A DNA stretch of 53,318 bases from a virus (Duplodnaviria > Caudoviricetes), in the IMG/VR virus record IMGVR_UViG_3300043803_001519, positions 1-53,318 of that record, one strand, 5' to 3'. Positions 1-53,318 of this stretch are shown here, in pieces. The notes below the pieces were generated by a model. It was given only the letters and a program-made list of their open reading frames with translations, ran no database searches and had not been told where the DNA came from. Position 1 is the first letter of the stretch. Each line of letters begins with the position of its first letter. The position numbers and the translations under genes were made by a program.

Positions 1-1
1 A

Positions 2-298
2 CTCGAGATCAACCCCTGGGGGTATATAGACCCACCAATTCTGGTGACCGCTTCGACGTGCTCACTCTGCCAGGCCTTTTATCAACCTTTCAACGAATAT
101 GATGATGACCCTTGCCAGAAGTGCCCGCTTTACCAGGCTCGTGGGAATATTCCTTGCGATGCCGAGCGGGATGACGAAGAGCTCGCCCCGTATTACGAGT
201 TCTTCCAGGGAGACGAGACTCCAGAGCCCATGATTTCCTGGCTCCGCAAGACCCTTGACTTCGTCACTGAGCAACAGCGCAACAAGGAATCCCGCTGA
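2..298 (+). CDS. Hypothetical phage protein with Cys motifs, 5'-truncated by the window
   Basis: The frame is open from base 2 (LEINPWGYIDPPILVTASTCSLCQ...CQKCPLY...C). The stop overlaps the next start (TGATG). Confidence 0.6.
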   Translation, partial: LEINPWGYIDPPILVTASTCSLCQAFYQPFNEYDDDPCQKCPLYQARGNIPCDAERDDEELAPYYEFFQGDETPEPMISWLRKTLDFVTEQQRNKESR

Positions 299-498
299 TG
301 AGCAACGAGTTCTTCGCCACCATCATGACAACCATCGTCGTCACTGGCGCTTGCATCGTTTACGGGGCATTCATCCTGATTGCCACCCAAGCCGACATCG
401 CCGAAAACTGCGAGCGCTACGGCGCCTTCTACGTCAACGACGACCGCTACGAGTGCCGGCCGGCGACGTTCAACCAGCCGCAAGGGGAGACGCCATGA
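298..498 (+). CDS. Small membrane protein (one N-terminal TM helix)
   Basis: Hydrophobic stretch FFATIMTTIVVTGACIVYGAFILIA, AAGGA RBS, translationally coupled to both neighbours. Confidence 0.65.
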   Translation: MSNEFFATIMTTIVVTGACIVYGAFILIATQADIAENCERYGAFYVNDDRYECRPATFNQPQGETP

Positions 499-773
499 CC
501 ACCGTAGGCAAGATCGAGCAGTTGGCGAATGGCACGATACAGGACGCCCAGACCGTACCAGTGTCCGTGCTGGCCGAGCGCGACGCCTTGCGCGCCGAGG
601 TCGGGCGGCTGCGTAACTGCGTCACGAATCTCCGGGAGCTGCTCCTCCACATGCCACCCCCTGCGTCGATCCGCGACAGCAGCCACCCCCGGCACGGCGA
701 CTACTACGACGAGGACTACGCCTACTGGTACTACGGTGAGCGCCTCGACGCCCTTGACGAGGTCAACGTATGA
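495..773 (+). CDS. Hypothetical protein with coiled coil
   Basis: ATG at 495 after GGGGAGA, ATGA overlaps at both ends, heptad LAERDALRAEVGRLR. Confidence 0.65.
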   Translation: MTTVGKIEQLANGTIQDAQTVPVSVLAERDALRAEVGRLRNCVTNLRELLLHMPPPASIRDSSHPRHGDYYDEDYAYWYYGERLDALDEVNV

Positions 774-862
774 AGGCCATCGGCGGCATCCTGTGGGGGC
801 TCTTGCTCTCCACTATCATCATCACATTCTTGAGCGCACTCGCGAGGATTCTCATCTCGTGA
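770..862 (+). CDS. 30-aa hydrophobic peptide (MKAIGGILWGLLLSTIIITFLSALARILIS)
   Basis: Not in the ORF track. It fills the gap exactly, with an ATGA overlap and GAGG upstream; the next gene starts 2 nt after its stop. Confidence 0.55.
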   Translation: MKAIGGILWGLLLSTIIITFLSALARILIS

Positions 863-864
863 CC

Positions 865-1107
865 ATGAAACTCTGGTTACTCAAGCCTCTCAGCGAGAAG
901 CCCTGGGTCCCCTGGTACGACAAGTGCTTCGGTATGGTCGTCCGGGCTGCCACTGAGCCCGAGGCCCGCCGCTGGGCCAGTATGTACGGCGGTGACGAGG
1001 GCGAGGAACCCTGGCTCAACTCCAGCGACAGTACCTGCGTCGAGCTCCTCGCCGACTACCACGGCGCCGAACCTGGCCCAATCCTCATCGACATCCACTC
1101 CGCATGA
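865..1107 (+). CDS. Hypothetical phage protein (MKLWLLKP...WYDKCFGMVVRAATEPEAR)
   Basis: ATG at 865, coding-like codon usage, ATGA overlap with the next gene. Confidence 0.65.
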   Translation: MKLWLLKPLSEKPWVPWYDKCFGMVVRAATEPEARRWASMYGGDEGEEPWLNSSDSTCVELLADYHGAEPGPILIDIHSA

Positions 1108-1328
1108 ACGCCGACAACTACGTCTACGTCGACGAGAGCGGGCCAGCCATTGCGGTCTACGCAGCCAGCGGGGAGGTCCCGGCTCGCGTGTTCGTCGTCG
1201 GGGAAGAGAACCGCCAGTACGAGCAAGACCAGGTCTTCGAGGACATCCACGATGCCCGCCGCTATGCCGAGCGTTATGCCGCCGCCCTGGCGACCACGCT
1301 CGGTTGCGACTGGGGCACTAACTACTAG
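1104..1328 (+). CDS. Hypothetical acidic protein
   Basis: 74-aa ORF coupled to the upstream gene. Confidence 0.65.
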   Translation: MNADNYVYVDESGPAIAVYAASGEVPARVFVVGEENRQYEQDQVFEDIHDARRYAERYAAALATTLGCDWGTNY

Positions 1329-1481
1329 GAACCGCTCGCGCGCCCGGAGGGCTCCGGGATAAGCCCCGAACGAGCAGAGTGACTACTGAAGGTTCGCGAA
1401 CGGCGTGTCCCAGTCACGTCCGTAAGCCCTCTGGCCCGGAGGTGACTTAGTCACAGGGCAACCACATCACAAGGAGGCTTC

Positions 1482-1910
1482 ATGACCCAGCGCGACCCCA
1501 ACGGCATCAGCCAGCACGCGCCAGGCGCCAAACTCGACGCCGGCAAGACCCCGATCGTCAAGGGCCTCCTGGCCCAGTTCCCGCACGCCTGTACCGAAGT
1601 CGCCGAGATCTCCGCCTACGGCGCCCAGAAGTACACCTGGGGCGGCTGGCGCTCCGTGCCCGACGCGAACACGCGCTACCTCGACGCTCTTGGTCGGCAC
1701 CTCATCATGTACCTCTGCGGCGAAGACCTCGACCGCGAGTCGCAGCGCATGCACCTGGCCCACATGGCCTGGAATGCGCTTGCCGTACTCGAGCTCAGCC
1801 TCACTGAGATCGAAGAAGCCTACATTCCGGCCACTGCCCCCGACAAGATCGTCACTCAACTCGACGACAGTTGGGAGATCGTCAAGGCCACCGAGTTCCA
1901 CAACGAGTAA
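1482..1910 (+). CDS. dATP/dGTP diphosphohydrolase-domain protein (DUF5664-like)
   Basis: Motifs GAKLDAGK, YGAQKY..GGW, RYLDALGRH and DRES..HLAHMAWNAL; strong AAGGAGG RBS. Confidence 0.85.
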   Translation: MTQRDPNGISQHAPGAKLDAGKTPIVKGLLAQFPHACTEVAEISAYGAQKYTWGGWRSVPDANTRYLDALGRHLIMYLCGEDLDRESQRMHLAHMAWNALAVLELSLTEIEEAYIPATAPDKIVTQLDDSWEIVKATEFHNE

Positions 1911-1920
1911 GGAGTCCCTC

Positions 1921-2340
1921 ATGGGAGACCGTGCCCTCATCCAGTTCGTCAGTTGGCCTTCTTCCGACCCCAGCCTCATCAAGAAACGGTGCGAGGTCCA
2001 GGACGGCAGCTACAGTCCCGTCGTCTACCTCCACTGGATGGGGGAAGACGTTCCTCGCCTTCTCTCGGCGCTGCAGACCCTCATGGGGGACCGCCAGGGC
2101 GACGTCGACTACACCGCCGCCCGTTGTATCGGGCTTGCCTGCCAAAAGACTCCCGGCAACCTGAGCGTAGGTGTTTTCAACTCAGGCAACCGCGTCTGGT
2201 GGGGCCAGGGCGACACCCACGGCGACGCCGGCGTCATCCTCGTGAACGTTCACCCCAACCACTGGTTCGAGACCCACTGCGAGGGCGGCTACATGACCCC
2301 CGAGCTCATCAAGGAGGGCATTGTCCATGGTATCGCTTGA
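1921..2340 (+). CDS. Conserved phage hypothetical protein (MGDRA...VYLHW type)
   Basis: ATG at 1921 after TAAGGAG; SPVVYLHWMG and GDAGV motifs. Confidence 0.7.
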   Translation: MGDRALIQFVSWPSSDPSLIKKRCEVQDGSYSPVVYLHWMGEDVPRLLSALQTLMGDRQGDVDYTAARCIGLACQKTPGNLSVGVFNSGNRVWWGQGDTHGDAGVILVNVHPNHWFETHCEGGYMTPELIKEGIVHGIA

Positions 2341-2752
2341 GCCCAACCTGCCCACGATGCTCATTGCCGCCATGCGGAAGTACGGCATCGCCCGCATCGA
2401 AGTCGAGTACAGCGGCTACGGCGACAGCGGCCAGATCGATTACGTCTACTTCTACGGCACCGGCGGCAAGGACTTCGATGCTACCGGCCTCACGGTCCCC
2501 GGCTACCAGAAGAATTACGACTGGCAGACCAAAGATTACATCGTCCACAAGGAGGACTACCTTACCGAGCTTGCCCAGGACGTCGTCTGGTATTGGCTCG
2601 AAGAGGCCCACGGCGGCTGGGAAATCGACGAGGGCTCCGACGGCAAGTACGCGCTCACCCTCGACGAGAACGTTCTTGCCGTCGCTAACACGCACAACAA
2701 CCACTTTACCCAGACCGACACGGAAGAGTCCGATTTCGAGGTGACGCCATGA
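2327..2752 (+). CDS. DUF6878-like acidic protein
   Basis: IEVEYSGYGDSGQID and GGWEIDEGSDG motifs; AAGGAGG RBS. Confidence 0.65.
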   Translation: MVSLEPNLPTMLIAAMRKYGIARIEVEYSGYGDSGQIDYVYFYGTGGKDFDATGLTVPGYQKNYDWQTKDYIVHKEDYLTELAQDVVWYWLEEAHGGWEIDEGSDGKYALTLDENVLAVANTHNNHFTQTDTEESDFEVTP

Positions 2753-3966
2753 TCAGCTTCACGACGCCTGGTCTCATCGACATGCGGGCGTTCACGCACT
2801 TCGGTGTGAACGCCAAGGAGAACACCAACCCCATCGGCTACTTCGGCACCGGCCTCAAGTACGCCCTGGCGGTCCTGGCCCGGCACGACGCCCGCGTTAC
2901 CATCAACCGCGGCGGCCAGGATTACACGCTCCGCGTCCGCCCCGGCAACATGCGCGGCAAGGAGTTCTCGTTCATCGACCTCGTCAGCGGCGACGAGGTC
3001 ATCGAGTTGCCGTTCACCACTGAGCTCGGCAAGAACTGGGAGCTCTGGATGGCGTTCCGGGAGCTCTACTCGAACACCCTCGACGAGAACGGCATGGTTC
3101 TCGAAAAGATGCCGAGTGTTGACGAGTCCAACGTGACGGTCATCGTCGTCGACCACCCCGAGTTCGATGCGATCTGGGCCGAGAAGGGCGAGTACTTCCT
3201 TGATACGAAGGGTCGCACTCCGCTCGCCAGACTCAAGGATATCGAGATCTACCGCCGTTGCACTGCTCAAGGCGCCATCTTCATGCAGGGGATCCGCGTC
3301 GGCACCACCGACGGCGACTCCCTCTTCACCTACAACCTCACGAAGAACAAGCGTCTTACCGAAGATCGCGCGCTCGCCGACGACTCGGCTTTCCGTATGA
3401 CCATCGTCGGCCAGCTCCGCGAACTCGATAGCACGCACGAGAAGTTTCTTCGTGAGATCCTCGTCGCCCCTTCGCGGAGCTATGAGGGCCGACTTGATCA
3501 CCGCTTCGGCCTCAACTACGACAAGGCGACAGACTTCTACAATGGCTTCGTCTCCAACCTCGTTCGTGATCGCGTTGCGGGCCTCAACCCGACCCTGGCG
3601 GGCTACGTCAGGCTCTACAACATCGATGGCGGGGTCGCCCCTGACGAGGTCCAGCCCAGCGAGCTCGATACCAGGCGGCTCACCAAGGCCATCTCTTTCT
3701 GCAAGTCCCTCGGCTTCCTGGTCGACAAGTACCCCATCAGGGTTTTTGCCCCGGGGGACTCCAGTCTGCTTGGCATGGCCATCGACGGCCAGATCTGGGT
3801 CTCGGCCCAGAGTTTCCGCCAGGGCACCAAGAACCTGGCCGGTACCCTGATCGAGGAGTACATCCACCTCGAGCATGGGCTCCAGGACGAGACCCGCGGC
3901 CTGCAGAACTTCCTGGTCGACACCGTCGTCTCCTTCGGTGAGCGCATCATCGGGGAGCCCCTGTGA
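2749..3966 (+). CDS. GHKL/HATPase-like ATP-binding protein with C-terminal zincin-like segment
   Basis: N-terminal FGVNAK...IGYFGTGLKYA glycine loop and later WMAFRELYSNTLDE; C-terminal TLIEEYIHLEHG. Confidence 0.65.
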   Translation: MISFTTPGLIDMRAFTHFGVNAKENTNPIGYFGTGLKYALAVLARHDARVTINRGGQDYTLRVRPGNMRGKEFSFIDLVSGDEVIELPFTTELGKNWELWMAFRELYSNTLDENGMVLEKMPSVDESNVTVIVVDHPEFDAIWAEKGEYFLDTKGRTPLARLKDIEIYRRCTAQGAIFMQGIRVGTTDGDSLFTYNLTKNKRLTEDRALADDSAFRMTIVGQLRELDSTHEKFLREILVAPSRSYEGRLDHRFGLNYDKATDFYNGFVSNLVRDRVAGLNPTLAGYVRLYNIDGGVAPDEVQPSELDTRRLTKAISFCKSLGFLVDKYPIRVFAPGDSSLLGMAIDGQIWVSAQSFRQGTKNLAGTLIEEYIHLEHGLQDETRGLQNFLVDTVVSFGERIIGEPL

Positions 3967-4163
3967 AAGAAAGCGTGGAGGCCGTCACCCTTCGGTTGCG
4001 CCAGGAAGGCCGCACCGACGACTACATCGCGTCTTACCTGAGAGGCTACTTCTCCGATGCCCTCTTCGCGCCGCCTTCTCGCCCCCCACCGGCCTCCAAG
4101 GTTTCACGCAAGAAAGGCTCGGCTGCGGAAGGCCGGGATACTGATCCGGGTCTTCCGGGTTAG
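3963..4163 (+). CDS. Hypothetical protein
   Basis: GTGA overlap with the upstream gene and GGGAG upstream. The region has competing frames. Confidence 0.45.
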   Translation: MKESVEAVTLRLRQEGRTDDYIASYLRGYFSDALFAPPSRPPPASKVSRKKGSAAEGRDTDPGLPG

Positions 4164-4336
4164 CCGCTACGAGATCTTCGTCCACGGTGTCCTGGTCGTC
4201 TCCCGGCTGCACCGTATCCCCCACCACAAGGTGGAGTCACTTCGTCCGGTCGTGATCCTCTGGGGCAAGGCGCTCCAGGAGGCCGAGCGCATTCATGCCC
4301 TACTTCGGCAGTGGCACAACATCAACAGGGGTATGT

Positions 4337-4579
4337 ATGGTGCTGTTACGTGGAAAGTACCTCGTTCTGGCTGCCGAGCTGACGGCGCTTATTGCGCTAC
4401 AGGTGGTCTATCTGGTAAAACGCCGGCGCAAGAAGCCGCGCGGGGGGACTGCCCATTCTGTCAACGGGCAGCCGGTCGTCTCCGCGCAATCGCTGAACTC
4501 CCAGTCGCCCCGCCGGTCCGAGGAGCCCGAATTCCGTTATACGCCTCCGCCTGCGGCAGCCCCGCCTACGACTGAGTAG
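4337..4579 (+). CDS. Possible small membrane protein
   Basis: ATG after AGGGGT; hydrophobic YLVLAAELTALIALQVVYLV followed by KRRRKK. Overlaps the alternative ORF 4057-4575. Confidence 0.35.
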   Translation: MVLLRGKYLVLAAELTALIALQVVYLVKRRRKKPRGGTAHSVNGQPVVSAQSLNSQSPRRSEEPEFRYTPPPAAAPPTTE

Positions 4580-4662
4580 GGTGGATCGCCTGTGAGAACC
4601 AACCCGAACATCCTTCCTGGCACAGGGCCAGGGCCGGGACTTGCCTTCCAGAAAGACAAGGG

Positions 4663-7020
4663 ATGAGATTCGATTTTCTCTCGGCGGCCCTGCCGCTGAC
4701 CAAGGCCTTCAACCTGCGTGACGACGGGACCTACGAGTCCCAGGCCTACCCGCTGGTCCGGAACATGACTTCGACCTCGGTCGAGGCCGCCGGTCCTGCG
4801 GAGCTGCTCCAGGCGATCCAGGAACACGGCGCCTCCGGCAACTGTCTGCTCAAGGGGCTCCTCAAGGACCCCATCAGCAACCAGTCCCGGGCCGGCATGA
4901 CCGACCCTCGGACACCTACTCACTGGATCGTCTTTGACCTCGACCGGATCGCCGGCGCCTTCGCCAGCGCCGAGGCGTTCATTGCCGCCCTGCCTCCGGC
5001 GTTCCACGACGTCACCTACATCCACCAGTACTCGGCGTCCTACGGCATTACCAAGACCACCTACCGGGCCCATCTCTTCTTCCTCCTGGCCCGTCCTGTC
5101 TCGCCGCTTGTCCTCAAGGAGTGGTTCGCCGGGCTCTGCTACCACACTGAGCCACTGCGTCACTTGGTCACGTTGAGCACGAACAACCTCGCGCTCAGCC
5201 TGCCGGTCGACCACACCGTGGCCCAGAACGACAAGCTGATCTACATCGCTCCGCCCGACTGCCGCAACTTCACTGACCCCGTCACCGAGCGGCTGTCCCT
5301 CGTGGCCAAGGGCGCTGACTTCGTCCAGTACGACTTCCCCGCCCTGGTCCCGTCGCTCTCCGCGGCCCACGACGAGCTCCTCGCCGAGCTGCGCGAGAAG
5401 GCGGGGCTCCCGGCGCGCAAGCCGAAGCTTAAGCTCCTGAACGGCGAGGAAGTCCTGACGAACCCGGACGGCGTAGTCGTCACCGACATCAAGGAGCAGA
5501 ACGGCTACATCCGCCTCAACCTCAACGGTGGCGACTCCTGGGCCTACTTCTTCGACCCGGAGAACCCGCGCCTCGTCAAGAACTTCAAGGGGGAGCCGAA
5601 CCTGCTCCTGACCGACATCGCCCCGGACCTGTACCGCAAGGCGCGCGACATGATGCCGGCGCCGACCAAGAAGACCTCGTACGTCTTCCGTGACCCGGCG
5701 TCCGATCAGTGGTACGCCGGCGTCTACGACCCGTACCTCCGGGCCTGGGAGCTGCTGGCTCCCATCGGCAGCTACGAGAAGATCAAGGCGTTCTTCGCCA
5801 CCCGCGGCGGCATTGCCCCGGACGCCGAGCAGATCCCGGACTGGGACTACGAGTTCCGCCCGTACGAAGACGAGGTCTGCGACCCGCCGCGGAAGTTCGT
5901 CAACCGCTTCCAGCCGACTGACTTCATGCGGCTCGCTCCCAGGAACAACACTTTGCCGGCAACTGCCGCCAAGATCCTCAAGAGCGTCGTCGGCGGGGAC
6001 GAAATCGTCATGGACGCCCTCATCAACTGGCTCGCGTGCATCTTCCAGTACCGCACCAAGATCGGCACGGCCTGGGTCCTGTCCGGCGTCCAGGGCACCG
6101 GCAAGGGCCTGCTGATCCACGAGCTGCTGCGCCCGCTTTTCGGCCCTACCTGCGTGGCCAAGCAGCTCCACCACTTCTCGGACCAGTTCAACGCCTTCCT
6201 CGAGACGTCCCTCATCGTCAACGTCGACGAGGTGCGGCTCGACTCCTCCCGCGGCGAGTCGGCCAAGCTCCTGGCCATGGTGAAGAACCTCATCACCGAG
6301 CCTACGGTCGACATCCGGTCGATGCGCCAGAACAGCCGCCAGGCCAAGTCGTACTCGAACTTCATCTTCACGTCGAACGACTACGACGCGATGCGCATCG
6401 ACCGCACCGACCGCCGCTTCAACATCGCGCCGCGCCAGGAGACCCCGATCTCCGTCACCCAGGCCGAGGTCGACGCCCTCAAGCTCGAGCTCTTTGACTT
6501 CGCCGGGTTCCTTGCTTCCTACCCGGCGGACCTCGACCGGGCCCGGCGCCCCATCGAGACGGAGGCCAAGGAAATCATGCGCAAGCACGGGCTCGACAGC
6601 GTCGAGCAGCTCGTCGACGCCGTCCTCGGCGGCGACCTGTCCTTCGTCATCCGCATGCTCTCCTTCGGGATGGACTTCCGCGAGTCCGGCGTCTGGGTCG
6701 AGGTCGACAAGGTCGTCCGCAGATGGGCCGAGGCTGCCAACACCGGCAAGGTGTGCGTCATCCGCCGCCGCGATCTCTACATGCTGTACCGCTACGGCTA
6801 CGACGCGAACGCGAAGCCGCAGAGGTTCAACCGCATGCTCGAACACAAGAACTTCCCGCCCGTCAGCCAGTGGCTCGACGAGCTGTCTGGCCGCTACGTG
6901 CTGGGCACCGTCACGGTGTGGAAGTGCGATCCCGAAGTCCTGCAGGAGTACGCCAGCTCGAAGGAAGAGGACACCAAGCCTGCCACCATCGTCCAGTTTC
7001 CCCGCGCTGCATCCGAATGA
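4663..7020 (+). CDS. Primase(-polymerase)/SF3 helicase fusion
   Basis: AEP-like motifs WIVFDLD, QYSAS and RAHLFF; Walker A SGVQGTGKG, Walker B VNVDE, motif C FIFTSN, DRTDRRF. Confidence 0.85.
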   Translation: MRFDFLSAALPLTKAFNLRDDGTYESQAYPLVRNMTSTSVEAAGPAELLQAIQEHGASGNCLLKGLLKDPISNQSRAGMTDPRTPTHWIVFDLDRIAGAFASAEAFIAALPPAFHDVTYIHQYSASYGITKTTYRAHLFFLLARPVSPLVLKEWFAGLCYHTEPLRHLVTLSTNNLALSLPVDHTVAQNDKLIYIAPPDCRNFTDPVTERLSLVAKGADFVQYDFPALVPSLSAAHDELLAELREKAGLPARKPKLKLLNGEEVLTNPDGVVVTDIKEQNGYIRLNLNGGDSWAYFFDPENPRLVKNFKGEPNLLLTDIAPDLYRKARDMMPAPTKKTSYVFRDPASDQWYAGVYDPYLRAWELLAPIGSYEKIKAFFATRGGIAPDAEQIPDWDYEFRPYEDEVCDPPRKFVNRFQPTDFMRLAPRNNTLPATAAKILKSVVGGDEIVMDALINWLACIFQYRTKIGTAWVLSGVQGTGKGLLIHELLRPLFGPTCVAKQLHHFSDQFNAFLETSLIVNVDEVRLDSSRGESAKLLAMVKNLITEPTVDIRSMRQNSRQAKSYSNFIFTSNDYDAMRIDRTDRRFNIAPRQETPISVTQAEVDALKLELFDFAGFLASYPADLDRARRPIETEAKEIMRKHGLDSVEQLVDAVLGGDLSFVIRMLSFGMDFRESGVWVEVDKVVRRWAEAANTGKVCVIRRRDLYMLYRYGYDANAKPQRFNRMLEHKNFPPVSQWLDELSGRYVLGTVTVWKCDPEVLQEYASSKEEDTKPATIVQFPRAASE

Positions 7021-7403
7021 CCCCCGTTGAGCCAGAGACCAACCTCATCCAGCTCGCCGCTTCCGGCGACCACCCAGTCGTGGACATGTCCGTCTACTGC
7101 ACTTCCGTGATCTACGGATCGTGCGTGATGGTCACACCCCAGGCCACGGCCGCTACGATTCGCGAGCGCCGCGACTCGCTACTCACCAGCATGTCAGCGG
7201 CAATCTCGCACGCACTCAACGACACCAAGGGCGAGATCATATCGATCTCGTTCAAGCACAGCGTCAAGTACGGCCGCGCCAAGGACGCTCGCGCCGTGCG
7301 CGACGTCGTCGCGTACCCACGCCACAAGCACGGCACCGGCAAGCCTTACGTCCTGCTCTGCGAGCCAGGCTGGCTGCCCGATGACGGGGAGGTAATCCAT
7401 TGA
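7017..7403 (+). CDS. Hypothetical protein
   Basis: ATGA overlap with the primase stop and TTGA overlap with the next gene. Confidence 0.6.
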   Translation: MTPVEPETNLIQLAASGDHPVVDMSVYCTSVIYGSCVMVTPQATAATIRERRDSLLTSMSAAISHALNDTKGEIISISFKHSVKYGRAKDARAVRDVVAYPRHKHGTGKPYVLLCEPGWLPDDGEVIH

Positions 7404-8107
7404 TCACTGCATGGTCCTGGTCGCGGCTCGAGGTCTTCGAGAAATGCCCTTACCAGGCGTACCTGAAGTTCTACGAGAAGCGCCCGGAGCCCGAGAATCC
7501 CAGGCGCGACGCCGCGCTTTCTCGCGGCACCCTGTTGCACGAGGCCGCCGAGGCCTACATCCGCGGCGAGCTCAAAGACGCCGACATGTCGCCCTTCAAG
7601 CGGGTGATGGCTGATCTGGACAAGAGCCGGGACCTGTTCGCCCAGGGCAGGGCCCGCGTGGAAGAGGAGTGGGCATTCGATGTCGAGTGGCAGCGTACAG
7701 AGTGGTCAGCTCCAACTACCTGGCTTCGAGTCAAGACCGACGTGTGCCAGGAACCCACTGACGACCTCACCGTCGGCGAGGTCATCGACTGGAAGTCCGG
7801 CAAGAAGGAAGGCAACGAGATCAAGCACATCCAGCAGGGGCAGCTCTATGCAGCAACTGCCTTTGTTTGGCAGCCCCAGTACGACGTAGTCTCGGTAAAG
7901 TTCCGCTACGTCGACCACAGCGAGAAGCTCGACCGCACTTACACGCGCGCCCAGGGCGCCCAGTTCCTCGATGCCTTCACCAAGCGCGCCAAGCGCATGA
8001 CCGAGGCCGAGGTCTTCCCGGCGAAGCCGAACAAGATCAACTGCAAGTACTGCCCCTACGGGGTAGCGAACGGAGACGGGTCGTGCCTGCACGCAGCAGT
8101 ACCTTGA
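7400..8107 (+). CDS. PD-(D/E)XK exonuclease, Cas4/RecB/AddB-like with Fe-S cysteines
   Basis: WSWSRL..FEKCP, RGTLLHEAAE, KTD...VIDWKSGK, QGQLYA, CKYCPY...C. Confidence 0.85.
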   Translation: MITAWSWSRLEVFEKCPYQAYLKFYEKRPEPENPRRDAALSRGTLLHEAAEAYIRGELKDADMSPFKRVMADLDKSRDLFAQGRARVEEEWAFDVEWQRTEWSAPTTWLRVKTDVCQEPTDDLTVGEVIDWKSGKKEGNEIKHIQQGQLYAATAFVWQPQYDVVSVKFRYVDHSEKLDRTYTRAQGAQFLDAFTKRAKRMTEAEVFPAKPNKINCKYCPYGVANGDGSCLHAAVP

Positions 8108-8358
8108 CCAAGGAAGCGGCCATTGAGATTCTTGCTGGCGTTGCCGCCGAGCAAGTCACTGAGCTCGTTCTCTTTGATCACGACGACTCCGAACTGCTCG
8201 CTTTTCTATACCACCTCATGTACGACTCCTACACCGACGAAGAGGCTGTCGCCCACGCCAACGACATCCTCGAGTCCCGACTCGATTCCATCGACGAACC
8301 GGAGCGCGATCTTGAGCTCGATTCCACCTCTCTTCTCCCACCAACAGGAGACGATTAG
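8104..8358 (+). CDS. Small, very acidic protein
   Basis: TTG start overlaps the nuclease stop. 84 aa, about 23 D/E against 3 K/R (hand count). Confidence 0.55.
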   Translation: MTKEAAIEILAGVAAEQVTELVLFDHDDSELLAFLYHLMYDSYTDEEAVAHANDILESRLDSIDEPERDLELDSTSLLPPTGDD

Positions 8359-9688
8359 TCTCCTCCGGTCTTCGCCCCGGGTGTTCGACATGTCGGACCC
8401 CGGCACCGGTAAGACCCGCGCCGCCATCGAAGCCTTCGCCGAGCGGCGGCGCAACGGCGGCGGCAAAGCCTTGGTCCTCGCCCCGAAGTCGATCCTCCAG
8501 GCTGCCTGGGGCAACGACATCGACCGCTTCGCGCCTGGCATCTCCTACATGTGTTGCTACGCGCGCAACCGCGAACAGGCCTTCAAGCTCGACGTCGACG
8601 CCTACATCACCAACCACGACGCCGTTTCCGGCCTCGACAAGCTCCTGCCAGCGAGCTACTGGCGAGACTTCGACACGCTCATCATCGACGAGTCGACGGC
8701 CTTCAAGCACAACGGTTCGCAGCGGTCCAAGGCCGCCCGCAAGCTCGCTACCCGGTTCCAGTACCGTGAGCTCATGACTGGTACCCCGAACCCCAACAGC
8801 GTCACTGAGCTATGGCACCAGGCGTTCCTGCTCGACGACGGCGAACGGCTCGGCAAGTCGTTTTACAAGTTCCGCAACATGGTCTGCGAGCCGACCCAAG
8901 TTGGCCCTGCAGCCAACCACCTCAAATGGGCCGACAAGGAAGGTATCGAGCAGGCCGTCTACGCGCTGATCCAGGATATTTCGATCCGGCACAAGTTCGA
9001 GGACTGCGTCGACATCCCGCCGAATCACACCTACTCGGTCTACGTCGACCTGCCCCCCAAGACACGAAAGCTCTACAACACGCTGCTCGAACAGACCGTG
9101 CTCGAGTTGGACAGCGGCGCCATCACGCCCATCTCGGCATCTGCCGTCGCCACCAAGCTGGCCCAGATCGCCGCCGGGGCTGTCTACGTCAACGACGCCG
9201 CCGAGGTCATCGACGACACCCGCACCGAGGTCATCATGGATCTCGTCGACGCCCGCCAGAGTGTCGTCGTGCCCTTCATCTGGAAGCACCAGCGCGACAT
9301 GCTGACCAAGGCAGCGGAGGAGCGGGGCTTCACCTTCTCGTCGATCGACGGCGACGCCAGCGATCGCGAGCGCGCCAGCGCTGTCGCCGCCTTCCAGGCC
9401 GGCGACCTCCGGGTTCTCTTCATCCACCCGCAGTCCGCCGGCCACGGGCTCACGCTGACTCGCGGCACTGCCACGATCTTCGCAAGCCCGACCTACAACG
9501 CGGAGCACTACAAGCAGGTCTTCCACCGGATCTACCGTACCGGCCAGACCCAGCGCACCGAGACCATCCACATCATCGCCCGCGATACCATCGATGAGGT
9601 CATCTACGACCGCCTCGACGGCAAGCTAACGGCCATGCAGCTACTGCTGGCCTTGGCCGAGGCGAATCAGCGACAGGAGGCTGCGTGA
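8312..9688 (+). CDS. SNF2-family (DEAD/H-like) helicase
   Basis: Q motif FSHQQE, Walker A DPGTGKT, IIDES, MTGTP, SAGHGLTL, QVFHRIYRTGQ. Likely TTG start at 8312 after GGAG. Confidence 0.9.
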   Translation: MSSIPPLFSHQQETISLLRSSPRVFDMSDPGTGKTRAAIEAFAERRRNGGGKALVLAPKSILQAAWGNDIDRFAPGISYMCCYARNREQAFKLDVDAYITNHDAVSGLDKLLPASYWRDFDTLIIDESTAFKHNGSQRSKAARKLATRFQYRELMTGTPNPNSVTELWHQAFLLDDGERLGKSFYKFRNMVCEPTQVGPAANHLKWADKEGIEQAVYALIQDISIRHKFEDCVDIPPNHTYSVYVDLPPKTRKLYNTLLEQTVLELDSGAITPISASAVATKLAQIAAGAVYVNDAAEVIDDTRTEVIMDLVDARQSVVVPFIWKHQRDMLTKAAEERGFTFSSIDGDASDRERASAVAAFQAGDLRVLFIHPQSAGHGLTLTRGTATIFASPTYNAEHYKQVFHRIYRTGQTQRTETIHIIARDTIDEVIYDRLDGKLTAMQLLLALAEANQRQEAA

Positions 9689-9885
9689 TAGCGCTCGACG
9701 ACAGCTACTTAGGGTGGCGGGTCGAAGCCGTCGATTCTTTCGGCGAGAAGCGCCGCTTCTACGTCAGCAAATCAATGGGTCGGATCCCGGTCTTCCTTGA
9801 GCTCAAGACCCGGCGCTCGCTCGGCGGCTACGCGGCCTGCTACGAGTATCAATCCATCACCCGTCTCTACAGGAGGGACGAATGA
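9685..9885 (+). CDS. Hypothetical protein
   Basis: AGGAGG RBS, coupled overlaps on both sides. Confidence 0.6.
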   Translation: MIALDDSYLGWRVEAVDSFGEKRRFYVSKSMGRIPVFLELKTRRSLGGYAACYEYQSITRLYRRDE

Positions 9886-10298
9886 AGACTGACACCGCAA
9901 CCCTGCCCCCGCCTGTCGAGAACAGGCAGCCCCTCGCCCTGGGCGAGATCATCGCCCGGATGCTCGAGCTCCGGGACGCCAAGCGCGCCCTCGAGGCCCA
10001 GGTCAAGGACATCAACGAGGAGTTCTCCACCCTGGAGGCCCACCTCATCGTTGCCCTCGACGAGCAGGAGAGTACGACCGTCGCCACCAAGCAGGGGACT
10101 GCCAGCATCACCGAGACGGTGGTCCCACAGATCGTCGACTGGGACGCGTTCGAGAACTACGTGATCATGAACGGTGCCCTGCACCTCCTCCAGCGCCGCC
10201 CCGCCACGGCGGCCTTCCGGGAGCTGCAGGAAGCCGGAGAAGCGGTCCCTGGCCTCGAGCCGTTCACCAAGAGGGCGATTTCACTCCGTGCCAAGTAA
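9882..10298 (+). CDS. Conserved phage replication-module protein (coiled coil + VDWDAF...LLQRR...VPG)
   Basis: AGGAGG RBS. The motif is typical of small proteins found beside phage SNF2/SSB genes. Confidence 0.7.
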   Translation: MKTDTATLPPPVENRQPLALGEIIARMLELRDAKRALEAQVKDINEEFSTLEAHLIVALDEQESTTVATKQGTASITETVVPQIVDWDAFENYVIMNGALHLLQRRPATAAFRELQEAGEAVPGLEPFTKRAISLRAK

Positions 10299-10310
10299 CG
10301 AGGTAACAAC

Positions 10311-10994
10311 GTGACAGCCAAGACCAACCTCCCCGCCAACATCGAGGCCCAGCTCAAGGCCCAGATGGAGGCCCTCCGCAGCCAGCTCCAGGCCCCCTCC
10401 AGCAACAAGATCTCGACCAGGGGCAAGATCTTCACGCTCCCCGACGGCAAGTCGAGCCCAGGCCCTCTCCGGGTCATCGTCGTCGACTTCGCCTGGGCGC
10501 TGGTCCACTACAAGGGCATCTACAGCGCCGCCCAGCCCCAGGGCCCGGACTGCTGGGCTCTCGGCCGGGACAACCCCGACTCGGGCAACCTGGTCCCCAG
10601 CCCGACCATCGTCAAGCCCTACGCGACCTCCTGCAACAAGTGCCCCAAGAACCAGTGGAAGAGTGATCCGCAGGGTAAGGGCAAGGCGTGCAAGAACCAG
10701 CGCCGGCTCATCGTGGTCGGGGCCGACGCCAACAAGGACAGCGAGCCGCTGACCCTGTACGTCTCGCCCGGCGCCCTCAAGAACTTCGACGGCTACGTCG
10801 CCAGCCTCGCCTCGACCCACGGGCTCCTGCCCATCCAGGTCGTCACCGAGGTCAGCTTCGACGCCAACCAGGCGTACCCGTCGCTGAAGTTCTCGATGGT
10901 CGAGAAGCACGCCCGGCTCGAGGAGATGTTCGCCCTCAAGGCGAAGGCCGAAGAGATGCTCTTCCGGCCGCTGGAGACCCGCGAGGCTGCGTGA
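10311..10994 (+). CDS. Putative ssDNA-binding/annealing protein with Zn-binding cysteines
   Basis: PDCW...SCNKCPKNQW...GKGKACKNQRRL, and position in the replication module. Function is inferred. Confidence 0.55.
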   Translation: MTAKTNLPANIEAQLKAQMEALRSQLQAPSSNKISTRGKIFTLPDGKSSPGPLRVIVVDFAWALVHYKGIYSAAQPQGPDCWALGRDNPDSGNLVPSPTIVKPYATSCNKCPKNQWKSDPQGKGKACKNQRRLIVVGADANKDSEPLTLYVSPGALKNFDGYVASLASTHGLLPIQVVTEVSFDANQAYPSLKFSMVEKHARLEEMFALKAKAEEMLFRPLETREAA

Positions 10995-11422
10995 ACGAGG
11001 CCGGCTTCCTGACTAGTCTCAGGACGTCAGTAGCGAATCGCTGCTACTGGCTCAAGACGAACTTGCCGTTTGCCCGCGGCATCGCGGACCTGTGGCTGTC
11101 AGGAAGCCGGTCAGACTTCTGGCTCGAGGCGAAGTTCGCCCCGAAGCTGAGCCCGGCCACCGACCTCACCGACCATCGCTACTGGCTCACCAAGCCACAA
11201 CAGCACTGGCTCCTCGCCAGGCATCGCGAAGGTCGCCAGGTCGGTGTCCTCTTCGCCTCCGTCGCGGGGCCCAGGACCTACCATGCGATCCTGCTGCCGG
11301 GCGACGCCTGGCGGGATCCTATCCCCCGGGAGGGGTTCGCCGAGAAAGCCATGCCGGTCAAGGACTTGGCCGACTATCTGGTCCGTGTCGTTGGACACAG
11401 TGGGGAACTGCCACTATCCTAG
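10991..11422 (+). CDS. VRR-NUC/Holliday-junction resolvase-like PD-(D/E)XK nuclease
   Basis: MNEAGF, GIADLW, FWLEAK, LTKPQQHWL; GTG start at 10991. Confidence 0.75.
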   Translation: MNEAGFLTSLRTSVANRCYWLKTNLPFARGIADLWLSGSRSDFWLEAKFAPKLSPATDLTDHRYWLTKPQQHWLLARHREGRQVGVLFASVAGPRTYHAILLPGDAWRDPIPREGFAEKAMPVKDLADYLVRVVGHSGELPLS

Positions 11423-11455
11423 CGGGCGCTCCCACTTCGTCCAAAGGAGGGACGT

Positions 11456-12019
11456 GTGGCTTCTCCCATCGAGACCGCGCTCAGCGTCGGCATCGCGACG
11501 CTCTACACCCACCCCGACAACCTCGAAGGACACCGCCTCGGACTGCTGATCACCTACAAGCAGTGTCCGTGCAAGATCGTCACCGTCACCACCGAGGGCC
11601 CTCCAGAGGGCTTCGCCGTCGTCAACCCAGGCAACTACGTCCCCTTCTTCGTCGACCGCAATCTCGCCCTCTGGTCCCCTGACGCCATCGAGCAGTACCT
11701 CGAGGAACGCTTCCCGCATCCCACGCTGCTCCCCGTCGACCCCAAGCTCCGCGCCCAGCTCCGCCAGATGAGCTACGAGTTCCGGAGCTGGTACCCCATC
11801 CAGCACGACCGCTTCGCCCTTGGGGCGCTCCATGAGTTCGCTGAGATCCTCGGCGACGGTCCCTGGGTCACCGGTAACACCCGGACTACTGCCGATCTCG
11901 CTGCCTTCCCGTTCCTCTGGCGCTGGCGCACCCTTCTCAGGGAAGCCGGCCCGGCAGTCTGCCGGTACTTCACGCGGTCCGCTCCCCTCGGGGCTGCCGC
12001 AGCCGAAGCGGAGACGTGA
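11456..12019 (+). CDS. sspA: Stringent starvation protein A homologue (GST fold)
   Basis: NPGNYVPFFVDRNLALW...EQYLEERFPHPTLLPVDP aligns by eye with E. coli SspA NPNQSVPTLVDRELTLW...MEYLDERFPHPPLMPVYP. AAAGGAGG RBS. Confidence 0.85.
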   Translation: MASPIETALSVGIATLYTHPDNLEGHRLGLLITYKQCPCKIVTVTTEGPPEGFAVVNPGNYVPFFVDRNLALWSPDAIEQYLEERFPHPTLLPVDPKLRAQLRQMSYEFRSWYPIQHDRFALGALHEFAEILGDGPWVTGNTRTTADLAAFPFLWRWRTLLREAGPAVCRYFTRSAPLGAAAAEAET

Positions 12020-12022
12020 AGC

Positions 12023-12361
12023 ATGGTCAACCGGGTCAGCACGAAGATCGGCCCTGACGGCAAACGTCTCCCCGCCGGCATCTGGTGGGACGCCAAGAAG
12101 AACCGCTACCGCGTCCGACTCTACAAGAACCGCGTCAGCCACCTCTGCGGCTACTTCAAGACCTTCCACCAGGCTACCAAGGCCCTCCAGGAGCTCAAGG
12201 TTCGCTTGAGCCACATCCCCGCCGTCCGGCGCCGCAAGCGGATGCGGGTAGGGCAGTACAACACCGCCCCCACGCACGAGGCGACCCTCGGCGGGCTGGC
12301 CAGGTCAATCCGTGAGCACCAGCTCATCGATCCCCTGGTGATGCAGCGAAAGGAGTTATGA
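12023..12361 (+). CDS. AP2-like DNA-binding protein
   Basis: LPAGIWWDAKKNRYRVRLYKNRVSHLCGYFKTFHQA matches the AP2 pattern G-V-x-W...W/Y-R-A/V...LG-x-F-x-T. Basic protein. Confidence 0.65.
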   Translation: MVNRVSTKIGPDGKRLPAGIWWDAKKNRYRVRLYKNRVSHLCGYFKTFHQATKALQELKVRLSHIPAVRRRKRMRVGQYNTAPTHEATLGGLARSIREHQLIDPLVMQRKEL

Positions 12362-12558
12362 CCCACAGCTACTTTGTTGGCTACGAGGTCGTGCCTCTGC
12401 GTGAAGTCGATGACAGCTACGCCGTAGTAGCGGACGACGACACAGCAGATTTCTGGAGCCTCTACGGAGTGCTCCCTGGCGGCAAGCGAGTCTGCATAGG
12501 CGACTATTCAGACCAGCATGAAGCCAACTCCGTCAGGGATCTCCTGACCAACTCGTAG
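12358..12558 (+). CDS. Hypothetical acidic protein
   Basis: AAAGGAG RBS and ATGA overlap. Confidence 0.65.
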   Translation: MTHSYFVGYEVVPLREVDDSYAVVADDDTADFWSLYGVLPGGKRVCIGDYSDQHEANSVRDLLTNS

Positions 12559-12573
12559 CTACATCACCCCCTT

Positions 12574-12617
12574 GCGAAGGCCTCGACTGGGCAACTGGTC
12601 GGGGCCTTCGCTTTTTT
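12574..12617 (+). terminator. Rho-independent terminator
   Basis: GCGAAGGCCTCGACTGG-GCAA-CTGGTCGGGGCCTTCGC stem-loop followed by TTTTTT. Confidence 0.85.
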
Positions 12618-12628
12618 GAAAGGAACGA

Positions 12629-13330
12629 ATGCTTGTCTACTCAGGTCCTTCCCGACTCACCGGTGATCCTGTCGTTGTACTTGCGACTGGTCTCGACCGC
12701 CCAAGCGCCAACCGAAAGACTGGGCCAATGGTCCAGACCTGGATCCTTCGAGCTGACATGGAACCCCGCGAAGCGATCAATCGATCTCACGATGACGCGG
12801 TGTGTGGCTCCTGCCCCGCTCGCGGAACCTGGTGCTATGCCTCGATTGGTCATTCGGGAGCTGCGCTGTCTGGGATCTATCGAGCTTTCCGCGACGGTCG
12901 CTACAGCCCTTATTCTCTCGACGCCTTCCGAGGCCGCGCTGTCCGGTTTGGTGCCTACGGGGATCCTGCCGCCGCCCCCGTCTCTGTCTGGAGAGATCTT
13001 GCCGGCGTAGCCCGGATGCACACCGGCTACACCCACCAGTGGCGTACCTGTGACCAGGCGCTCAAGGACTACTGCATGGCGAGCGTCGACTCCCACGAGG
13101 AGTACGTGCTCGCCAAGTCCATGGGCTGGCGCTGCTTTCGTGTCGTCGAGTCCTTTGACCAGAAGGTCAAGAACGAAGTCATCTGCCCGAACACCAGCAC
13201 CGGCATCACTTGTGCCGAGTGCGGGGCTTGCGATGGAGCCGGGCGCAAGCTCAAGGGCGACATCGTCATCGAGGTCCACGGCACCTCGGCCAAGAAGTTC
13301 GCCACCGCCCAGGCCACCGTGGCGGCGTAG
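12629..13330 (+). CDS. Cys-rich conserved phage protein (gp88/DUF7227-like, possibly Fe-S)
   Basis: NRKTGPMVQTWIL, CGSCP...WCYA, VRFGAYGDP, TGYTHQW, MASVDS, CP...TCAECGAC. Confidence 0.65.
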   Translation: MLVYSGPSRLTGDPVVVLATGLDRPSANRKTGPMVQTWILRADMEPREAINRSHDDAVCGSCPARGTWCYASIGHSGAALSGIYRAFRDGRYSPYSLDAFRGRAVRFGAYGDPAAAPVSVWRDLAGVARMHTGYTHQWRTCDQALKDYCMASVDSHEEYVLAKSMGWRCFRVVESFDQKVKNEVICPNTSTGITCAECGACDGAGRKLKGDIVIEVHGTSAKKFATAQATVAA

Positions 13331-13442
13331 TAACGGGGCCAGTCCGGGCGCGGAATTTCCTCCATGGACCTTTCGCCGCGTGACCGGATCGGTGCCCCCG
13401 CAAGGGGGCATCGTCACTTAGCCACTGAGTAACGGAGTGACC

Positions 13443-13661
13443 ATGCCGCGCATCTACGACAGCGCCAGCAACCCCATCGACTTCTGCCATCGCCACTTCC
13501 CGAAGAGCGAAGAGGACGCTTTCGACCTCTACGGCAACGGCGATGACGGTCCTGACGACCGCGGCAACTGCTTCGGTTACGACTGCGAGCATCCCGACTA
13601 CCAGGACAGCCACTATCGCTGTCACGTCTGCAGCTCGCTGCTTACAGCCCAGGACAACTGA
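13443..13661 (+). CDS. Small Cys/His-containing acidic protein
   Basis: GGAG RBS; DFCHRHF and YRCHVC motifs. Confidence 0.65.
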   Translation: MPRIYDSASNPIDFCHRHFPKSEEDAFDLYGNGDDGPDDRGNCFGYDCEHPDYQDSHYRCHVCSSLLTAQDN

Positions 13662-13670
13662 GGAGACCTT

Positions 13671-13937
13671 ATGAAGCTGAACCACACGACGATCTGGAGT
13701 CGGATCGATCGCGGCTGGGATCCGGAGCGCGCCCGCACCACGCCACCCATTCGCCCCAAGGCTGGTCCGTCGCCGAAGGGCATCAAGAAACTTCTCCGGC
13801 AGCTCGGCATCCCGCTGTCGACGTACTACTCACGCCGTCACAAGGGACTCAGTCACGAGCAGGCGATCCGCACTGCCGCGAGCCGCAAAGGTGACTCGAT
13901 CAACGAAGTCATGAAGCGATGGAGGACAGCGGCATGA
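13671..13937 (+). CDS. Small basic DNA-binding protein with two HTH-like repeats
   Basis: TIWSRIDRGWDPERA and STYYSRRHKGLSHEQA repeats; GAGGAG RBS. Confidence 0.6.
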   Translation: MKLNHTTIWSRIDRGWDPERARTTPPIRPKAGPSPKGIKKLLRQLGIPLSTYYSRRHKGLSHEQAIRTAASRKGDSINEVMKRWRTAA

Positions 13938-14167
13938 AGCTCTACTTCGCCGAGTGGAGCAAGTCCGCAAACGTCCCTTGGCAGCACCGCTGGTTCCGCA
14001 CCGAGGATGAAGCGTGGCGATTCATCGACGAGCTTGTCGCCACGAACCAGCTCGACAGGTCCGAGTACAGCTACTTCTCGGTCCTGCCCCACGACATCAA
14101 TATCCCGACCAACTCCTGGATGCTGGTCGATCTGCTCAACCATCTCGAAGCGAGGCCCCCCGCATGA
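13934..14167 (+). CDS. Hypothetical protein
   Basis: GGAGG RBS and ATGA overlaps. Confidence 0.6.
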   Translation: MKLYFAEWSKSANVPWQHRWFRTEDEAWRFIDELVATNQLDRSEYSYFSVLPHDINIPTNSWMLVDLLNHLEARPPA

Positions 14168-14376
14168 CTTCCATGACCATGGATGAGTTCCGCAAGGCCG
14201 TCGACCGGCGCGTCCGCAACATCGCGGCTGTCGGCCTCGACGATCTCCCCGACTTCGACCTCTACAACTACTGGTACGAAGGCATCGAGCCCGACGAGGC
14301 CAAGCTCGTCGCCAACGACGCCGCCATGGACCTCCTCGCCCAGGAAGGCTTCCCGGTAGAGGAGGGCGACTGGTGA
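14164..14376 (+). CDS. Small acidic protein (GLDDLPD motif)
   Basis: ATG at 14164 coupled to the upstream stop; 70 aa, D/E-rich. Confidence 0.65.
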   Translation: MTSMTMDEFRKAVDRRVRNIAAVGLDDLPDFDLYNYWYEGIEPDEAKLVANDAAMDLLAQEGFPVEEGDW

Positions 14377-14600
14377 TTCTCGACACGCCCGAGGGCATCG
14401 CCCGCTACCAGATGGCCGTCCAGCTCGGCGCGATCAAGCTCGAGCTCAAGGGCCTGAAGCACTCACGCGGCAGCGTCGCCGCTGCCGTCAAGCGCCACTA
14501 CGGCTTCAAGGGCAACAAGCAGAAGGTCTATGACCAACTTGCTGCCCTCTACGAGCAAACCTACGGAGAGCCCTTTGCGGCCAGGAGCAGCAGGAAGTGA
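14373..14600 (+). CDS. Small basic hypothetical protein
   Basis: AGGAGG RBS; IKLELKGLKHSRG motif. Confidence 0.65.
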   Translation: MILDTPEGIARYQMAVQLGAIKLELKGLKHSRGSVAAAVKRHYGFKGNKQKVYDQLAALYEQTYGEPFAARSSRK

Positions 14601-14824
14601 TCACCAAGATCCACGTCAACCAGCACGCGATCCGCGCCAACCAAGGCAAGCGCGGCCAGCCCGTCATCACCGTCAAGGACTACCAGCGCAACCGGAAGAC
14701 CGACGAAGCCCGCATCATCGATGCCAACGGCAACGTCGTCGCCCGCATCGTCTACAACCCCGACAAGCCCCTCGACTGCGGCGCAAAGTGCTGGGTCGAG
14801 ACTTCCCTGGAGGTCCGCACATGA
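14597..14824 (+). CDS. Conserved phage hypothetical protein (IHVNQH...KPLDCGAKCWVET)
   Basis: Recognisable small phage-family motif; coupled overlaps. Confidence 0.7.
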   Translation: MITKIHVNQHAIRANQGKRGQPVITVKDYQRNRKTDEARIIDANGNVVARIVYNPDKPLDCGAKCWVETSLEVRT

Positions 14825-15231
14825 TCGCTTCGTTCGACAAGAAGATCGCCGACTCGCTCCTGGCGCAGCTCAAGGGCGCACTCGACCCGCTTCTCAAGGA
14901 GCATTCGCTTAGCCTCACGAAGGCCAACGGCCGGTACGACGACAACGTCCTCAAGGTCAGCCTCGAGCTGTCGGTCGCCGGCGGCAAGAGCCGCCGCGAG
15001 GAACAGGACTACCGTGACTGGGCGCCGCTCTTCGACCTCGACTCGTCCTGGTACGGCCTGCCGTTTGCCTTCGCCGATGGCACCGTCTACAAAATCGCCG
15101 GCATCAAGCCGCGCGCCAAGAAGAACGCCGTTATCATCGCGCGCGTCTCCGACGGCAAGCGGTTTCTCGGTCCGGCCTCCGTGGTCCGCGACTACATCCA
15201 GCGCGAGCTGAGCAAGGGGAAGGCGGCATGA
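14821..15231 (+). CDS. Hypothetical protein
   Basis: ATG at 14821 after GGAGG; YKIAGIKPRAKKNAV...DGKRF. Confidence 0.65.
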   Translation: MIASFDKKIADSLLAQLKGALDPLLKEHSLSLTKANGRYDDNVLKVSLELSVAGGKSRREEQDYRDWAPLFDLDSSWYGLPFAFADGTVYKIAGIKPRAKKNAVIIARVSDGKRFLGPASVVRDYIQRELSKGKAA

Positions 15232-15500
15232 AGCGTCAGGTCATCTTCTCCCGCAACCTCGAGAACTTCCTCTCCGAGCTCACGGCGGAGCTGCACAACG
15301 GCGACGTCTCTGTCGCGTTCGCGTTCAAGCTCTCCGGCGTAGTCAACGTAGCGTTCCCTCGCGGGTCGACAATGCACGGTTCCCAGAACTACGTTCTGGA
15401 CAGCGTCCGCGGTCAGCTTATCGAGCAGCTCAAGGATTCCGACTACGCTTGTTCCGACATCTTCGACGAAGTCGAGGTCCTCGACTCGGAGTATCTATGA
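15228..15500 (+). CDS. Hypothetical protein
   Basis: Coupled ATGA overlaps. Confidence 0.6.
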   Translation: MKRQVIFSRNLENFLSELTAELHNGDVSVAFAFKLSGVVNVAFPRGSTMHGSQNYVLDSVRGQLIEQLKDSDYACSDIFDEVEVLDSEYL

Positions 15501-15790
15501 CCGAGAACATCGAAATCGTCGTGGCCCCGCCACGGAAGGGTCGCGCCAGCTCCTGGTCGACCTTCGAGCGGCGCTATGACCCGATCGTCGACCCGAGCGG
15601 CACGGTCGTTCGCTCCTGGAACGACCCCGCTGTCCTGGCGGCCAGCGTCCGCCAGGTCTGGACCGTCGTCGACGCCGAGGGCCACCTCTACGTGGTCCCC
15701 GGCCTTGCCACGGTCAACTACATCGGCCGGATCATCACTCGAAAGGGGTGGTCCGACGTCGAGCTCACCAACACCGGATACAGGTTCTGA
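15497..15790 (+). CDS. Hypothetical protein
   Basis: ATG at 15497 after GGAG; VWTVVDAEG..YVVPG..VNYIG motif. Confidence 0.65.
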   Translation: MTENIEIVVAPPRKGRASSWSTFERRYDPIVDPSGTVVRSWNDPAVLAASVRQVWTVVDAEGHLYVVPGLATVNYIGRIITRKGWSDVELTNTGYRF

Positions 15791-15792
15791 AC

Positions 15793-16038
15793 ATGAGCAA
15801 GTGCATCACCAAGATCGAACAGTCCCTCATCGCCACGCGCTGGCAGGATCGCGCCGCGTCGCTCGGGCTCAAGAAGGGAACCAAGCGCTACAAAGACGCC
15901 CAATTTCACTTCGTTGCCGGCGCCGCGTCGGCTCTTCACGCGACTGACCCCGAGGCTGGCCCCCAGGACCTCAGTAACCGCGTGCCGGTGGCGTGGGTGA
16001 TCGCCGGCCTGAGTGGTCGTGACCCGTTTGATCTCTGA
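15793..16038 (+). CDS. Hypothetical protein
   Basis: Last + strand gene before the terminator. Confidence 0.6.
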   Translation: MSKCITKIEQSLIATRWQDRAASLGLKKGTKRYKDAQFHFVAGAASALHATDPEAGPQDLSNRVPVAWVIAGLSGRDPFDL

Positions 16039-16042
16039 GACC

Positions 16043-16074
16043 CAGGGGGGCCGAAGCCCCCCTGTTTCTTTTTT
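16043..16074 (+). terminator. Rho-independent terminator ending the early/replication arm
   Basis: CAGGGGGGC-CGAA-GCCCCCCTG perfect hairpin followed by TTTCTTTTTT, at the convergence point. Confidence 0.9.
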
Positions 16075-16121
16075 CTCAGTAACTACTTAGGTGGGGTGCG
16101 GGGAGGATGGCTAGAAGCGCA

Positions 16122-16160
16122 TCAGCACTTCTTGCCGCCCTTGCCTTTCTTCTTACGCAT
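16122..16160 (-). CDS. 12-aa basic micropeptide MRKKKGKGGKKC
   Basis: ATG CGT AAG AAG AAA GGC AAG GGC GGC AAG AAG TGC TGA, preceded by AAGGAGATTGCA. Confidence 0.55.
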   Translation of the reverse strand: MRKKKGKGGKKC

Positions 16161-16196
16161 TGCAATCTCCTTGGTTGTCGGTGAGTAAGGTGATAG

Positions 16197-16613
16197 TCAC
16201 TGTGGGCCACGAATGCGGCCGATCTCGGCGGAGCGCGCTCTGGCCGCAGCTACGGCCTCATCGACGGACCTAAACCGTGGGAACTGCTGCCCACGGCGCA
16301 GCGCCTGGCGAGCTCGTTTGATCGCTGCCTCTTCGTCGAGCTCGGCGCCATCCCAGATCGTCGGGATGTTGTAGAACCCGTCGTCGAAGCCCACGGTGAT
16401 GGTCCGCTCCGTTGAGAACGAGCCGTCGGGGTTGGCGAGCTTCGGGCGCGAGGTGTCGATCGGGAAGCCGGCCGGATCTACCGGGGCCCCTACACCCCAC
16501 ACCGGGGCGAGGCTGCTTAGCGACTGCATGGACGGTGCGACCGCCCTGCCGCCCTCGATCAGCCGTTGCAGGGAAGACTGCACCCGGGCGTGCTTGGCGA
16601 TCCCCTTGGCCAC
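16197..16613 (-). CDS. Conserved phage hypothetical protein (NPDGSFSTERTIT...NIPTI)
   Basis: GTG start 4 nt after the tailspike stop; recognisable phage motif of unknown function. Confidence 0.65.
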   Translation of the reverse strand: MAKGIAKHARVQSSLQRLIEGGRAVAPSMQSLSSLAPVWGVGAPVDPAGFPIDTSRPKLANPDGSFSTERTITVGFDDGFYNIPTIWDGAELDEEAAIKRARQALRRGQQFPRFRSVDEAVAAARARSAEIGRIRGPQ

Positions 16614-16617
16614 TTGG

Positions 16618-19200
16618 TCACGCAGCCAGCTTGGGGTTCGCCCCGGTGTACTGGGTGATCGTATTGCCGAACTCCGCGCTGATTGTGAGCCGGCCGGCCG
16701 TCGACACTGCGTCACCAAGTACGTCGAGCGTGCTGTTGGTGATCGCCGCCGTGCCGGTGATGCCGGAAGCACCGCCAAAGAAGACGCCGCCGTCTTCCTT
16801 CGCGCTCCGTACGGTGCAGGCGTTCATCGAGAACGACGACGTTGGGCCATACGGATCGTGCAGCACGCAGTGGAGGTTCGTTGCGCCCGGCGTAGGATCC
16901 CAGCAATGCTCGAAGGTCGAGTTGAGAATGACGACGTTGTTGCTGCTGGCGACGAGCGCATAGCCGTCGAGGTTGTAAGCCCCGCAGCCATTGATGAGAA
17001 TGAGCGCGTTCCAGGGACCGATGCCGGTATGCGAGAAGTCAAAGCCGTCACCGGCGTACGCGGTGTGGTCGGACGCCCAGCCAGTTCGGCTGTCGTACGC
17101 GCCAAGCACGCAGCCCGTCGCCGTGATGTCGCCGGTCTGCGGGCCCTTGACGTAGAACATCTCGCCGCCGTGGTTCTTGGCGGTGCAGTTAGTGAATGTC
17201 AGCGCGCCCCAGGTCATGGCCTCGTAGCCAGGCGTGCCACCGCCGAAGGCGTGGAAGGCCTGGGCCACGTTGCCCTCGAAGTAGCTGCCGACGAGCTCAA
17301 TGTCTCCGTACGCGTGCAGGTTCTGGTCCCGGATCGGCCCGATGCACCAGGCCCCCTGCTGCGTGTTCGGGGTCGACAGCCCCGTGAAGAACCCGCCAGT
17401 GACGGTCAGCTTGTTGGCGCGATCTGCCGCGCAGAGCGCAATCCGGGTGTTGAAGAACGTGGCCTGCGAGGCGTCGACTTGAGTCGTCGATGGCCGTACG
17501 TGGAGGTCGCGGGGCTGCCGGCCGATAGCCACTACTTTGTCGGTGGAAACGGTGAGCGGCACCAGCAGCGTCGAGTGCAGGGAGAGCTTCCTGAGCTCCG
17601 GCCAGACGATCTCGGCGATGCGCTTGTACCCGGCCGACGTCGGGTGGACGTCACCGTCGAGGACGTCAGTACGCTTCGTGTCATTGCCGTCTGGAGTCGT
17701 GACGGCCCGATCGTTGTCCGGGTGCGAGCCGATGGCGTACTCGGGCGGCTGCGTGCCAACCGGCGCCCACAGGGGCCAGGTATCGACCCGTGCGAACTCG
17801 ACCGGTTGCCCGGAGCCGTTGACCAGGGCGGGCGCCAGTGTGGCCAGGAGCGCTCGCTGGTTGGCGATCTCCGCGTAGTAGCCGGCAGCCTTGGTGGTGG
17901 CGACAGCCTCGGGAGTATAGAACGGGTCGAACCAGATCAACTTCTGGAGGCTCTTGCACTTCAGTGCGACGCCCTCCAGGTAGATCTTGATCTGGAAGAC
18001 GTTGTTGCTGTCCATTGGGTCGCTGACTGCGCCAGCGGTGAAGCCGCTGACGTCGTTAACGGAGCCAAGGGCGATGATGACGTCGGGCCCAGTCCCGCTT
18101 TCCCAAGCGGCCAGCGCGTCGCCAGGCCCGCCGCCGAACGGGTTCAGGTCAGTGCGGTAGCCATTCCCCGGATCCCCGGCGTTGAAGATCTTGAACCAGA
18201 GCCGCTGGCGGTTGTAGAGGTACGCCAGCGACTGCAGCCACCAGCCCCAGTAGCCGTTGCCCTGCTCGGCGTTGATGCGCGCCGCGCGGGCGGCGTTGAC
18301 GGCCCCGTCGGTCTGTACGCCCTCGATGTCCGCCTGGGTCTGCGTCTTCGGCTCGCCCGCCGTGTTACGGTTGGTCGCTCCGGCCACGAACGAGTCGCCG
18401 ATGAGCCCGACGCGCAGCGCGGACGTGATCGGGGCGAGCGTCCGCTTGAGGAACTGAACGCGGCGTATCGCGCCGTTACGCCAGAAGGCAGACGGAGCAG
18501 CATCGCCGCGCCCGCCGATTGTGACCGTGCCCATGCGTGCTGCGCCGCTGGTGACCGTCTCGGCGCTGATAACCAGCCCGTCGATGATTAGATACTCGGT
18601 AGTGCCGTCCCACGTCAGGATGACAGTCGCCCACTCCTGGTCGAGGAATGACGGAACATTGTCCGCGATCCGGGTGATCTGGGCCATGACCGGGGCAGCC
18701 GCGGTCTTCAGGTCGTCGTGCCAGACGAGCGTGCGGGTCGTGGCGTTCTGGTTGAGGTACAGCCACCGCTCGGTGCTGAAGTTGTTGCCGGACCAGAGCA
18801 GCGAGGCCGTCGCCGTCGCGGTATCGGTGTTGCCGTCCAGGTCCGCGAAGTCGCCCGGGTCGAACGTCGAGTCGTCGTAGGCGAGCCCGGACCGCTGGAC
18901 CTCCATGACGATCGCGCCAGCAGCGGCCATCGCCGCGCTGTGGGGAAAGGAGGTTCTCTGGAGCGCCTTCAGGCCGTTGGGGACGAAGCCCAGGACAGGG
19001 TCAGGAACGTAGGTCCCGCTGACGGACGCAGTGCGCTCTGCCCACGCCGCCTGCGGCAACCGGAGGTCTAAGTCGAGGACCAGGTCCGGGTCAGTGGTCG
19101 GGACGAGCGGCGAGAACGTGTCGGCGCCGGCCTCGAAGCGACCAACGATCGAGCGCAGGATGTCCTGCGCGATATCGCTCGTGGCCGCTGCAGTCGTCAT
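16618..19200 (-). CDS. Tailspike/receptor-binding protein with LamG-like, SGNH esterase and beta-helix regions
   Basis: SGNH blocks IGDSF, NAGDPG, IALGSVND and DGDVHPT. LamG-like VILTWDGTTEYLIIDG. C-terminal N/C/G-rich beta-helix-like repeats. Confidence 0.75.
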   Translation of the reverse strand: MTTAAATSDIAQDILRSIVGRFEAGADTFSPLVPTTDPDLVLDLDLRLPQAAWAERTASVSGTYVPDPVLGFVPNGLKALQRTSFPHSAAMAAAGAIVMEVQRSGLAYDDSTFDPGDFADLDGNTDTATATASLLWSGNNFSTERWLYLNQNATTRTLVWHDDLKTAAAPVMAQITRIADNVPSFLDQEWATVILTWDGTTEYLIIDGLVISAETVTSGAARMGTVTIGGRGDAAPSAFWRNGAIRRVQFLKRTLAPITSALRVGLIGDSFVAGATNRNTAGEPKTQTQADIEGVQTDGAVNAARAARINAEQGNGYWGWWLQSLAYLYNRQRLWFKIFNAGDPGNGYRTDLNPFGGGPGDALAAWESGTGPDVIIALGSVNDVSGFTAGAVSDPMDSNNVFQIKIYLEGVALKCKSLQKLIWFDPFYTPEAVATTKAAGYYAEIANQRALLATLAPALVNGSGQPVEFARVDTWPLWAPVGTQPPEYAIGSHPDNDRAVTTPDGNDTKRTDVLDGDVHPTSAGYKRIAEIVWPELRKLSLHSTLLVPLTVSTDKVVAIGRQPRDLHVRPSTTQVDASQATFFNTRIALCAADRANKLTVTGGFFTGLSTPNTQQGAWCIGPIRDQNLHAYGDIELVGSYFEGNVAQAFHAFGGGTPGYEAMTWGALTFTNCTAKNHGGEMFYVKGPQTGDITATGCVLGAYDSRTGWASDHTAYAGDGFDFSHTGIGPWNALILINGCGAYNLDGYALVASSNNVVILNSTFEHCWDPTPGATNLHCVLHDPYGPTSSFSMNACTVRSAKEDGGVFFGGASGITGTAAITNSTLDVLGDAVSTAGRLTISAEFGNTITQYTGANPKLAA

Positions 19201-19496
19201 TAGATGAGCACCCCGCCACCGATGGTGCCGGACGTGCGCGACGTGACGTTGAGACGAACCGCGTCGACATGCCCGATGCGGACGATCTTGTTTTCGGTGA
19301 TGCCTGTCTCGACCTTGGCCCAGGCGAGCGAGGCATCGACGCGGGCCTCGATGTCGACGATAGCGGCGCCGGTCAACACAACCTGTACAGACGCCTCCTG
19401 ACGACCGAGGCGGGCCGCCTTGGCCATCCCGGAGAGTTCAACGGCGGTGGTCTGCCCGACGCCAGACAGAGTGTCGAAGGAGGTGTACATGCTCAT
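19200..19496 (-). CDS. Small beta-rich virion protein (possible spike adaptor)
   Basis: 98 aa, coupled between two tailspike genes. Confidence 0.55.
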   Translation of the reverse strand: MSMYTSFDTLSGVGQTTAVELSGMAKAARLGRQEASVQVVLTGAAIVDIEARVDASLAWAKVETGITENKIVRIGHVDAVRLNVTSRTSGTIGGGVLI

Positions 19497-19499
19497 GGT

Positions 19500-21431
19500 C
19501 TAAGCTCCGAGGTTGGGCAGGTTCTTCCAGCCCGTTGAGGTGAACTGGCGCCCCATGGCCGCTCCGGCCGCGGCGTCGGTGTAGATGGCTGTGTCGCCAA
19601 CGACGAACGGCCCACCACCGGCTTCGTAGGCTGCCTGGCTTGCAACGCTCCAGCGCAGGACCAGCTTGCCAGCCTCGACTGAGCCGACTGCGTTCGGGGC
19701 CGACTCGACCCGGCCTTCGTAGATCGCTTCGGCGCAGTCACCGGGGGCGAAGACCACCTCGTCGATGACGACGTACTCGGTCCCGGCAGCCAGGCTGTTG
19801 GAGTCGTTCAGGTAGACCCACAGGATGATGCTCGTGACAGCAGCCGGGATGTCGGCCACCACCCACACGAAGTTGTAGGCGCCAGGGGTCAGGTACTTGG
19901 TCGGGTCGGACTTGGTCTCGGCCAGGCCGGAGCTCGTGGTCGTGGCCACGCCGATGCGCACCGGCATGGTCGGGGCGGGGCCAGCGAAGCCGTCAGCCTC
20001 CGGGACGTAGAGCCAGACAGCGAACGTCATCCTGCGCGCGGCAGTCGCGTTCAGGAGCTCCGTGGAGATGAGGGAGAAGCCGTAGCGGTTCTGGGGCGTC
20101 CCCGCGGTGGCCGTTACGCGCATGGCGTTGGGCGGCGTCCTGACGAGGACAGACTCGTTGGCGTCGCTGACGTTGACTGCCGCGCGCCCGGTGCCGAACC
20201 GCTGCCCCTCGAGGAACCGGTTGGGGAACAGGTTCTGGGCAAGCGGGAAAGTCTCTTCGACGGCCGCGGTCGGGTAACCGAAGGCGACGGCCGGCATCCG
20301 CGGGCGCCGGTTCGACGTGGCCGAGGTCGTCTTGATGCTGCGCCGGTTCGTGCCGGTGTCAAAGCGGACGTCGATGTCCCAGTCGCGGACCTTGTCGAGC
20401 TCGATGGGGTAGGCCGCGCCACCGGGGCCCGAGACGGTTCCGCTCTGGATCTTGAACCCGTTGACCTTGGAGACCGTGCCGACGCGGAGCCACGGCGTCT
20501 CGATACGGCCAACCTGGGCCGTCTTGTAGACCCCGATGATGAGGTTCCCGCCGCCGTTGATGGCGCTGGCCAGGGTGCCGTACGCCGTCAGGTCGAGCCA
20601 GCGGAGGATATTCAGGGCGACCGTGTCGTTGAGGTCGAGCGACCGCAGGGCGTTGATGCTGACGAGGTCCAGGAGCCCGCCGTTCAGCCGTTCGCCCCGC
20701 AGCGACAGGCCGCAGTTGTCGGTACGGATCCGCAGGGTGCCGTTCTCGCCCATGGCCCAGACGCCCTCGGCGCAGCCGAAGACGTGGACGTCGAGCTCGC
20801 CGTTGCTGACGTCGTCGACGTCCGGGTTGCCGCCCGGCCGCCCCCACTGGAGGCCGACGCACTGCACGGCCTGGGTCGGGCCGGCGACGTCCGCGCCGAT
20901 CCCGAAGCCGGCCAGGTAGGCGCCGGTGAGCGCCGGGTCGACCCGCAGGACCGGCTGGAGGGCGCCGTTGTCGTCCAGGTCCGTGATCAGGGCCTTGAAC
21001 CAGGAGCGGGCCACCGCCGACGAGCGCCCGTAGCCAAGGCCGATGATCGGGCACGTCACGTCGACCGTGCGGCCGACGCCGATGCCGAAAGGCGTGGGGG
21101 AGACGAGCAGCCCCAGCTTCCGCTCGGTCAGCTCGGCGATGGCCGCCTCGAGCTCGTCAGCCTCGTCCTCGCCGCTGCCGGACAGCCGCATCTCCTCGGC
21201 CGTGACCCAGCCGCTGGAGAGGCCGTACGTCGGCCGGAACGACTGGAGCATGCGCTCGAAGTCCGAGGGGGTGGCGGCTACGACGCGCTTGGCGTTCGAG
21301 TCCCAGACGAGCGGGGCGTCCCGCGTCGGGTCAAGGTCAAGGTCGCTGTCCCCCGTACCGTAGACACCGATACGAAGGTTGGCCAACCCCTCCAGGGGGC
21401 CGCGGTTCCTGACTGGTCCAGATGATGGCAT
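19500..21431 (-). CDS. Tailspike/depolymerase-like protein (beta-helix + CBM-like C-terminus)
   Basis: GEDEADELEAAIAE start typical of pectate-lyase-like spikes; NLFPN...TFAVWLYVP...VIDEV CBM-like domain. Confidence 0.6.
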   Translation of the reverse strand: MPSSGPVRNRGPLEGLANLRIGVYGTGDSDLDLDPTRDAPLVWDSNAKRVVAATPSDFERMLQSFRPTYGLSSGWVTAEEMRLSGSGEDEADELEAAIAELTERKLGLLVSPTPFGIGVGRTVDVTCPIIGLGYGRSSAVARSWFKALITDLDDNGALQPVLRVDPALTGAYLAGFGIGADVAGPTQAVQCVGLQWGRPGGNPDVDDVSNGELDVHVFGCAEGVWAMGENGTLRIRTDNCGLSLRGERLNGGLLDLVSINALRSLDLNDTVALNILRWLDLTAYGTLASAINGGGNLIIGVYKTAQVGRIETPWLRVGTVSKVNGFKIQSGTVSGPGGAAYPIELDKVRDWDIDVRFDTGTNRRSIKTTSATSNRRPRMPAVAFGYPTAAVEETFPLAQNLFPNRFLEGQRFGTGRAAVNVSDANESVLVRTPPNAMRVTATAGTPQNRYGFSLISTELLNATAARRMTFAVWLYVPEADGFAGPAPTMPVRIGVATTTSSGLAETKSDPTKYLTPGAYNFVWVVADIPAAVTSIILWVYLNDSNSLAAGTEYVVIDEVVFAPGDCAEAIYEGRVESAPNAVGSVEAGKLVLRWSVASQAAYEAGGGPFVVGDTAIYTDAAAGAAMGRQFTSTGWKNLPNLGA

Positions 21432-21440
21432 TCGCGGACC

Positions 21441-21890
21441 TTACGGACTGACCTTGCGGGCTGCCACTTGCGCGCTCAGCACAGGCAGGCCACAGGAGTT
21501 CACGACCTCGCAGGCGATCTCCGCGGCCCGGACGGCGTCGGCTCCCGCCAGCATGGCCGCCAGGGCCGCCTGCTCGCCGCTCCCGGCGCTCAGCGGGACA
21601 TCGGCGGGCCAGGGCATCGGAATGGTGGCGTCGTCGTAGACCTCCACCCGGCCGTCGTCGTAGAGCAGGATGACCTCGGAGTCGTCCAGGTCGTCCGGCG
21701 CCAGGCGCTCGGGGTCCTCGAGCCAGGCGTACAGCTCATGGATCTTCGAGAGTGTTCCAGCCCCGGCTGCCCACGCCCGCAGTCGCTCGATCCTCACCAG
21801 CTTCTTCCAGCCCGGTCTCAGCTTCGTAGAACCGGAGCACACTAGGGAGTCGACGGCGAGCGTACCGTCTTTGTAGGCGACGACTGTCAC
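21441..21890 (-). CDS. HslV-like Ntn (threonine) peptidase
   Basis: N-terminal (M)TVVAYKDGTLAVDS, then KKL, AGAG and SAGSG..AALAAM..GADAVRAAEIA. Confidence 0.75.
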   Translation of the reverse strand: MTVVAYKDGTLAVDSLVCSGSTKLRPGWKKLVRIERLRAWAAGAGTLSKIHELYAWLEDPERLAPDDLDDSEVILLYDDGRVEVYDDATIPMPWPADVPLSAGSGEQAALAAMLAGADAVRAAEIACEVVNSCGLPVLSAQVAARKVSP

Positions 21891-22165
21891 TTTCCTCGGC
21901 TCCAGGTTGCGATTTCGGCCTTGTCTTCGTTACACCGTCGGAGTGCTCGGACGGCGGCAGCGGCTTCGGCCTCCAGTGAGTCGTTCTTTTCGATCTGGGC
22001 AAAGTCGGGCACCTTAGTCGGGGTCAGGAGTTCCTCCGGCGGCTGCACGCGCACGTACTCCACCACCGGCGTTGCCACAGGCTTCACCACCGGCGGCTTC
22101 ACACAGCCGGCGGCGAACGCTGTCAGGTACAGGGCGATCAGCCCATTCCGCGTAGTCGGGTTCAT
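21887..22165 (-). CDS. o-spanin (Rz1-like lipoprotein)
   Basis: Signal with lipobox FAAG-C, Pro-rich, C-terminal ALRRCNEDK; overlaps the i-spanin. Confidence 0.8.
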   Translation of the reverse strand: MNPTTRNGLIALYLTAFAAGCVKPPVVKPVATPVVEYVRVQPPEELLTPTKVPDFAQIEKNDSLEAEAAAAVRALRRCNEDKAEIATWSRGK

Positions 22166-22499
22166 TGGTCCTGGCCTCCTGCTGCTGGCGGCGGAACGTC
22201 TCCACCTCACGCTCGGCACGACGTGCCCGGTCACTGAGTCGCTTGGTCACTGCGTCACGGGCAGCGACCTCACCTTGCAGCGCGATGATCCCGCGCTGCA
22301 GGGCTTCGATCTGGAGTTGCTTGCTGGCCGAGGTGTCGGCGGCCACGATCCCGGCGATCTCAGCCTGGCAGGCCAGCCCGGCGGCCCGGAGCTCCGCGAC
22401 CTTGTCGACCAGTAGCTTGGTGGCCAAGATCGTAGTGACGAGGAGCGCCACGATCGCGTATGCCCAGAAGGGCAGCTTGGCGAGTAGCGCCTTGATCAC
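22014..22499 (-). CDS. i-spanin (Rz-like)
   Basis: N-terminal TM helix, coiled coil, C-terminal WADRPVPDSVRRRL; directly downstream of the endolysin. Confidence 0.8.
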   Translation of the reverse strand: MIKALLAKLPFWAYAIVALLVTTILATKLLVDKVAELRAAGLACQAEIAGIVAADTSASKQLQIEALQRGIIALQGEVAARDAVTKRLSDRARRAEREVETFRRQQQEARTNEPDYAEWADRPVPDSVRRRLCEAAGGEACGNAGGGVRARAAAGGTPDPD

Positions 22500-22990
22500 A
22501 CCTCGGCCCCGGTCTCGGCCGAGCAGGCCAGCGCGAAGAACGGCTCGGCCTTCTCGATGGTGCCCTTGCCGAGGAGGGTGTTGTAGAACACCTTCCAGTA
22601 CTTGGCCATGCCCAGGCTGTTCGCCGGGCCAGGGAGTTCCTGGGGGATCCGCCGGTAGAAGACCCGGCACATCGCCGCCGCGTAGCAGAGGTTGCCCTGC
22701 ATCTCGAAGACGCTGTCGGCGACCGGGTACATCCCGGAGCGCAGGACCATGACCTTGTGCTCGAGGTCCGGGCGCTCCTTCAGCCAGCGCAGGAGGTCCT
22801 TGTAGGTCGCCGGCTCGATCTGGAAGATCGAGATGGCCGGGCCTTTGACCTGGCGCACGTAGGCCGCCTTGGACTCAACCAGGGCGGTACCAAGGACCAG
22901 GTTCTCGGCGGCCGGGCTCCAGAGCCCGATGGACTCCAGGGCCGGCCGGATGACGAACTGACGAAGCTGGGTAGGGTCAAGACCACGCAT
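22496..22990 (-). CDS. Putative endolysin (lysozyme-like fold)
   Basis: LGTALVES...QVKGPAISIFQIEPAT...YAAAMCR...YWKVFYNT; upstream of the spanins. Confidence 0.7.
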   Translation of the reverse strand: MRGLDPTQLRQFVIRPALESIGLWSPAAENLVLGTALVESKAAYVRQVKGPAISIFQIEPATYKDLLRWLKERPDLEHKVMVLRSGMYPVADSVFEMQGNLCYAAAMCRVFYRRIPQELPGPANSLGMAKYWKVFYNTLLGKGTIEKAEPFFALACSAETGAEV

Positions 22991-23027
22991 GGGGGTAGCC
23001 TACGAAGCCCCTCGCGGGGCTGCCGCC

Positions 23028-26000
23028 TTAGCCGCCGGCCAGGGTCGCCCCGACCGCCCTGCGGGCAGGCGGGAGCTGGTTCAGGATGGGGACCGCCCGG
23101 ACGAGGCTGGTCGAGGCCGGGTCGGCCACCCAGCCGTTGACCTGCTCCACGGTCGGGCCCAGGAGCCCGATGAAGCCGTTGTTGCCCCGCTCGCTGGCCT
23201 CGAAGAAGTCCATGGCGTACTGGCCGATACCCAGGAAGCCCGTCCGCTGCGCCAGGTTACCAAGGTAGGCCAGCGCGTCCTGGTCGTCGGTCGGAGTCTT
23301 TGCGCCCCACAGCCGGTACTGGAAGAGCTCGCGGAGCTCGAGGCCGATCGCGGTCATGAGCATCATCATCATCGCCGGGCCGGCGAGCTTCATCGCGCCC
23401 TGCCAGCCGAGGCCGGCCGCCTTCGCGTTGGCGAACATCTGGCCCATGATCGTGTTCTGGAACAGGTACATGAACTGGTGCAGATGGAAGATGAGCATCG
23501 CCGCCGGGTGCGAGGCCCAGAGCGGGCGCTGCGACGGGTCGGGACGCATCACGGACTCGTTGACGAACTGGATCAGCGCGTCGACGACCTTGTTGTCGGC
23601 CGCGGCGATCGCCGGGTCCGCCTGGCTGTAGGTGGACTCGCCGGGCAACTGCCGGCCGCCCTGCAGCCAGGCCGTGGCCTCCTCGACCGACAGGTTGAGC
23701 TGCTGCAGGTCGTGGATGGCAACCGGGTCGCCCTGCACGGCCTTCGCGGCGCGCTCGGCGATGAAGTCGAGGCCCACGCGCATGCCGACCGAGCGGGTGA
23801 AGTTGGTCCAGCGGTGGAGCTGGATGGCGGTGAACATCTTGTCGTTGATGTTGCGGGCCATGGGCGAGAACCAGTGGTTGTCGTAGTCGTACGACAGGAT
23901 GTGGTTCTGGAACTCGTCGGTGTAGATGCCGTAGATCCGTGCGAGCTGGTTGAAGTCGGAGTTGCGGTTGGCGACGTCCTTGATGCCAGCCTTGAGCGAC
24001 TTCCACGCGAGCTGCATGTTGTTGGCGCGGATGGCCGGGCCGATGATGTCGGGGAACGACGAGAGCGTGCCGAAGAGCAGCGTCCGCATGTTCTGGTAGG
24101 TCAGCACCCAGCCCATGGCCGTGCGGACGTTGGGCGGGAAGTCGCGGCCGTAGCGCCCCAGGGCCGCGTCGACCAGGTCCTTCGTGCGGCGAATCTGGGC
24201 GGCGGTAGCACCGGCCTGGCCCATGTCGTTCAGCATGGACATGAGCTTGGCACGCGGGTTCCAGTTCTTGTAGACCTCGCCGGTCTGCTGGCGCTCCTCG
24301 GGGGAGTTGCGGATCGCCTCCTCGCCGAAGTACTCGTTGAACACCGCGGCGTTCGACAGCGCGTGGATGTAGCGGATCATGCTGACCCGCGGGTTCTGCT
24401 CGATGTACGGCTTGAAGAACGCGTCGCTGAGCATCTTGTGGCGCTTGTTGAAGAAGCGCCCGCTCGGCGTGTCGATCTTGTCGTTGACACCGGGGTTGAA
24501 GTTGATCTGCTCGGGCGCGCCGCTGACCAGCGAGTCGAAGAGCTTCTCCGCGGCCTCCGTGCGCTCGGCGGCCGTGAGCTGGGCCGTCGGGCTGCTGGGC
24601 GTGATGTAGTTGGCTGCCAGGTGCGCCACGATCTTCGTGCGGTCGTCCAGGAGCTTCTGCTTCTCGCCCCACATCAGCGGGATGTAGTTCCTGCGGAAGA
24701 TGAGCGGCAGTCCGCTCTTACGGCCCTTGCCGTAGGCGGCCTGGTAGAAGTCGAGGATCTTCTGGGCCAGCGGTGAGACCTGGGCCGGAGCCTGGCGCCC
24801 GGTCGTGAGCTTCCAGAGCTCCTCGAACGCGGCGTTGATCTCGGCCTCCGGCACGTCCTTGAAGATCTTGATGCCGTCCGCGATCAGCTCGCTGCGGAAG
24901 CGCTGCATCCGGTTGTAGAACGTCGGCTTGTCGTTGCCCGAGATCTGCCCGCGGATGCGGAAGAAGATGTCGGCGAGCTTGTCGCCGCCAGGGATCCGGC
25001 GGAGCTGACCGGCGACGGTGGCGAACGTCTGGTCGAAGAGATCCATGCCGAGCTTCTCGCCATAGGCGATCGTCGGGCTAGCATCGAGCTTCCGCTTGAT
25101 CCGACGGAGCGTGCGCTCGGCGTACCGCTGGCGGACCTTGGCGTCGTAGCCCTTCTGGCCTTTGCGCGGGCGTGGGGCGCCGCCACGAAGTTGGGAAAGC
25201 CGCACCGTCGTGGCGATCTGCTGGGCCAGCTCGAGAAGCGCCGGTGCGCTTTCCCGCGCGCCCTCGATGAGCCACTGTGGCGCACCCGGCACGTCAGCCT
25301 TCTGATTGGCCACCAGCTCAATGAAGGCCTGCGTAATCGCCAGTTTCCCGCGCGAGTTACTGTCAACGGTGCCAGGCGGGCGTTTCTGGCCCATGAGCGC
25401 CGACCGCAGGAATTCGCCGTAGGCCTCCGACGGGCGGAAGAAGCGCGCGAGGGCGTCGTAGATCTTCCGCATCACGCTTCCAAGAGACGCAAAGAACTTC
25501 TCTGTCTCCGGGGTCGCGGCCGGGGCCTTGGAGCCTTCGGACGCCACCGTGCTGATGAACTGGGTAGCCGCCCACTCCTCTACAACACGCACAAGGGCGC
25601 CGAAGTAGGCGTCGCTCCTGCCTAGGGCTTCTACTGGTGACTGTGTCTTGGGATCGATGCCATCGCGCGCAGCAGCAGCGTCCAGCTCGTCCCGATAGGC
25701 CTCGAACGTCGGGCCGAAGATACGGAATCGGCTGGGGACTGTAACACCGGCCTTCCCGCTGTAGATGTCAGCGAGGGCGTCCCGGACGAGAGCGGCGCGA
25801 ACGGCCAATGGCGCGCTCGAGAAGTACTTGCGGAACACGACATGACCGAGCTCGTGGCCGACCACCATGGCGGCCCGGCCACCGGGGCCTCCGAACTCAT
25901 CGATCTCGAGCAGGTTCTTTGGCAGCGTGATGTAGATGCCGTCGTTGAGCACCAGGACAGCGCCGTACTCGGTACCGGTCTTTGACATTGGCCCGCGGGC

Positions 26001-29000
26001 GCTCTTGGCCCCGTCGGTCAGCGACACCACAATCGGCGCATCGGAGACGCCGCCGATGTCAGCAAGCTCGGCGATCATCTTGCCGAACTTGGTCACTGCG
26101 TCACCGAGCTTCGTCCTGTCGCCAGAGCGCTCGTCGAAGAAGTAGAGGCTCTGTCCGGAGTTCATGCGGATCTCGAGCGCCGGGACGATGCCCGCGGCGG
26201 CGTGCGCAGCAATGGTCTCCGACACCGACATCGTGCTGTCTGGTGACACCGCGACCAAGTCACCAAGATCCTTGGTCGTGGTCTCGCCAGTCTGGTTCGC
26301 GGTGTTCCGAAGCGTGCCCAGGACATTCAGCTCAGCAAACGCGGCGGCGTACTCGTTCGTGTAGCGCCGCTCGGCTCCGAGCGAAACGTACTGCGCCACG
26401 CCGTCCAGGAACTCGGCGAACGTGTCGTTGAGCTTGTACTTGGCCCGGACGCGCTGGTAGAAGTCGTAGAGCTTGTCGACGACGCGCTTGAAGAACGAGT
26501 CGACGGCGTTGCGGGTCTTGCGGTTCCGGTCGATGGCCCAGGACACAAGCTGGTCGGCTGCCCACTCCTCGAACCGGCCGCCAGTCTGCGAGCCACGCGG
26601 CGCAGCGGCACGGAGGCGGGCCTGCAGCTCGGGCGTCAGCTTGTTGAAGTAGATCTCGAAGACGGCGTGGCCGAGCTCGTGCGCGATCGCGCGGTAAGCC
26701 CGCTGCCGCGCGACCTCCGGCGAGACGCCCGCCTGGTTCTCGGACACCATCTTGTTCGACAGGTAGATGGTGATGCCGTGGATGGGGTGCATGAACACCC
26801 GGGCAGTGACGCTCGGGTCCGCGGCGGCCTGCTTGAGCAGCTCGCCGAACGGGTGGTCGTCGAACATCGCCGAATTGCGGATCGCCTCCGCGTCGAAGAT
26901 CTCCACGCGGTCCTTGAGGCCGAGGGTCTCGCGGAACACCTCGACCAGTTCGATGACGTCCTTCTGCGTCTGCTCGGACACGCTGTCGAGGCGGACGTAC
27001 GCGACCTGGTCGCGCTGCCCGCGGCGTACGCCGGGCTGCCGCTGGCTCGGCGCCTCGGTGCTCTCCCGGTTGCGGTCCGCCTCGGTGTTCTTGCCGCCGG
27101 CGAACTCGCTACCCGGCATGTCGATGGCCTGCTGGCCGTCGAGCGTGCGCGCATTCAGCTTGGGTTTCCGGACGTTGTCGAGGAACCGGTCTGGCTGGAG
27201 CGGCTGGGCGGCCTCGAAGTTGGCCTGTGCCGGCGACGTCCAGTCCGGCTGGACGAATGCGACGTCTTCGCGCTCAGGGATTCCGTTCTCGTCCAGCGCC
27301 CTGCCAGGGAGGTTGCGCGACTCAACCGCCTGCGGGGCCGAAGGCGTGAAGAACGGGTCCGCGCCACGGTCGAAGACCGGCGTGGTGTCGCGCTCGCCGA
27401 TCTCCTTCTTGGCGGCGCGCTTCTGCTTCTCGTACAGCTTGCCGTAGAACTCGTTCTGGGCCTTGAGCCCCTGGCCCTTCTTCGGAGCGTCAGAACGCGT
27501 ACCAAGAACGCCGCCAGACCCAGGCTCGCCGCGGAAGTCGGACGCCTTGTCCTCTTCCGACTGCTCCTCATCGAAGCCGAGCGGCTGGCCGTCGCGCGAC
27601 CTGTTGCGCGCCTCCATCGTCTCCTTGCGGAGCTCGCCGTAGGTGTATGGCTTCTTGTTGCGGTCGACGCGAATGACGACGGCATCGAGGTCCGCAGCCG
27701 TAAGCGCGCCGTCCTTGCCGGAGCCGCGGATCGCCGGGGCAGAGGCCGAGCCAGTCTCGAGCATGCGGGCGACCGCGGTCTCGAAACCGATGACCGCGCG
27801 CTCAGTCGGATCCTCGGTCTGGAAGACGCCGCCTTCGGCCTCATAGATCCGTGCGCCAGCCTCGGCGAACTGCTTGGCGTCCAGGCGAGAGGCCTTCTCG
27901 CGACCGGGCCAGCGAACGCGGATGATCTCGGCGGGGTTGTCGAAGTCGCGCGCGCTAAGCCGGGCAGACTCGAACCCTTCGTAGAGCTTGAGCCGGGCGG
28001 ACGTGGCCTCGTTCTGCATCGCATCGAGGATGGCGACGTAGAACTTGCCGCCTTCCTCCTGGATGTCGAATGCCGACTCGTCGAGGTCGAAGAAGATCTC
28101 ACGGAGGTCGGCGAGCGCCTTCTCCGCCTGCAGGCGCGTGTTGAACGGAATGGCCTGGCTCGTCTTGCCGTCCCGGCTGAACTTGTCAACGATCGTCCGC
28201 TTCTCGCCCTCGATCCGTTCCTTCGCCTGCTCGGTCCTGTTCTTGACGCGGCGCCCGGCGGTTTTGAGCACATCCACCGGCGACATGCCGAAGCGCTGGC
28301 GCGTGAGCTGCTCGCGGGCCTCGACCTCGTTCAGGAGCTTCCCGCTCTCGAAGTCGTTGCGTGCCATCCGTGACTCGGCATCCAGCGTGGAGTCCTGCTG
28401 GCGCTCGTAGTCCTGGTCGTCCTCGAAATCGTCCGGCCCCATGTCCTTTACGGTCGGGTCACTCAGTGGCGCGGTGTCGAGGTACTTGGCGAGCTGGTCG
28501 GAGTACTTCTTGACGAGCGGCGACACAGTCTCCTGGCGGAACTGGTCCACACGCGCGCGGAAGGTCTTGTTGATCTCGTCGAGGCGAGCCTGCTGCTGGT
28601 CAGCAGGGAGCGCCGCTACCTCTTCGAGCGCCGCGTCGAGCTCCTTGCGAAGGATAGCTGCGAACTCGAGGCCAGGGGTAGCGAGCTCCTGTCCGAGCAT
28701 CTCGGACATGGTCCCGACAGACGTGAGGATGGCCTTGATGTCTTCCTCTGGGAGGATGCCGCCAAAGAGCTTGTCCGCCTCGCGGGCAATGCGTTCGGCT
28801 TCGTCGATCGGCCCCTTGATGTCGGCGTCAATCGCGCCAGAGAAGTAGTTACCGAGGTCCGTGCGGAGCGCGTCCGCAGCGCTCGGCGGCGTCGCGAACG
28901 GATCGGCTGGGCCTGCCGTCGGCGCTGCGGCGCCGCCGACTGCGCTGCCAACCGCCGTCGCGGTCTGCGACATCGGCTGAATGGACATCTCGCGGAGGCG

Positions 29001-30074
29001 GTCCATGAACTTCGCCTTGCGCTCCTTGGCCGCGGCCCAGGCCTGCGTCGCCCGGCCGCCGGCAGCCTGGCTCAGTGCCCGCGGGCCGTCGGCCAGGACG
29101 GTGCTACCGCCGCCCATGACGGCACCGACCAGTGCGCCGGCCGCCGCGGCCTCGAGGATCCGGTCCTTGTTGGCAGGGTCACCGATGTCGAACGACGGGT
29201 CTGCAAACGCCCGCGCGGCGAGCAGCGTGGTCTCCTGCAGGCCCTCGGTGATACCCTCGGCGGGAATGCCCTTGCCGGCCGCCAGGGCGGCTTCCTGGAT
29301 GAAGCTGCGCGCGAGCTTCGGCTCGACGCCCGGGAAGAACTTGCTGATGAACATCATGCCCGGCACGGTGTCGAGCGCGCCCATCGTGAGGCCGGCCGCG
29401 AGGGCCGTGCCCGGGGCGCTGACGCCGGCGTCCATGAGCTCGCCCTGGGCCTCGCCGGTACCGAGTGCCGATGACGACGCGAAGAGGTCGCGCCCCGTCC
29501 GGCGCTGGACGGCCTGGGCCATCTGCCGCTGGACGAGCGGGTCGGCCATCATCTTGCGCACGGTCGCCTGGACTGCGTCCTCGGAGGCAGCCGGCCAGAA
29601 CGCCTTGGTGGCAGCTTCCGCCTCGGCGAACACCGAGCGGCGGAGACCCTGCTCGAAGACGCGGCGGGTGATGGCCGCACCGACGCCGGCCTGGGCGCCG
29701 AGACCGATGATGTACGGCGTCGTCTCGCCGAGCGTGCTGGCGCTCCACTTGAAGAAGTCGCCAACGCTGTTGATGTCGTCGAGGCCACTGACCGCAGCGG
29801 GGTTCCTGGCCATGTCCTCCGACTGCTGCTCCCGCCCGCGCATAGCGGTAGCGCGCGCCGCGGTGTTGCCGGTCAGGTCGCCGACCAGGCCAAGTAGACC
29901 ATACCCGAGGTCCTGGACCTGGTCTACGCCGCGGCTTGCACCGCTGACAAACTCGCCGCCGACGCCCGACGGCTGCGCGCGGTCAAGCCACCCGCTGGGG
30001 GCGCTGCGGACGCTGCTGGCGAGGCCAAGGTCGGCCGAAGGGACCGAGCGTACGTCGAACGGATCAGTAGCCAT
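23028..30074 (-). CDS. Giant internal virion/ejection protein (2348 aa) with two zincin-like domains
   Basis: Ala/Gly-rich N-terminus with EGITEGLQE motif; AHELGH...FEEWAAD and GHELGH...VEEWAAT; position after the tail genes. Confidence 0.75.
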   Translation of the reverse strand: MATDPFDVRSVPSADLGLASSVRSAPSGWLDRAQPSGVGGEFVSGASRGVDQVQDLGYGLLGLVGDLTGNTAARATAMRGREQQSEDMARNPAAVSGLDDINSVGDFFKWSASTLGETTPYIIGLGAQAGVGAAITRRVFEQGLRRSVFAEAEAATKAFWPAASEDAVQATVRKMMADPLVQRQMAQAVQRRTGRDLFASSSALGTGEAQGELMDAGVSAPGTALAAGLTMGALDTVPGMMFISKFFPGVEPKLARSFIQEAALAAGKGIPAEGITEGLQETTLLAARAFADPSFDIGDPANKDRILEAAAAGALVGAVMGGGSTVLADGPRALSQAAGGRATQAWAAAKERKAKFMDRLREMSIQPMSQTATAVGSAVGGAAAPTAGPADPFATPPSAADALRTDLGNYFSGAIDADIKGPIDEAERIAREADKLFGGILPEEDIKAILTSVGTMSEMLGQELATPGLEFAAILRKELDAALEEVAALPADQQQARLDEINKTFRARVDQFRQETVSPLVKKYSDQLAKYLDTAPLSDPTVKDMGPDDFEDDQDYERQQDSTLDAESRMARNDFESGKLLNEVEAREQLTRQRFGMSPVDVLKTAGRRVKNRTEQAKERIEGEKRTIVDKFSRDGKTSQAIPFNTRLQAEKALADLREIFFDLDESAFDIQEEGGKFYVAILDAMQNEATSARLKLYEGFESARLSARDFDNPAEIIRVRWPGREKASRLDAKQFAEAGARIYEAEGGVFQTEDPTERAVIGFETAVARMLETGSASAPAIRGSGKDGALTAADLDAVVIRVDRNKKPYTYGELRKETMEARNRSRDGQPLGFDEEQSEEDKASDFRGEPGSGGVLGTRSDAPKKGQGLKAQNEFYGKLYEKQKRAAKKEIGERDTTPVFDRGADPFFTPSAPQAVESRNLPGRALDENGIPEREDVAFVQPDWTSPAQANFEAAQPLQPDRFLDNVRKPKLNARTLDGQQAIDMPGSEFAGGKNTEADRNRESTEAPSQRQPGVRRGQRDQVAYVRLDSVSEQTQKDVIELVEVFRETLGLKDRVEIFDAEAIRNSAMFDDHPFGELLKQAAADPSVTARVFMHPIHGITIYLSNKMVSENQAGVSPEVARQRAYRAIAHELGHAVFEIYFNKLTPELQARLRAAAPRGSQTGGRFEEWAADQLVSWAIDRNRKTRNAVDSFFKRVVDKLYDFYQRVRAKYKLNDTFAEFLDGVAQYVSLGAERRYTNEYAAAFAELNVLGTLRNTANQTGETTTKDLGDLVAVSPDSTMSVSETIAAHAAAGIVPALEIRMNSGQSLYFFDERSGDRTKLGDAVTKFGKMIAELADIGGVSDAPIVVSLTDGAKSARGPMSKTGTEYGAVLVLNDGIYITLPKNLLEIDEFGGPGGRAAMVVGHELGHVVFRKYFSSAPLAVRAALVRDALADIYSGKAGVTVPSRFRIFGPTFEAYRDELDAAAARDGIDPKTQSPVEALGRSDAYFGALVRVVEEWAATQFISTVASEGSKAPAATPETEKFFASLGSVMRKIYDALARFFRPSEAYGEFLRSALMGQKRPPGTVDSNSRGKLAITQAFIELVANQKADVPGAPQWLIEGARESAPALLELAQQIATTVRLSQLRGGAPRPRKGQKGYDAKVRQRYAERTLRRIKRKLDASPTIAYGEKLGMDLFDQTFATVAGQLRRIPGGDKLADIFFRIRGQISGNDKPTFYNRMQRFRSELIADGIKIFKDVPEAEINAAFEELWKLTTGRQAPAQVSPLAQKILDFYQAAYGKGRKSGLPLIFRRNYIPLMWGEKQKLLDDRTKIVAHLAANYITPSSPTAQLTAAERTEAAEKLFDSLVSGAPEQINFNPGVNDKIDTPSGRFFNKRHKMLSDAFFKPYIEQNPRVSMIRYIHALSNAAVFNEYFGEEAIRNSPEERQQTGEVYKNWNPRAKLMSMLNDMGQAGATAAQIRRTKDLVDAALGRYGRDFPPNVRTAMGWVLTYQNMRTLLFGTLSSFPDIIGPAIRANNMQLAWKSLKAGIKDVANRNSDFNQLARIYGIYTDEFQNHILSYDYDNHWFSPMARNINDKMFTAIQLHRWTNFTRSVGMRVGLDFIAERAAKAVQGDPVAIHDLQQLNLSVEEATAWLQGGRQLPGESTYSQADPAIAAADNKVVDALIQFVNESVMRPDPSQRPLWASHPAAMLIFHLHQFMYLFQNTIMGQMFANAKAAGLGWQGAMKLAGPAMMMMLMTAIGLELRELFQYRLWGAKTPTDDQDALAYLGNLAQRTGFLGIGQYAMDFFEASERGNNGFIGLLGPTVEQVNGWVADPASTSLVRAVPILNQLPPARRAVGATLAGG

Positions 30075-30077
30075 AGG

Positions 30078-32123
30078 TTACGGAGGCAGTACCATCGCGC
30101 GGTTGGCGGTCGTCTGAGTCTGGCGCTCCAGTTCGTCGGCAAGAGCCTTCTCGCCCAGCATGGCTACCCGGTACATCTCCGGCGTGGCCTGTACCTCGCC
30201 ACGCATGATCTGCTGCCGGAGCTCGCGCACCATCTCGGGGCTCTGCTGAGTCCGCGGGACTTCGATTCGTGCGGTAGCGCCATCGCCGGAATTGTAGTTG
30301 ACCAGGTTGGTATCGCCGGTCGAACCGATCTCGCCACCAGTCCAGCGCCTCCAGAAGAACCGGTTATCCTCGACGCGCTTGTACTTAAGCCAGCGTGCTG
30401 CGTTAGTGACTACGGTGGCCAACTTGGTCGGGTCGGCGGTACTGAGATCGCTCAGGTCGATGCCATAGGCAGCCTGGATCATGTCGGCGTTGTTCCGCAG
30501 GGTCGCGAGGACATCAGTCCGATCATTGGTGATGTCGCCGTTGATTGGATTCGCTGCGACGATCTGGTCGACCATGTCGAGGCGCTCTTTTGGCCACTCC
30601 TCCATGATCTTGCGGCGCTTGCCTTCGTCGATCAGCGGCCGCCCCGTCACGAGGTTACGGATCGGCGCCCAAGTGGTGCCGTAGCGCACGCCCATCATGC
30701 CGTCGCTTGTGGAGAGCTCGACGCCCTTCTCGGGGTCCGGGGGCGCGTACTGCTTCGCGAGCGCCGTGATGGCCGCCGCGGGGACGCCGTTGGCCATGGC
30801 GATGCCGAGGGCCTGCATCTGCCGATTGTTGAAGGTCTCGGCGTCTACGGGCAGCCGCGAGACCGTCGTCACCGCGCTGCGCACGGCGCCCGGCTCGGCG
30901 TACGGATACGGCGAGTCCTGGGACATAGCGACCTGGGCGACGGTCTCGAGGAACCTCGGGCTGCGCGCGTCGAAGGTGCCCGGCGCGACGGCGAGCGCAC
31001 GGATCTCCGTGAGCTCGGTGATCGGGGTCTTGGCTGCGTTCGCGAGGACCGCAGTCGACACGTCGAGCTCGCGACGCGCCGTCCTGAACTCGGGGTCCTT
31101 CGGGTCAAGGCCGCGCAGCTTGGTCGCAGCGGCCTCTGCGGTCTGCCGGGCGTACTTCGCTACGAACGGGTCCGAGACCTTCCGGGCGTCGTCACTCAGT
31201 GAGGCGCGGACGGCTCCGTAATTCCGTACCATCTTGTATGGGTTGGCCTCGAAGTCAGCCCGATACTTCTCGAAGCCCTTGTCATTGCGCGCGACGCCAG
31301 GCCAGAACTGTTCCTGCGTGACCGCGTCGCGCCGCATCCCATCCCGCCCGCGGGTGTCAGCGTAGAGCGGTACGCCGACAGCAGGGGCGCTGGGGTTGGA
31401 GGAGAGGCCGGCGAGGACCGACGAAAGCGCCGGTCGGTCAGGGACCGCCTCTGGGCCGGCGTAGCCGAGCGGGGCCGGCGGCTCCATAAGGTCGGGGTTA
31501 GGGCCAGGCAGTGCGTCGTAGTCAGCGCCGTTCGCGGGCGACATGACCAGCTCTGTCTTCGTCGGCGGCCTCGGCGCCTGGGGCAGCGCGGCCGGGCCAG
31601 CGGCAGCGGCGTCCGCCTCCCCGCTCAGGACACGGCGCGCCTGCTCGAAGCCGTCGAGCATCCGCTGCCGCTCCGCTGCCGCGGCGACGCGGGCCCGCCC
31701 TTCGGCCGCGACGCGCTGACGCTCGGCGATGTCCTGGTTGAGGAAGTTCGCGAGCGTCGGGTTGGTCGCCGCGCGCTGCATGAAGAACTCGCGGTCCGTC
31801 GGCGCAAGGGCGTCGAGCTTGAAGCCGGTGTCGGCGAGCTTGCCGAACGCGTAGCGGTCCTGGTAGATGTCCGCCAGACCTTGGCTGCGGATGTTCCGGC
31901 GCTCGTTAATCTCCTCGCGATTGAGCTCGTCGATCTCCCGCTGGCGAGCCTGGTCGATCTCGTAGCGCCGGTTGTTCTCGGCGTCGAGACGGCCGATGCG
32001 CGCCGTCTCGCGCTCCTGCAAGTCGATCTGCCGTCGACGCTGGAACAGCGTGTCGACGAACCCGTAGCCGGCCAGGAGCCCGCTTGAGAATGCGTTAGCC
32101 CGAAGGCCGCTGATCCCGCTCAT
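30078..32123 (-). CDS. Putative ejection/internal virion protein
   Basis: N-terminal FSSGLLAGYG followed by a charged coiled coil; position. Confidence 0.6.
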   Translation of the reverse strand: MSGISGLRANAFSSGLLAGYGFVDTLFQRRRQIDLQERETARIGRLDAENNRRYEIDQARQREIDELNREEINERRNIRSQGLADIYQDRYAFGKLADTGFKLDALAPTDREFFMQRAATNPTLANFLNQDIAERQRVAAEGRARVAAAAERQRMLDGFEQARRVLSGEADAAAAGPAALPQAPRPPTKTELVMSPANGADYDALPGPNPDLMEPPAPLGYAGPEAVPDRPALSSVLAGLSSNPSAPAVGVPLYADTRGRDGMRRDAVTQEQFWPGVARNDKGFEKYRADFEANPYKMVRNYGAVRASLSDDARKVSDPFVAKYARQTAEAAATKLRGLDPKDPEFRTARRELDVSTAVLANAAKTPITELTEIRALAVAPGTFDARSPRFLETVAQVAMSQDSPYPYAEPGAVRSAVTTVSRLPVDAETFNNRQMQALGIAMANGVPAAAITALAKQYAPPDPEKGVELSTSDGMMGVRYGTTWAPIRNLVTGRPLIDEGKRRKIMEEWPKERLDMVDQIVAANPINGDITNDRTDVLATLRNNADMIQAAYGIDLSDLSTADPTKLATVVTNAARWLKYKRVEDNRFFWRRWTGGEIGSTGDTNLVNYNSGDGATARIEVPRTQQSPEMVRELRQQIMRGEVQATPEMYRVAMLGEKALADELERQTQTTANRAMVLPP

Positions 32124-33129
32124 CCTGCAACCTCTTCACTTCGGCCGTCAGCTCCTTGACCGCCGCAAACAGAACACCGAGCGCGTCGACATAGTGGATG
32201 ACGCCCTCGCCACTAAGCTCGAACGTCTCGTTGAAGTCTTCCGCGTACGGGCCGACATGCACAGCGTCATCGCCCTTGTACTGCCAGCGATCGACGTCAA
32301 GACTCGCGATCTTGTCGAGCACTCCCGGCTCAATCGGGCCGATTGTATCCTTGATGGCGCGGCTGCTGGCAGCGATCGCCGACCCGATGCTGATGGCAGC
32401 GCCGACGCCAGTCCCGATCGCACCCTGCTTGCCGGCGCTGTTGGCGGCGTCCTTCTGCTTGTCGCGGAGATCGCGGCTGATGATCGAGTTGACCTGCGAG
32501 CCGAGCTGGTCGTAGGCGATCTGGTCGAACTGGTCGGCGTAGCTGAGCCCCGCCGCCTGGGCAGTGCGGTTGCGCTCGAGCGCGCCGCGGATGCCGGTGT
32601 TGCGGGCGCCGACCTGGGCGGCGGTCTGGCCCAGCGCGGCGATACGGCGGAGGCCCGCGCTCGGGTCCTCGACCGTACCGCTGCGGCCGGACATGCCGCG
32701 CAGCGTGTCGGCCATCTGGGTCTTGGTCAGCCCGGCCGCGTCGGCGTCGCGGATGCGGGCCTTCTGGATGAGCGCATCCAGAGTGAGCGGCCGGCCCTCA
32801 TCGAGGGCCAGCCGCTCGATTTCGCCGTACCCGTCACGGTTGAACCGCTGGATGTTGTCCAGGGAGAAGTTCCGGAGGGTGGCGCCGGCCAGGGGATTGC
32901 CCTTGTCGTCGAAGGCACGGCGGATGTCGTCGCCCGAATCCCAACGGCCGTAGGCTGCCGGATCACCCCCTTCCGCGTAAGTCGACAGATTCCGAAGTCC
33001 GTACCGCCCGGTTCGCTCGACCGGGAGCGGCTGCACAGTGCGGCGAGTGCCGTTTGCGGCCGCGTCGAACGCCGCCCCCTGCCCGCGCTGAAGGGTCCGC
33101 CCGACGATTCCTGCAAGTCCAGCGAGCAT
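32095..33129 (-). CDS. Putative ejection/pilot protein with C-terminal peptidase S74 (intramolecular chaperone) domain
   Basis: GAIGTGVGAAISIG hydrophobic segment, then SSRAIKDTI...WQYK...HVGPYAEDF...AVKEL coiled coil. ATG at 33129. Confidence 0.7.
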   Translation of the reverse strand: MLAGLAGIVGRTLQRGQGAAFDAAANGTRRTVQPLPVERTGRYGLRNLSTYAEGGDPAAYGRWDSGDDIRRAFDDKGNPLAGATLRNFSLDNIQRFNRDGYGEIERLALDEGRPLTLDALIQKARIRDADAAGLTKTQMADTLRGMSGRSGTVEDPSAGLRRIAALGQTAAQVGARNTGIRGALERNRTAQAAGLSYADQFDQIAYDQLGSQVNSIISRDLRDKQKDAANSAGKQGAIGTGVGAAISIGSAIAASSRAIKDTIGPIEPGVLDKIASLDVDRWQYKGDDAVHVGPYAEDFNETFELSGEGVIHYVDALGVLFAAVKELTAEVKRLQDERDQRPSG

Positions 33130-33131
33130 GA

Positions 33132-33947
33132 TTACGGCCCAATCTTGGTATTGGCGACGATGCTGCCAGCCGACGGGCCGATCGTCGACGAGCCAGCGCT
33201 GGCAATCGCGCCCGGCGCGGTCGGCGTCGGTGTGCGGTTCATCCACAGGTTAGCGGCGCCACCCAGGCCTATGCCGGCCAGGCCGCCGATGAAGTTGGCC
33301 TTGTTGACGTCGCGGAACTGGTTGACCGCGTCCATGCCGCCCTGGTAGCCGGACAGCATCTCGTTGAACTTGGCGACGCTACGCAGTCCCGTAGCCTGCA
33401 TGCCACGGCCGGCCTGGGCCGCCTGCATGCGCGCCTGGAGCAGGTTCATCTTGCCGGCGTCGCTCGTGGCCATGGCGATCCGGGAGAGGGCCTTGACGCG
33501 GCTCATGCCGCCGGCGAGCTCGTCTTCGGGGCGCACGGCGTTGTTGCCGGTGCCGGCGGGGCGGAGGCCAGCGATCTTGGCCTCGGTCTGCCCGGCGTTG
33601 ACGGCCGCCTGGGTCTCGGCGTCGTTGCCGTAGAGCATCCGCCGGAGGTGCTCCGAGCGGGCGTCGCGGGCCATCGACCCGCTGCGGTAGATCTGGTCGG
33701 CCGCGGCCCGAAGGTCGCCCTCGAGGAGGAAGTACGGGTTGCCCGCGTTATTCCATTCCTTCTCGGTGAGGCGCTCCGGGTTTGGATTCGTACGCGTGCC
33801 GAGCACCCCACCGACCATGCGGGTGAAAACGCCCCCCCGGTTCTTGGGCATCTCCAATGTCATTGACGGGAGCGGCTCGGGCGTGAAAACGCCCCCCCGG
33901 TTCTTGGGGATCTCCAATGTCATTGACGGGAGCGGTTTGGATGCCAT
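33132..33947 (-). CDS. Putative ejection/pilot protein
   Basis: Ala/Gly/Gln-rich helical protein with C-terminal FIGGLAGIGLGG. Confidence 0.55.
   Translation of the reverse strand: MASKPLPSMTLEIPKNRGGVFTPEPLPSMTLEMPKNRGGVFTRMVGGVLGTRTNPNPERLTEKEWNNAGNPYFLLEGDLRAAADQIYRSGSMARDARSEHLRRMLYGNDAETQAAVNAGQTEAKIAGLRPAGTGNNAVRPEDELAGGMSRVKALSRIAMATSDAGKMNLLQARMQAAQAGRGMQATGLRSVAKFNEMLSGYQGGMDAVNQFRDVNKANFIGGLAGIGLGGAANLWMNRTPTPTAPGAIASAGSSTIGPSAGSIVANTKIGP
33823..33935. repeat. Direct tandem repeat, 60-nt period (53-nt units, 1 mismatch)
   Basis: GTGAAAACGCCCCCCCGGTTCTTGGG(C/G)ATCTCCAATGTCATTGACGGGAGCGG at 33823 and 33883; encodes PLPSMTLE(I/M)PKNRGGVFT twice. Confidence 0.95.
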
Positions 33948-33986
33948 AGGTCCGCAACCTACTGCCTGGGCGCTGGGGCTGCCCTG

Positions 33987-36599
33987 TTACTGGTTGACGC
34001 CGGTCAGGCGGGAGCCGAAATTCGTGCACTGGGCCACGATGGTCCCGCCGTAGGTCGTAACGCCAGTCTGTAGGCCGCTGTTGGGGTCGACCCGGCCCTC
34101 CAGGCGATACCTGACAGTGTTCCTGGCCCCGAGGTAGCTGTCCCTCTCTAGCAGGCTGGTTCGCCGAATGACGGACACGTCGAGGGTCTGGTAGACAATC
34201 GGGTTGAAGGTCTTGGAGGTGATGTCCTGGACCAGGGGGTCGAAGATCGGGAGGCCATAGCGCTTGCTGCCCACCGGAGACCACTCGCCCGCGCCGTCGA
34301 ACTGGCACGTAAAGCGGAACTGGATAGTGCGCTGCGACGACCCGCCGACGTTCCGGGCGTCGACCTTCGCGCTGAGGAGGATGCCCTCGGTCGGGTGCTG
34401 CACCCGCTTGAAAGCATCGGCGTTCGTACCGTGCCAGGGGGCCACCCAGTCGATCTCGGGGCCTAGCGCCACCCATTGCGCGGCCGTGAGCGCATAGTTG
34501 TTGTCCCACTCAAACAAGCGGGTGATGGCCAGGTCGAAGTCGAGCCCGGCCGTTGTCTTGGGCCGGAACAAGGTCTCGGCGCCGACGATCTCCGGCGTCT
34601 GGAGCGTCCCGGTCATGTAGAGCTTGCCGAGGGCAATGTCGTACCAGAACTTGGCCTGGGCGCCGGGGGACCCGCTCTCCGAGCCTTTGACCCCGGACCC
34701 AATCCAGATCGGGAACGTCGCGTCGCCCTCGAGCTCGACCCGGACGTCGCCCTGGGTCTTGATTATGCCGCCGATGACGAGCTCCGACTCCAGCTTGTCG
34801 GCCGTGACCGCGCCTGCCTCGATGTGGACTGCCTGGACGGCGTTGGCCTTGATCTTCTCGGACTCGACAGCCTCGGAGAAAAGCTGGGCCGCGCGTACAG
34901 CGCCGGCGGCGATCTTGCCGAACTCGACCGCGTCAGCGGCGATGTTGACGGCTTTGACCTCGCCGGCCAGGATCTTGCCGGACGTGATCGCGTTGGCCGC
35001 GATGTTGTCGGCCTTGACCTCGCCCGCGGCGATCTTCTCCGAGGTGACGGCGCCCACATCCAGCTCGCGAGCGGTGATGGCCGCGGCTTCGATGGTTCCG
35101 GCCGTGACCGCGTCAGCCGCGATGTTGCCGGCCTGCACGGCGTTGGCGGCGATGTTGCCGGCCTGGATCGCGTTAGCGGCGACGTTACCGGCCTGGACCG
35201 AATTGGCCGCGAGCTTGCCGGCGATGACCTCCTGGGCCCCGATCTTGACGGCCGTGACCGAGTTCGCCTGGAGCTGGTCAACGCCGATGGCGCCGGCGGC
35301 AACCTTGCCGACGATGACCGCGTTAGCCGCGATGTTGTTGGCCTCGACCGCATCGACCCCGAGCTTGCCAGCGATGACTTCGCCCGCGGCGATGGTCGTC
35401 GCCGTCACGGCGTTCGCGGCGATCTCGCCCGCGCGCACGGCGCCGGCGGCGATCTTGCCGGCAATGACCGCGTTGGCCGCGAGCTGGCCAGGCCCGATCG
35501 TACCGTCGGGGATGTACGTCTCCGCCGGCAGCCAGTCCGCCTCGGCGGTCGAGTAGCGGTAGAGGATGTTGTCGGACGTCAGCAGTACGACGCGCCCGTC
35601 GGTCAAGCCCGTGGTCGGCAGCGTCCCGACAACCTCGACCGGCGTGATGCCGGCGGCGAGCTCCGTGAGTCCGATGGAGGAGGGGGCAATCTGCCCGGCG
35701 GCAATCTGCCCGGCCAGGTCCGCGGCAGGGAGCTTGTACTCCCACTCGTCGTCTACCAGGCGGTAGATCTTGCCGTTGGTGGTAAGGAACACAACCTTCG
35801 GGCCGGTGTAGCCGGTCGGCGACGGCAGGGCGTTGACGACCGCGACCGGCTCGATGCCAGCGGCGAACTTGGTACCGGAGATCGAGCCGTCGGCGATCTG
35901 GTCCTCGTCGATCTCGCCGACGACGTCGACGGCAGGAACCGCAGCCGTCCATTCGCCAGAGACCAGGCGGTAGAGCTTGCCGTTGGACGTGCGGAATACC
36001 ACCCTGGGGCCGGTATAGCCGACCGGGTCAGGGAGGTCGTCGACGATACCGACAGCCTCGAGGCCGCTGGCGAGCTTGGTGCCAGCGATGGTGCCGTCGG
36101 CGATGAGCGCCGGATCGATCGGGCCGCCGATGTCAGCAGGGTCGATCACCTTGGTCCAGATGCCCTCGACCAGCCGCCAGAGCTTGCCGTCGGCCGTGTT
36201 GAAGACAACCTTCGGGCCGGTGTAGCCGACCGCGCTGGGGAGGCCGTCAACGACGCCGATCGGCTCGATGCCGCTCGCGAAGCTGTCGAAAGTGATGGTG
36301 CCGAAATCTCCGCCGCCCTCGATGATGACGGTGTTCCCGCCGCCGGCGGCCGGCGTGACGCCGACCTTGACGAGCTTGGTCATCGTGCCCGTGATCGCGG
36401 AGGCGATCTCCGCCCGACCGGACCGCTGCACGGCCTTGACGAGGCCGGCGGCCTCGAGCTCGCCCAGGGTGACGTAGCGGTCCTTGGACGCGCCGCGGAA
36501 GCCGTCGGCGATCTCGATGGCCTCACGGACGGCCTCCAGGAAGGCCCGGAGCTCGCCCGTTACGCCACTGGGGATCTCGAGTGACGAGGCAGCGCGCAT
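33987..36599 (-). CDS. Tail fibre protein
   Basis: Three to four copies of a GIEP..VV..LP...YTGPKVVF....GKLYRLV repeat, then long 10/20-aa ANAV(T/I)AGKIAA repeats. Confidence 0.75.
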   Translation of the reverse strand: MRAASSLEIPSGVTGELRAFLEAVREAIEIADGFRGASKDRYVTLGELEAAGLVKAVQRSGRAEIASAITGTMTKLVKVGVTPAAGGGNTVIIEGGGDFGTITFDSFASGIEPIGVVDGLPSAVGYTGPKVVFNTADGKLWRLVEGIWTKVIDPADIGGPIDPALIADGTIAGTKLASGLEAVGIVDDLPDPVGYTGPRVVFRTSNGKLYRLVSGEWTAAVPAVDVVGEIDEDQIADGSISGTKFAAGIEPVAVVNALPSPTGYTGPKVVFLTTNGKIYRLVDDEWEYKLPAADLAGQIAAGQIAPSSIGLTELAAGITPVEVVGTLPTTGLTDGRVVLLTSDNILYRYSTAEADWLPAETYIPDGTIGPGQLAANAVIAGKIAAGAVRAGEIAANAVTATTIAAGEVIAGKLGVDAVEANNIAANAVIVGKVAAGAIGVDQLQANSVTAVKIGAQEVIAGKLAANSVQAGNVAANAIQAGNIAANAVQAGNIAADAVTAGTIEAAAITARELDVGAVTSEKIAAGEVKADNIAANAITSGKILAGEVKAVNIAADAVEFGKIAAGAVRAAQLFSEAVESEKIKANAVQAVHIEAGAVTADKLESELVIGGIIKTQGDVRVELEGDATFPIWIGSGVKGSESGSPGAQAKFWYDIALGKLYMTGTLQTPEIVGAETLFRPKTTAGLDFDLAITRLFEWDNNYALTAAQWVALGPEIDWVAPWHGTNADAFKRVQHPTEGILLSAKVDARNVGGSSQRTIQFRFTCQFDGAGEWSPVGSKRYGLPIFDPLVQDITSKTFNPIVYQTLDVSVIRRTSLLERDSYLGARNTVRYRLEGRVDPNSGLQTGVTTYGGTIVAQCTNFGSRLTGVNQ

Positions 36600-38851
36600 C
36601 AGTCGAGCATCAACTCAGCCACTGAGTCACTGATATGGATGAGGTGGACCGGCGTGGCTGCGGTCACAGCGACCTGGTACTCAGTGGCCAGGTAACCAGA
36701 GGGGAGGCGGAAGATGTCGTCGTTGTTGACCGTCCGGGTCGCGACGAGCTCGCCGTGCTTGTACAGCGAGAACGTCACCGGGTAGGAGTCGGCCACGACA
36801 CGCCCGCACGCCATGTTCAGTGGCTCGCAGCGCAGTACCTGCGAACGCCAGGTGTACGTGAGCGGTGACTCAGTGACTGCGTCCCACTTGCGGATCGTCG
36901 TGCCGCTCACGTAGAAGAGGGCGTCCTGCAGTGGCTCGTAGAGGATCGTGCTGGCCACCAGCGTGAGGTCCGAGAGGCCGACCGTGGGATTGCCGGGGTC
37001 GAAGATGAACGCCTTCGTCGGGCCGACGCCGTAGTAGGCCTGGTCGAGCACTGCGGCACGGAGCTGCGAGGGCTGGTAGGCCGCCCACTCGCGCTTGGTC
37101 ATGTAGGGCTCGGTGACGAGCTCAGCGCCGCCGGAGCCGATCGCGGCCAGGCCATCCGGGGATGGGTAGATCACGGTGTCGCGGACCACGACGACGCCGC
37201 GCTTCGAGAGGCACGGCTGCTCGAAGTCGACCTGGCGCGGGGCCATCTGGCGCGGGTGGGCGCCGGTCAGGACGTACGGCGTGCGGTCGGTCAGCACGAG
37301 CAAGCTCGTCGAGAAGACCGCGAGGCCGATGATGTTGGCGTCGATCTGCTTCTTGTACGGCCAGGCGTGCGGGTAGTACGGCTCGCTGAACCAGACCTGA
37401 TTGCCGATGAAGCCCGCGAGCGAGCCGTTGGGCAGGGCGACGATGCCGCGGAGGGCGTCCGGCGGCGGGTCCCACTCGGTCGTGGACAGAACCGCGCCGA
37501 GCAGCGTATTGGTGACGGCCTCCGTCGTCGTGGCGGTCCCGGCGTCGATCTCCTTGACGAAGAGATAGTCAGTGCTCTCGATGCCGGTAGACGTCCGGTA
37601 GATCCGGTACTTCGTGATGTAGCTGGTGTACGGCGACGCTGCATTCACGAGGCCAGACAGCGACACCGTGTCGCCGTCGTAGACCTCGAGGATCGTGCTG
37701 GGCGCCGACGGCGGGCCCTCTTCGTTCAGGCTCGTCACGTAGGTGTAAACGTACGCGCGCGACTCGACCAGGTCGATGTCGGCGTTACCCCGCCGGACCT
37801 CGAACCACCAGGCGCCGGTGCAGTTGAAGAAGGCCGTGCCGGTGTCGTCGCGCCAGACGGCGCGCTGGTTGTGCGTGTAGAGGAAGCTGCCGCCGGAGAC
37901 GTAGCCGTCGGGGGCGCCCCACGCCTCGGCGTCGTAGACGCGGTCGTTGTCGTTGAAGAAGAGCCGACCGGGCGAGATCTCGCTCGTCACCTTGAGGATG
38001 TTGCCGACCTTCAGGTTGTGGCCAGGGACCGCGAGCTCGGCGCCATCGGGGATGAAAAAGCGCGCCCCGCCGCCGATCTGGTGGGTCTTGCCCGTTTCCG
38101 GCTGCCGCGCCCAGACCGCATTGGGGGCAGTGGTGATCGCGATGTAGCCGATGTTGGCCTTGTTACGGACCGTGACGTAGTTGGCGTCGACGATCCCGGT
38201 TACCTCGAGCTCGGTCAGCGGAGCGACGCCCGACGAGATGATCGGGGCGAAACCATCGAAGGCGTACTCGGTCGTCGCGGCGACCGTGTTGATCTCGAGC
38301 CAGTCGGAAACCGCGGCGTTGCCGGGCCAGGTGCCGATGTTGTAGCTCAGGGACATCAGCAGCTTCTTCGTGCGGAAGAGGCCGCCGTAGAGCACCGGCG
38401 TCTGCAGCGCGCCAGGGGTAGCGACCGGGGAGCTCGCGGGGGCAGGCACGCCCATGTAGCGCCAGCTCTTCGGGTTCGTCGGCGAGCCGCCGCTGGCGGC
38501 GAACGTCTTCCAGGTCATCTTCGGGCGGGCGAGGCCGGCCAGGTTGCCCGGATCGTCGGGGGCACCGGTGAAGTAGATGCGGTCGAGCTCGTCCTCTTCG
38601 ACCGGGCTGCGGGCTACGTCGACGTCGGTGGGCCACTCCAGCCACAACGGAGCCCCGTCGTTCTCGTAGCGGTAGAGCGACGCCGGGTTCGTCAGGACCG
38701 TGTTGGCGACGCTCTGGCCGCCGCGCCAGACGTCCAGGGCCCCGGAGCCAAGGCGGACGTTGGACGAGACGGTGGCCTCGCCCTGGCCGAGCAGGCGGGG
38801 CGCGACGCGGGGTCGGAGCCCCCGGAAACCCTCGAGCTTAAATCCCGCCAT
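36599..38851 (-). CDS. Tail tubular/nozzle (stabilisation) protein
   Basis: N-terminal FRGLRPRVAPRLL; YVYTYVT...EEGPPS; VWFSEPYYPHAWP; FRLPSGY. Confidence 0.7.
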   Translation of the reverse strand: MAGFKLEGFRGLRPRVAPRLLGQGEATVSSNVRLGSGALDVWRGGQSVANTVLTNPASLYRYENDGAPLWLEWPTDVDVARSPVEEDELDRIYFTGAPDDPGNLAGLARPKMTWKTFAASGGSPTNPKSWRYMGVPAPASSPVATPGALQTPVLYGGLFRTKKLLMSLSYNIGTWPGNAAVSDWLEINTVAATTEYAFDGFAPIISSGVAPLTELEVTGIVDANYVTVRNKANIGYIAITTAPNAVWARQPETGKTHQIGGGARFFIPDGAELAVPGHNLKVGNILKVTSEISPGRLFFNDNDRVYDAEAWGAPDGYVSGGSFLYTHNQRAVWRDDTGTAFFNCTGAWWFEVRRGNADIDLVESRAYVYTYVTSLNEEGPPSAPSTILEVYDGDTVSLSGLVNAASPYTSYITKYRIYRTSTGIESTDYLFVKEIDAGTATTTEAVTNTLLGAVLSTTEWDPPPDALRGIVALPNGSLAGFIGNQVWFSEPYYPHAWPYKKQIDANIIGLAVFSTSLLVLTDRTPYVLTGAHPRQMAPRQVDFEQPCLSKRGVVVVRDTVIYPSPDGLAAIGSGGAELVTEPYMTKREWAAYQPSQLRAAVLDQAYYGVGPTKAFIFDPGNPTVGLSDLTLVASTILYEPLQDALFYVSGTTIRKWDAVTESPLTYTWRSQVLRCEPLNMACGRVVADSYPVTFSLYKHGELVATRTVNNDDIFRLPSGYLATEYQVAVTAATPVHLIHISDSVAELMLD

Positions 38852-39491
38852 ACGCGACGACTCGCGTAGGCCGACCGTAGTCGGCGTCAGCCCGGGACTT
38901 GGCGGCTTTGATGCCCTGCTCGTAGGACGACGAGTAGACGCCAGCCATCTGCGGATCGCTCCAGTCCTTGCCCGGCATCTTGAGGACGTTCATCAGCACG
39001 CCGGCAGTGATCTCCTCGGAGAACTCGTTCAGGAGCTCCTCCGGGATCGCCTGGACGGACGGCTGGACGCTGATCGCGAGGCGCAAACGGATGGCGTTCG
39101 TGTAGGCCGTGACGGGGCGCGGGACGAGCGCGTACTCGCCCAGGTTGAGCTTGGTCCACCAGGTCGGGCCACCGGCCGTCTCGTCCTGCCAGTTACTGAC
39201 CTGGCGATCGAGCTGGTCACGCGCCTTGAACGGGATGTTGAGCCCCGTCGGTACCCATGTCACGGCCACCGGCTCGACGATGTAGGTGTGCGCCGGCGTC
39301 ACGTTGCTAGTGGTCGGCCAGGTCTGGTTGGCCGAGATCGGCAGGATGCCGGTGTCCCAGCGCCAGGCGCGGGTCCGGTGGAAGAAGTCCTTGAGCGTCT
39401 CGACGTAGCGAGCGTGCAGCAGCGGCTCGGCGATGCCAGGGGCTTCGCTGCGGATCTTCCAGAACTCAGTACTGATCGCACGGTCAGCCAT
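38838..39491 (-). CDS. Head-tail adaptor/tail tubular protein
   Basis: FFHRTRAWR and MPGKDWSDP motifs; position. Confidence 0.6.
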   Translation of the reverse strand: MADRAISTEFWKIRSEAPGIAEPLLHARYVETLKDFFHRTRAWRWDTGILPISANQTWPTTSNVTPAHTYIVEPVAVTWVPTGLNIPFKARDQLDRQVSNWQDETAGGPTWWTKLNLGEYALVPRPVTAYTNAIRLRLAISVQPSVQAIPEELLNEFSEEITAGVLMNVLKMPGKDWSDPQMAGVYSSSYEQGIKAAKSRADADYGRPTRVVAYGGI

Positions 39492-40150
39492 CACGAACCT
39501 CCAGGCGGCTTGTTGGCCTGCGGGCCAACGCGGTACTCGACGACCGGCTTCTCGTTGATCGCGAGCAGGAACTTGTTGTAGAGCTGGGTCGCGCGCTCGC
39601 CAGACACGCCGTAGCGACTGTCCTTCGTGAGGGCCCGGTAGACGGCGTACTCGATGAGGCCGTTGTCGAAGACCGCGCTCAGCGGGCTATCGCCGTTGGC
39701 AGCGGCTGCGGCAGGGATCTCGGAGAACACCACGTACGCGTGCATGCCTTGCGTCGGCACCGGGTAGACGTAGAAGACGCCGGGCTCGCGAGGGTCGTGC
39801 AGGTAGTGGACGAGCTGCCCGCCGGTGGCGGAGATGGTCTCCCAGGCCGGCTCGAAAGTGTCGAGGGCGTCCCGCTCGACGTACCGGATCTGGGCGCCGC
39901 GGGTATCTGGAGCCGGCGAGTTGGCGCTGACACGCACGAACTTGACACCGGCCGCGGGGAGCGTCTGGCGGGCGGACAGCGCCAGGGAGAGGCGCCGCTC
40001 GACGATGTTGGCCTCCGGCTGCAGCACGATGATCTGGCGCACGCCGGCGTTGATGTACCGGACAAGCTCGGCGTCCGACCACCGGTAGGGGACCTCGACG
40101 TCGTTCAGGCCGTCACGGATCTCCGTAAGCAGTGTCGCGATCGCGGTCAC
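39491..40150 (-). CDS. Head-tail adaptor (DUF6682-like)
   Basis: RWSDAELVRYINAG, FYVYPVP and YAVYRALTKD motifs. Confidence 0.65.
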   Translation of the reverse strand: MTAIATLLTEIRDGLNDVEVPYRWSDAELVRYINAGVRQIIVLQPEANIVERRLSLALSARQTLPAAGVKFVRVSANSPAPDTRGAQIRYVERDALDTFEPAWETISATGGQLVHYLHDPREPGVFYVYPVPTQGMHAYVVFSEIPAAAAANGDSPLSAVFDNGLIEYAVYRALTKDSRYGVSGERATQLYNKFLLAINEKPVVEYRVGPQANKPPGGS

Positions 40151-40668
40151 TCAGCGGCCTCCTTGGCGGCCCGGCGCCGCTTGGCCGCGCGCTGGTGGAT
40201 GTCGATCGAGAGCGGGACGCCGTCGATGGCCGGCGTCGAGAGCGTGCCGTCGAAGAACTCGCCGTCCGGGAACGTCAGGCGGCCCTGGTCGAGCATGACC
40301 TTGGTCCACACGTTGAAGACCTCGGCCGAGGTGACCTTGGTGCCGGCAGGCAGGAACTTGGTGACCGCGGCGACCTTCGGGGAGCCGTTGAACACGCCGG
40401 CCTTGACGAAGTCTTCCTTGCTCCCGGACTCGACAACGCGCAGGACAGCGCCGTACAGGCCCTTGTCGACGGCGATCTGCAGGGCGGGCTCGAGGCCCTC
40501 CTTCGGCGGCGCCGCAACGCCGGTGTGGGACAGGAACTTGCAGCCGGCGGCCTTGGCCTCCGGGATGACGCCATCTGGCACCTCCCGCGGGACGCCAGGC
40601 TCGAACGGGAGGATGAGGCCGGAGCGGCAGGCAAGCCGCAGCGGGGAGTCTGAGTACATCAGCGGCAC
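40147..40668 (-). CDS. Hypothetical protein downstream of capsid genes
   Basis: GGAG RBS; coupled to the adaptor gene. Confidence 0.55.
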   Translation of the reverse strand: MPLMYSDSPLRLACRSGLILPFEPGVPREVPDGVIPEAKAAGCKFLSHTGVAAPPKEGLEPALQIAVDKGLYGAVLRVVESGSKEDFVKAGVFNGSPKVAAVTKFLPAGTKVTSAEVFNVWTKVMLDQGRLTFPDGEFFDGTLSTPAIDGVPLSIDIHQRAAKRRRAAKEAAE

Positions 40669-40685
40669 AGTGCCGTCTCCAGAAG

Positions 40686-40720
40686 TGAAAAGGCCCCGGG
40701 AGTATTAGTCCCGGGGCCTT
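40686..40720 (-). terminator. Terminator after the capsid/decoration genes
   Basis: On the - strand, AAGGCCCCGGGA-CTAATAC-TCCCGGGGCCTTTTCA. Confidence 0.75.
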
Positions 40721-40743
40721 GGGGCTGCCTCGAACCTGAGCAG

Positions 40744-41133
40744 TTAGCCCTGGTTCTCGTTGCCGCGGCCCTTACGGATGTAATGGACCGTGACGCGGAA
40801 CGAGCCCTGGCCGGCGGCAGCGCCGGTCGAGGCGTAGGTGAAGTCGAGCATGTCGGTCGCCGAGTACACGAAGCCCGTGATGGTCAGGGCAGTGCGCGCG
40901 GCGACCTTCAGGTCGATGTCATTGGCGTACCGGTTGGCAGAGCCACCGTCGCCGATGTCGAGGAGGTTGGTGGTCGAGTTGAACACCTGGGTCACCACGA
41001 TGTCACCGCCGATGACGATCGCATCGCCGGGGAGCTCGATCGCCGGGTTCACACCGGCGGCGAGATCGGCGTACGAGACGTCGACGTAGGCGACCAGCGG
41101 GTACTGGCGCTCGAAGTTCTGCTGGATGGACAT
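40744..41133 (-). CDS. Putative capsid decoration/cement protein
   Basis: Beta-rich 129 aa immediately after the MCP; AAGGAG RBS; ELPGDAIV...VFNS...LDIGD. Confidence 0.65.
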   Translation of the reverse strand: MSIQQNFERQYPLVAYVDVSYADLAAGVNPAIELPGDAIVIGGDIVVTQVFNSTTNLLDIGDGGSANRYANDIDLKVAARTALTITGFVYSATDMLDFTYASTGAAAGQGSFRVTVHYIRKGRGNENQG

Positions 41134-41151
41134 GATGCTGTTCTCCTTCCC

Positions 41152-42276
41152 TTAGATCGCGGTGTCGACGCAGATGACGCCGAAGTCTTCGACGGCTGCA
41201 TCGATCTGCGACCGGAACTTCGGCTTCAGGAGGCCGAACATCTTGGCGATCGCGATGGCCTGCTGGTTGTCGTAGTCGAAGCCCTTCTCAGTCCACTCCG
41301 GCGCACCGAGATCGACCATGCCGAGCGCCTGAGCGCCGGCGAAGATCACCCGCTGACCGTCGACCGCACCGCCGCCCCACTTCTGGCCGTTGGGGGCGCC
41401 AGCAGTGTTGTAGACGTGGCGGAACTCGTGGATCATGAGGCCCTCGACCAGGATCGAGCTGGACGCGCCCGCGAAGAGCTCGTTGCTCGAGCCCCGCACC
41501 CCGGCGTTCCGGGCGTTCGCGAGGTAGTCCGGGTCCTGGCGCAGCTTGGCCATGCCCGTCGGCGTCATGAAGACGTGGTAGATCTCCTCGCCGCCAGCGC
41601 CCTTGATGCCGCGGAGGTAGCGCTCCTTGGCGTACGCCTTCAGGTCGACGAGCATCGCCCAGGTCGGCGTGTCGGAGGTCGTGAGGTCCGCGTTCGACGG
41701 GTTGTGGGCCGCACCGATCCGCAGGCCATCAGTGGCGTCCCAGCGGCCGTAGCGGTTGGCCGTCGGAGCCGAGACGTCCGCAGCGAAATCGAGCTGGAGG
41801 AAGCCCGAATTCGCAGCGCGCGCGGCGCCGCGGTTCGTCTTGTCGTACGTCATGCCCGACAGGGTGAGGAAGCCGAGCTGGTCCATGCGATCGGCCAGCC
41901 AGTAGGACAGCACGTCGCGGGACTGCTCACGGAAGGTGACGACCGAAGCCTGCTCGGCCATCTTGCCCTTGTGGCGGTTGGCCTGGCGGAGCTGGTCGAT
42001 CTGCACGACCAGGTCGTAGGCCTTGATCTCCTCTTCGTTGCCCTCGAGCTGATCGTCGCCAGCGACGCCGTCAGTCTCCAGGTCCGCGACGAGGGTGAGA
42101 ACGGCACGGGTGCCCTTCTCGGACTTGGTGAGCTCGGTGATCCGCTGAATCATCGAGTTGGGGCCCTTGCCGGTGAACTTCGAGAGGAAGCTCATGTTGC
42201 GGGCCTGCTTCCACAGGTCGCGAGACCATACGGTCTTCTGCTCCGTGGTCAGCGCGTTGAAATTTGTCTTGGACAT
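41152..42276 (-). CDS. Major capsid protein (N4-gp56/DUF4043-like)
   Basis: TNFNALT..KTVWSRDLW, IQRITELTKSEKG, GDDQLEGNEE, IDQLRQA, GAQAL, FDYDNQ; AAGGAGG RBS. Confidence 0.9.
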   Translation of the reverse strand: MSKTNFNALTTEQKTVWSRDLWKQARNMSFLSKFTGKGPNSMIQRITELTKSEKGTRAVLTLVADLETDGVAGDDQLEGNEEEIKAYDLVVQIDQLRQANRHKGKMAEQASVVTFREQSRDVLSYWLADRMDQLGFLTLSGMTYDKTNRGAARAANSGFLQLDFAADVSAPTANRYGRWDATDGLRIGAAHNPSNADLTTSDTPTWAMLVDLKAYAKERYLRGIKGAGGEEIYHVFMTPTGMAKLRQDPDYLANARNAGVRGSSNELFAGASSSILVEGLMIHEFRHVYNTAGAPNGQKWGGGAVDGQRVIFAGAQALGMVDLGAPEWTEKGFDYDNQQAIAIAKMFGLLKPKFRSQIDAAVEDFGVICVDTAI

Positions 42277-42438
42277 CCTACGCCCCTCCTTGGGGTTGAG
42301 GTTAAACGAACGAACGAGTCAGCCGTCTGTGCTCGATTTACCGCCCGATCACCAAGGCGTGGACCGTCTGTTCTCGGTGACGAGCCGGGCTCCCTGTATC
42401 GCCGGGCGCCAGTTGCGATGAGCGGATCCTCACAGAAC

Positions 42439-42470
42439 AAAAAAGGGGCTGCCAATTGCTTGACAGCCCC
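42439..42470 (-). terminator. Terminator between the scaffold and MCP genes
   Basis: On the - strand, GGGGCTGTCAA-GCAA-TTGGCAGCCCC followed by TTTTTT. Confidence 0.8.
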
Positions 42471-42499
42471 CAAGAAGGCCAGGTGGCCTTGGTAGTGCG

Positions 42500-43516
42500 T
42501 TACGCCGCGATGAAGTCACCGCGCAGGCGGCGCCGGGTCGACTCCGGCAGCGCGTCGAGCTCCTTGTCGGTCAGCTTCGCGACATCCATCTCGGCACTGA
42601 CGCCGGCCTCGTCGCCGCCGGCGCCTGCGTTGGCCAGGGTTGGCGGGGCCTTCTTGGCGACTGCGACCTTCGCCTTGGTGGCGTCCTTGCCGGCCGGGAT
42701 CGTCACGACCTTGCCCTTCGCCGGCTTGGTGTCCTCCGCCGGCGGAGCGGCCAGGCCGTGGATCTTGGCGATCGCGTCGATGGCCTTCTGCATCGCGGCC
42801 GGGGCGGAGTCGCCCAGGTTGAGGCGAGTACCGAAGTAGGCCGAGACCTCCTCAACCAGGTCGGGGCGGAATGCCTCCTCGTTCTTCGGGTCGAGGGCCG
42901 GGAAAGCCTCCTCCGCGGCGCTGACGATGCGGTCAATCTCCCGCTGGGTCTGCGCGGCCTGGGTCGTCTGGGTCGCCTTGGTGGTCGCCAGGGCTTCGTA
43001 GGAGGCGCGCTCAGCGGCCCGGATCTCGGCCCGGATCGCCTTCGCCTCGGTGGCCTTGCCGTCGAGCACGGCCTCCATGTACCGCTCCTCGGCGGCGTCG
43101 AAGTCGTACTCCTGCTGGCTACCGGCCTCGGCGGCCTTGCCCTCGCGGGTCAGGCGCTCCTCGAGCGCCGCGAGCTTCTCCTCGGCCGCCTTCTTGGCCG
43201 CGTTGACCTGGTCGAAGCGGCTCTTGGGAATGCTGAACTCGGCGGCCTTCTCGGGCTCCTTCGTGTCCGCTTCGGCGGCCGGCTCTTCGGCGGCTTCGGC
43301 AGTCTCCGGCTCGCCGACGCCGCCCTCCGCGGGCTCGTCGGCAGGCTCCGGCTCCTTGGCGACGGCCTTCTCGGGCTCCGCTGCCGGCTTGTCGTCCGCC
43401 AGATCGTTGCCGCGGTCGGCGTTGCTGAAGTCCTCGGCGTCGAGCTCGTCGGTCTGGCCGCCGAAGTCCTCGAACGTGGGAACAGTCAGCTTCTCGTCCT
43501 TGGGGGGCATAGTCAC
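42500..43516 (-). CDS. Capsid scaffolding protein
   Basis: Acidic low-complexity N-terminus, IPKSRFDQV coiled coil, C-terminal RRLRGD; lies between portal and MCP. Confidence 0.75.
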   Translation of the reverse strand: MTMPPKDEKLTVPTFEDFGGQTDELDAEDFSNADRGNDLADDKPAAEPEKAVAKEPEPADEPAEGGVGEPETAEAAEEPAAEADTKEPEKAAEFSIPKSRFDQVNAAKKAAEEKLAALEERLTREGKAAEAGSQQEYDFDAAEERYMEAVLDGKATEAKAIRAEIRAAERASYEALATTKATQTTQAAQTQREIDRIVSAAEEAFPALDPKNEEAFRPDLVEEVSAYFGTRLNLGDSAPAAMQKAIDAIAKIHGLAAPPAEDTKPAKGKVVTIPAGKDATKAKVAVAKKAPPTLANAGAGGDEAGVSAEMDVAKLTDKELDALPESTRRRLRGDFIAA

Positions 43517-43519
43517 TCC

Positions 43520-45778
43520 TTACTTGGCTTTGGGTTTGGGTTTGGGTTTCTGGGCGGCTTTCTTGGCCGCGGCTTTCGCCTTCATCTCGGTCTGGCGCTC
43601 CTGGGAGTCGAGCTGAGCCTTGAGCTGCCGTTCGTTGCCAGCCGCCTCGACGCGCTTCGTCATGCTGCCGACCTGGGCCACGAACATGTCCTTCTGGTTC
43701 TTCTCGGCCGAGATCCGGAGGCGCGTCTGCATCTCGGTGCGCGACTTCTCCATATCGGCCGCGAACTTCTCCATGTCCATGCGGAGCTGCGAGCCGATCT
43801 TCTGCATTTCGAGCATCGGGGCCTGCTCCGCAGCGCCCGCCTGGGCCGCGGCGAGCATCGCTCGCGCCTCGTGCTCCATCGCCTTGGCCATCATCATACG
43901 CACGTTGGCCTCGGCGGCCTGCATCTGCAGGGCCTGCTGCTGGGCCTGCATCTGGAGCTCTTCCTCGCTCGGGTCCGCCAGGCCCTCGAGCGACTTGACG
44001 ATCTCCGCGATGCGGTCCCGCATCGGCATGCGGCTGTTCTTGACCACCATGTAACTGGGGATCGGGATCCCGCGGTCCCGCATCGCCATCATCTGCTCGA
44101 AAACGGCGTCCTGGACGACGTCACTGGTCTGCTGGGACGAGATGACGACGCCGTACTCGCCCAAAGTGAGGTCGTTGATGAGCTCGCCAGCGGAATTTCG
44201 CTGGTTGATGGCCACTTCCTCGGTGTATTCGTCACCCAGTTCGTCGTACTTGGTAACGTGGAGCACCCGTTCCTCGGTGTAGAAGCGCTGGATGAGGCCC
44301 AACATCGTCCGCGCGCGGATGTGGCGCGTCTTGGCGAGGTTGTCAAAGACGATTTCGAGCTGCGCGAGGCCGTTGGCGTTCTGCTGCTGGAGCGCGTCGC
44401 CAGAAGTCTCTCGCGTGACGATGCCCATCATGCCCTCGGGCACGCCAGAAATGGTCCGGAAGTGGAATTCCGCCTTCTGGCTGACCTGGGCGAGGCCCGT
44501 TGGGACCTGGTTGGGCTGGATTTTGACCGGTGGGTCAAAGCCTTTCTGGTACTCGAAGACGAAACCGGTCTTCGCGCCGTCGCGCTCGAGGTCAGAGCGG
44601 TCCATGTCGACGAGCGAGCCCGACTGGAAGATCCAGCCGGAGTTCGCCGTGGTGTTGACGACGTGGAGCTCCTGCGAAGTGACCTTGTTGAGCGTGTCCT
44701 GGGGCGAAAGCAGGTTCCGGACGACGCCAAACGGCTTGCCGCGGCGGAAATACGGGAAGAACGGCACGACGGTGAAGTCGTCGTACAGGCTCCAGTCGTC
44801 GTACAGGAGCACCTGGTCGGCCGTCACGGTCCAGCGGACGCGCCGCTCGACCTTGTCGATGACTGTCAGGCCGAAGTCCGCGGCGAACTGGGAGACCTTG
44901 TACTCCTCCCAGTCGTCCGGTACAGGCCTGGTGTCGCCGTTGATGAGGTCGACGAAGTGGCGCCGGCGGTGCAGCTTGCGGTGCTGCCGCTCGATGATCC
45001 GGACCTTCTGGATCGCGTCGCTCTCGTCCTTGTCATCGGGCACCGGGACCGTACCGAAGGTGCTCGTATCGCCAGCGAACGTCTGCCGGTCGTAGTCGAC
45101 CGAGTCGACGCCGAAGGAGTCGCGGCGGGCGATCTTGCGGACGTCGTCCGCCTTCGCCTTGCCGTACATCTCCTGGATCTCGTCGATAGTCAGCCAACGG
45201 GTGACGATGACCTCGGGCCAGGTCTCGGGGTCGTACTCGGCCCCGGTCGGGGGCAGGAGGACGTCCCTGGGGCTCAGCGCGGTCTCGCGGACCTCGCCGT
45301 AGATGTTGTCGCTGAAGTCGATCCGGATGTCGAAGAACCCGCGGTCCTCGATGATGCCATCCATGAACACCTGTTGTTCCACCCACTTCGACGTATTGTT
45401 GTCCTGGATCTGCTGGATCACGGACTGCAGGGCGGTGGCCACGTCTTCGGAGGCCCCGCCGCCGCGGGGGCGGAAGGCGATGTCCTGGCGGTTGGTGATG
45501 TGCTGCCCGAGGATCGCGTTGACCGTCGAGAGCACCATGTTGACGGTCTGGTGCGGTCGGCCCTCGGACTCGAGCTTGGAGATGTCGGCCGGATCCCACT
45601 GGTCGCCGACGTAGTACCGCTCGTGCTTGGCGGCTTCGCGGACGAATTCCAGGTGCCCGTGGTCACGGGCCCGGGCGTAAGCGTCCCAGTTGGCGTCGAC
45701 AGCGGCCTTCTCGGCCCCCAACGAGGCGGGCGTGGCCGGGGCGGCCTCTCCCTGCTTGAGGTAGTCGTATTTCGCCAT
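43520..45778 (-). CDS. Portal protein (P22-like)
   Basis: YYVGDQW, RP..TVN, DGIIEDRGF, VPFFPYF...GVVRNLLSPQD.LNK and Gln-rich C-terminal barrel. Confidence 0.9.
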   Translation of the reverse strand: MAKYDYLKQGEAAPATPASLGAEKAAVDANWDAYARARDHGHLEFVREAAKHERYYVGDQWDPADISKLESEGRPHQTVNMVLSTVNAILGQHITNRQDIAFRPRGGGASEDVATALQSVIQQIQDNNTSKWVEQQVFMDGIIEDRGFFDIRIDFSDNIYGEVRETALSPRDVLLPPTGAEYDPETWPEVIVTRWLTIDEIQEMYGKAKADDVRKIARRDSFGVDSVDYDRQTFAGDTSTFGTVPVPDDKDESDAIQKVRIIERQHRKLHRRRHFVDLINGDTRPVPDDWEEYKVSQFAADFGLTVIDKVERRVRWTVTADQVLLYDDWSLYDDFTVVPFFPYFRRGKPFGVVRNLLSPQDTLNKVTSQELHVVNTTANSGWIFQSGSLVDMDRSDLERDGAKTGFVFEYQKGFDPPVKIQPNQVPTGLAQVSQKAEFHFRTISGVPEGMMGIVTRETSGDALQQQNANGLAQLEIVFDNLAKTRHIRARTMLGLIQRFYTEERVLHVTKYDELGDEYTEEVAINQRNSAGELINDLTLGEYGVVISSQQTSDVVQDAVFEQMMAMRDRGIPIPSYMVVKNSRMPMRDRIAEIVKSLEGLADPSEEELQMQAQQQALQMQAAEANVRMMMAKAMEHEARAMLAAAQAGAAEQAPMLEMQKIGSQLRMDMEKFAADMEKSRTEMQTRLRISAEKNQKDMFVAQVGSMTKRVEAAGNERQLKAQLDSQERQTEMKAKAAAKKAAQKPKPKPKAK

Positions 45779-45781
45779 GGG

Positions 45782-48637
45782 TTAGGACGCCATCGAGCTT
45801 GTCCGGCCGGAATTGGCCTTCTGTGTATACCCACTCAGTTTGGACCGCCAGTTCTTGTCGGCCCCGCGGCCCCGCTTCTTGCCCCGGTACTGGACGTCGG
45901 CCAGGATCTGGGCCAGCCAGGCGTCCGCGTCGACCCGGTCGGAGTAGACGCCGGTCGGGAACCGCAACAGCTCGTTGATGTGGTCGTCGGTCCAGAGGGC
46001 CCCCGATGGGAACAGCACCTCGCCGCGCGACATCCGGCCCTGGAGCGGCCTGGCGCGGGCCTCCTTGTTGCCGCGGTGGGTCGGCGGCATCTCCTCGACG
46101 GCGAAGCTGATCTTCTCCTCCCGGAGCCGGCGCTCGAGGTGGGGGCCGATCGCCATCGAGATCTGGCCCTTCTCGATGCCGAACCGGAGCGGTTTCCAGA
46201 CCCGGATGATGTCGATGATCTGCTCGACGATCTCGTCCGCACCCCACTGGCCGCGGCGCTCGTCGAGCATGTAGATCTTCTGGTCGAAGTCGAGCCCGGC
46301 CACCATGAGCACGGTGAAGCAGGCCGCGTCTTCCTTCGAGATGGCCAGGTCGCCCGACGCGTAGATGTCGAGCTCCTCCGGATGGCCGCCGTGATAGAAC
46401 CGGAGCATCGTCTTCTCGAAGTAGGCGCCCTCCTCGACGATCGGCGACTGCTGGTAGAGCGCCGCCCAGTCGCGCGGGATCATGGTGCGCTTCTTCTTGA
46501 GCAATTCCCCGATCGGGAACCGCTCCGGGTGCAGGGCCTCGCCCCGCTTCCGGTACGGCTCGTCGGCCGTCGCGATGGCAGGGTACGAGACAACCTGCCA
46601 ACGCTCGGCGTCGGCGGGCCAGATGCCGGTCTCCTCGTACTCCTTCTCGGCCTTGGCCTGGCCCTGCAGGATCCAGCCGGAGAGGTCGTCGTCGTGCCAC
46701 CTGGTGTTGTGGGAGACCAGGCCGTTCGCGATGAAGTTCTCGGTGCCCTCGATCTGAACATCAAAGACCTCGTGGGCGCCGGCATCCTCGATCGAGACCA
46801 GCTCAGTGACCGTGAAGTCTGAGGTATGCAGCCATGGCTTCGGCGGTGGCGGGAGACGATCTGATGCGCCCCAGGGTGACATTGCAGTCGTCGCAGAGAA
46901 GTCCGCGGACTTTGCCGGTGTCGTGGCAGTGGTCAACGCAGAGCTTTCCGCCCCAGTGCGAAGGTACATTGTCACCTGGCGGCTGACGGCAGATAGCGCA
47001 GCGCCCGCCTTGCTCAACCAGACGCTGAGCATACTCTTCGGCAGTGAGGCCATACCGGTGCTTGAGATGAGCCGCCCGACGAGAGCGCGAATTGGCCGAC
47101 GGAGGGCGATGCCCATCAGCCCACTTGCGCTTCTGGTAGTGGGACTGGCAGAGCCCGCGGCACTTGGCGGGCTTGCCGCAGCCTGGCTCGGCGCAGGCGA
47201 CCCCGCGCCACTTGCCCCACTGCCCTTTACGACCACGATTGTGTGGCCCGTACGAAGGTCTCTGGTCCGTACCCACTTCAGGTCTCCGTTCTCAAGCACC
47301 AGGAACGGGTGCCGGGCGTTGGCCCGCACGCTCGCGCCCGAGGCGGTGGTGAGCCGATAGCACTGGTCATAGCCGTTGCTGGCCCAATTGACGACCGCCG
47401 CCGTGCCCAGGCGGCCATCCCGATAGGTTGCGACGATGTCCCCGGGGCGAAGCGCGTCCAGACGCCGCTGTGCGCCATTCGGCAGCAGTACGGGCGTATC
47501 GCCGGTCATGCACTGAATGATCAGCACGCCGCCGCCGGGCGCCAGGCGGGTCGACGCCGTGGATGAGTACCAGCTCTTGGTCGAGGCCCGCGTCACGGCC
47601 GAGTCGGCCTCTTCGCGGTTCTTGACCGGGTCGTCGATGTTCAGGACGTGCGCGCCGCGGCCGGTGATCGGGCCGCCGACGCCGGCCGCCAGGAAACCGC
47701 CGCCGGTGCGGACGCCCTTGCTGTCGGAGATACCCCACCGCTCGAGGGCCTCGTTGCCCTTCATCACCGAGGTGTGCGGGAAGATGGCGCGGTACTCCGG
47801 CGTGCGGAGCAGCTCCTGGATCTTGCGCGAGAAGTCGATCTGCAGCGACTGGGCGTACGACGCCGAGATGATCTCGTGCTGGGCCGCCCGGCCGAAGTGC
47901 CAGGCAGGGAAGTACTGCGACGCGATCAGCGACTTGCCAGCCCGGGGTGGCAGGAACAGCATCAGCCGCGGCGAGCGGCCGGCGATGACGTCGTCAGAGA
48001 ACTGCTCGAGGCGCAGGCAGATGTCCTTGTGGACCCAGCCGGCCTTGTAGTCGCGCTCGAAGAGCTCGATGAACGGCAGCAGATGCCGCCGGGAGAGCTC
48101 GCGCCGGGCGAGCTCCTGGCGGGCCCGCCCTTCCTCGTCCTCCGGGTCGATGATCTTGGGCTCGGGCGGCGGTACCTGCCCGGCTTTGCGCGCGGCCCAG
48201 GCCAGCGCCCGCGGGCGGTCCCGGTGCGAGAGCTTGTAGAACGCCTGGCCGGTGTAGCCATCCGGGTCCTTGCCTGCCAGGGCAAGCTCCTGCAGGAAGT
48301 ACTCATTGCGCATGATCATGCTGCCGACAAACGCCTGCCGCATTTTCTCGATGCGCTCAGCCTTGCGTGCCGCGAGCTCGGCCTTGGCGGCGATCCGCTC
48401 GCAGTTGTAGCAGGTCCAGTGCTCCGTGCCATCCTTGTTCGTCGTGAGCAGCCCGGGGTGGAATTCCCCGCACTCCTCGCACTTCCGGACCATGGGCACC
48501 TGCTTGGCCCTGGTCTTGTAGTTGATCCAGAACAAGCCTTTGAGCAGCCGGGCGCCCTTGGTCAGCTTCGGGAAGGTGATCTCGAACGGTTCAGACGACT
48601 CCAGCGACGACTTCATCACCGGGCGGACCTTCGGCAT
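45782..48637 (-). CDS. terL: Terminase large subunit, intein-containing (start uncertain: 48781, 48637 or 48493)
   Basis: PPRAGKS Walker A, AGVGGPITGRGAH, IDDPVKN Walker B, IIQ|TRWHDDDL, nuclease motifs GDLA and DRVDA; N-terminal CEEC/CYNC. Confidence 0.9.
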   Translation of the reverse strand: MPKVRPVMKSSLESSEPFEITFPKLTKGARLLKGLFWINYKTRAKQVPMVRKCEECGEFHPGLLTTNKDGTEHWTCYNCERIAAKAELAARKAERIEKMRQAFVGSMIMRNEYFLQELALAGKDPDGYTGQAFYKLSHRDRPRALAWAARKAGQVPPPEPKIIDPEDEEGRARQELARRELSRRHLLPFIELFERDYKAGWVHKDICLRLEQFSDDVIAGRSPRLMLFLPPRAGKSLIASQYFPAWHFGRAAQHEIISASYAQSLQIDFSRKIQELLRTPEYRAIFPHTSVMKGNEALERWGISDSKGVRTGGGFLAAGVGGPITGRGAHVLNIDDPVKNREEADSAVTRASTKSWYSSTASTRLAPGGGVLIIQCMTGDTPVLLPNGAQRRLDALRPGDIVATYRDGRLGTAAVVNWASNGYDQCYRLTTASGASVRANARHPFLVLENGDLKWVRTRDLRTGHTIVVVKGSGASGAGSPAPSQAAASPPSAAGSASPTTRSASGLMGIALRRPIRALVGRLISSTGMASLPKSMLSVWLSKAGAALSAVSRQVTMYLRTGAESSALTTATTPAKSADFSATTAMSPWGASDRLPPPPKPWLHTSDFTVTELVSIEDAGAHEVFDVQIEGTENFIANGLVSHNTRWHDDDLSGWILQGQAKAEKEYEETGIWPADAERWQVVSYPAIATADEPYRKRGEALHPERFPIGELLKKKRTMIPRDWAALYQQSPIVEEGAYFEKTMLRFYHGGHPEELDIYASGDLAISKEDAACFTVLMVAGLDFDQKIYMLDERRGQWGADEIVEQIIDIIRVWKPLRFGIEKGQISMAIGPHLERRLREEKISFAVEEMPPTHRGNKEARARPLQGRMSRGEVLFPSGALWTDDHINELLRFPTGVYSDRVDADAWLAQILADVQYRGKKRGRGADKNWRSKLSGYTQKANSGRTSSMAS
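46706..47512 (-). mobile_element. Intein (269 aa) in TerL
   Basis: Block A CMTGDTPVLLPNG, block B VRANARHPFL, block F VFDVQIEGTENFIANG, block G LVSHN, +1 Thr. Removal restores IIQ-TRWHDDDL. Confidence 0.92.
46803..47276 (-). CDS. Endonuclease VII-type HNH homing endonuclease, nested out of frame inside the intein
   Basis: N-terminal CAEPGC...GLCQSHY zinc motif; YGLTAEEY...QGGRCAIC...LCVDHCHDTGKVRGLLCDDCNVTLG; own RBS GGAGA-CCTGAA-GTG. Confidence 0.88.
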   Translation of the reverse strand: MGTDQRPSYGPHNRGRKGQWGKWRGVACAEPGCGKPAKCRGLCQSHYQKRKWADGHRPPSANSRSRRAAHLKHRYGLTAEEYAQRLVEQGGRCAICRQPPGDNVPSHWGGKLCVDHCHDTGKVRGLLCDDCNVTLGRIRSSPATAEAMAAYLRLHGH

Positions 48638-49136
48638 ACGCTTCTTCTCCGCCCGGTCGAGGGTCGGCCTCCGGGCGAACTTCGTGACCTTCTTCTTCTT
48701 CTTGCCCGCCTTCTTGCGGGTAGAGGGCCGGCGGGAGCTGGAAGACGGCGCGTCCGCCGGCGAGTCGGAGGAGTTCGTCATCGGATAGGGCCCGTAGTTC
48801 GTGCTTGTGGGTGTGCTCGTGCTTGATGGGCTCCGCGATGCCGTGAAGTTTCACGAGCTCGCGGACCGCCATCACCTGTTCGCTGGCGCTCTCGGCGTTC
48901 CGGTACGCCTGCATCAGCATGTCGTGGGCCTCTTCGCGCGTGAACCCGACGGCGCGCGCGGAGATGGCCCTACCGGAGTTGAGCGCGGCCTGGATGTCCG
49001 GGTTCCGCTCGACCTGGGCGCCGCTGGCGTAGCCGGCGATCGCGGCGGCGGCAGCGGCGGACTTGCCGGAGAGGCGCTGTTCGACGTAGAGACGCTGGCG
49101 GTCGGTCAGGCCTTCAAGCGCTGGCTTCAGATCCAT
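48591..49136 (-). CDS. terS: Terminase small subunit
   Basis: LTDRQRLYV...AAAIAGYAS HTH, ELVKLHG, LSDDELLRLAG; immediately upstream of terL. Confidence 0.8.
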   Translation of the reverse strand: MDLKPALEGLTDRQRLYVEQRLSGKSAAAAAAIAGYASGAQVERNPDIQAALNSGRAISARAVGFTREEAHDMLMQAYRNAESASEQVMAVRELVKLHGIAEPIKHEHTHKHELRALSDDELLRLAGGRAVFQLPPALYPQEGGQEEEEGHEVRPEADPRPGGEEAYAEGPPGDEVVAGVV

Positions 49137-49374
49137 TTACCGAGGCTACGCCGACCTGCCCGGGGGCTGCCGTGTGGGACTCCTGGTAGAGCCCGCTCAC
49201 GAACTCGAGCACGCGCTGCATGATCGGGTGGGCCAGGGTGCCGTTGACGACCAGGAGGATCAGGTTCTCGGACACCTGGACCCCCGTCACGGAGGTGCCA
49301 TCCCCGGAGGGGAGGGCGTCAACGAGCTCGGCCAGGGTGAGGCCGGCGTCCAGGGCGTTCTGTGGCTCAGTCAT
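49114..49374 (-). CDS. Hypothetical protein
   Basis: 86-aa ORF filling the gap; AAGG upstream. Confidence 0.55.
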   Translation of the reverse strand: MTEPQNALDAGLTLAELVDALPSGDGTSVTGVQVSENLILLVVNGTLAHPIMQRVLEFVSGLYQESHTAAPGQVGVASVNGSEASA

Positions 49375-49403
49375 TCAGTGACCTTGTGGTTGGTGGAAGT
49401 GGA

Positions 49404-50741
49404 TTAAGCGCCGGCGGAGACGAGGAAAGCGTCGACCGAGCCGTCGACAGTGTTGACGGCGATAGCGATCTCCACTCCGCCAGAGTAGGAGAAGACCTGG
49501 AAGCGGTTGAACACCTGGTCAGGGTTCTCGACCTGGCTCTGCGGCTGCAGCGTATTGGACGGCGCCGTGATGTTGGTCCAGTTGTAGGTGAGGTTGCCAT
49601 CAACGCCGATCGCCCCCTGCGCGCCACTGGCGTACGCGAGGCGGAAGACGTTGGCCTCCGCAGCGCCAGGCCAGTACAGGACGGCGCCAAGGGCCGGCGA
49701 CCAGTCGACGCCAGCGCCTTCGACCTTGCGCGTCGGCGGAGTGCCGGTCTCGGAGATCAGCCAGGCGGTGGACGTCGACAGGCGGTACTGCGAAAGGTCC
49801 GCGGGCTTGAGGTACCGGATGGTGTCGGTATAGCGGTAGTCGAAGAAGATGACGATGTCGCGGATCGGGTCGTGAACGATCGACTGGGCGATGCCGTTGC
49901 CCGACCAGAAGTGCGCCGCGCCGGCGCCAGGCGGCCGGTTCGTCCACTGCCCGCCAGGGGAGGCCAGCGGGTTGAGCGTCGCGACGATGTTCGCAGTCTG
50001 GGCCCGGGTCACCGCTAGGAAGACGTAGTGCCCACGGACGGCGTCCCAGAACCCGGACGGCGAGTACTGCCACGCGTTCCGCGTGTCGGCGCCGACGATG
50101 GGGTCCCCGCGCACCCAGGGAGCAGTGGGGTTCGCCAGGTCGAGCCAGTGCGGGTACCGCGTGGCGACGGCGACCGTGCTGTCGTCGTAGTTGGACACCG
50201 CGCGCGGCGAGATGAGCAGGCCGTTGGGGAAGCCCGGCAGAGGGCCGGTGCAAGCGAGCTGGAAGTAGGTATGCGTCGGCAGCGGCGAGCCGTCAGGGAA
50301 CTCCCCGAAAGAGTTGCCGGTGAGCGCGTTGTAGTTGGCCGTGGCGGGGCGCAACTGCGTCCAGGCACGGGTGCCGAGGTCGAACCGGAAGAGGTCGTTG
50401 CCTTCGTAGCCACTGCCGGACCTGGAGTGGGCGCCACCGAGGCCGACCAGCATGGACTGGTACGCGCCGAGAGCGGGGGCGCGAGCGCCGCCGTTCCACG
50501 ACGAGAGCGACCGCTGGAAGTTGACGTCGGTCGGGTTGACCGTCTTCACGTCGCGCATGACGTTGGTGGCCGAGAGGCCGAAGCCCGGCGTGGCGCCGCT
50601 GATGCGCGCCCAGGTGCCGACCTGCCAGCCGGCGGCGATGGCCTGGGCGATCCAGGGCGGCGGGGAGCCGGGGCCGACGGGCGGCACGACTGCCGCGGGC
50701 ACACGGATCCGCAGGCGATTGGGGCTCAGGGAAGAGGGCAT
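49404..50741 (-). CDS. Kelch-like beta-propeller protein with Pro-rich N-terminal linker
   Basis: SWNGG, GGAH...YEGNDLFRFDL...W, HTY and repeated xDP/W blades. Confidence 0.6.
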   Translation of the reverse strand: MPSSLSPNRLRIRVPAAVVPPVGPGSPPPWIAQAIAAGWQVGTWARISGATPGFGLSATNVMRDVKTVNPTDVNFQRSLSSWNGGARAPALGAYQSMLVGLGGAHSRSGSGYEGNDLFRFDLGTRAWTQLRPATANYNALTGNSFGEFPDGSPLPTHTYFQLACTGPLPGFPNGLLISPRAVSNYDDSTVAVATRYPHWLDLANPTAPWVRGDPIVGADTRNAWQYSPSGFWDAVRGHYVFLAVTRAQTANIVATLNPLASPGGQWTNRPPGAGAAHFWSGNGIAQSIVHDPIRDIVIFFDYRYTDTIRYLKPADLSQYRLSTSTAWLISETGTPPTRKVEGAGVDWSPALGAVLYWPGAAEANVFRLAYASGAQGAIGVDGNLTYNWTNITAPSNTLQPQSQVENPDQVFNRFQVFSYSGGVEIAIAVNTVDGSVDAFLVSAGA

Positions 50742-50755
50742 TCGGGGCTACTCCA

Positions 50756-51868
50756 TCAGAAGCCGGACGGGGGCTTCCAGATAAGGCTGTTCGGCTGGCC
50801 AGGGTTGTTCGTGGCCGTCGGGCAGAGCCGCCAGTACGCGCCGTAGTCGGGCACGAACATCGGGGTGCCGTACTCCTTCAGCGCGTCGCTGAACCGGAAC
50901 GGATGCTCGAAGGCCTGCAGCTCCCACTCCAGCGTCGAGGTGTTGAGTCTCCAGACGCGCTGCGGGTTGGCGGCGTTCGTACACTCGAAGATGGCCACAC
51001 TGCCGGCCGGAGTAGCCAGCATGGCGTTGCGCCGCGAGATGCCATCGCTCGCCGAAGGGAAGCAGGACACGAAGAGCGGAAGGTCCCCGGTACCGCGGGT
51101 CACCGTCGGCGTGGCGCCGGGGTTGATGAGCCACCACGGGCGCCCGCCGGCCAGGTAGTCGCCCTCGTGGCCGTGCGAGAACACGACCTTGTCGAGCAGC
51201 TCGCAGTAGACGCCGATCTGGTGACGGGAGTTGGTCGTCGGGATCGAGGTCAGGGTGCCGATCTGCGACCACACGCCGGTCGACTTGCGCCAGGCAAAGA
51301 CCGTGGTCGCCCGCTGCAGCACGAGGCCGCCGTCGCCGGCGCCGAAGAGGTTCGGGTGCCACTCGAGGCCCCACGGCCCGGCGCCGTCGCCGGTGGTGTA
51401 CACGCCGGTGTTGTCCCAGGTGGCGGTGTCCGGGTTCCAGATGCCGGCGCGCTCGCCGCGGTAAGGCACCGCGTAGAGTGCATCGTCCTCGAAGTCGAGC
51501 GCGGCGAAGGCGCGCATGAAGTCGCCGTTGTCCGAATCGGTGTTCAGGCCGCCGACGTTGTTGAACGGCGACGTGAAGCTGTTCGTCTCCTCGTCGTAGA
51601 CGATGAGGCGCCAGTTGCCGCCGGTGCCGGACGACTTGCCGAGGAAGTAGGCCTTGTGCGGCCCCCACAGCCAGCGGCCGATGGTGTTGGTGAACCACGA
51701 GCCAGTCCAGTTCCACGAGGCGTCGAGTGTGAAGGACGCGCTGGCGCCGGCTGCAAGCGCGGCAACGGCCACCGCCAGGGCTGAGTCCCCCAGCGGCGTG
51801 TAGCTCGGCGGTGGCGGAGGCGGGTCGGTGATCGTGAAGGTCAGCGTGAAGCTGTTGGTCGAGGCCAT
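50756..51868 (-). CDS. Beta-propeller protein with N-terminal strand and polyproline linker
   Basis: Repeated YDEETNSF, WNPDTATW, WRKSTGVW and LNTSTLEW blades; PPPPPP linker. Confidence 0.6.
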   Translation of the reverse strand: MASTNSFTLTFTITDPPPPPPSYTPLGDSALAVAVAALAAGASASFTLDASWNWTGSWFTNTIGRWLWGPHKAYFLGKSSGTGGNWRLIVYDEETNSFTSPFNNVGGLNTDSDNGDFMRAFAALDFEDDALYAVPYRGERAGIWNPDTATWDNTGVYTTGDGAGPWGLEWHPNLFGAGDGGLVLQRATTVFAWRKSTGVWSQIGTLTSIPTTNSRHQIGVYCELLDKVVFSHGHEGDYLAGGRPWWLINPGATPTVTRGTGDLPLFVSCFPSASDGISRRNAMLATPAGSVAIFECTNAANPQRVWRLNTSTLEWELQAFEHPFRFSDALKEYGTPMFVPDYGAYWRLCPTATNNPGQPNSLIWKPPSGF

Positions 51869-51871
51869 CGA

Positions 51872-53317
51872 TTACGGCTCCGGCGCGTTCGGGATGGCGT
51901 AGCCACCCGGGAACGGAATGGGCTTGGTGCTGGTGACCCAGTCGAGGACGTACCAGTACATGTCGGGCCGGCCGGGCTCGTCACCCGCGCCGGTCGAGTG
52001 GTACATGGCCTCCATCTCGAACCAGTGGTTGCTGCTCGAGCCGAACGGCGTAATGCCGCGCGCATCGCGAGTGAGCTTCGGGGCGTCGCCTTCCAGCGCC
52101 TCCCACATCATGAACGAGCTCTTCGATGGGTCGGCCTCGTTGTACTCCGCGAAGATCTCCCAGACCCACGGGCGGTCCGCGCCAATCGGCACGGCGTTCT
52201 TCGCCGCCGCCGAGTCCGGCCACCCGCGTCCGCCCGGGTGGACCCGGTTGAACATGTAGCACTGCTCGAGGTTCACCAGCGGATTGACGTACGAGTTGTC
52301 CAGGTTGCCGATCCGGCCGAGCTGGCCGAAGTTCTCGAGCCACTTCGCCTGGCGCTCGGCAGTCGTGCCGGTGTCGAAATTGGGCACGTTGCCCTGGACC
52401 GCGAACGCCAGGTGCGGGGCCTGGAAGCCGCTGCCCCAGGGGCTGTTCGTGAAGACCGCCCCGATCTCATCCTCGAGCGCCGGGCTGCCCCGGATGAACA
52501 CCGACGCAAAGCCGCTCGTGCGGTAGTGCTGGATCGCAATCTGCGCCGGGTCGAGCGTCCCGAGCGTGAAGAGCTTGAAGCCGCCGTTGCCGTTGCTATG
52601 GCGGTAGCCCAGCGTCTCCTTCGGGTAGTAGTACCGGCCGCGGATGTAGACGCGCTTGACCTCGGTCGAATTGACGCCGTTGACGAACTGCTGGTAGCCG
52701 GCCTCGTTGTAGCCGGCGTTCCACCGGCGCCGGAACCGCGCGGCCTTCTTCCCGGGCTCGACCGGCGAGTCTACCCAGTCGATGGAGTCAGCGCCGACCG
52801 TACCGGTGATGCCGCCGCCTGAGTTGCCGCGGGAGTCCTGAAGCAGCCGGGCCTTGTCGGTGATCGCCCGGGTCGGCACCTCCGCCGCGTTGATGTACAC
52901 CTTCTCCCAGTCGGTGGCGAAGAGCCCGCCGACGGCCGTCGCGATGCTGGCGAACTCCGCGCCGCCAACGGCGGGCTGCTGGACGACGACCGAGAACGTC
53001 TTGGCCACCCACTCGCCGCCGCTGTCGCCAACGGTGATGGTGATCGAGTACGTGCCCGGCGTGAGCGGCGTGCCGGTCAGCGTGCCGCCGGTGATGGCTG
53101 CGTAGTCAGCGAAGAACAGGCCGAGCCCTGCGTCCTGGGACATGACGCCCCAGAACTTGGCGCCGGCGGCTCCGCCCGTTGCCGCCAGCGAAGCAGTGTA
53201 GGGCTGTCCGGCCGTCGCGGCCGGGAGCGACACGGTCGTGATCCGCAGCGTCGGGTCAACACCAGGCGCGACCCCGTCGTCGGCGGAGAAGGTGACCGTG
53301 TAGGTGCCAGCCGTCGT
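51872..53317 (-). CDS. Ig-like (He_PIG/cadherin-type) repeat protein with C-terminal lectin/polysaccharide-lyase-like domain; 5'-truncated
   Basis: The frame is open to the window end. ITTVSLPAATAGQPYTASLAATGG...LTGTPLTPGTYSITITVGDS; C-terminal VYIRGRYYY...GGFKLF jelly-roll-like pattern. Confidence 0.65.
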   Translation of the reverse strand, partial: TTAGTYTVTFSADDGVAPGVDPTLRITTVSLPAATAGQPYTASLAATGGAAGAKFWGVMSQDAGLGLFFADYAAITGGTLTGTPLTPGTYSITITVGDSGGEWVAKTFSVVVQQPAVGGAEFASIATAVGGLFATDWEKVYINAAEVPTRAITDKARLLQDSRGNSGGGITGTVGADSIDWVDSPVEPGKKAARFRRRWNAGYNEAGYQQFVNGVNSTEVKRVYIRGRYYYPKETLGYRHSNGNGGFKLFTLGTLDPAQIAIQHYRTSGFASVFIRGSPALEDEIGAVFTNSPWGSGFQAPHLAFAVQGNVPNFDTGTTAERQAKWLENFGQLGRIGNLDNSYVNPLVNLEQCYMFNRVHPGGRGWPDSAAAKNAVPIGADRPWVWEIFAEYNEADPSKSSFMMWEALEGDAPKLTRDARGITPFGSSSNHWFEMEAMYHSTGAGDEPGRPDMYWYVLDWVTSTKPIPFPGGYAIPNAPEP

Positions 53318-53318
53318 G

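Follow-up and report, generated by a model that had tools for sequence, protein, structure and literature searches.

A shortened SspA-family protein encoded beside an AP2-like protein in a KPP25-like phage: a candidate RNA polymerase-docking factor

Organization of the locus

The locus belongs to a freshwater phage, an IMG/VR virus record containing genes for portal, major capsid, terminase and internal virion proteins; the capsid protein shares 56.5% identity with its counterpart in Pseudomonas phage KPP25. The window, i.e., the whole stretch of 53,318 nucleotides that was analysed, represents a virus record only about 66% complete. Contigs of four lake-water sequencing runs match this stretch with zero differences; one of them spans it entirely and may be its source, and in the other three runs the stretch is not present in one piece. 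The sequencing runs listed for it include no RNA run.

The upstream backbone gene p142 (10994..11422, + strand) is an ORF encoding a protein of 142 aa, for which no Pfam family was found. Its homologues occupy the same position in four related phage records, L086, L087, L154 and L164 (35–41% identity), and KPP25 contains a homologue with 30% identity. Between p142 and the gene of the AP2-like protein lies the sspA-like gene (11456..12019, + strand), which starts with GTG and encodes a short SspA-like protein of 187 aa, assigned by ORF, family and fold matches to the GST fold of non-catalytic type. The strong ribosome-binding site ascribed to this gene in the preliminary description is indeed present as the Shine–Dalgarno motif AGGAGG (11445..11450, + strand), read from the sequence 5 nt ahead of the GTG, and the GTG start is backed by the homologue P0002, which is 71% identical and has the same N-terminus. 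The stop codon TGA (12017–12019) is followed 3 nt on by the ATG of the next ORF (12023..12361, + strand), as had been described; it encodes the AP2-like small DNA-binding protein of 112 aa, consisting of a core (residues 17–63), a basic linker and a C-terminal tail.

The start of the next gene, orf66 (12358..12558, + strand, 66 aa), overlaps the stop of the AP2-like gene (ATGA), so that the two are translationally coupled. This gene, overlooked in the preliminary description, is kept together with the AP2-like gene in all relatives; no Pfam, PHROG or NCBIfam family was found for its product, and the Atlas clusters closest to it consist of hypothetical proteins of viruses. An intrinsic terminator with a 17-pair stem (11 G-C) and a T-run is located at 12574..12621 (+ strand). 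The sspA-like and AP2-like genes had been placed at the end of an operon just before a terminator: the terminator is strong, but orf66 intervenes, and the + strand gene block continues past the terminator at 12574 to a second one at 16043–16064. No repeated promoter or operator motif was found among the exact 9–12-mers shared by 17 intergenic gaps. One sigma70-like site (11392–11420) has 9 of 12 matches, in keeping with the 0.7 such sites per region expected by chance.

Genes for a phage RNA polymerase (RNAP) or sigma factor were not found among the ORFs tested of this approximately 66%-complete record, within which the corresponding statement of the preliminary description holds; the phage therefore probably relies on the host RNAP. 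An N4-like virion RNAP was considered for the 2347-aa protein and rejected, since this protein has no Pfam or PDB match and only a PHROG match to ‘virion structural protein’.

Family, conserved residues and phylogeny of the SspA-like protein

Pfam analysis of the 187-aa protein revealed generic GST domains only, namely, GST_N_3 (1.2e-6, 29.2 bits), GST_C_2 (5e-6, 27.0 bits) and GST_N (25.6 bits), all above cutoffs. The best NCBIfam match is the SspA equivalog NF007016 (E 1.7e-19), with a score of 70.1 bits that lies far below the curated cutoff of 314 bits and an alignment covering residues 12–117 only; the runner-up is maiA (9.5e-10), and FzlA also matches (2.1e-6). In the PDB sequence search, the ten best distinct sequences comprise nine SspA or RegF proteins and one ‘GST related protein’ (2.2e-19 to 9.9e-14). 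Dehydroascorbate reductase is the next class (2.8e-7), so that SspA is about 12 orders of magnitude ahead of any enzyme class, and MglA is a weak match (5e-5). The predicted model has a two-domain GST fold (pLDDT 92.7), and in the Foldseek search with this model ranks 1–12 are all occupied by SspA-type chains, with TM by query of 0.70–0.79 for the listed SspA rows; two E. coli RNAP–SspA complexes and a Neisseria homologue follow in rows 15, 19 and 24. The earlier view of a diverged SspA homologue keeping the RFPHP motif (residues 85–89) is thus borne out by PDB, NCBIfam and Foldseek alike; catalytic GSTs, which had been named as the best hits to be expected if this view were wrong, rank behind SspA. 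The assignment of the protein to the SspA family, and not to GSTs of the catalytic type, is supported, and the gene is encoded on a phage. The protein is shorter than its bacterial counterparts, the median length of which is 205 aa in 30 bacterial rows; the E. coli chain of 212 aa is about 25 aa longer, and relative to it the phage protein is missing some 13 residues from the helical hairpin that follows residue 113, and its C-terminus is shorter by some 14.

Residues were mapped by an ungapped alignment to chain I of 7c97 (query residues 12–110, offset +3). Alanine substitutions of R65, R82, F83, P84, H85 and P86 of E. coli SspA are reported to impair RNAP binding at the interface with sigma70 region 4 (PMC7515715). 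All six contact residues are kept in the phage protein as R68, R85, F86, P87, H88 and P89, and none of these six varies among the 30 proteins compared from bacterial sspA–sspB operons. The codons of R85-F86-P87-H88-P89, corresponding to R82-F83-P84-H85-P86 of the loop of E. coli SspA that contacts sigma70 region 4 and the beta' zinc-binding domain (ZBD), are located at 11708..11722 (+ strand). The equivalent of E. coli P93 is also kept, Asp stands in place of Y92, as in 20 of the 30 bacterial operon proteins, and the cis-Pro is retained.

Ten residues of the SspA dimer interface are given in the same source, namely, R73, E77, Y78, E81, R96, R100, L69, V94, G97 and L101 (PMC7515715). Five of them are identical in the phage protein (L69, Y78, E81, R96 and R100), G97 is replaced by Ala, matching 29/30 bacterial proteins, and four are unlike E. 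coli (R73D, E77Q, V94K and L101Q). Y81, E84, R99 and R103 of the phage protein are invariant or nearly so both in its clade and in bacterial proteins. Gly25 is found at the site which, mapped via the alignment, we take to be the position of the GST catalytic nucleophile (Ser, Cys or Tyr) at the end of strand 1 and the start of helix 1; helix 1 begins at residue 23 in the model. This position is occupied by Ser (25/30) or Cys (5/30) in bacterial proteins and by Gly in 12 of the 18 other clade members. After strand 4, the phage protein contains S-P, versus the acidic-Ser pair usual in bacterial proteins. Judged from sequence, the GST-type nucleophile is lost, and the SspA docking loop and much of the dimer helix pair are retained.

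In the phylogenetic tree, the 187-aa protein and 18 other short proteins form a clade of 19 rows (SH-aLRT 99, branch length 1.48), outside which all 30 of the 30 bacterial sspA–sspB operon proteins fall; all four rows labelled as phage are within a 9-row subclade with support of 98. Comparison with host SspA, proposed earlier as a way to distinguish a phage clade from a recent capture, favours an old clade of phages and metagenomes, and recent capture from a host is rejected in view of this separate, long-branched position. Of the 18 other clade members, only 5 retain the His of PHP and 14 its second Pro; the other two phage copies (L154 and L164) have P-G-E where PHP stands. Since the His is mostly lost, the sigma contact is not a clade-wide feature, or the targets of the clade differ.

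The gene context also differs: the AP2-like gene, and not sspB, is directly 3' of the phage sspA-like gene. Among the matches listed, 74 of the 80 metagenome loci have sspB after sspA, and five of the remaining six loci end at most 202 nt past sspA; sspB is likewise downstream in 4/4 host-flank sspA loci of IMG/VR. The metagenome scan showed no close relative among the matches listed, the 80 listed loci being of bacterial-type sspA. Scans of bacterial genome contigs with patterns from two alignments and the protein itself revealed no relative apart from two partial matches (6e-6 and 1e-5); these scans rely on short patterns, and absence is not proven by them. In IMG/VR, scans with the 187-aa protein itself, with P0009 and with one alignment gave no matches, a scan with another alignment gave only four host-flank sspA–sspB loci, and a scan with a further alignment gave only two records, both already known. 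In the search of 50,697 phage records, KPP25 had no SspA-like match. As far as these comparisons of sequences extend, the protein represents a distinct shortened branch of SspA, seen only on records of KPP25-like podophages and on metagenome contigs. A report of a phage-encoded SspA was not found in a full-text search of the literature; the nearest case is SspB described in Pseudomonas phage pf16 (PMC5587285).

The AP2-like neighbour and its linkage to the sspA-like gene

The AP2 domain assigned earlier to the 112-aa protein is a weaker assignment than the SspA family of its neighbour. The match to Pfam AP2 (PF00847; residues 18–53, E 7.9e-4) has 20.1 bits, below the gathering cutoff of 33.3 bits; PHROG matches (best 2e-6) are to HNH endonuclease families, over the portion that bears AP2. 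The model contains strands 20–23, 28–35 and 38–45 and helix 48–63 (pLDDT 87–96). The top Foldseek rows are the AP2 domains of TEM1 and AtERF1, with a probability of 0.99 and E values of at least 0.09, and no row reaches E 0.001; integrase arm-binding domains are also among the top rows. A tail motif was identified by alignment at residues 88–104 (12284..12334, + strand) and is predicted to be helical at low confidence (helices 89–100 and 104–110, pLDDT 47–59).

The AP2-like gene is intact in the same slot in L086, L087, L154 and L164, and a product 73% identical to the 112-aa protein is P0154; P0154 and P0002, each derived from a single contig of 4816 bases, are probably encoded on the same contig. 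At E 0.01, no tblastn match of the AP2-like protein was found in 50,697 phage records. The protein resembles phage HNH-AP2 homing endonucleases and stand-alone AP2 proteins in its matches to the AP2 part (weak in Pfam, and in PHROG) and in the three strands and helix of its predicted model; it differs in that no HNH is present in or beside it, the small gene is intact in four lineages, and it has a basic linker and, in some lineages, the tail motif. A remnant of an HNH-AP2 endonuclease, offered as an alternative in the preliminary description, finds no support: no HNH domain appears among the Pfam matches, the PHROG matches cover the AP2 part alone, four lineages have conserved the ORF without signs of decay, and a longer fused relative was not found, the last being weak evidence.

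Of the four related phage records with this slot, two carry both the SspA-like and the AP2-like genes (L154 and L164) and two the AP2-like gene only (L086 and L087). The latter two have identical backbone proteins and were counted as one lineage; the SspA-like gene is absent from both (50,396 and 42,028 bases searched). In both, the AP2-like gene and orf66 are intact and coupled; therefore, the AP2-like gene belongs to the backbone and is not an obligate partner of the SspA-like gene. KPP25 has the neighbouring backbone genes without an SspA-like gene, and no credible AP2 match was found in it, apart from one match of 43 residues on the opposite strand (E 0.003). The backbone tree is compatible with either gain or loss of the SspA-like gene.

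In all three SspA-like genes of known context (3/3), the AP2-like gene is directly 3', with a 4-nt overlap in two. The SspA-like proteins of these three diverged phages have identities of 23–39% (tblastn) and are encoded in the same slot. The tail motif is present in 4/4 AP2-like proteins of SspA-bearing lineages and missing from that of L086, a co-variation resting on very few independent lineages; the AP2-like protein of L087 lies outside the tail alignment and is encoded at the same identity as that of L086. Co-occurrence of sspA and AP2 in relatives, suggested earlier as a check, is thus found in part: the AP2-like gene adjoins each of the three SspA-like genes of known context and the tail motif occurs in the SspA-bearing lineages only, but the AP2-like gene is also present without an SspA-like gene. 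For two SspA-like copies with the AP2-like protein, complex prediction gave a best score of 0.20 against a mark of 0.32, the controls not having been folded, which speaks neither for nor against a complex.

A credible possibility, short of an even chance, is that the two genes are functionally unrelated neighbours, AP2-orf66 being a backbone module and the SspA-like gene a moron in a permissive slot. The two records with coupled AP2-orf66 and the composition of KPP25 agree with this; the constancy of exactly one slot in three phages as diverged as these, the 4-nt overlaps with the AP2-like start and a tail motif that tracks the SspA-like gene argue against it.

Possible function and comparison with known systems

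SspA is a host factor needed by phage P1 for late transcription and a global sigma70 regulator in proteobacteria. The phage protein is similar to bacterial SspA (E. coli; PDB 7C97 and 6WMU; NF007016) in its fold, best match, R..RFPHP..P loop, cis-Pro and several residues of the dimer helices; it is distinguished by the shorter hairpin and C-terminus, Gly in place of Ser or Cys, the absence of sspB, the long-branched clade and its location on a phage. By analogy with the E. coli complex, the phage protein probably shares the docking site of SspA on the sigma70 holoenzyme (PMC7515715).

From the family, fold, residue conservation, clade and synteny observed, we infer binding to RNAP, an effect on transcription and a partnership with the AP2-like protein. 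The most likely reading, with chances about even, is that the protein is an RNAP-docking takeover factor of SspA type, possibly also an adapter for the AP2-like protein, and the data suggest a mode of phage control over host transcription that has not been described before. The SspA-like protein would be made from the early or middle + strand operon and would bind the host sigma70 RNAP at sigma region 4 and the beta' zinc-binding domain, like SspA. It might then restrain sigma70 promoters, an effect that E. coli SspA has in vitro, or serve as an RNAP-bound adapter touched by a phage DNA-binding activator, similar to host SspA with P1 Lpa or MglA-SspA with PigR. The AP2-like protein would be the obvious candidate for such an activator, acting through its C-terminal tail, and this is the weakest step. 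A complete self-contained switch, in which the SspA-like protein docks on the host sigma70 RNAP, the AP2-like protein binds phage promoters and its tail reaches the SspA-like dimer, making the host enzyme phage-specific without a phage sigma factor or RNAP, we consider rather doubtful.

Two other readings of the SspA-like protein itself are improbable. According to the first, it has the GST fold but a different function, either as an auxiliary enzyme linked to glutathione or redox chemistry or in binding a target other than RNAP (such as FtsZ, cf. FzlA), and its likeness to SspA reflects only ancestry. The generic GST domains in Pfam and the matches to maiA and FzlA would fit such a protein, as would glutathione in some SspA-family crystal structures (4qq7 and 4hoj, by title) and the poor conservation of the PHP His across the clade; against these stand Gly at the catalytic-equivalent position, S-P in place of the acidic-Ser pair, the lead of SspA over enzyme classes and the full RNAP-contact set kept in this protein. 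The second reading, to which we give equally little credence, is an anti-SspA decoy that forms mixed dimers with host SspA and disables or redirects the host stress and defence programme, having no action of its own on RNAP. The dimer helix pair is largely preserved (Y81, E84, R99 and R103), heterodimeric pairs of the SspA family exist, as in MglA-SspA (PDB 5u51 and 6wmr), and in E. coli CRISPR adaptation is reportedly under the control of SspA (PMC11879090); but the RNAP-contact loop, which a pure decoy would not need, is intact, and four dimer-interface residues are unlike E. coli.

The proposed docking factor has its nearest parallel at the late promoters of P1, where the phage protein Lpa (gp10) is described as acting with host SspA on RNAP (PMC1891329). 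The logic is alike, with an SspA-family protein on RNAP and a phage DNA-binding activator, and here a small DNA-binding protein gene adjoins; P1, however, borrows host SspA, whereas the present phage encodes its own, and no late-promoter motif was found here. To our knowledge, the AP2-like protein is unrelated to Lpa. In Francisella, MglA-SspA is contacted by the DNA-binding protein PigR, according to the sources consulted (PMC4382096, PMC1891329). That system also combines a second, diverged SspA-family protein with a DNA-binding protein, and its own features are chromosomal location, control of virulence genes and dependence on ppGpp. The PigR contact reportedly runs through a C-terminal peptide, as the title of PDB entry 6WEG has it. 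T4 AsiA and others are small early phage proteins that bind sigma70 region 4 or its vicinity and re-program the host holoenzyme there. They would have the same purpose as the SspA-like protein if the proposed docking holds, and their folds are unrelated to it; unlike them, the SspA-like protein would have arisen by borrowing and remodelling a regulator of the host and would not be a phage invention.

That a phage lineage possesses a remodelled SspA of its own suggests that the SspA docking site on RNAP is actively, and not merely passively, exploited by phages. If the protein binds RNAP, it would be a natural minimal SspA, with no catalytic residue, a short C-domain and an intact contact loop, useful for dissecting the action of SspA. 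If the partnership with the AP2-like protein is true, the two genes would constitute a compact activator module, and small DNA-binding proteins of phages, a widespread class so far unassigned, would gain their first function. Should the self-contained switch prove true, this would be the first viral branch of SspA and the first assigned role of stand-alone phage AP2 proteins.

Family assignment and conserved residues of the SspA-like protein

The ORF 11456–12019 (plus strand) encodes a protein of 187 aa, with a GTG start codon and the motif AGGAGG located 5 nt upstream. N- and C-terminal GST domains were recognised in this protein by Pfam, and its best NCBIfam match was the SspA equivalog (1.7e-19), followed by maiA (9.5e-10); the SspA alignment, restricted to residues 12–117, scored 70 bits versus the equivalog cutoff of 314. 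The ten top-ranking distinct PDB sequences (2.2e-19 to 9.9e-14) comprise nine with the name SspA or RegF and a single ‘GST related protein’; the best PDB match outside the SspA-type class had an E-value of 2.8e-7. The AlphaFold model (pLDDT 92.7, input alignment of 61 rows) retrieved in Foldseek SspA-type chains at all ranks from 1 to 12, the two E. coli RNA polymerase–SspA complexes at rows 15 and 24, and the Neisseria homologue at row 19. ESM Atlas neighbours belong to Pseudomonadota clusters named ‘RNA polymerase-associated protein’ and ‘SspA family’. Since the best matches in NCBIfam, PDB, Foldseek and the Atlas are SspA proteins and not catalytic GSTs, the SspA homology proposed in the preliminary description was confirmed.

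Residues were mapped by alignment with E. coli SspA (7c97 chain I), ungapped from query residue 12 to approximately 110 with an offset of +3, and were compared with 30 bacterial SspAs from sspA–sspB operons and 18 other members of the protein’s own clade. [quoted passage not shown] Judging by the alignment, all six sigma contacts are retained in the phage protein and are invariant in the 30 bacterial proteins. The position of Y92 is occupied by Asp, likewise in 20 of the 30 bacterial proteins, and P93 is retained. Five of the ten dimer residues are the same as in E. coli, one corresponds to the bacterial majority and four are different; these residues bear on a rival explanation, according to which the protein would heterodimerise with host SspA and act as a decoy.

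The start of helix 1, the position of the nucleophile in GSTs, is occupied by Ser (25/30) or Cys (5/30) in bacterial SspAs, and by Gly in the phage protein and 12 of the 18 clade members. A second rival, a GST-fold protein with a different target or an enzymatic role, has in its favour the recognised GST domains, and has against it the loss of the nucleophile and the predominance of SspA among the best matches. A bona fide SspA of an sspA–sspB operon (L002, 1457–2089) carries a glutaredoxin-like CPYC at the catalytic-equivalent position. Compared with E. coli SspA, about 13 residues are missing from the phage protein past residue 113, in the helical hairpin, and about 14 from its C-terminus. 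The full contact loop is a trait of this protein and its 71%-identical metagenomic homologue P0002, not of the whole clade, because the His of the PHP motif is retained in only 5 of the 18 other members and the second Pro in 14, and both other phage copies (in the related records L154 and L164) have P-G-E at this position. The protein represents a branch of the SspA family that is phage-borne, shortened and non-catalytic, with the docking loop kept and a score below the formal equivalog threshold.

Gene block and its conservation in related phages

The SspA-like gene is followed after 3 nt by the AP2-like ORF 12023–12361 (plus strand, 112 aa), with GGAG 9 nt before its ATG, and by orf66 (12358–12558, plus strand, 66 aa), which overlaps the AP2 stop codon by ATGA; a strong intrinsic terminator with 17 pairs and a T-run comes next (12574–12611, plus strand). 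The preliminary description had overlooked orf66, the third gene before the terminator, and was otherwise accurate. This gene encodes a small acidic protein for which no family was found; in the Atlas, the clusters closest to it consist of hypothetical proteins of viruses. Its homologues (L086 3050–3241, L154 4139–4327, L164 4272–4469) follow AP2 in all four lineages, with 33–41% identity. The downstream gene p233 (12629–13330, plus strand) belongs to PHROG 2554 (1.4e-77), with a weak match to DUF7227; it is very widespread, with 77 IMG/VR loci of 34–60% identity in mostly otherwise unrelated contexts.

The AP2 domain is called with modest confidence: the Pfam score is 20.1 bits, under the 33.3-bit cutoff, and matches to PHROG HNH endonuclease families are confined to their AP2 part. 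In the predicted structure, residues 20–63 form a confident three-stranded core with one helix (pLDDT 87–96), and the low-confidence tail contains two short helices; Foldseek placed AP2 domains of plants and Plasmodium and arm-binding domains of integrases at the top, but no row reached E 0.001. Pfam detected no HNH domain in this protein, and no longer fused relative was found. A decaying endonuclease remnant is unlikely because the AP2 gene is intact in four lineages.

Relatives were sought using p233 as an anchor. The local backbone SNF2–p138–p227–p142–...–p233 is common to only 3 of the 77 loci, and a fourth relative, L164, was added by a scan with the AP2 alignment. In L154 and L164, the order is p142, SspA-like gene (155 and 161 aa, respectively), AP2 (86 and 91 aa), orf66 and p233, and the AP2 start overlaps the SspA-like stop by 4 nt in both. 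L154 contains an extra gene of 215 aa (4351–4998) between orf66 and the p233 homologue, absent from the window. The records L086 and L087, which do not differ in any of the three backbone proteins examined, have the order p142, AP2 (71 aa), orf66, p233, and no SspA-like gene was found in this slot or, at E 0.01, across the 50,396 bases of L086 (59% complete) and 42,028 bases of L087 (66% complete). The SspA-like gene and AP2 co-occur in L154 and L164, but not in L086 and L087. Pseudomonas phage KPP25 contains p138, p227, p142 and the helicase, and gave no SspA-like match; its single AP2 match (43 residues, opposite strand, E 0.003) was taken as chance.

Because L086 and L087 keep AP2 and orf66 without the SspA-like gene, these two genes count, by gene order, as a pair belonging to the backbone, and the SspA-like gene as an accessory one, always located directly before this pair. 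In the backbone tree, the window, L086/L087 and L154 with L164 form a three-way split without resolved order, so a single-lineage loss of the SspA-like gene and its gain by the other lineages are indistinguishable. The window, P0154 (a 73%-identical metagenomic AP2 homologue) and L164 have the C-terminal tail motif of AP2 (window residues 88–104), L154 has part of it, and the 71-aa AP2 protein of L086 lacks it (L087 was not in the alignment; the identity of its AP2 match equals that of L086). P0154 comes from a single contig of 4816 bases, and the contig of P0002 likewise has 4816 bases. Removal of the upstream SspA-like gene and of the AP2 3' tail would need two separate events. A third rival explanation, that the two genes are unrelated neighbours, is consistent with AP2 and orf66 occurring without the SspA-like gene in L086 and L087; the tail motif distribution appears to tie AP2 to the SspA-like gene, among very few independent lineages.

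Origin of the SspA-like gene

In a full HMMER search against 1.84 billion representatives, 924 matches were obtained at E 0.001, 163 at 1e-10 and only 3 at 1e-30, the window protein itself included. The nearest relatives are short proteins of 133–210 aa; each of ten that were checked is a single-member cluster, with Logan assemblies as the source of nine (one of them also in ENA) and JGI/IMG as the source of one. In a tree of 56 rows, the window protein falls inside a 19-row clade (SH-aLRT 99, branch 1.48) composed of the window, three rows labelled by us as phage, 11 short proteins and 4 further representatives, with genomic context seen for 3 of the 19; every one of the 30 operon SspAs falls on the opposite side. 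The four phage-labelled rows are together in a 9-row subclade (support 98). The tree was built with the quick method and has several long branches, so its inner branching order is not reliable.

Bacterial-type sspA was readily found; among the matches listed, sspB follows it in 74 of 80 metagenome loci, and five of the remaining six end within 202 nt. All four IMG/VR matches to the SspA pattern are host-flank sspA–sspB loci. GenBank gave four ‘phage’ matches (29–35% identity): three carry the annotation stringent starvation protein A, including one from the record of a Salmonella chromosome, and the remaining one comes from a record without annotation. Pattern scans with two clade alignments and the window protein, limited by short patterns and not proving absence, detected no relatives in the bacterial genome collection. 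The separate clade, the sspB linkage of bacterial sspA and the result of these scans favour an old and mobile lineage over recent host capture.

The phage and the possible role of the protein

The window is an entire IMG/VR virus record (53,318 bases, estimated completeness about 66%). It carries plus-strand genes in 1–16,000, including those of a dATP/dGTP diphosphohydrolase-domain protein, a DUF5906/VapE-like primase-helicase, a PD-(D/E)XK nuclease and an SNF2 helicase, and a minus-strand block of structural genes (16,618–53,233) encoding the major head protein, portal, large terminase, internal virion protein, tail fibre-like proteins and a 2347-aa virion protein. The N-terminal diphosphohydrolase domain (PF18909, 3.7e-23), associated with phage nucleotide-pool or DNA-modification pathways, was found in a 142-aa protein (1482–1910, plus strand). 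The large terminase (45782–48781, minus strand, 998 aa) has PHROG terminase matches at residues 218–422 and 691–980; the approximately 270 residues between them, which may be an intein or inserted domain, and the N-terminal 217 residues have no match. The 2347-aa protein (23028–30074, minus strand) matches PHROG ‘virion structural protein’ in its C-terminal 350 residues only, with no Pfam or PDB sequence match. No phage RNA polymerase or sigma factor was detected among the tested ORFs of the window.

Among cultured phages, KPP25 and phiR18, which infect Pseudomonas and belong to the genus Kochitakasuvirus, are the nearest (capsid protein identity 56.5%), followed by Acidovorax phage AP1 and Aeromonas phage phiA008; accordingly, the host is likely proteobacterial. 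At least half of the sampled words of the stretch occurred in 10 of 24 listed lake-water metagenome runs, two of the ten being a possible origin of the record’s DNA. Contigs of four runs showed zero differences; one contig, possibly the record’s own origin, covers the whole stretch, and none of the other three runs contains it in one piece.

A search of full-text literature found no report of a phage-encoded SspA, the nearest being the phage SspB of Pseudomonas phage pf16 (PMC5587285). E. coli SspA is described as restraining sigma70 promoters in vitro (PMC7515715), and adapter precedents are described for P1 Lpa with host SspA (PMC1891329) and PigR with MglA–SspA (PMC4382096); in the P1 system SspA is the host’s own, whereas the phage studied here encodes an SspA-like protein. 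For the SspA-like protein, the analysis shows the family, the fold, the intact RNA polymerase-contact loop, nucleophile loss, a separate clade and a fixed position before AP2. We give an even chance to the reading in which the SspA-like protein would dock on the host sigma70 holoenzyme in the manner of SspA and would then either restrain sigma70 promoters or serve as an adapter for a DNA-bound phage activator; within this reading, a partnership with AP2 would be less likely than not.
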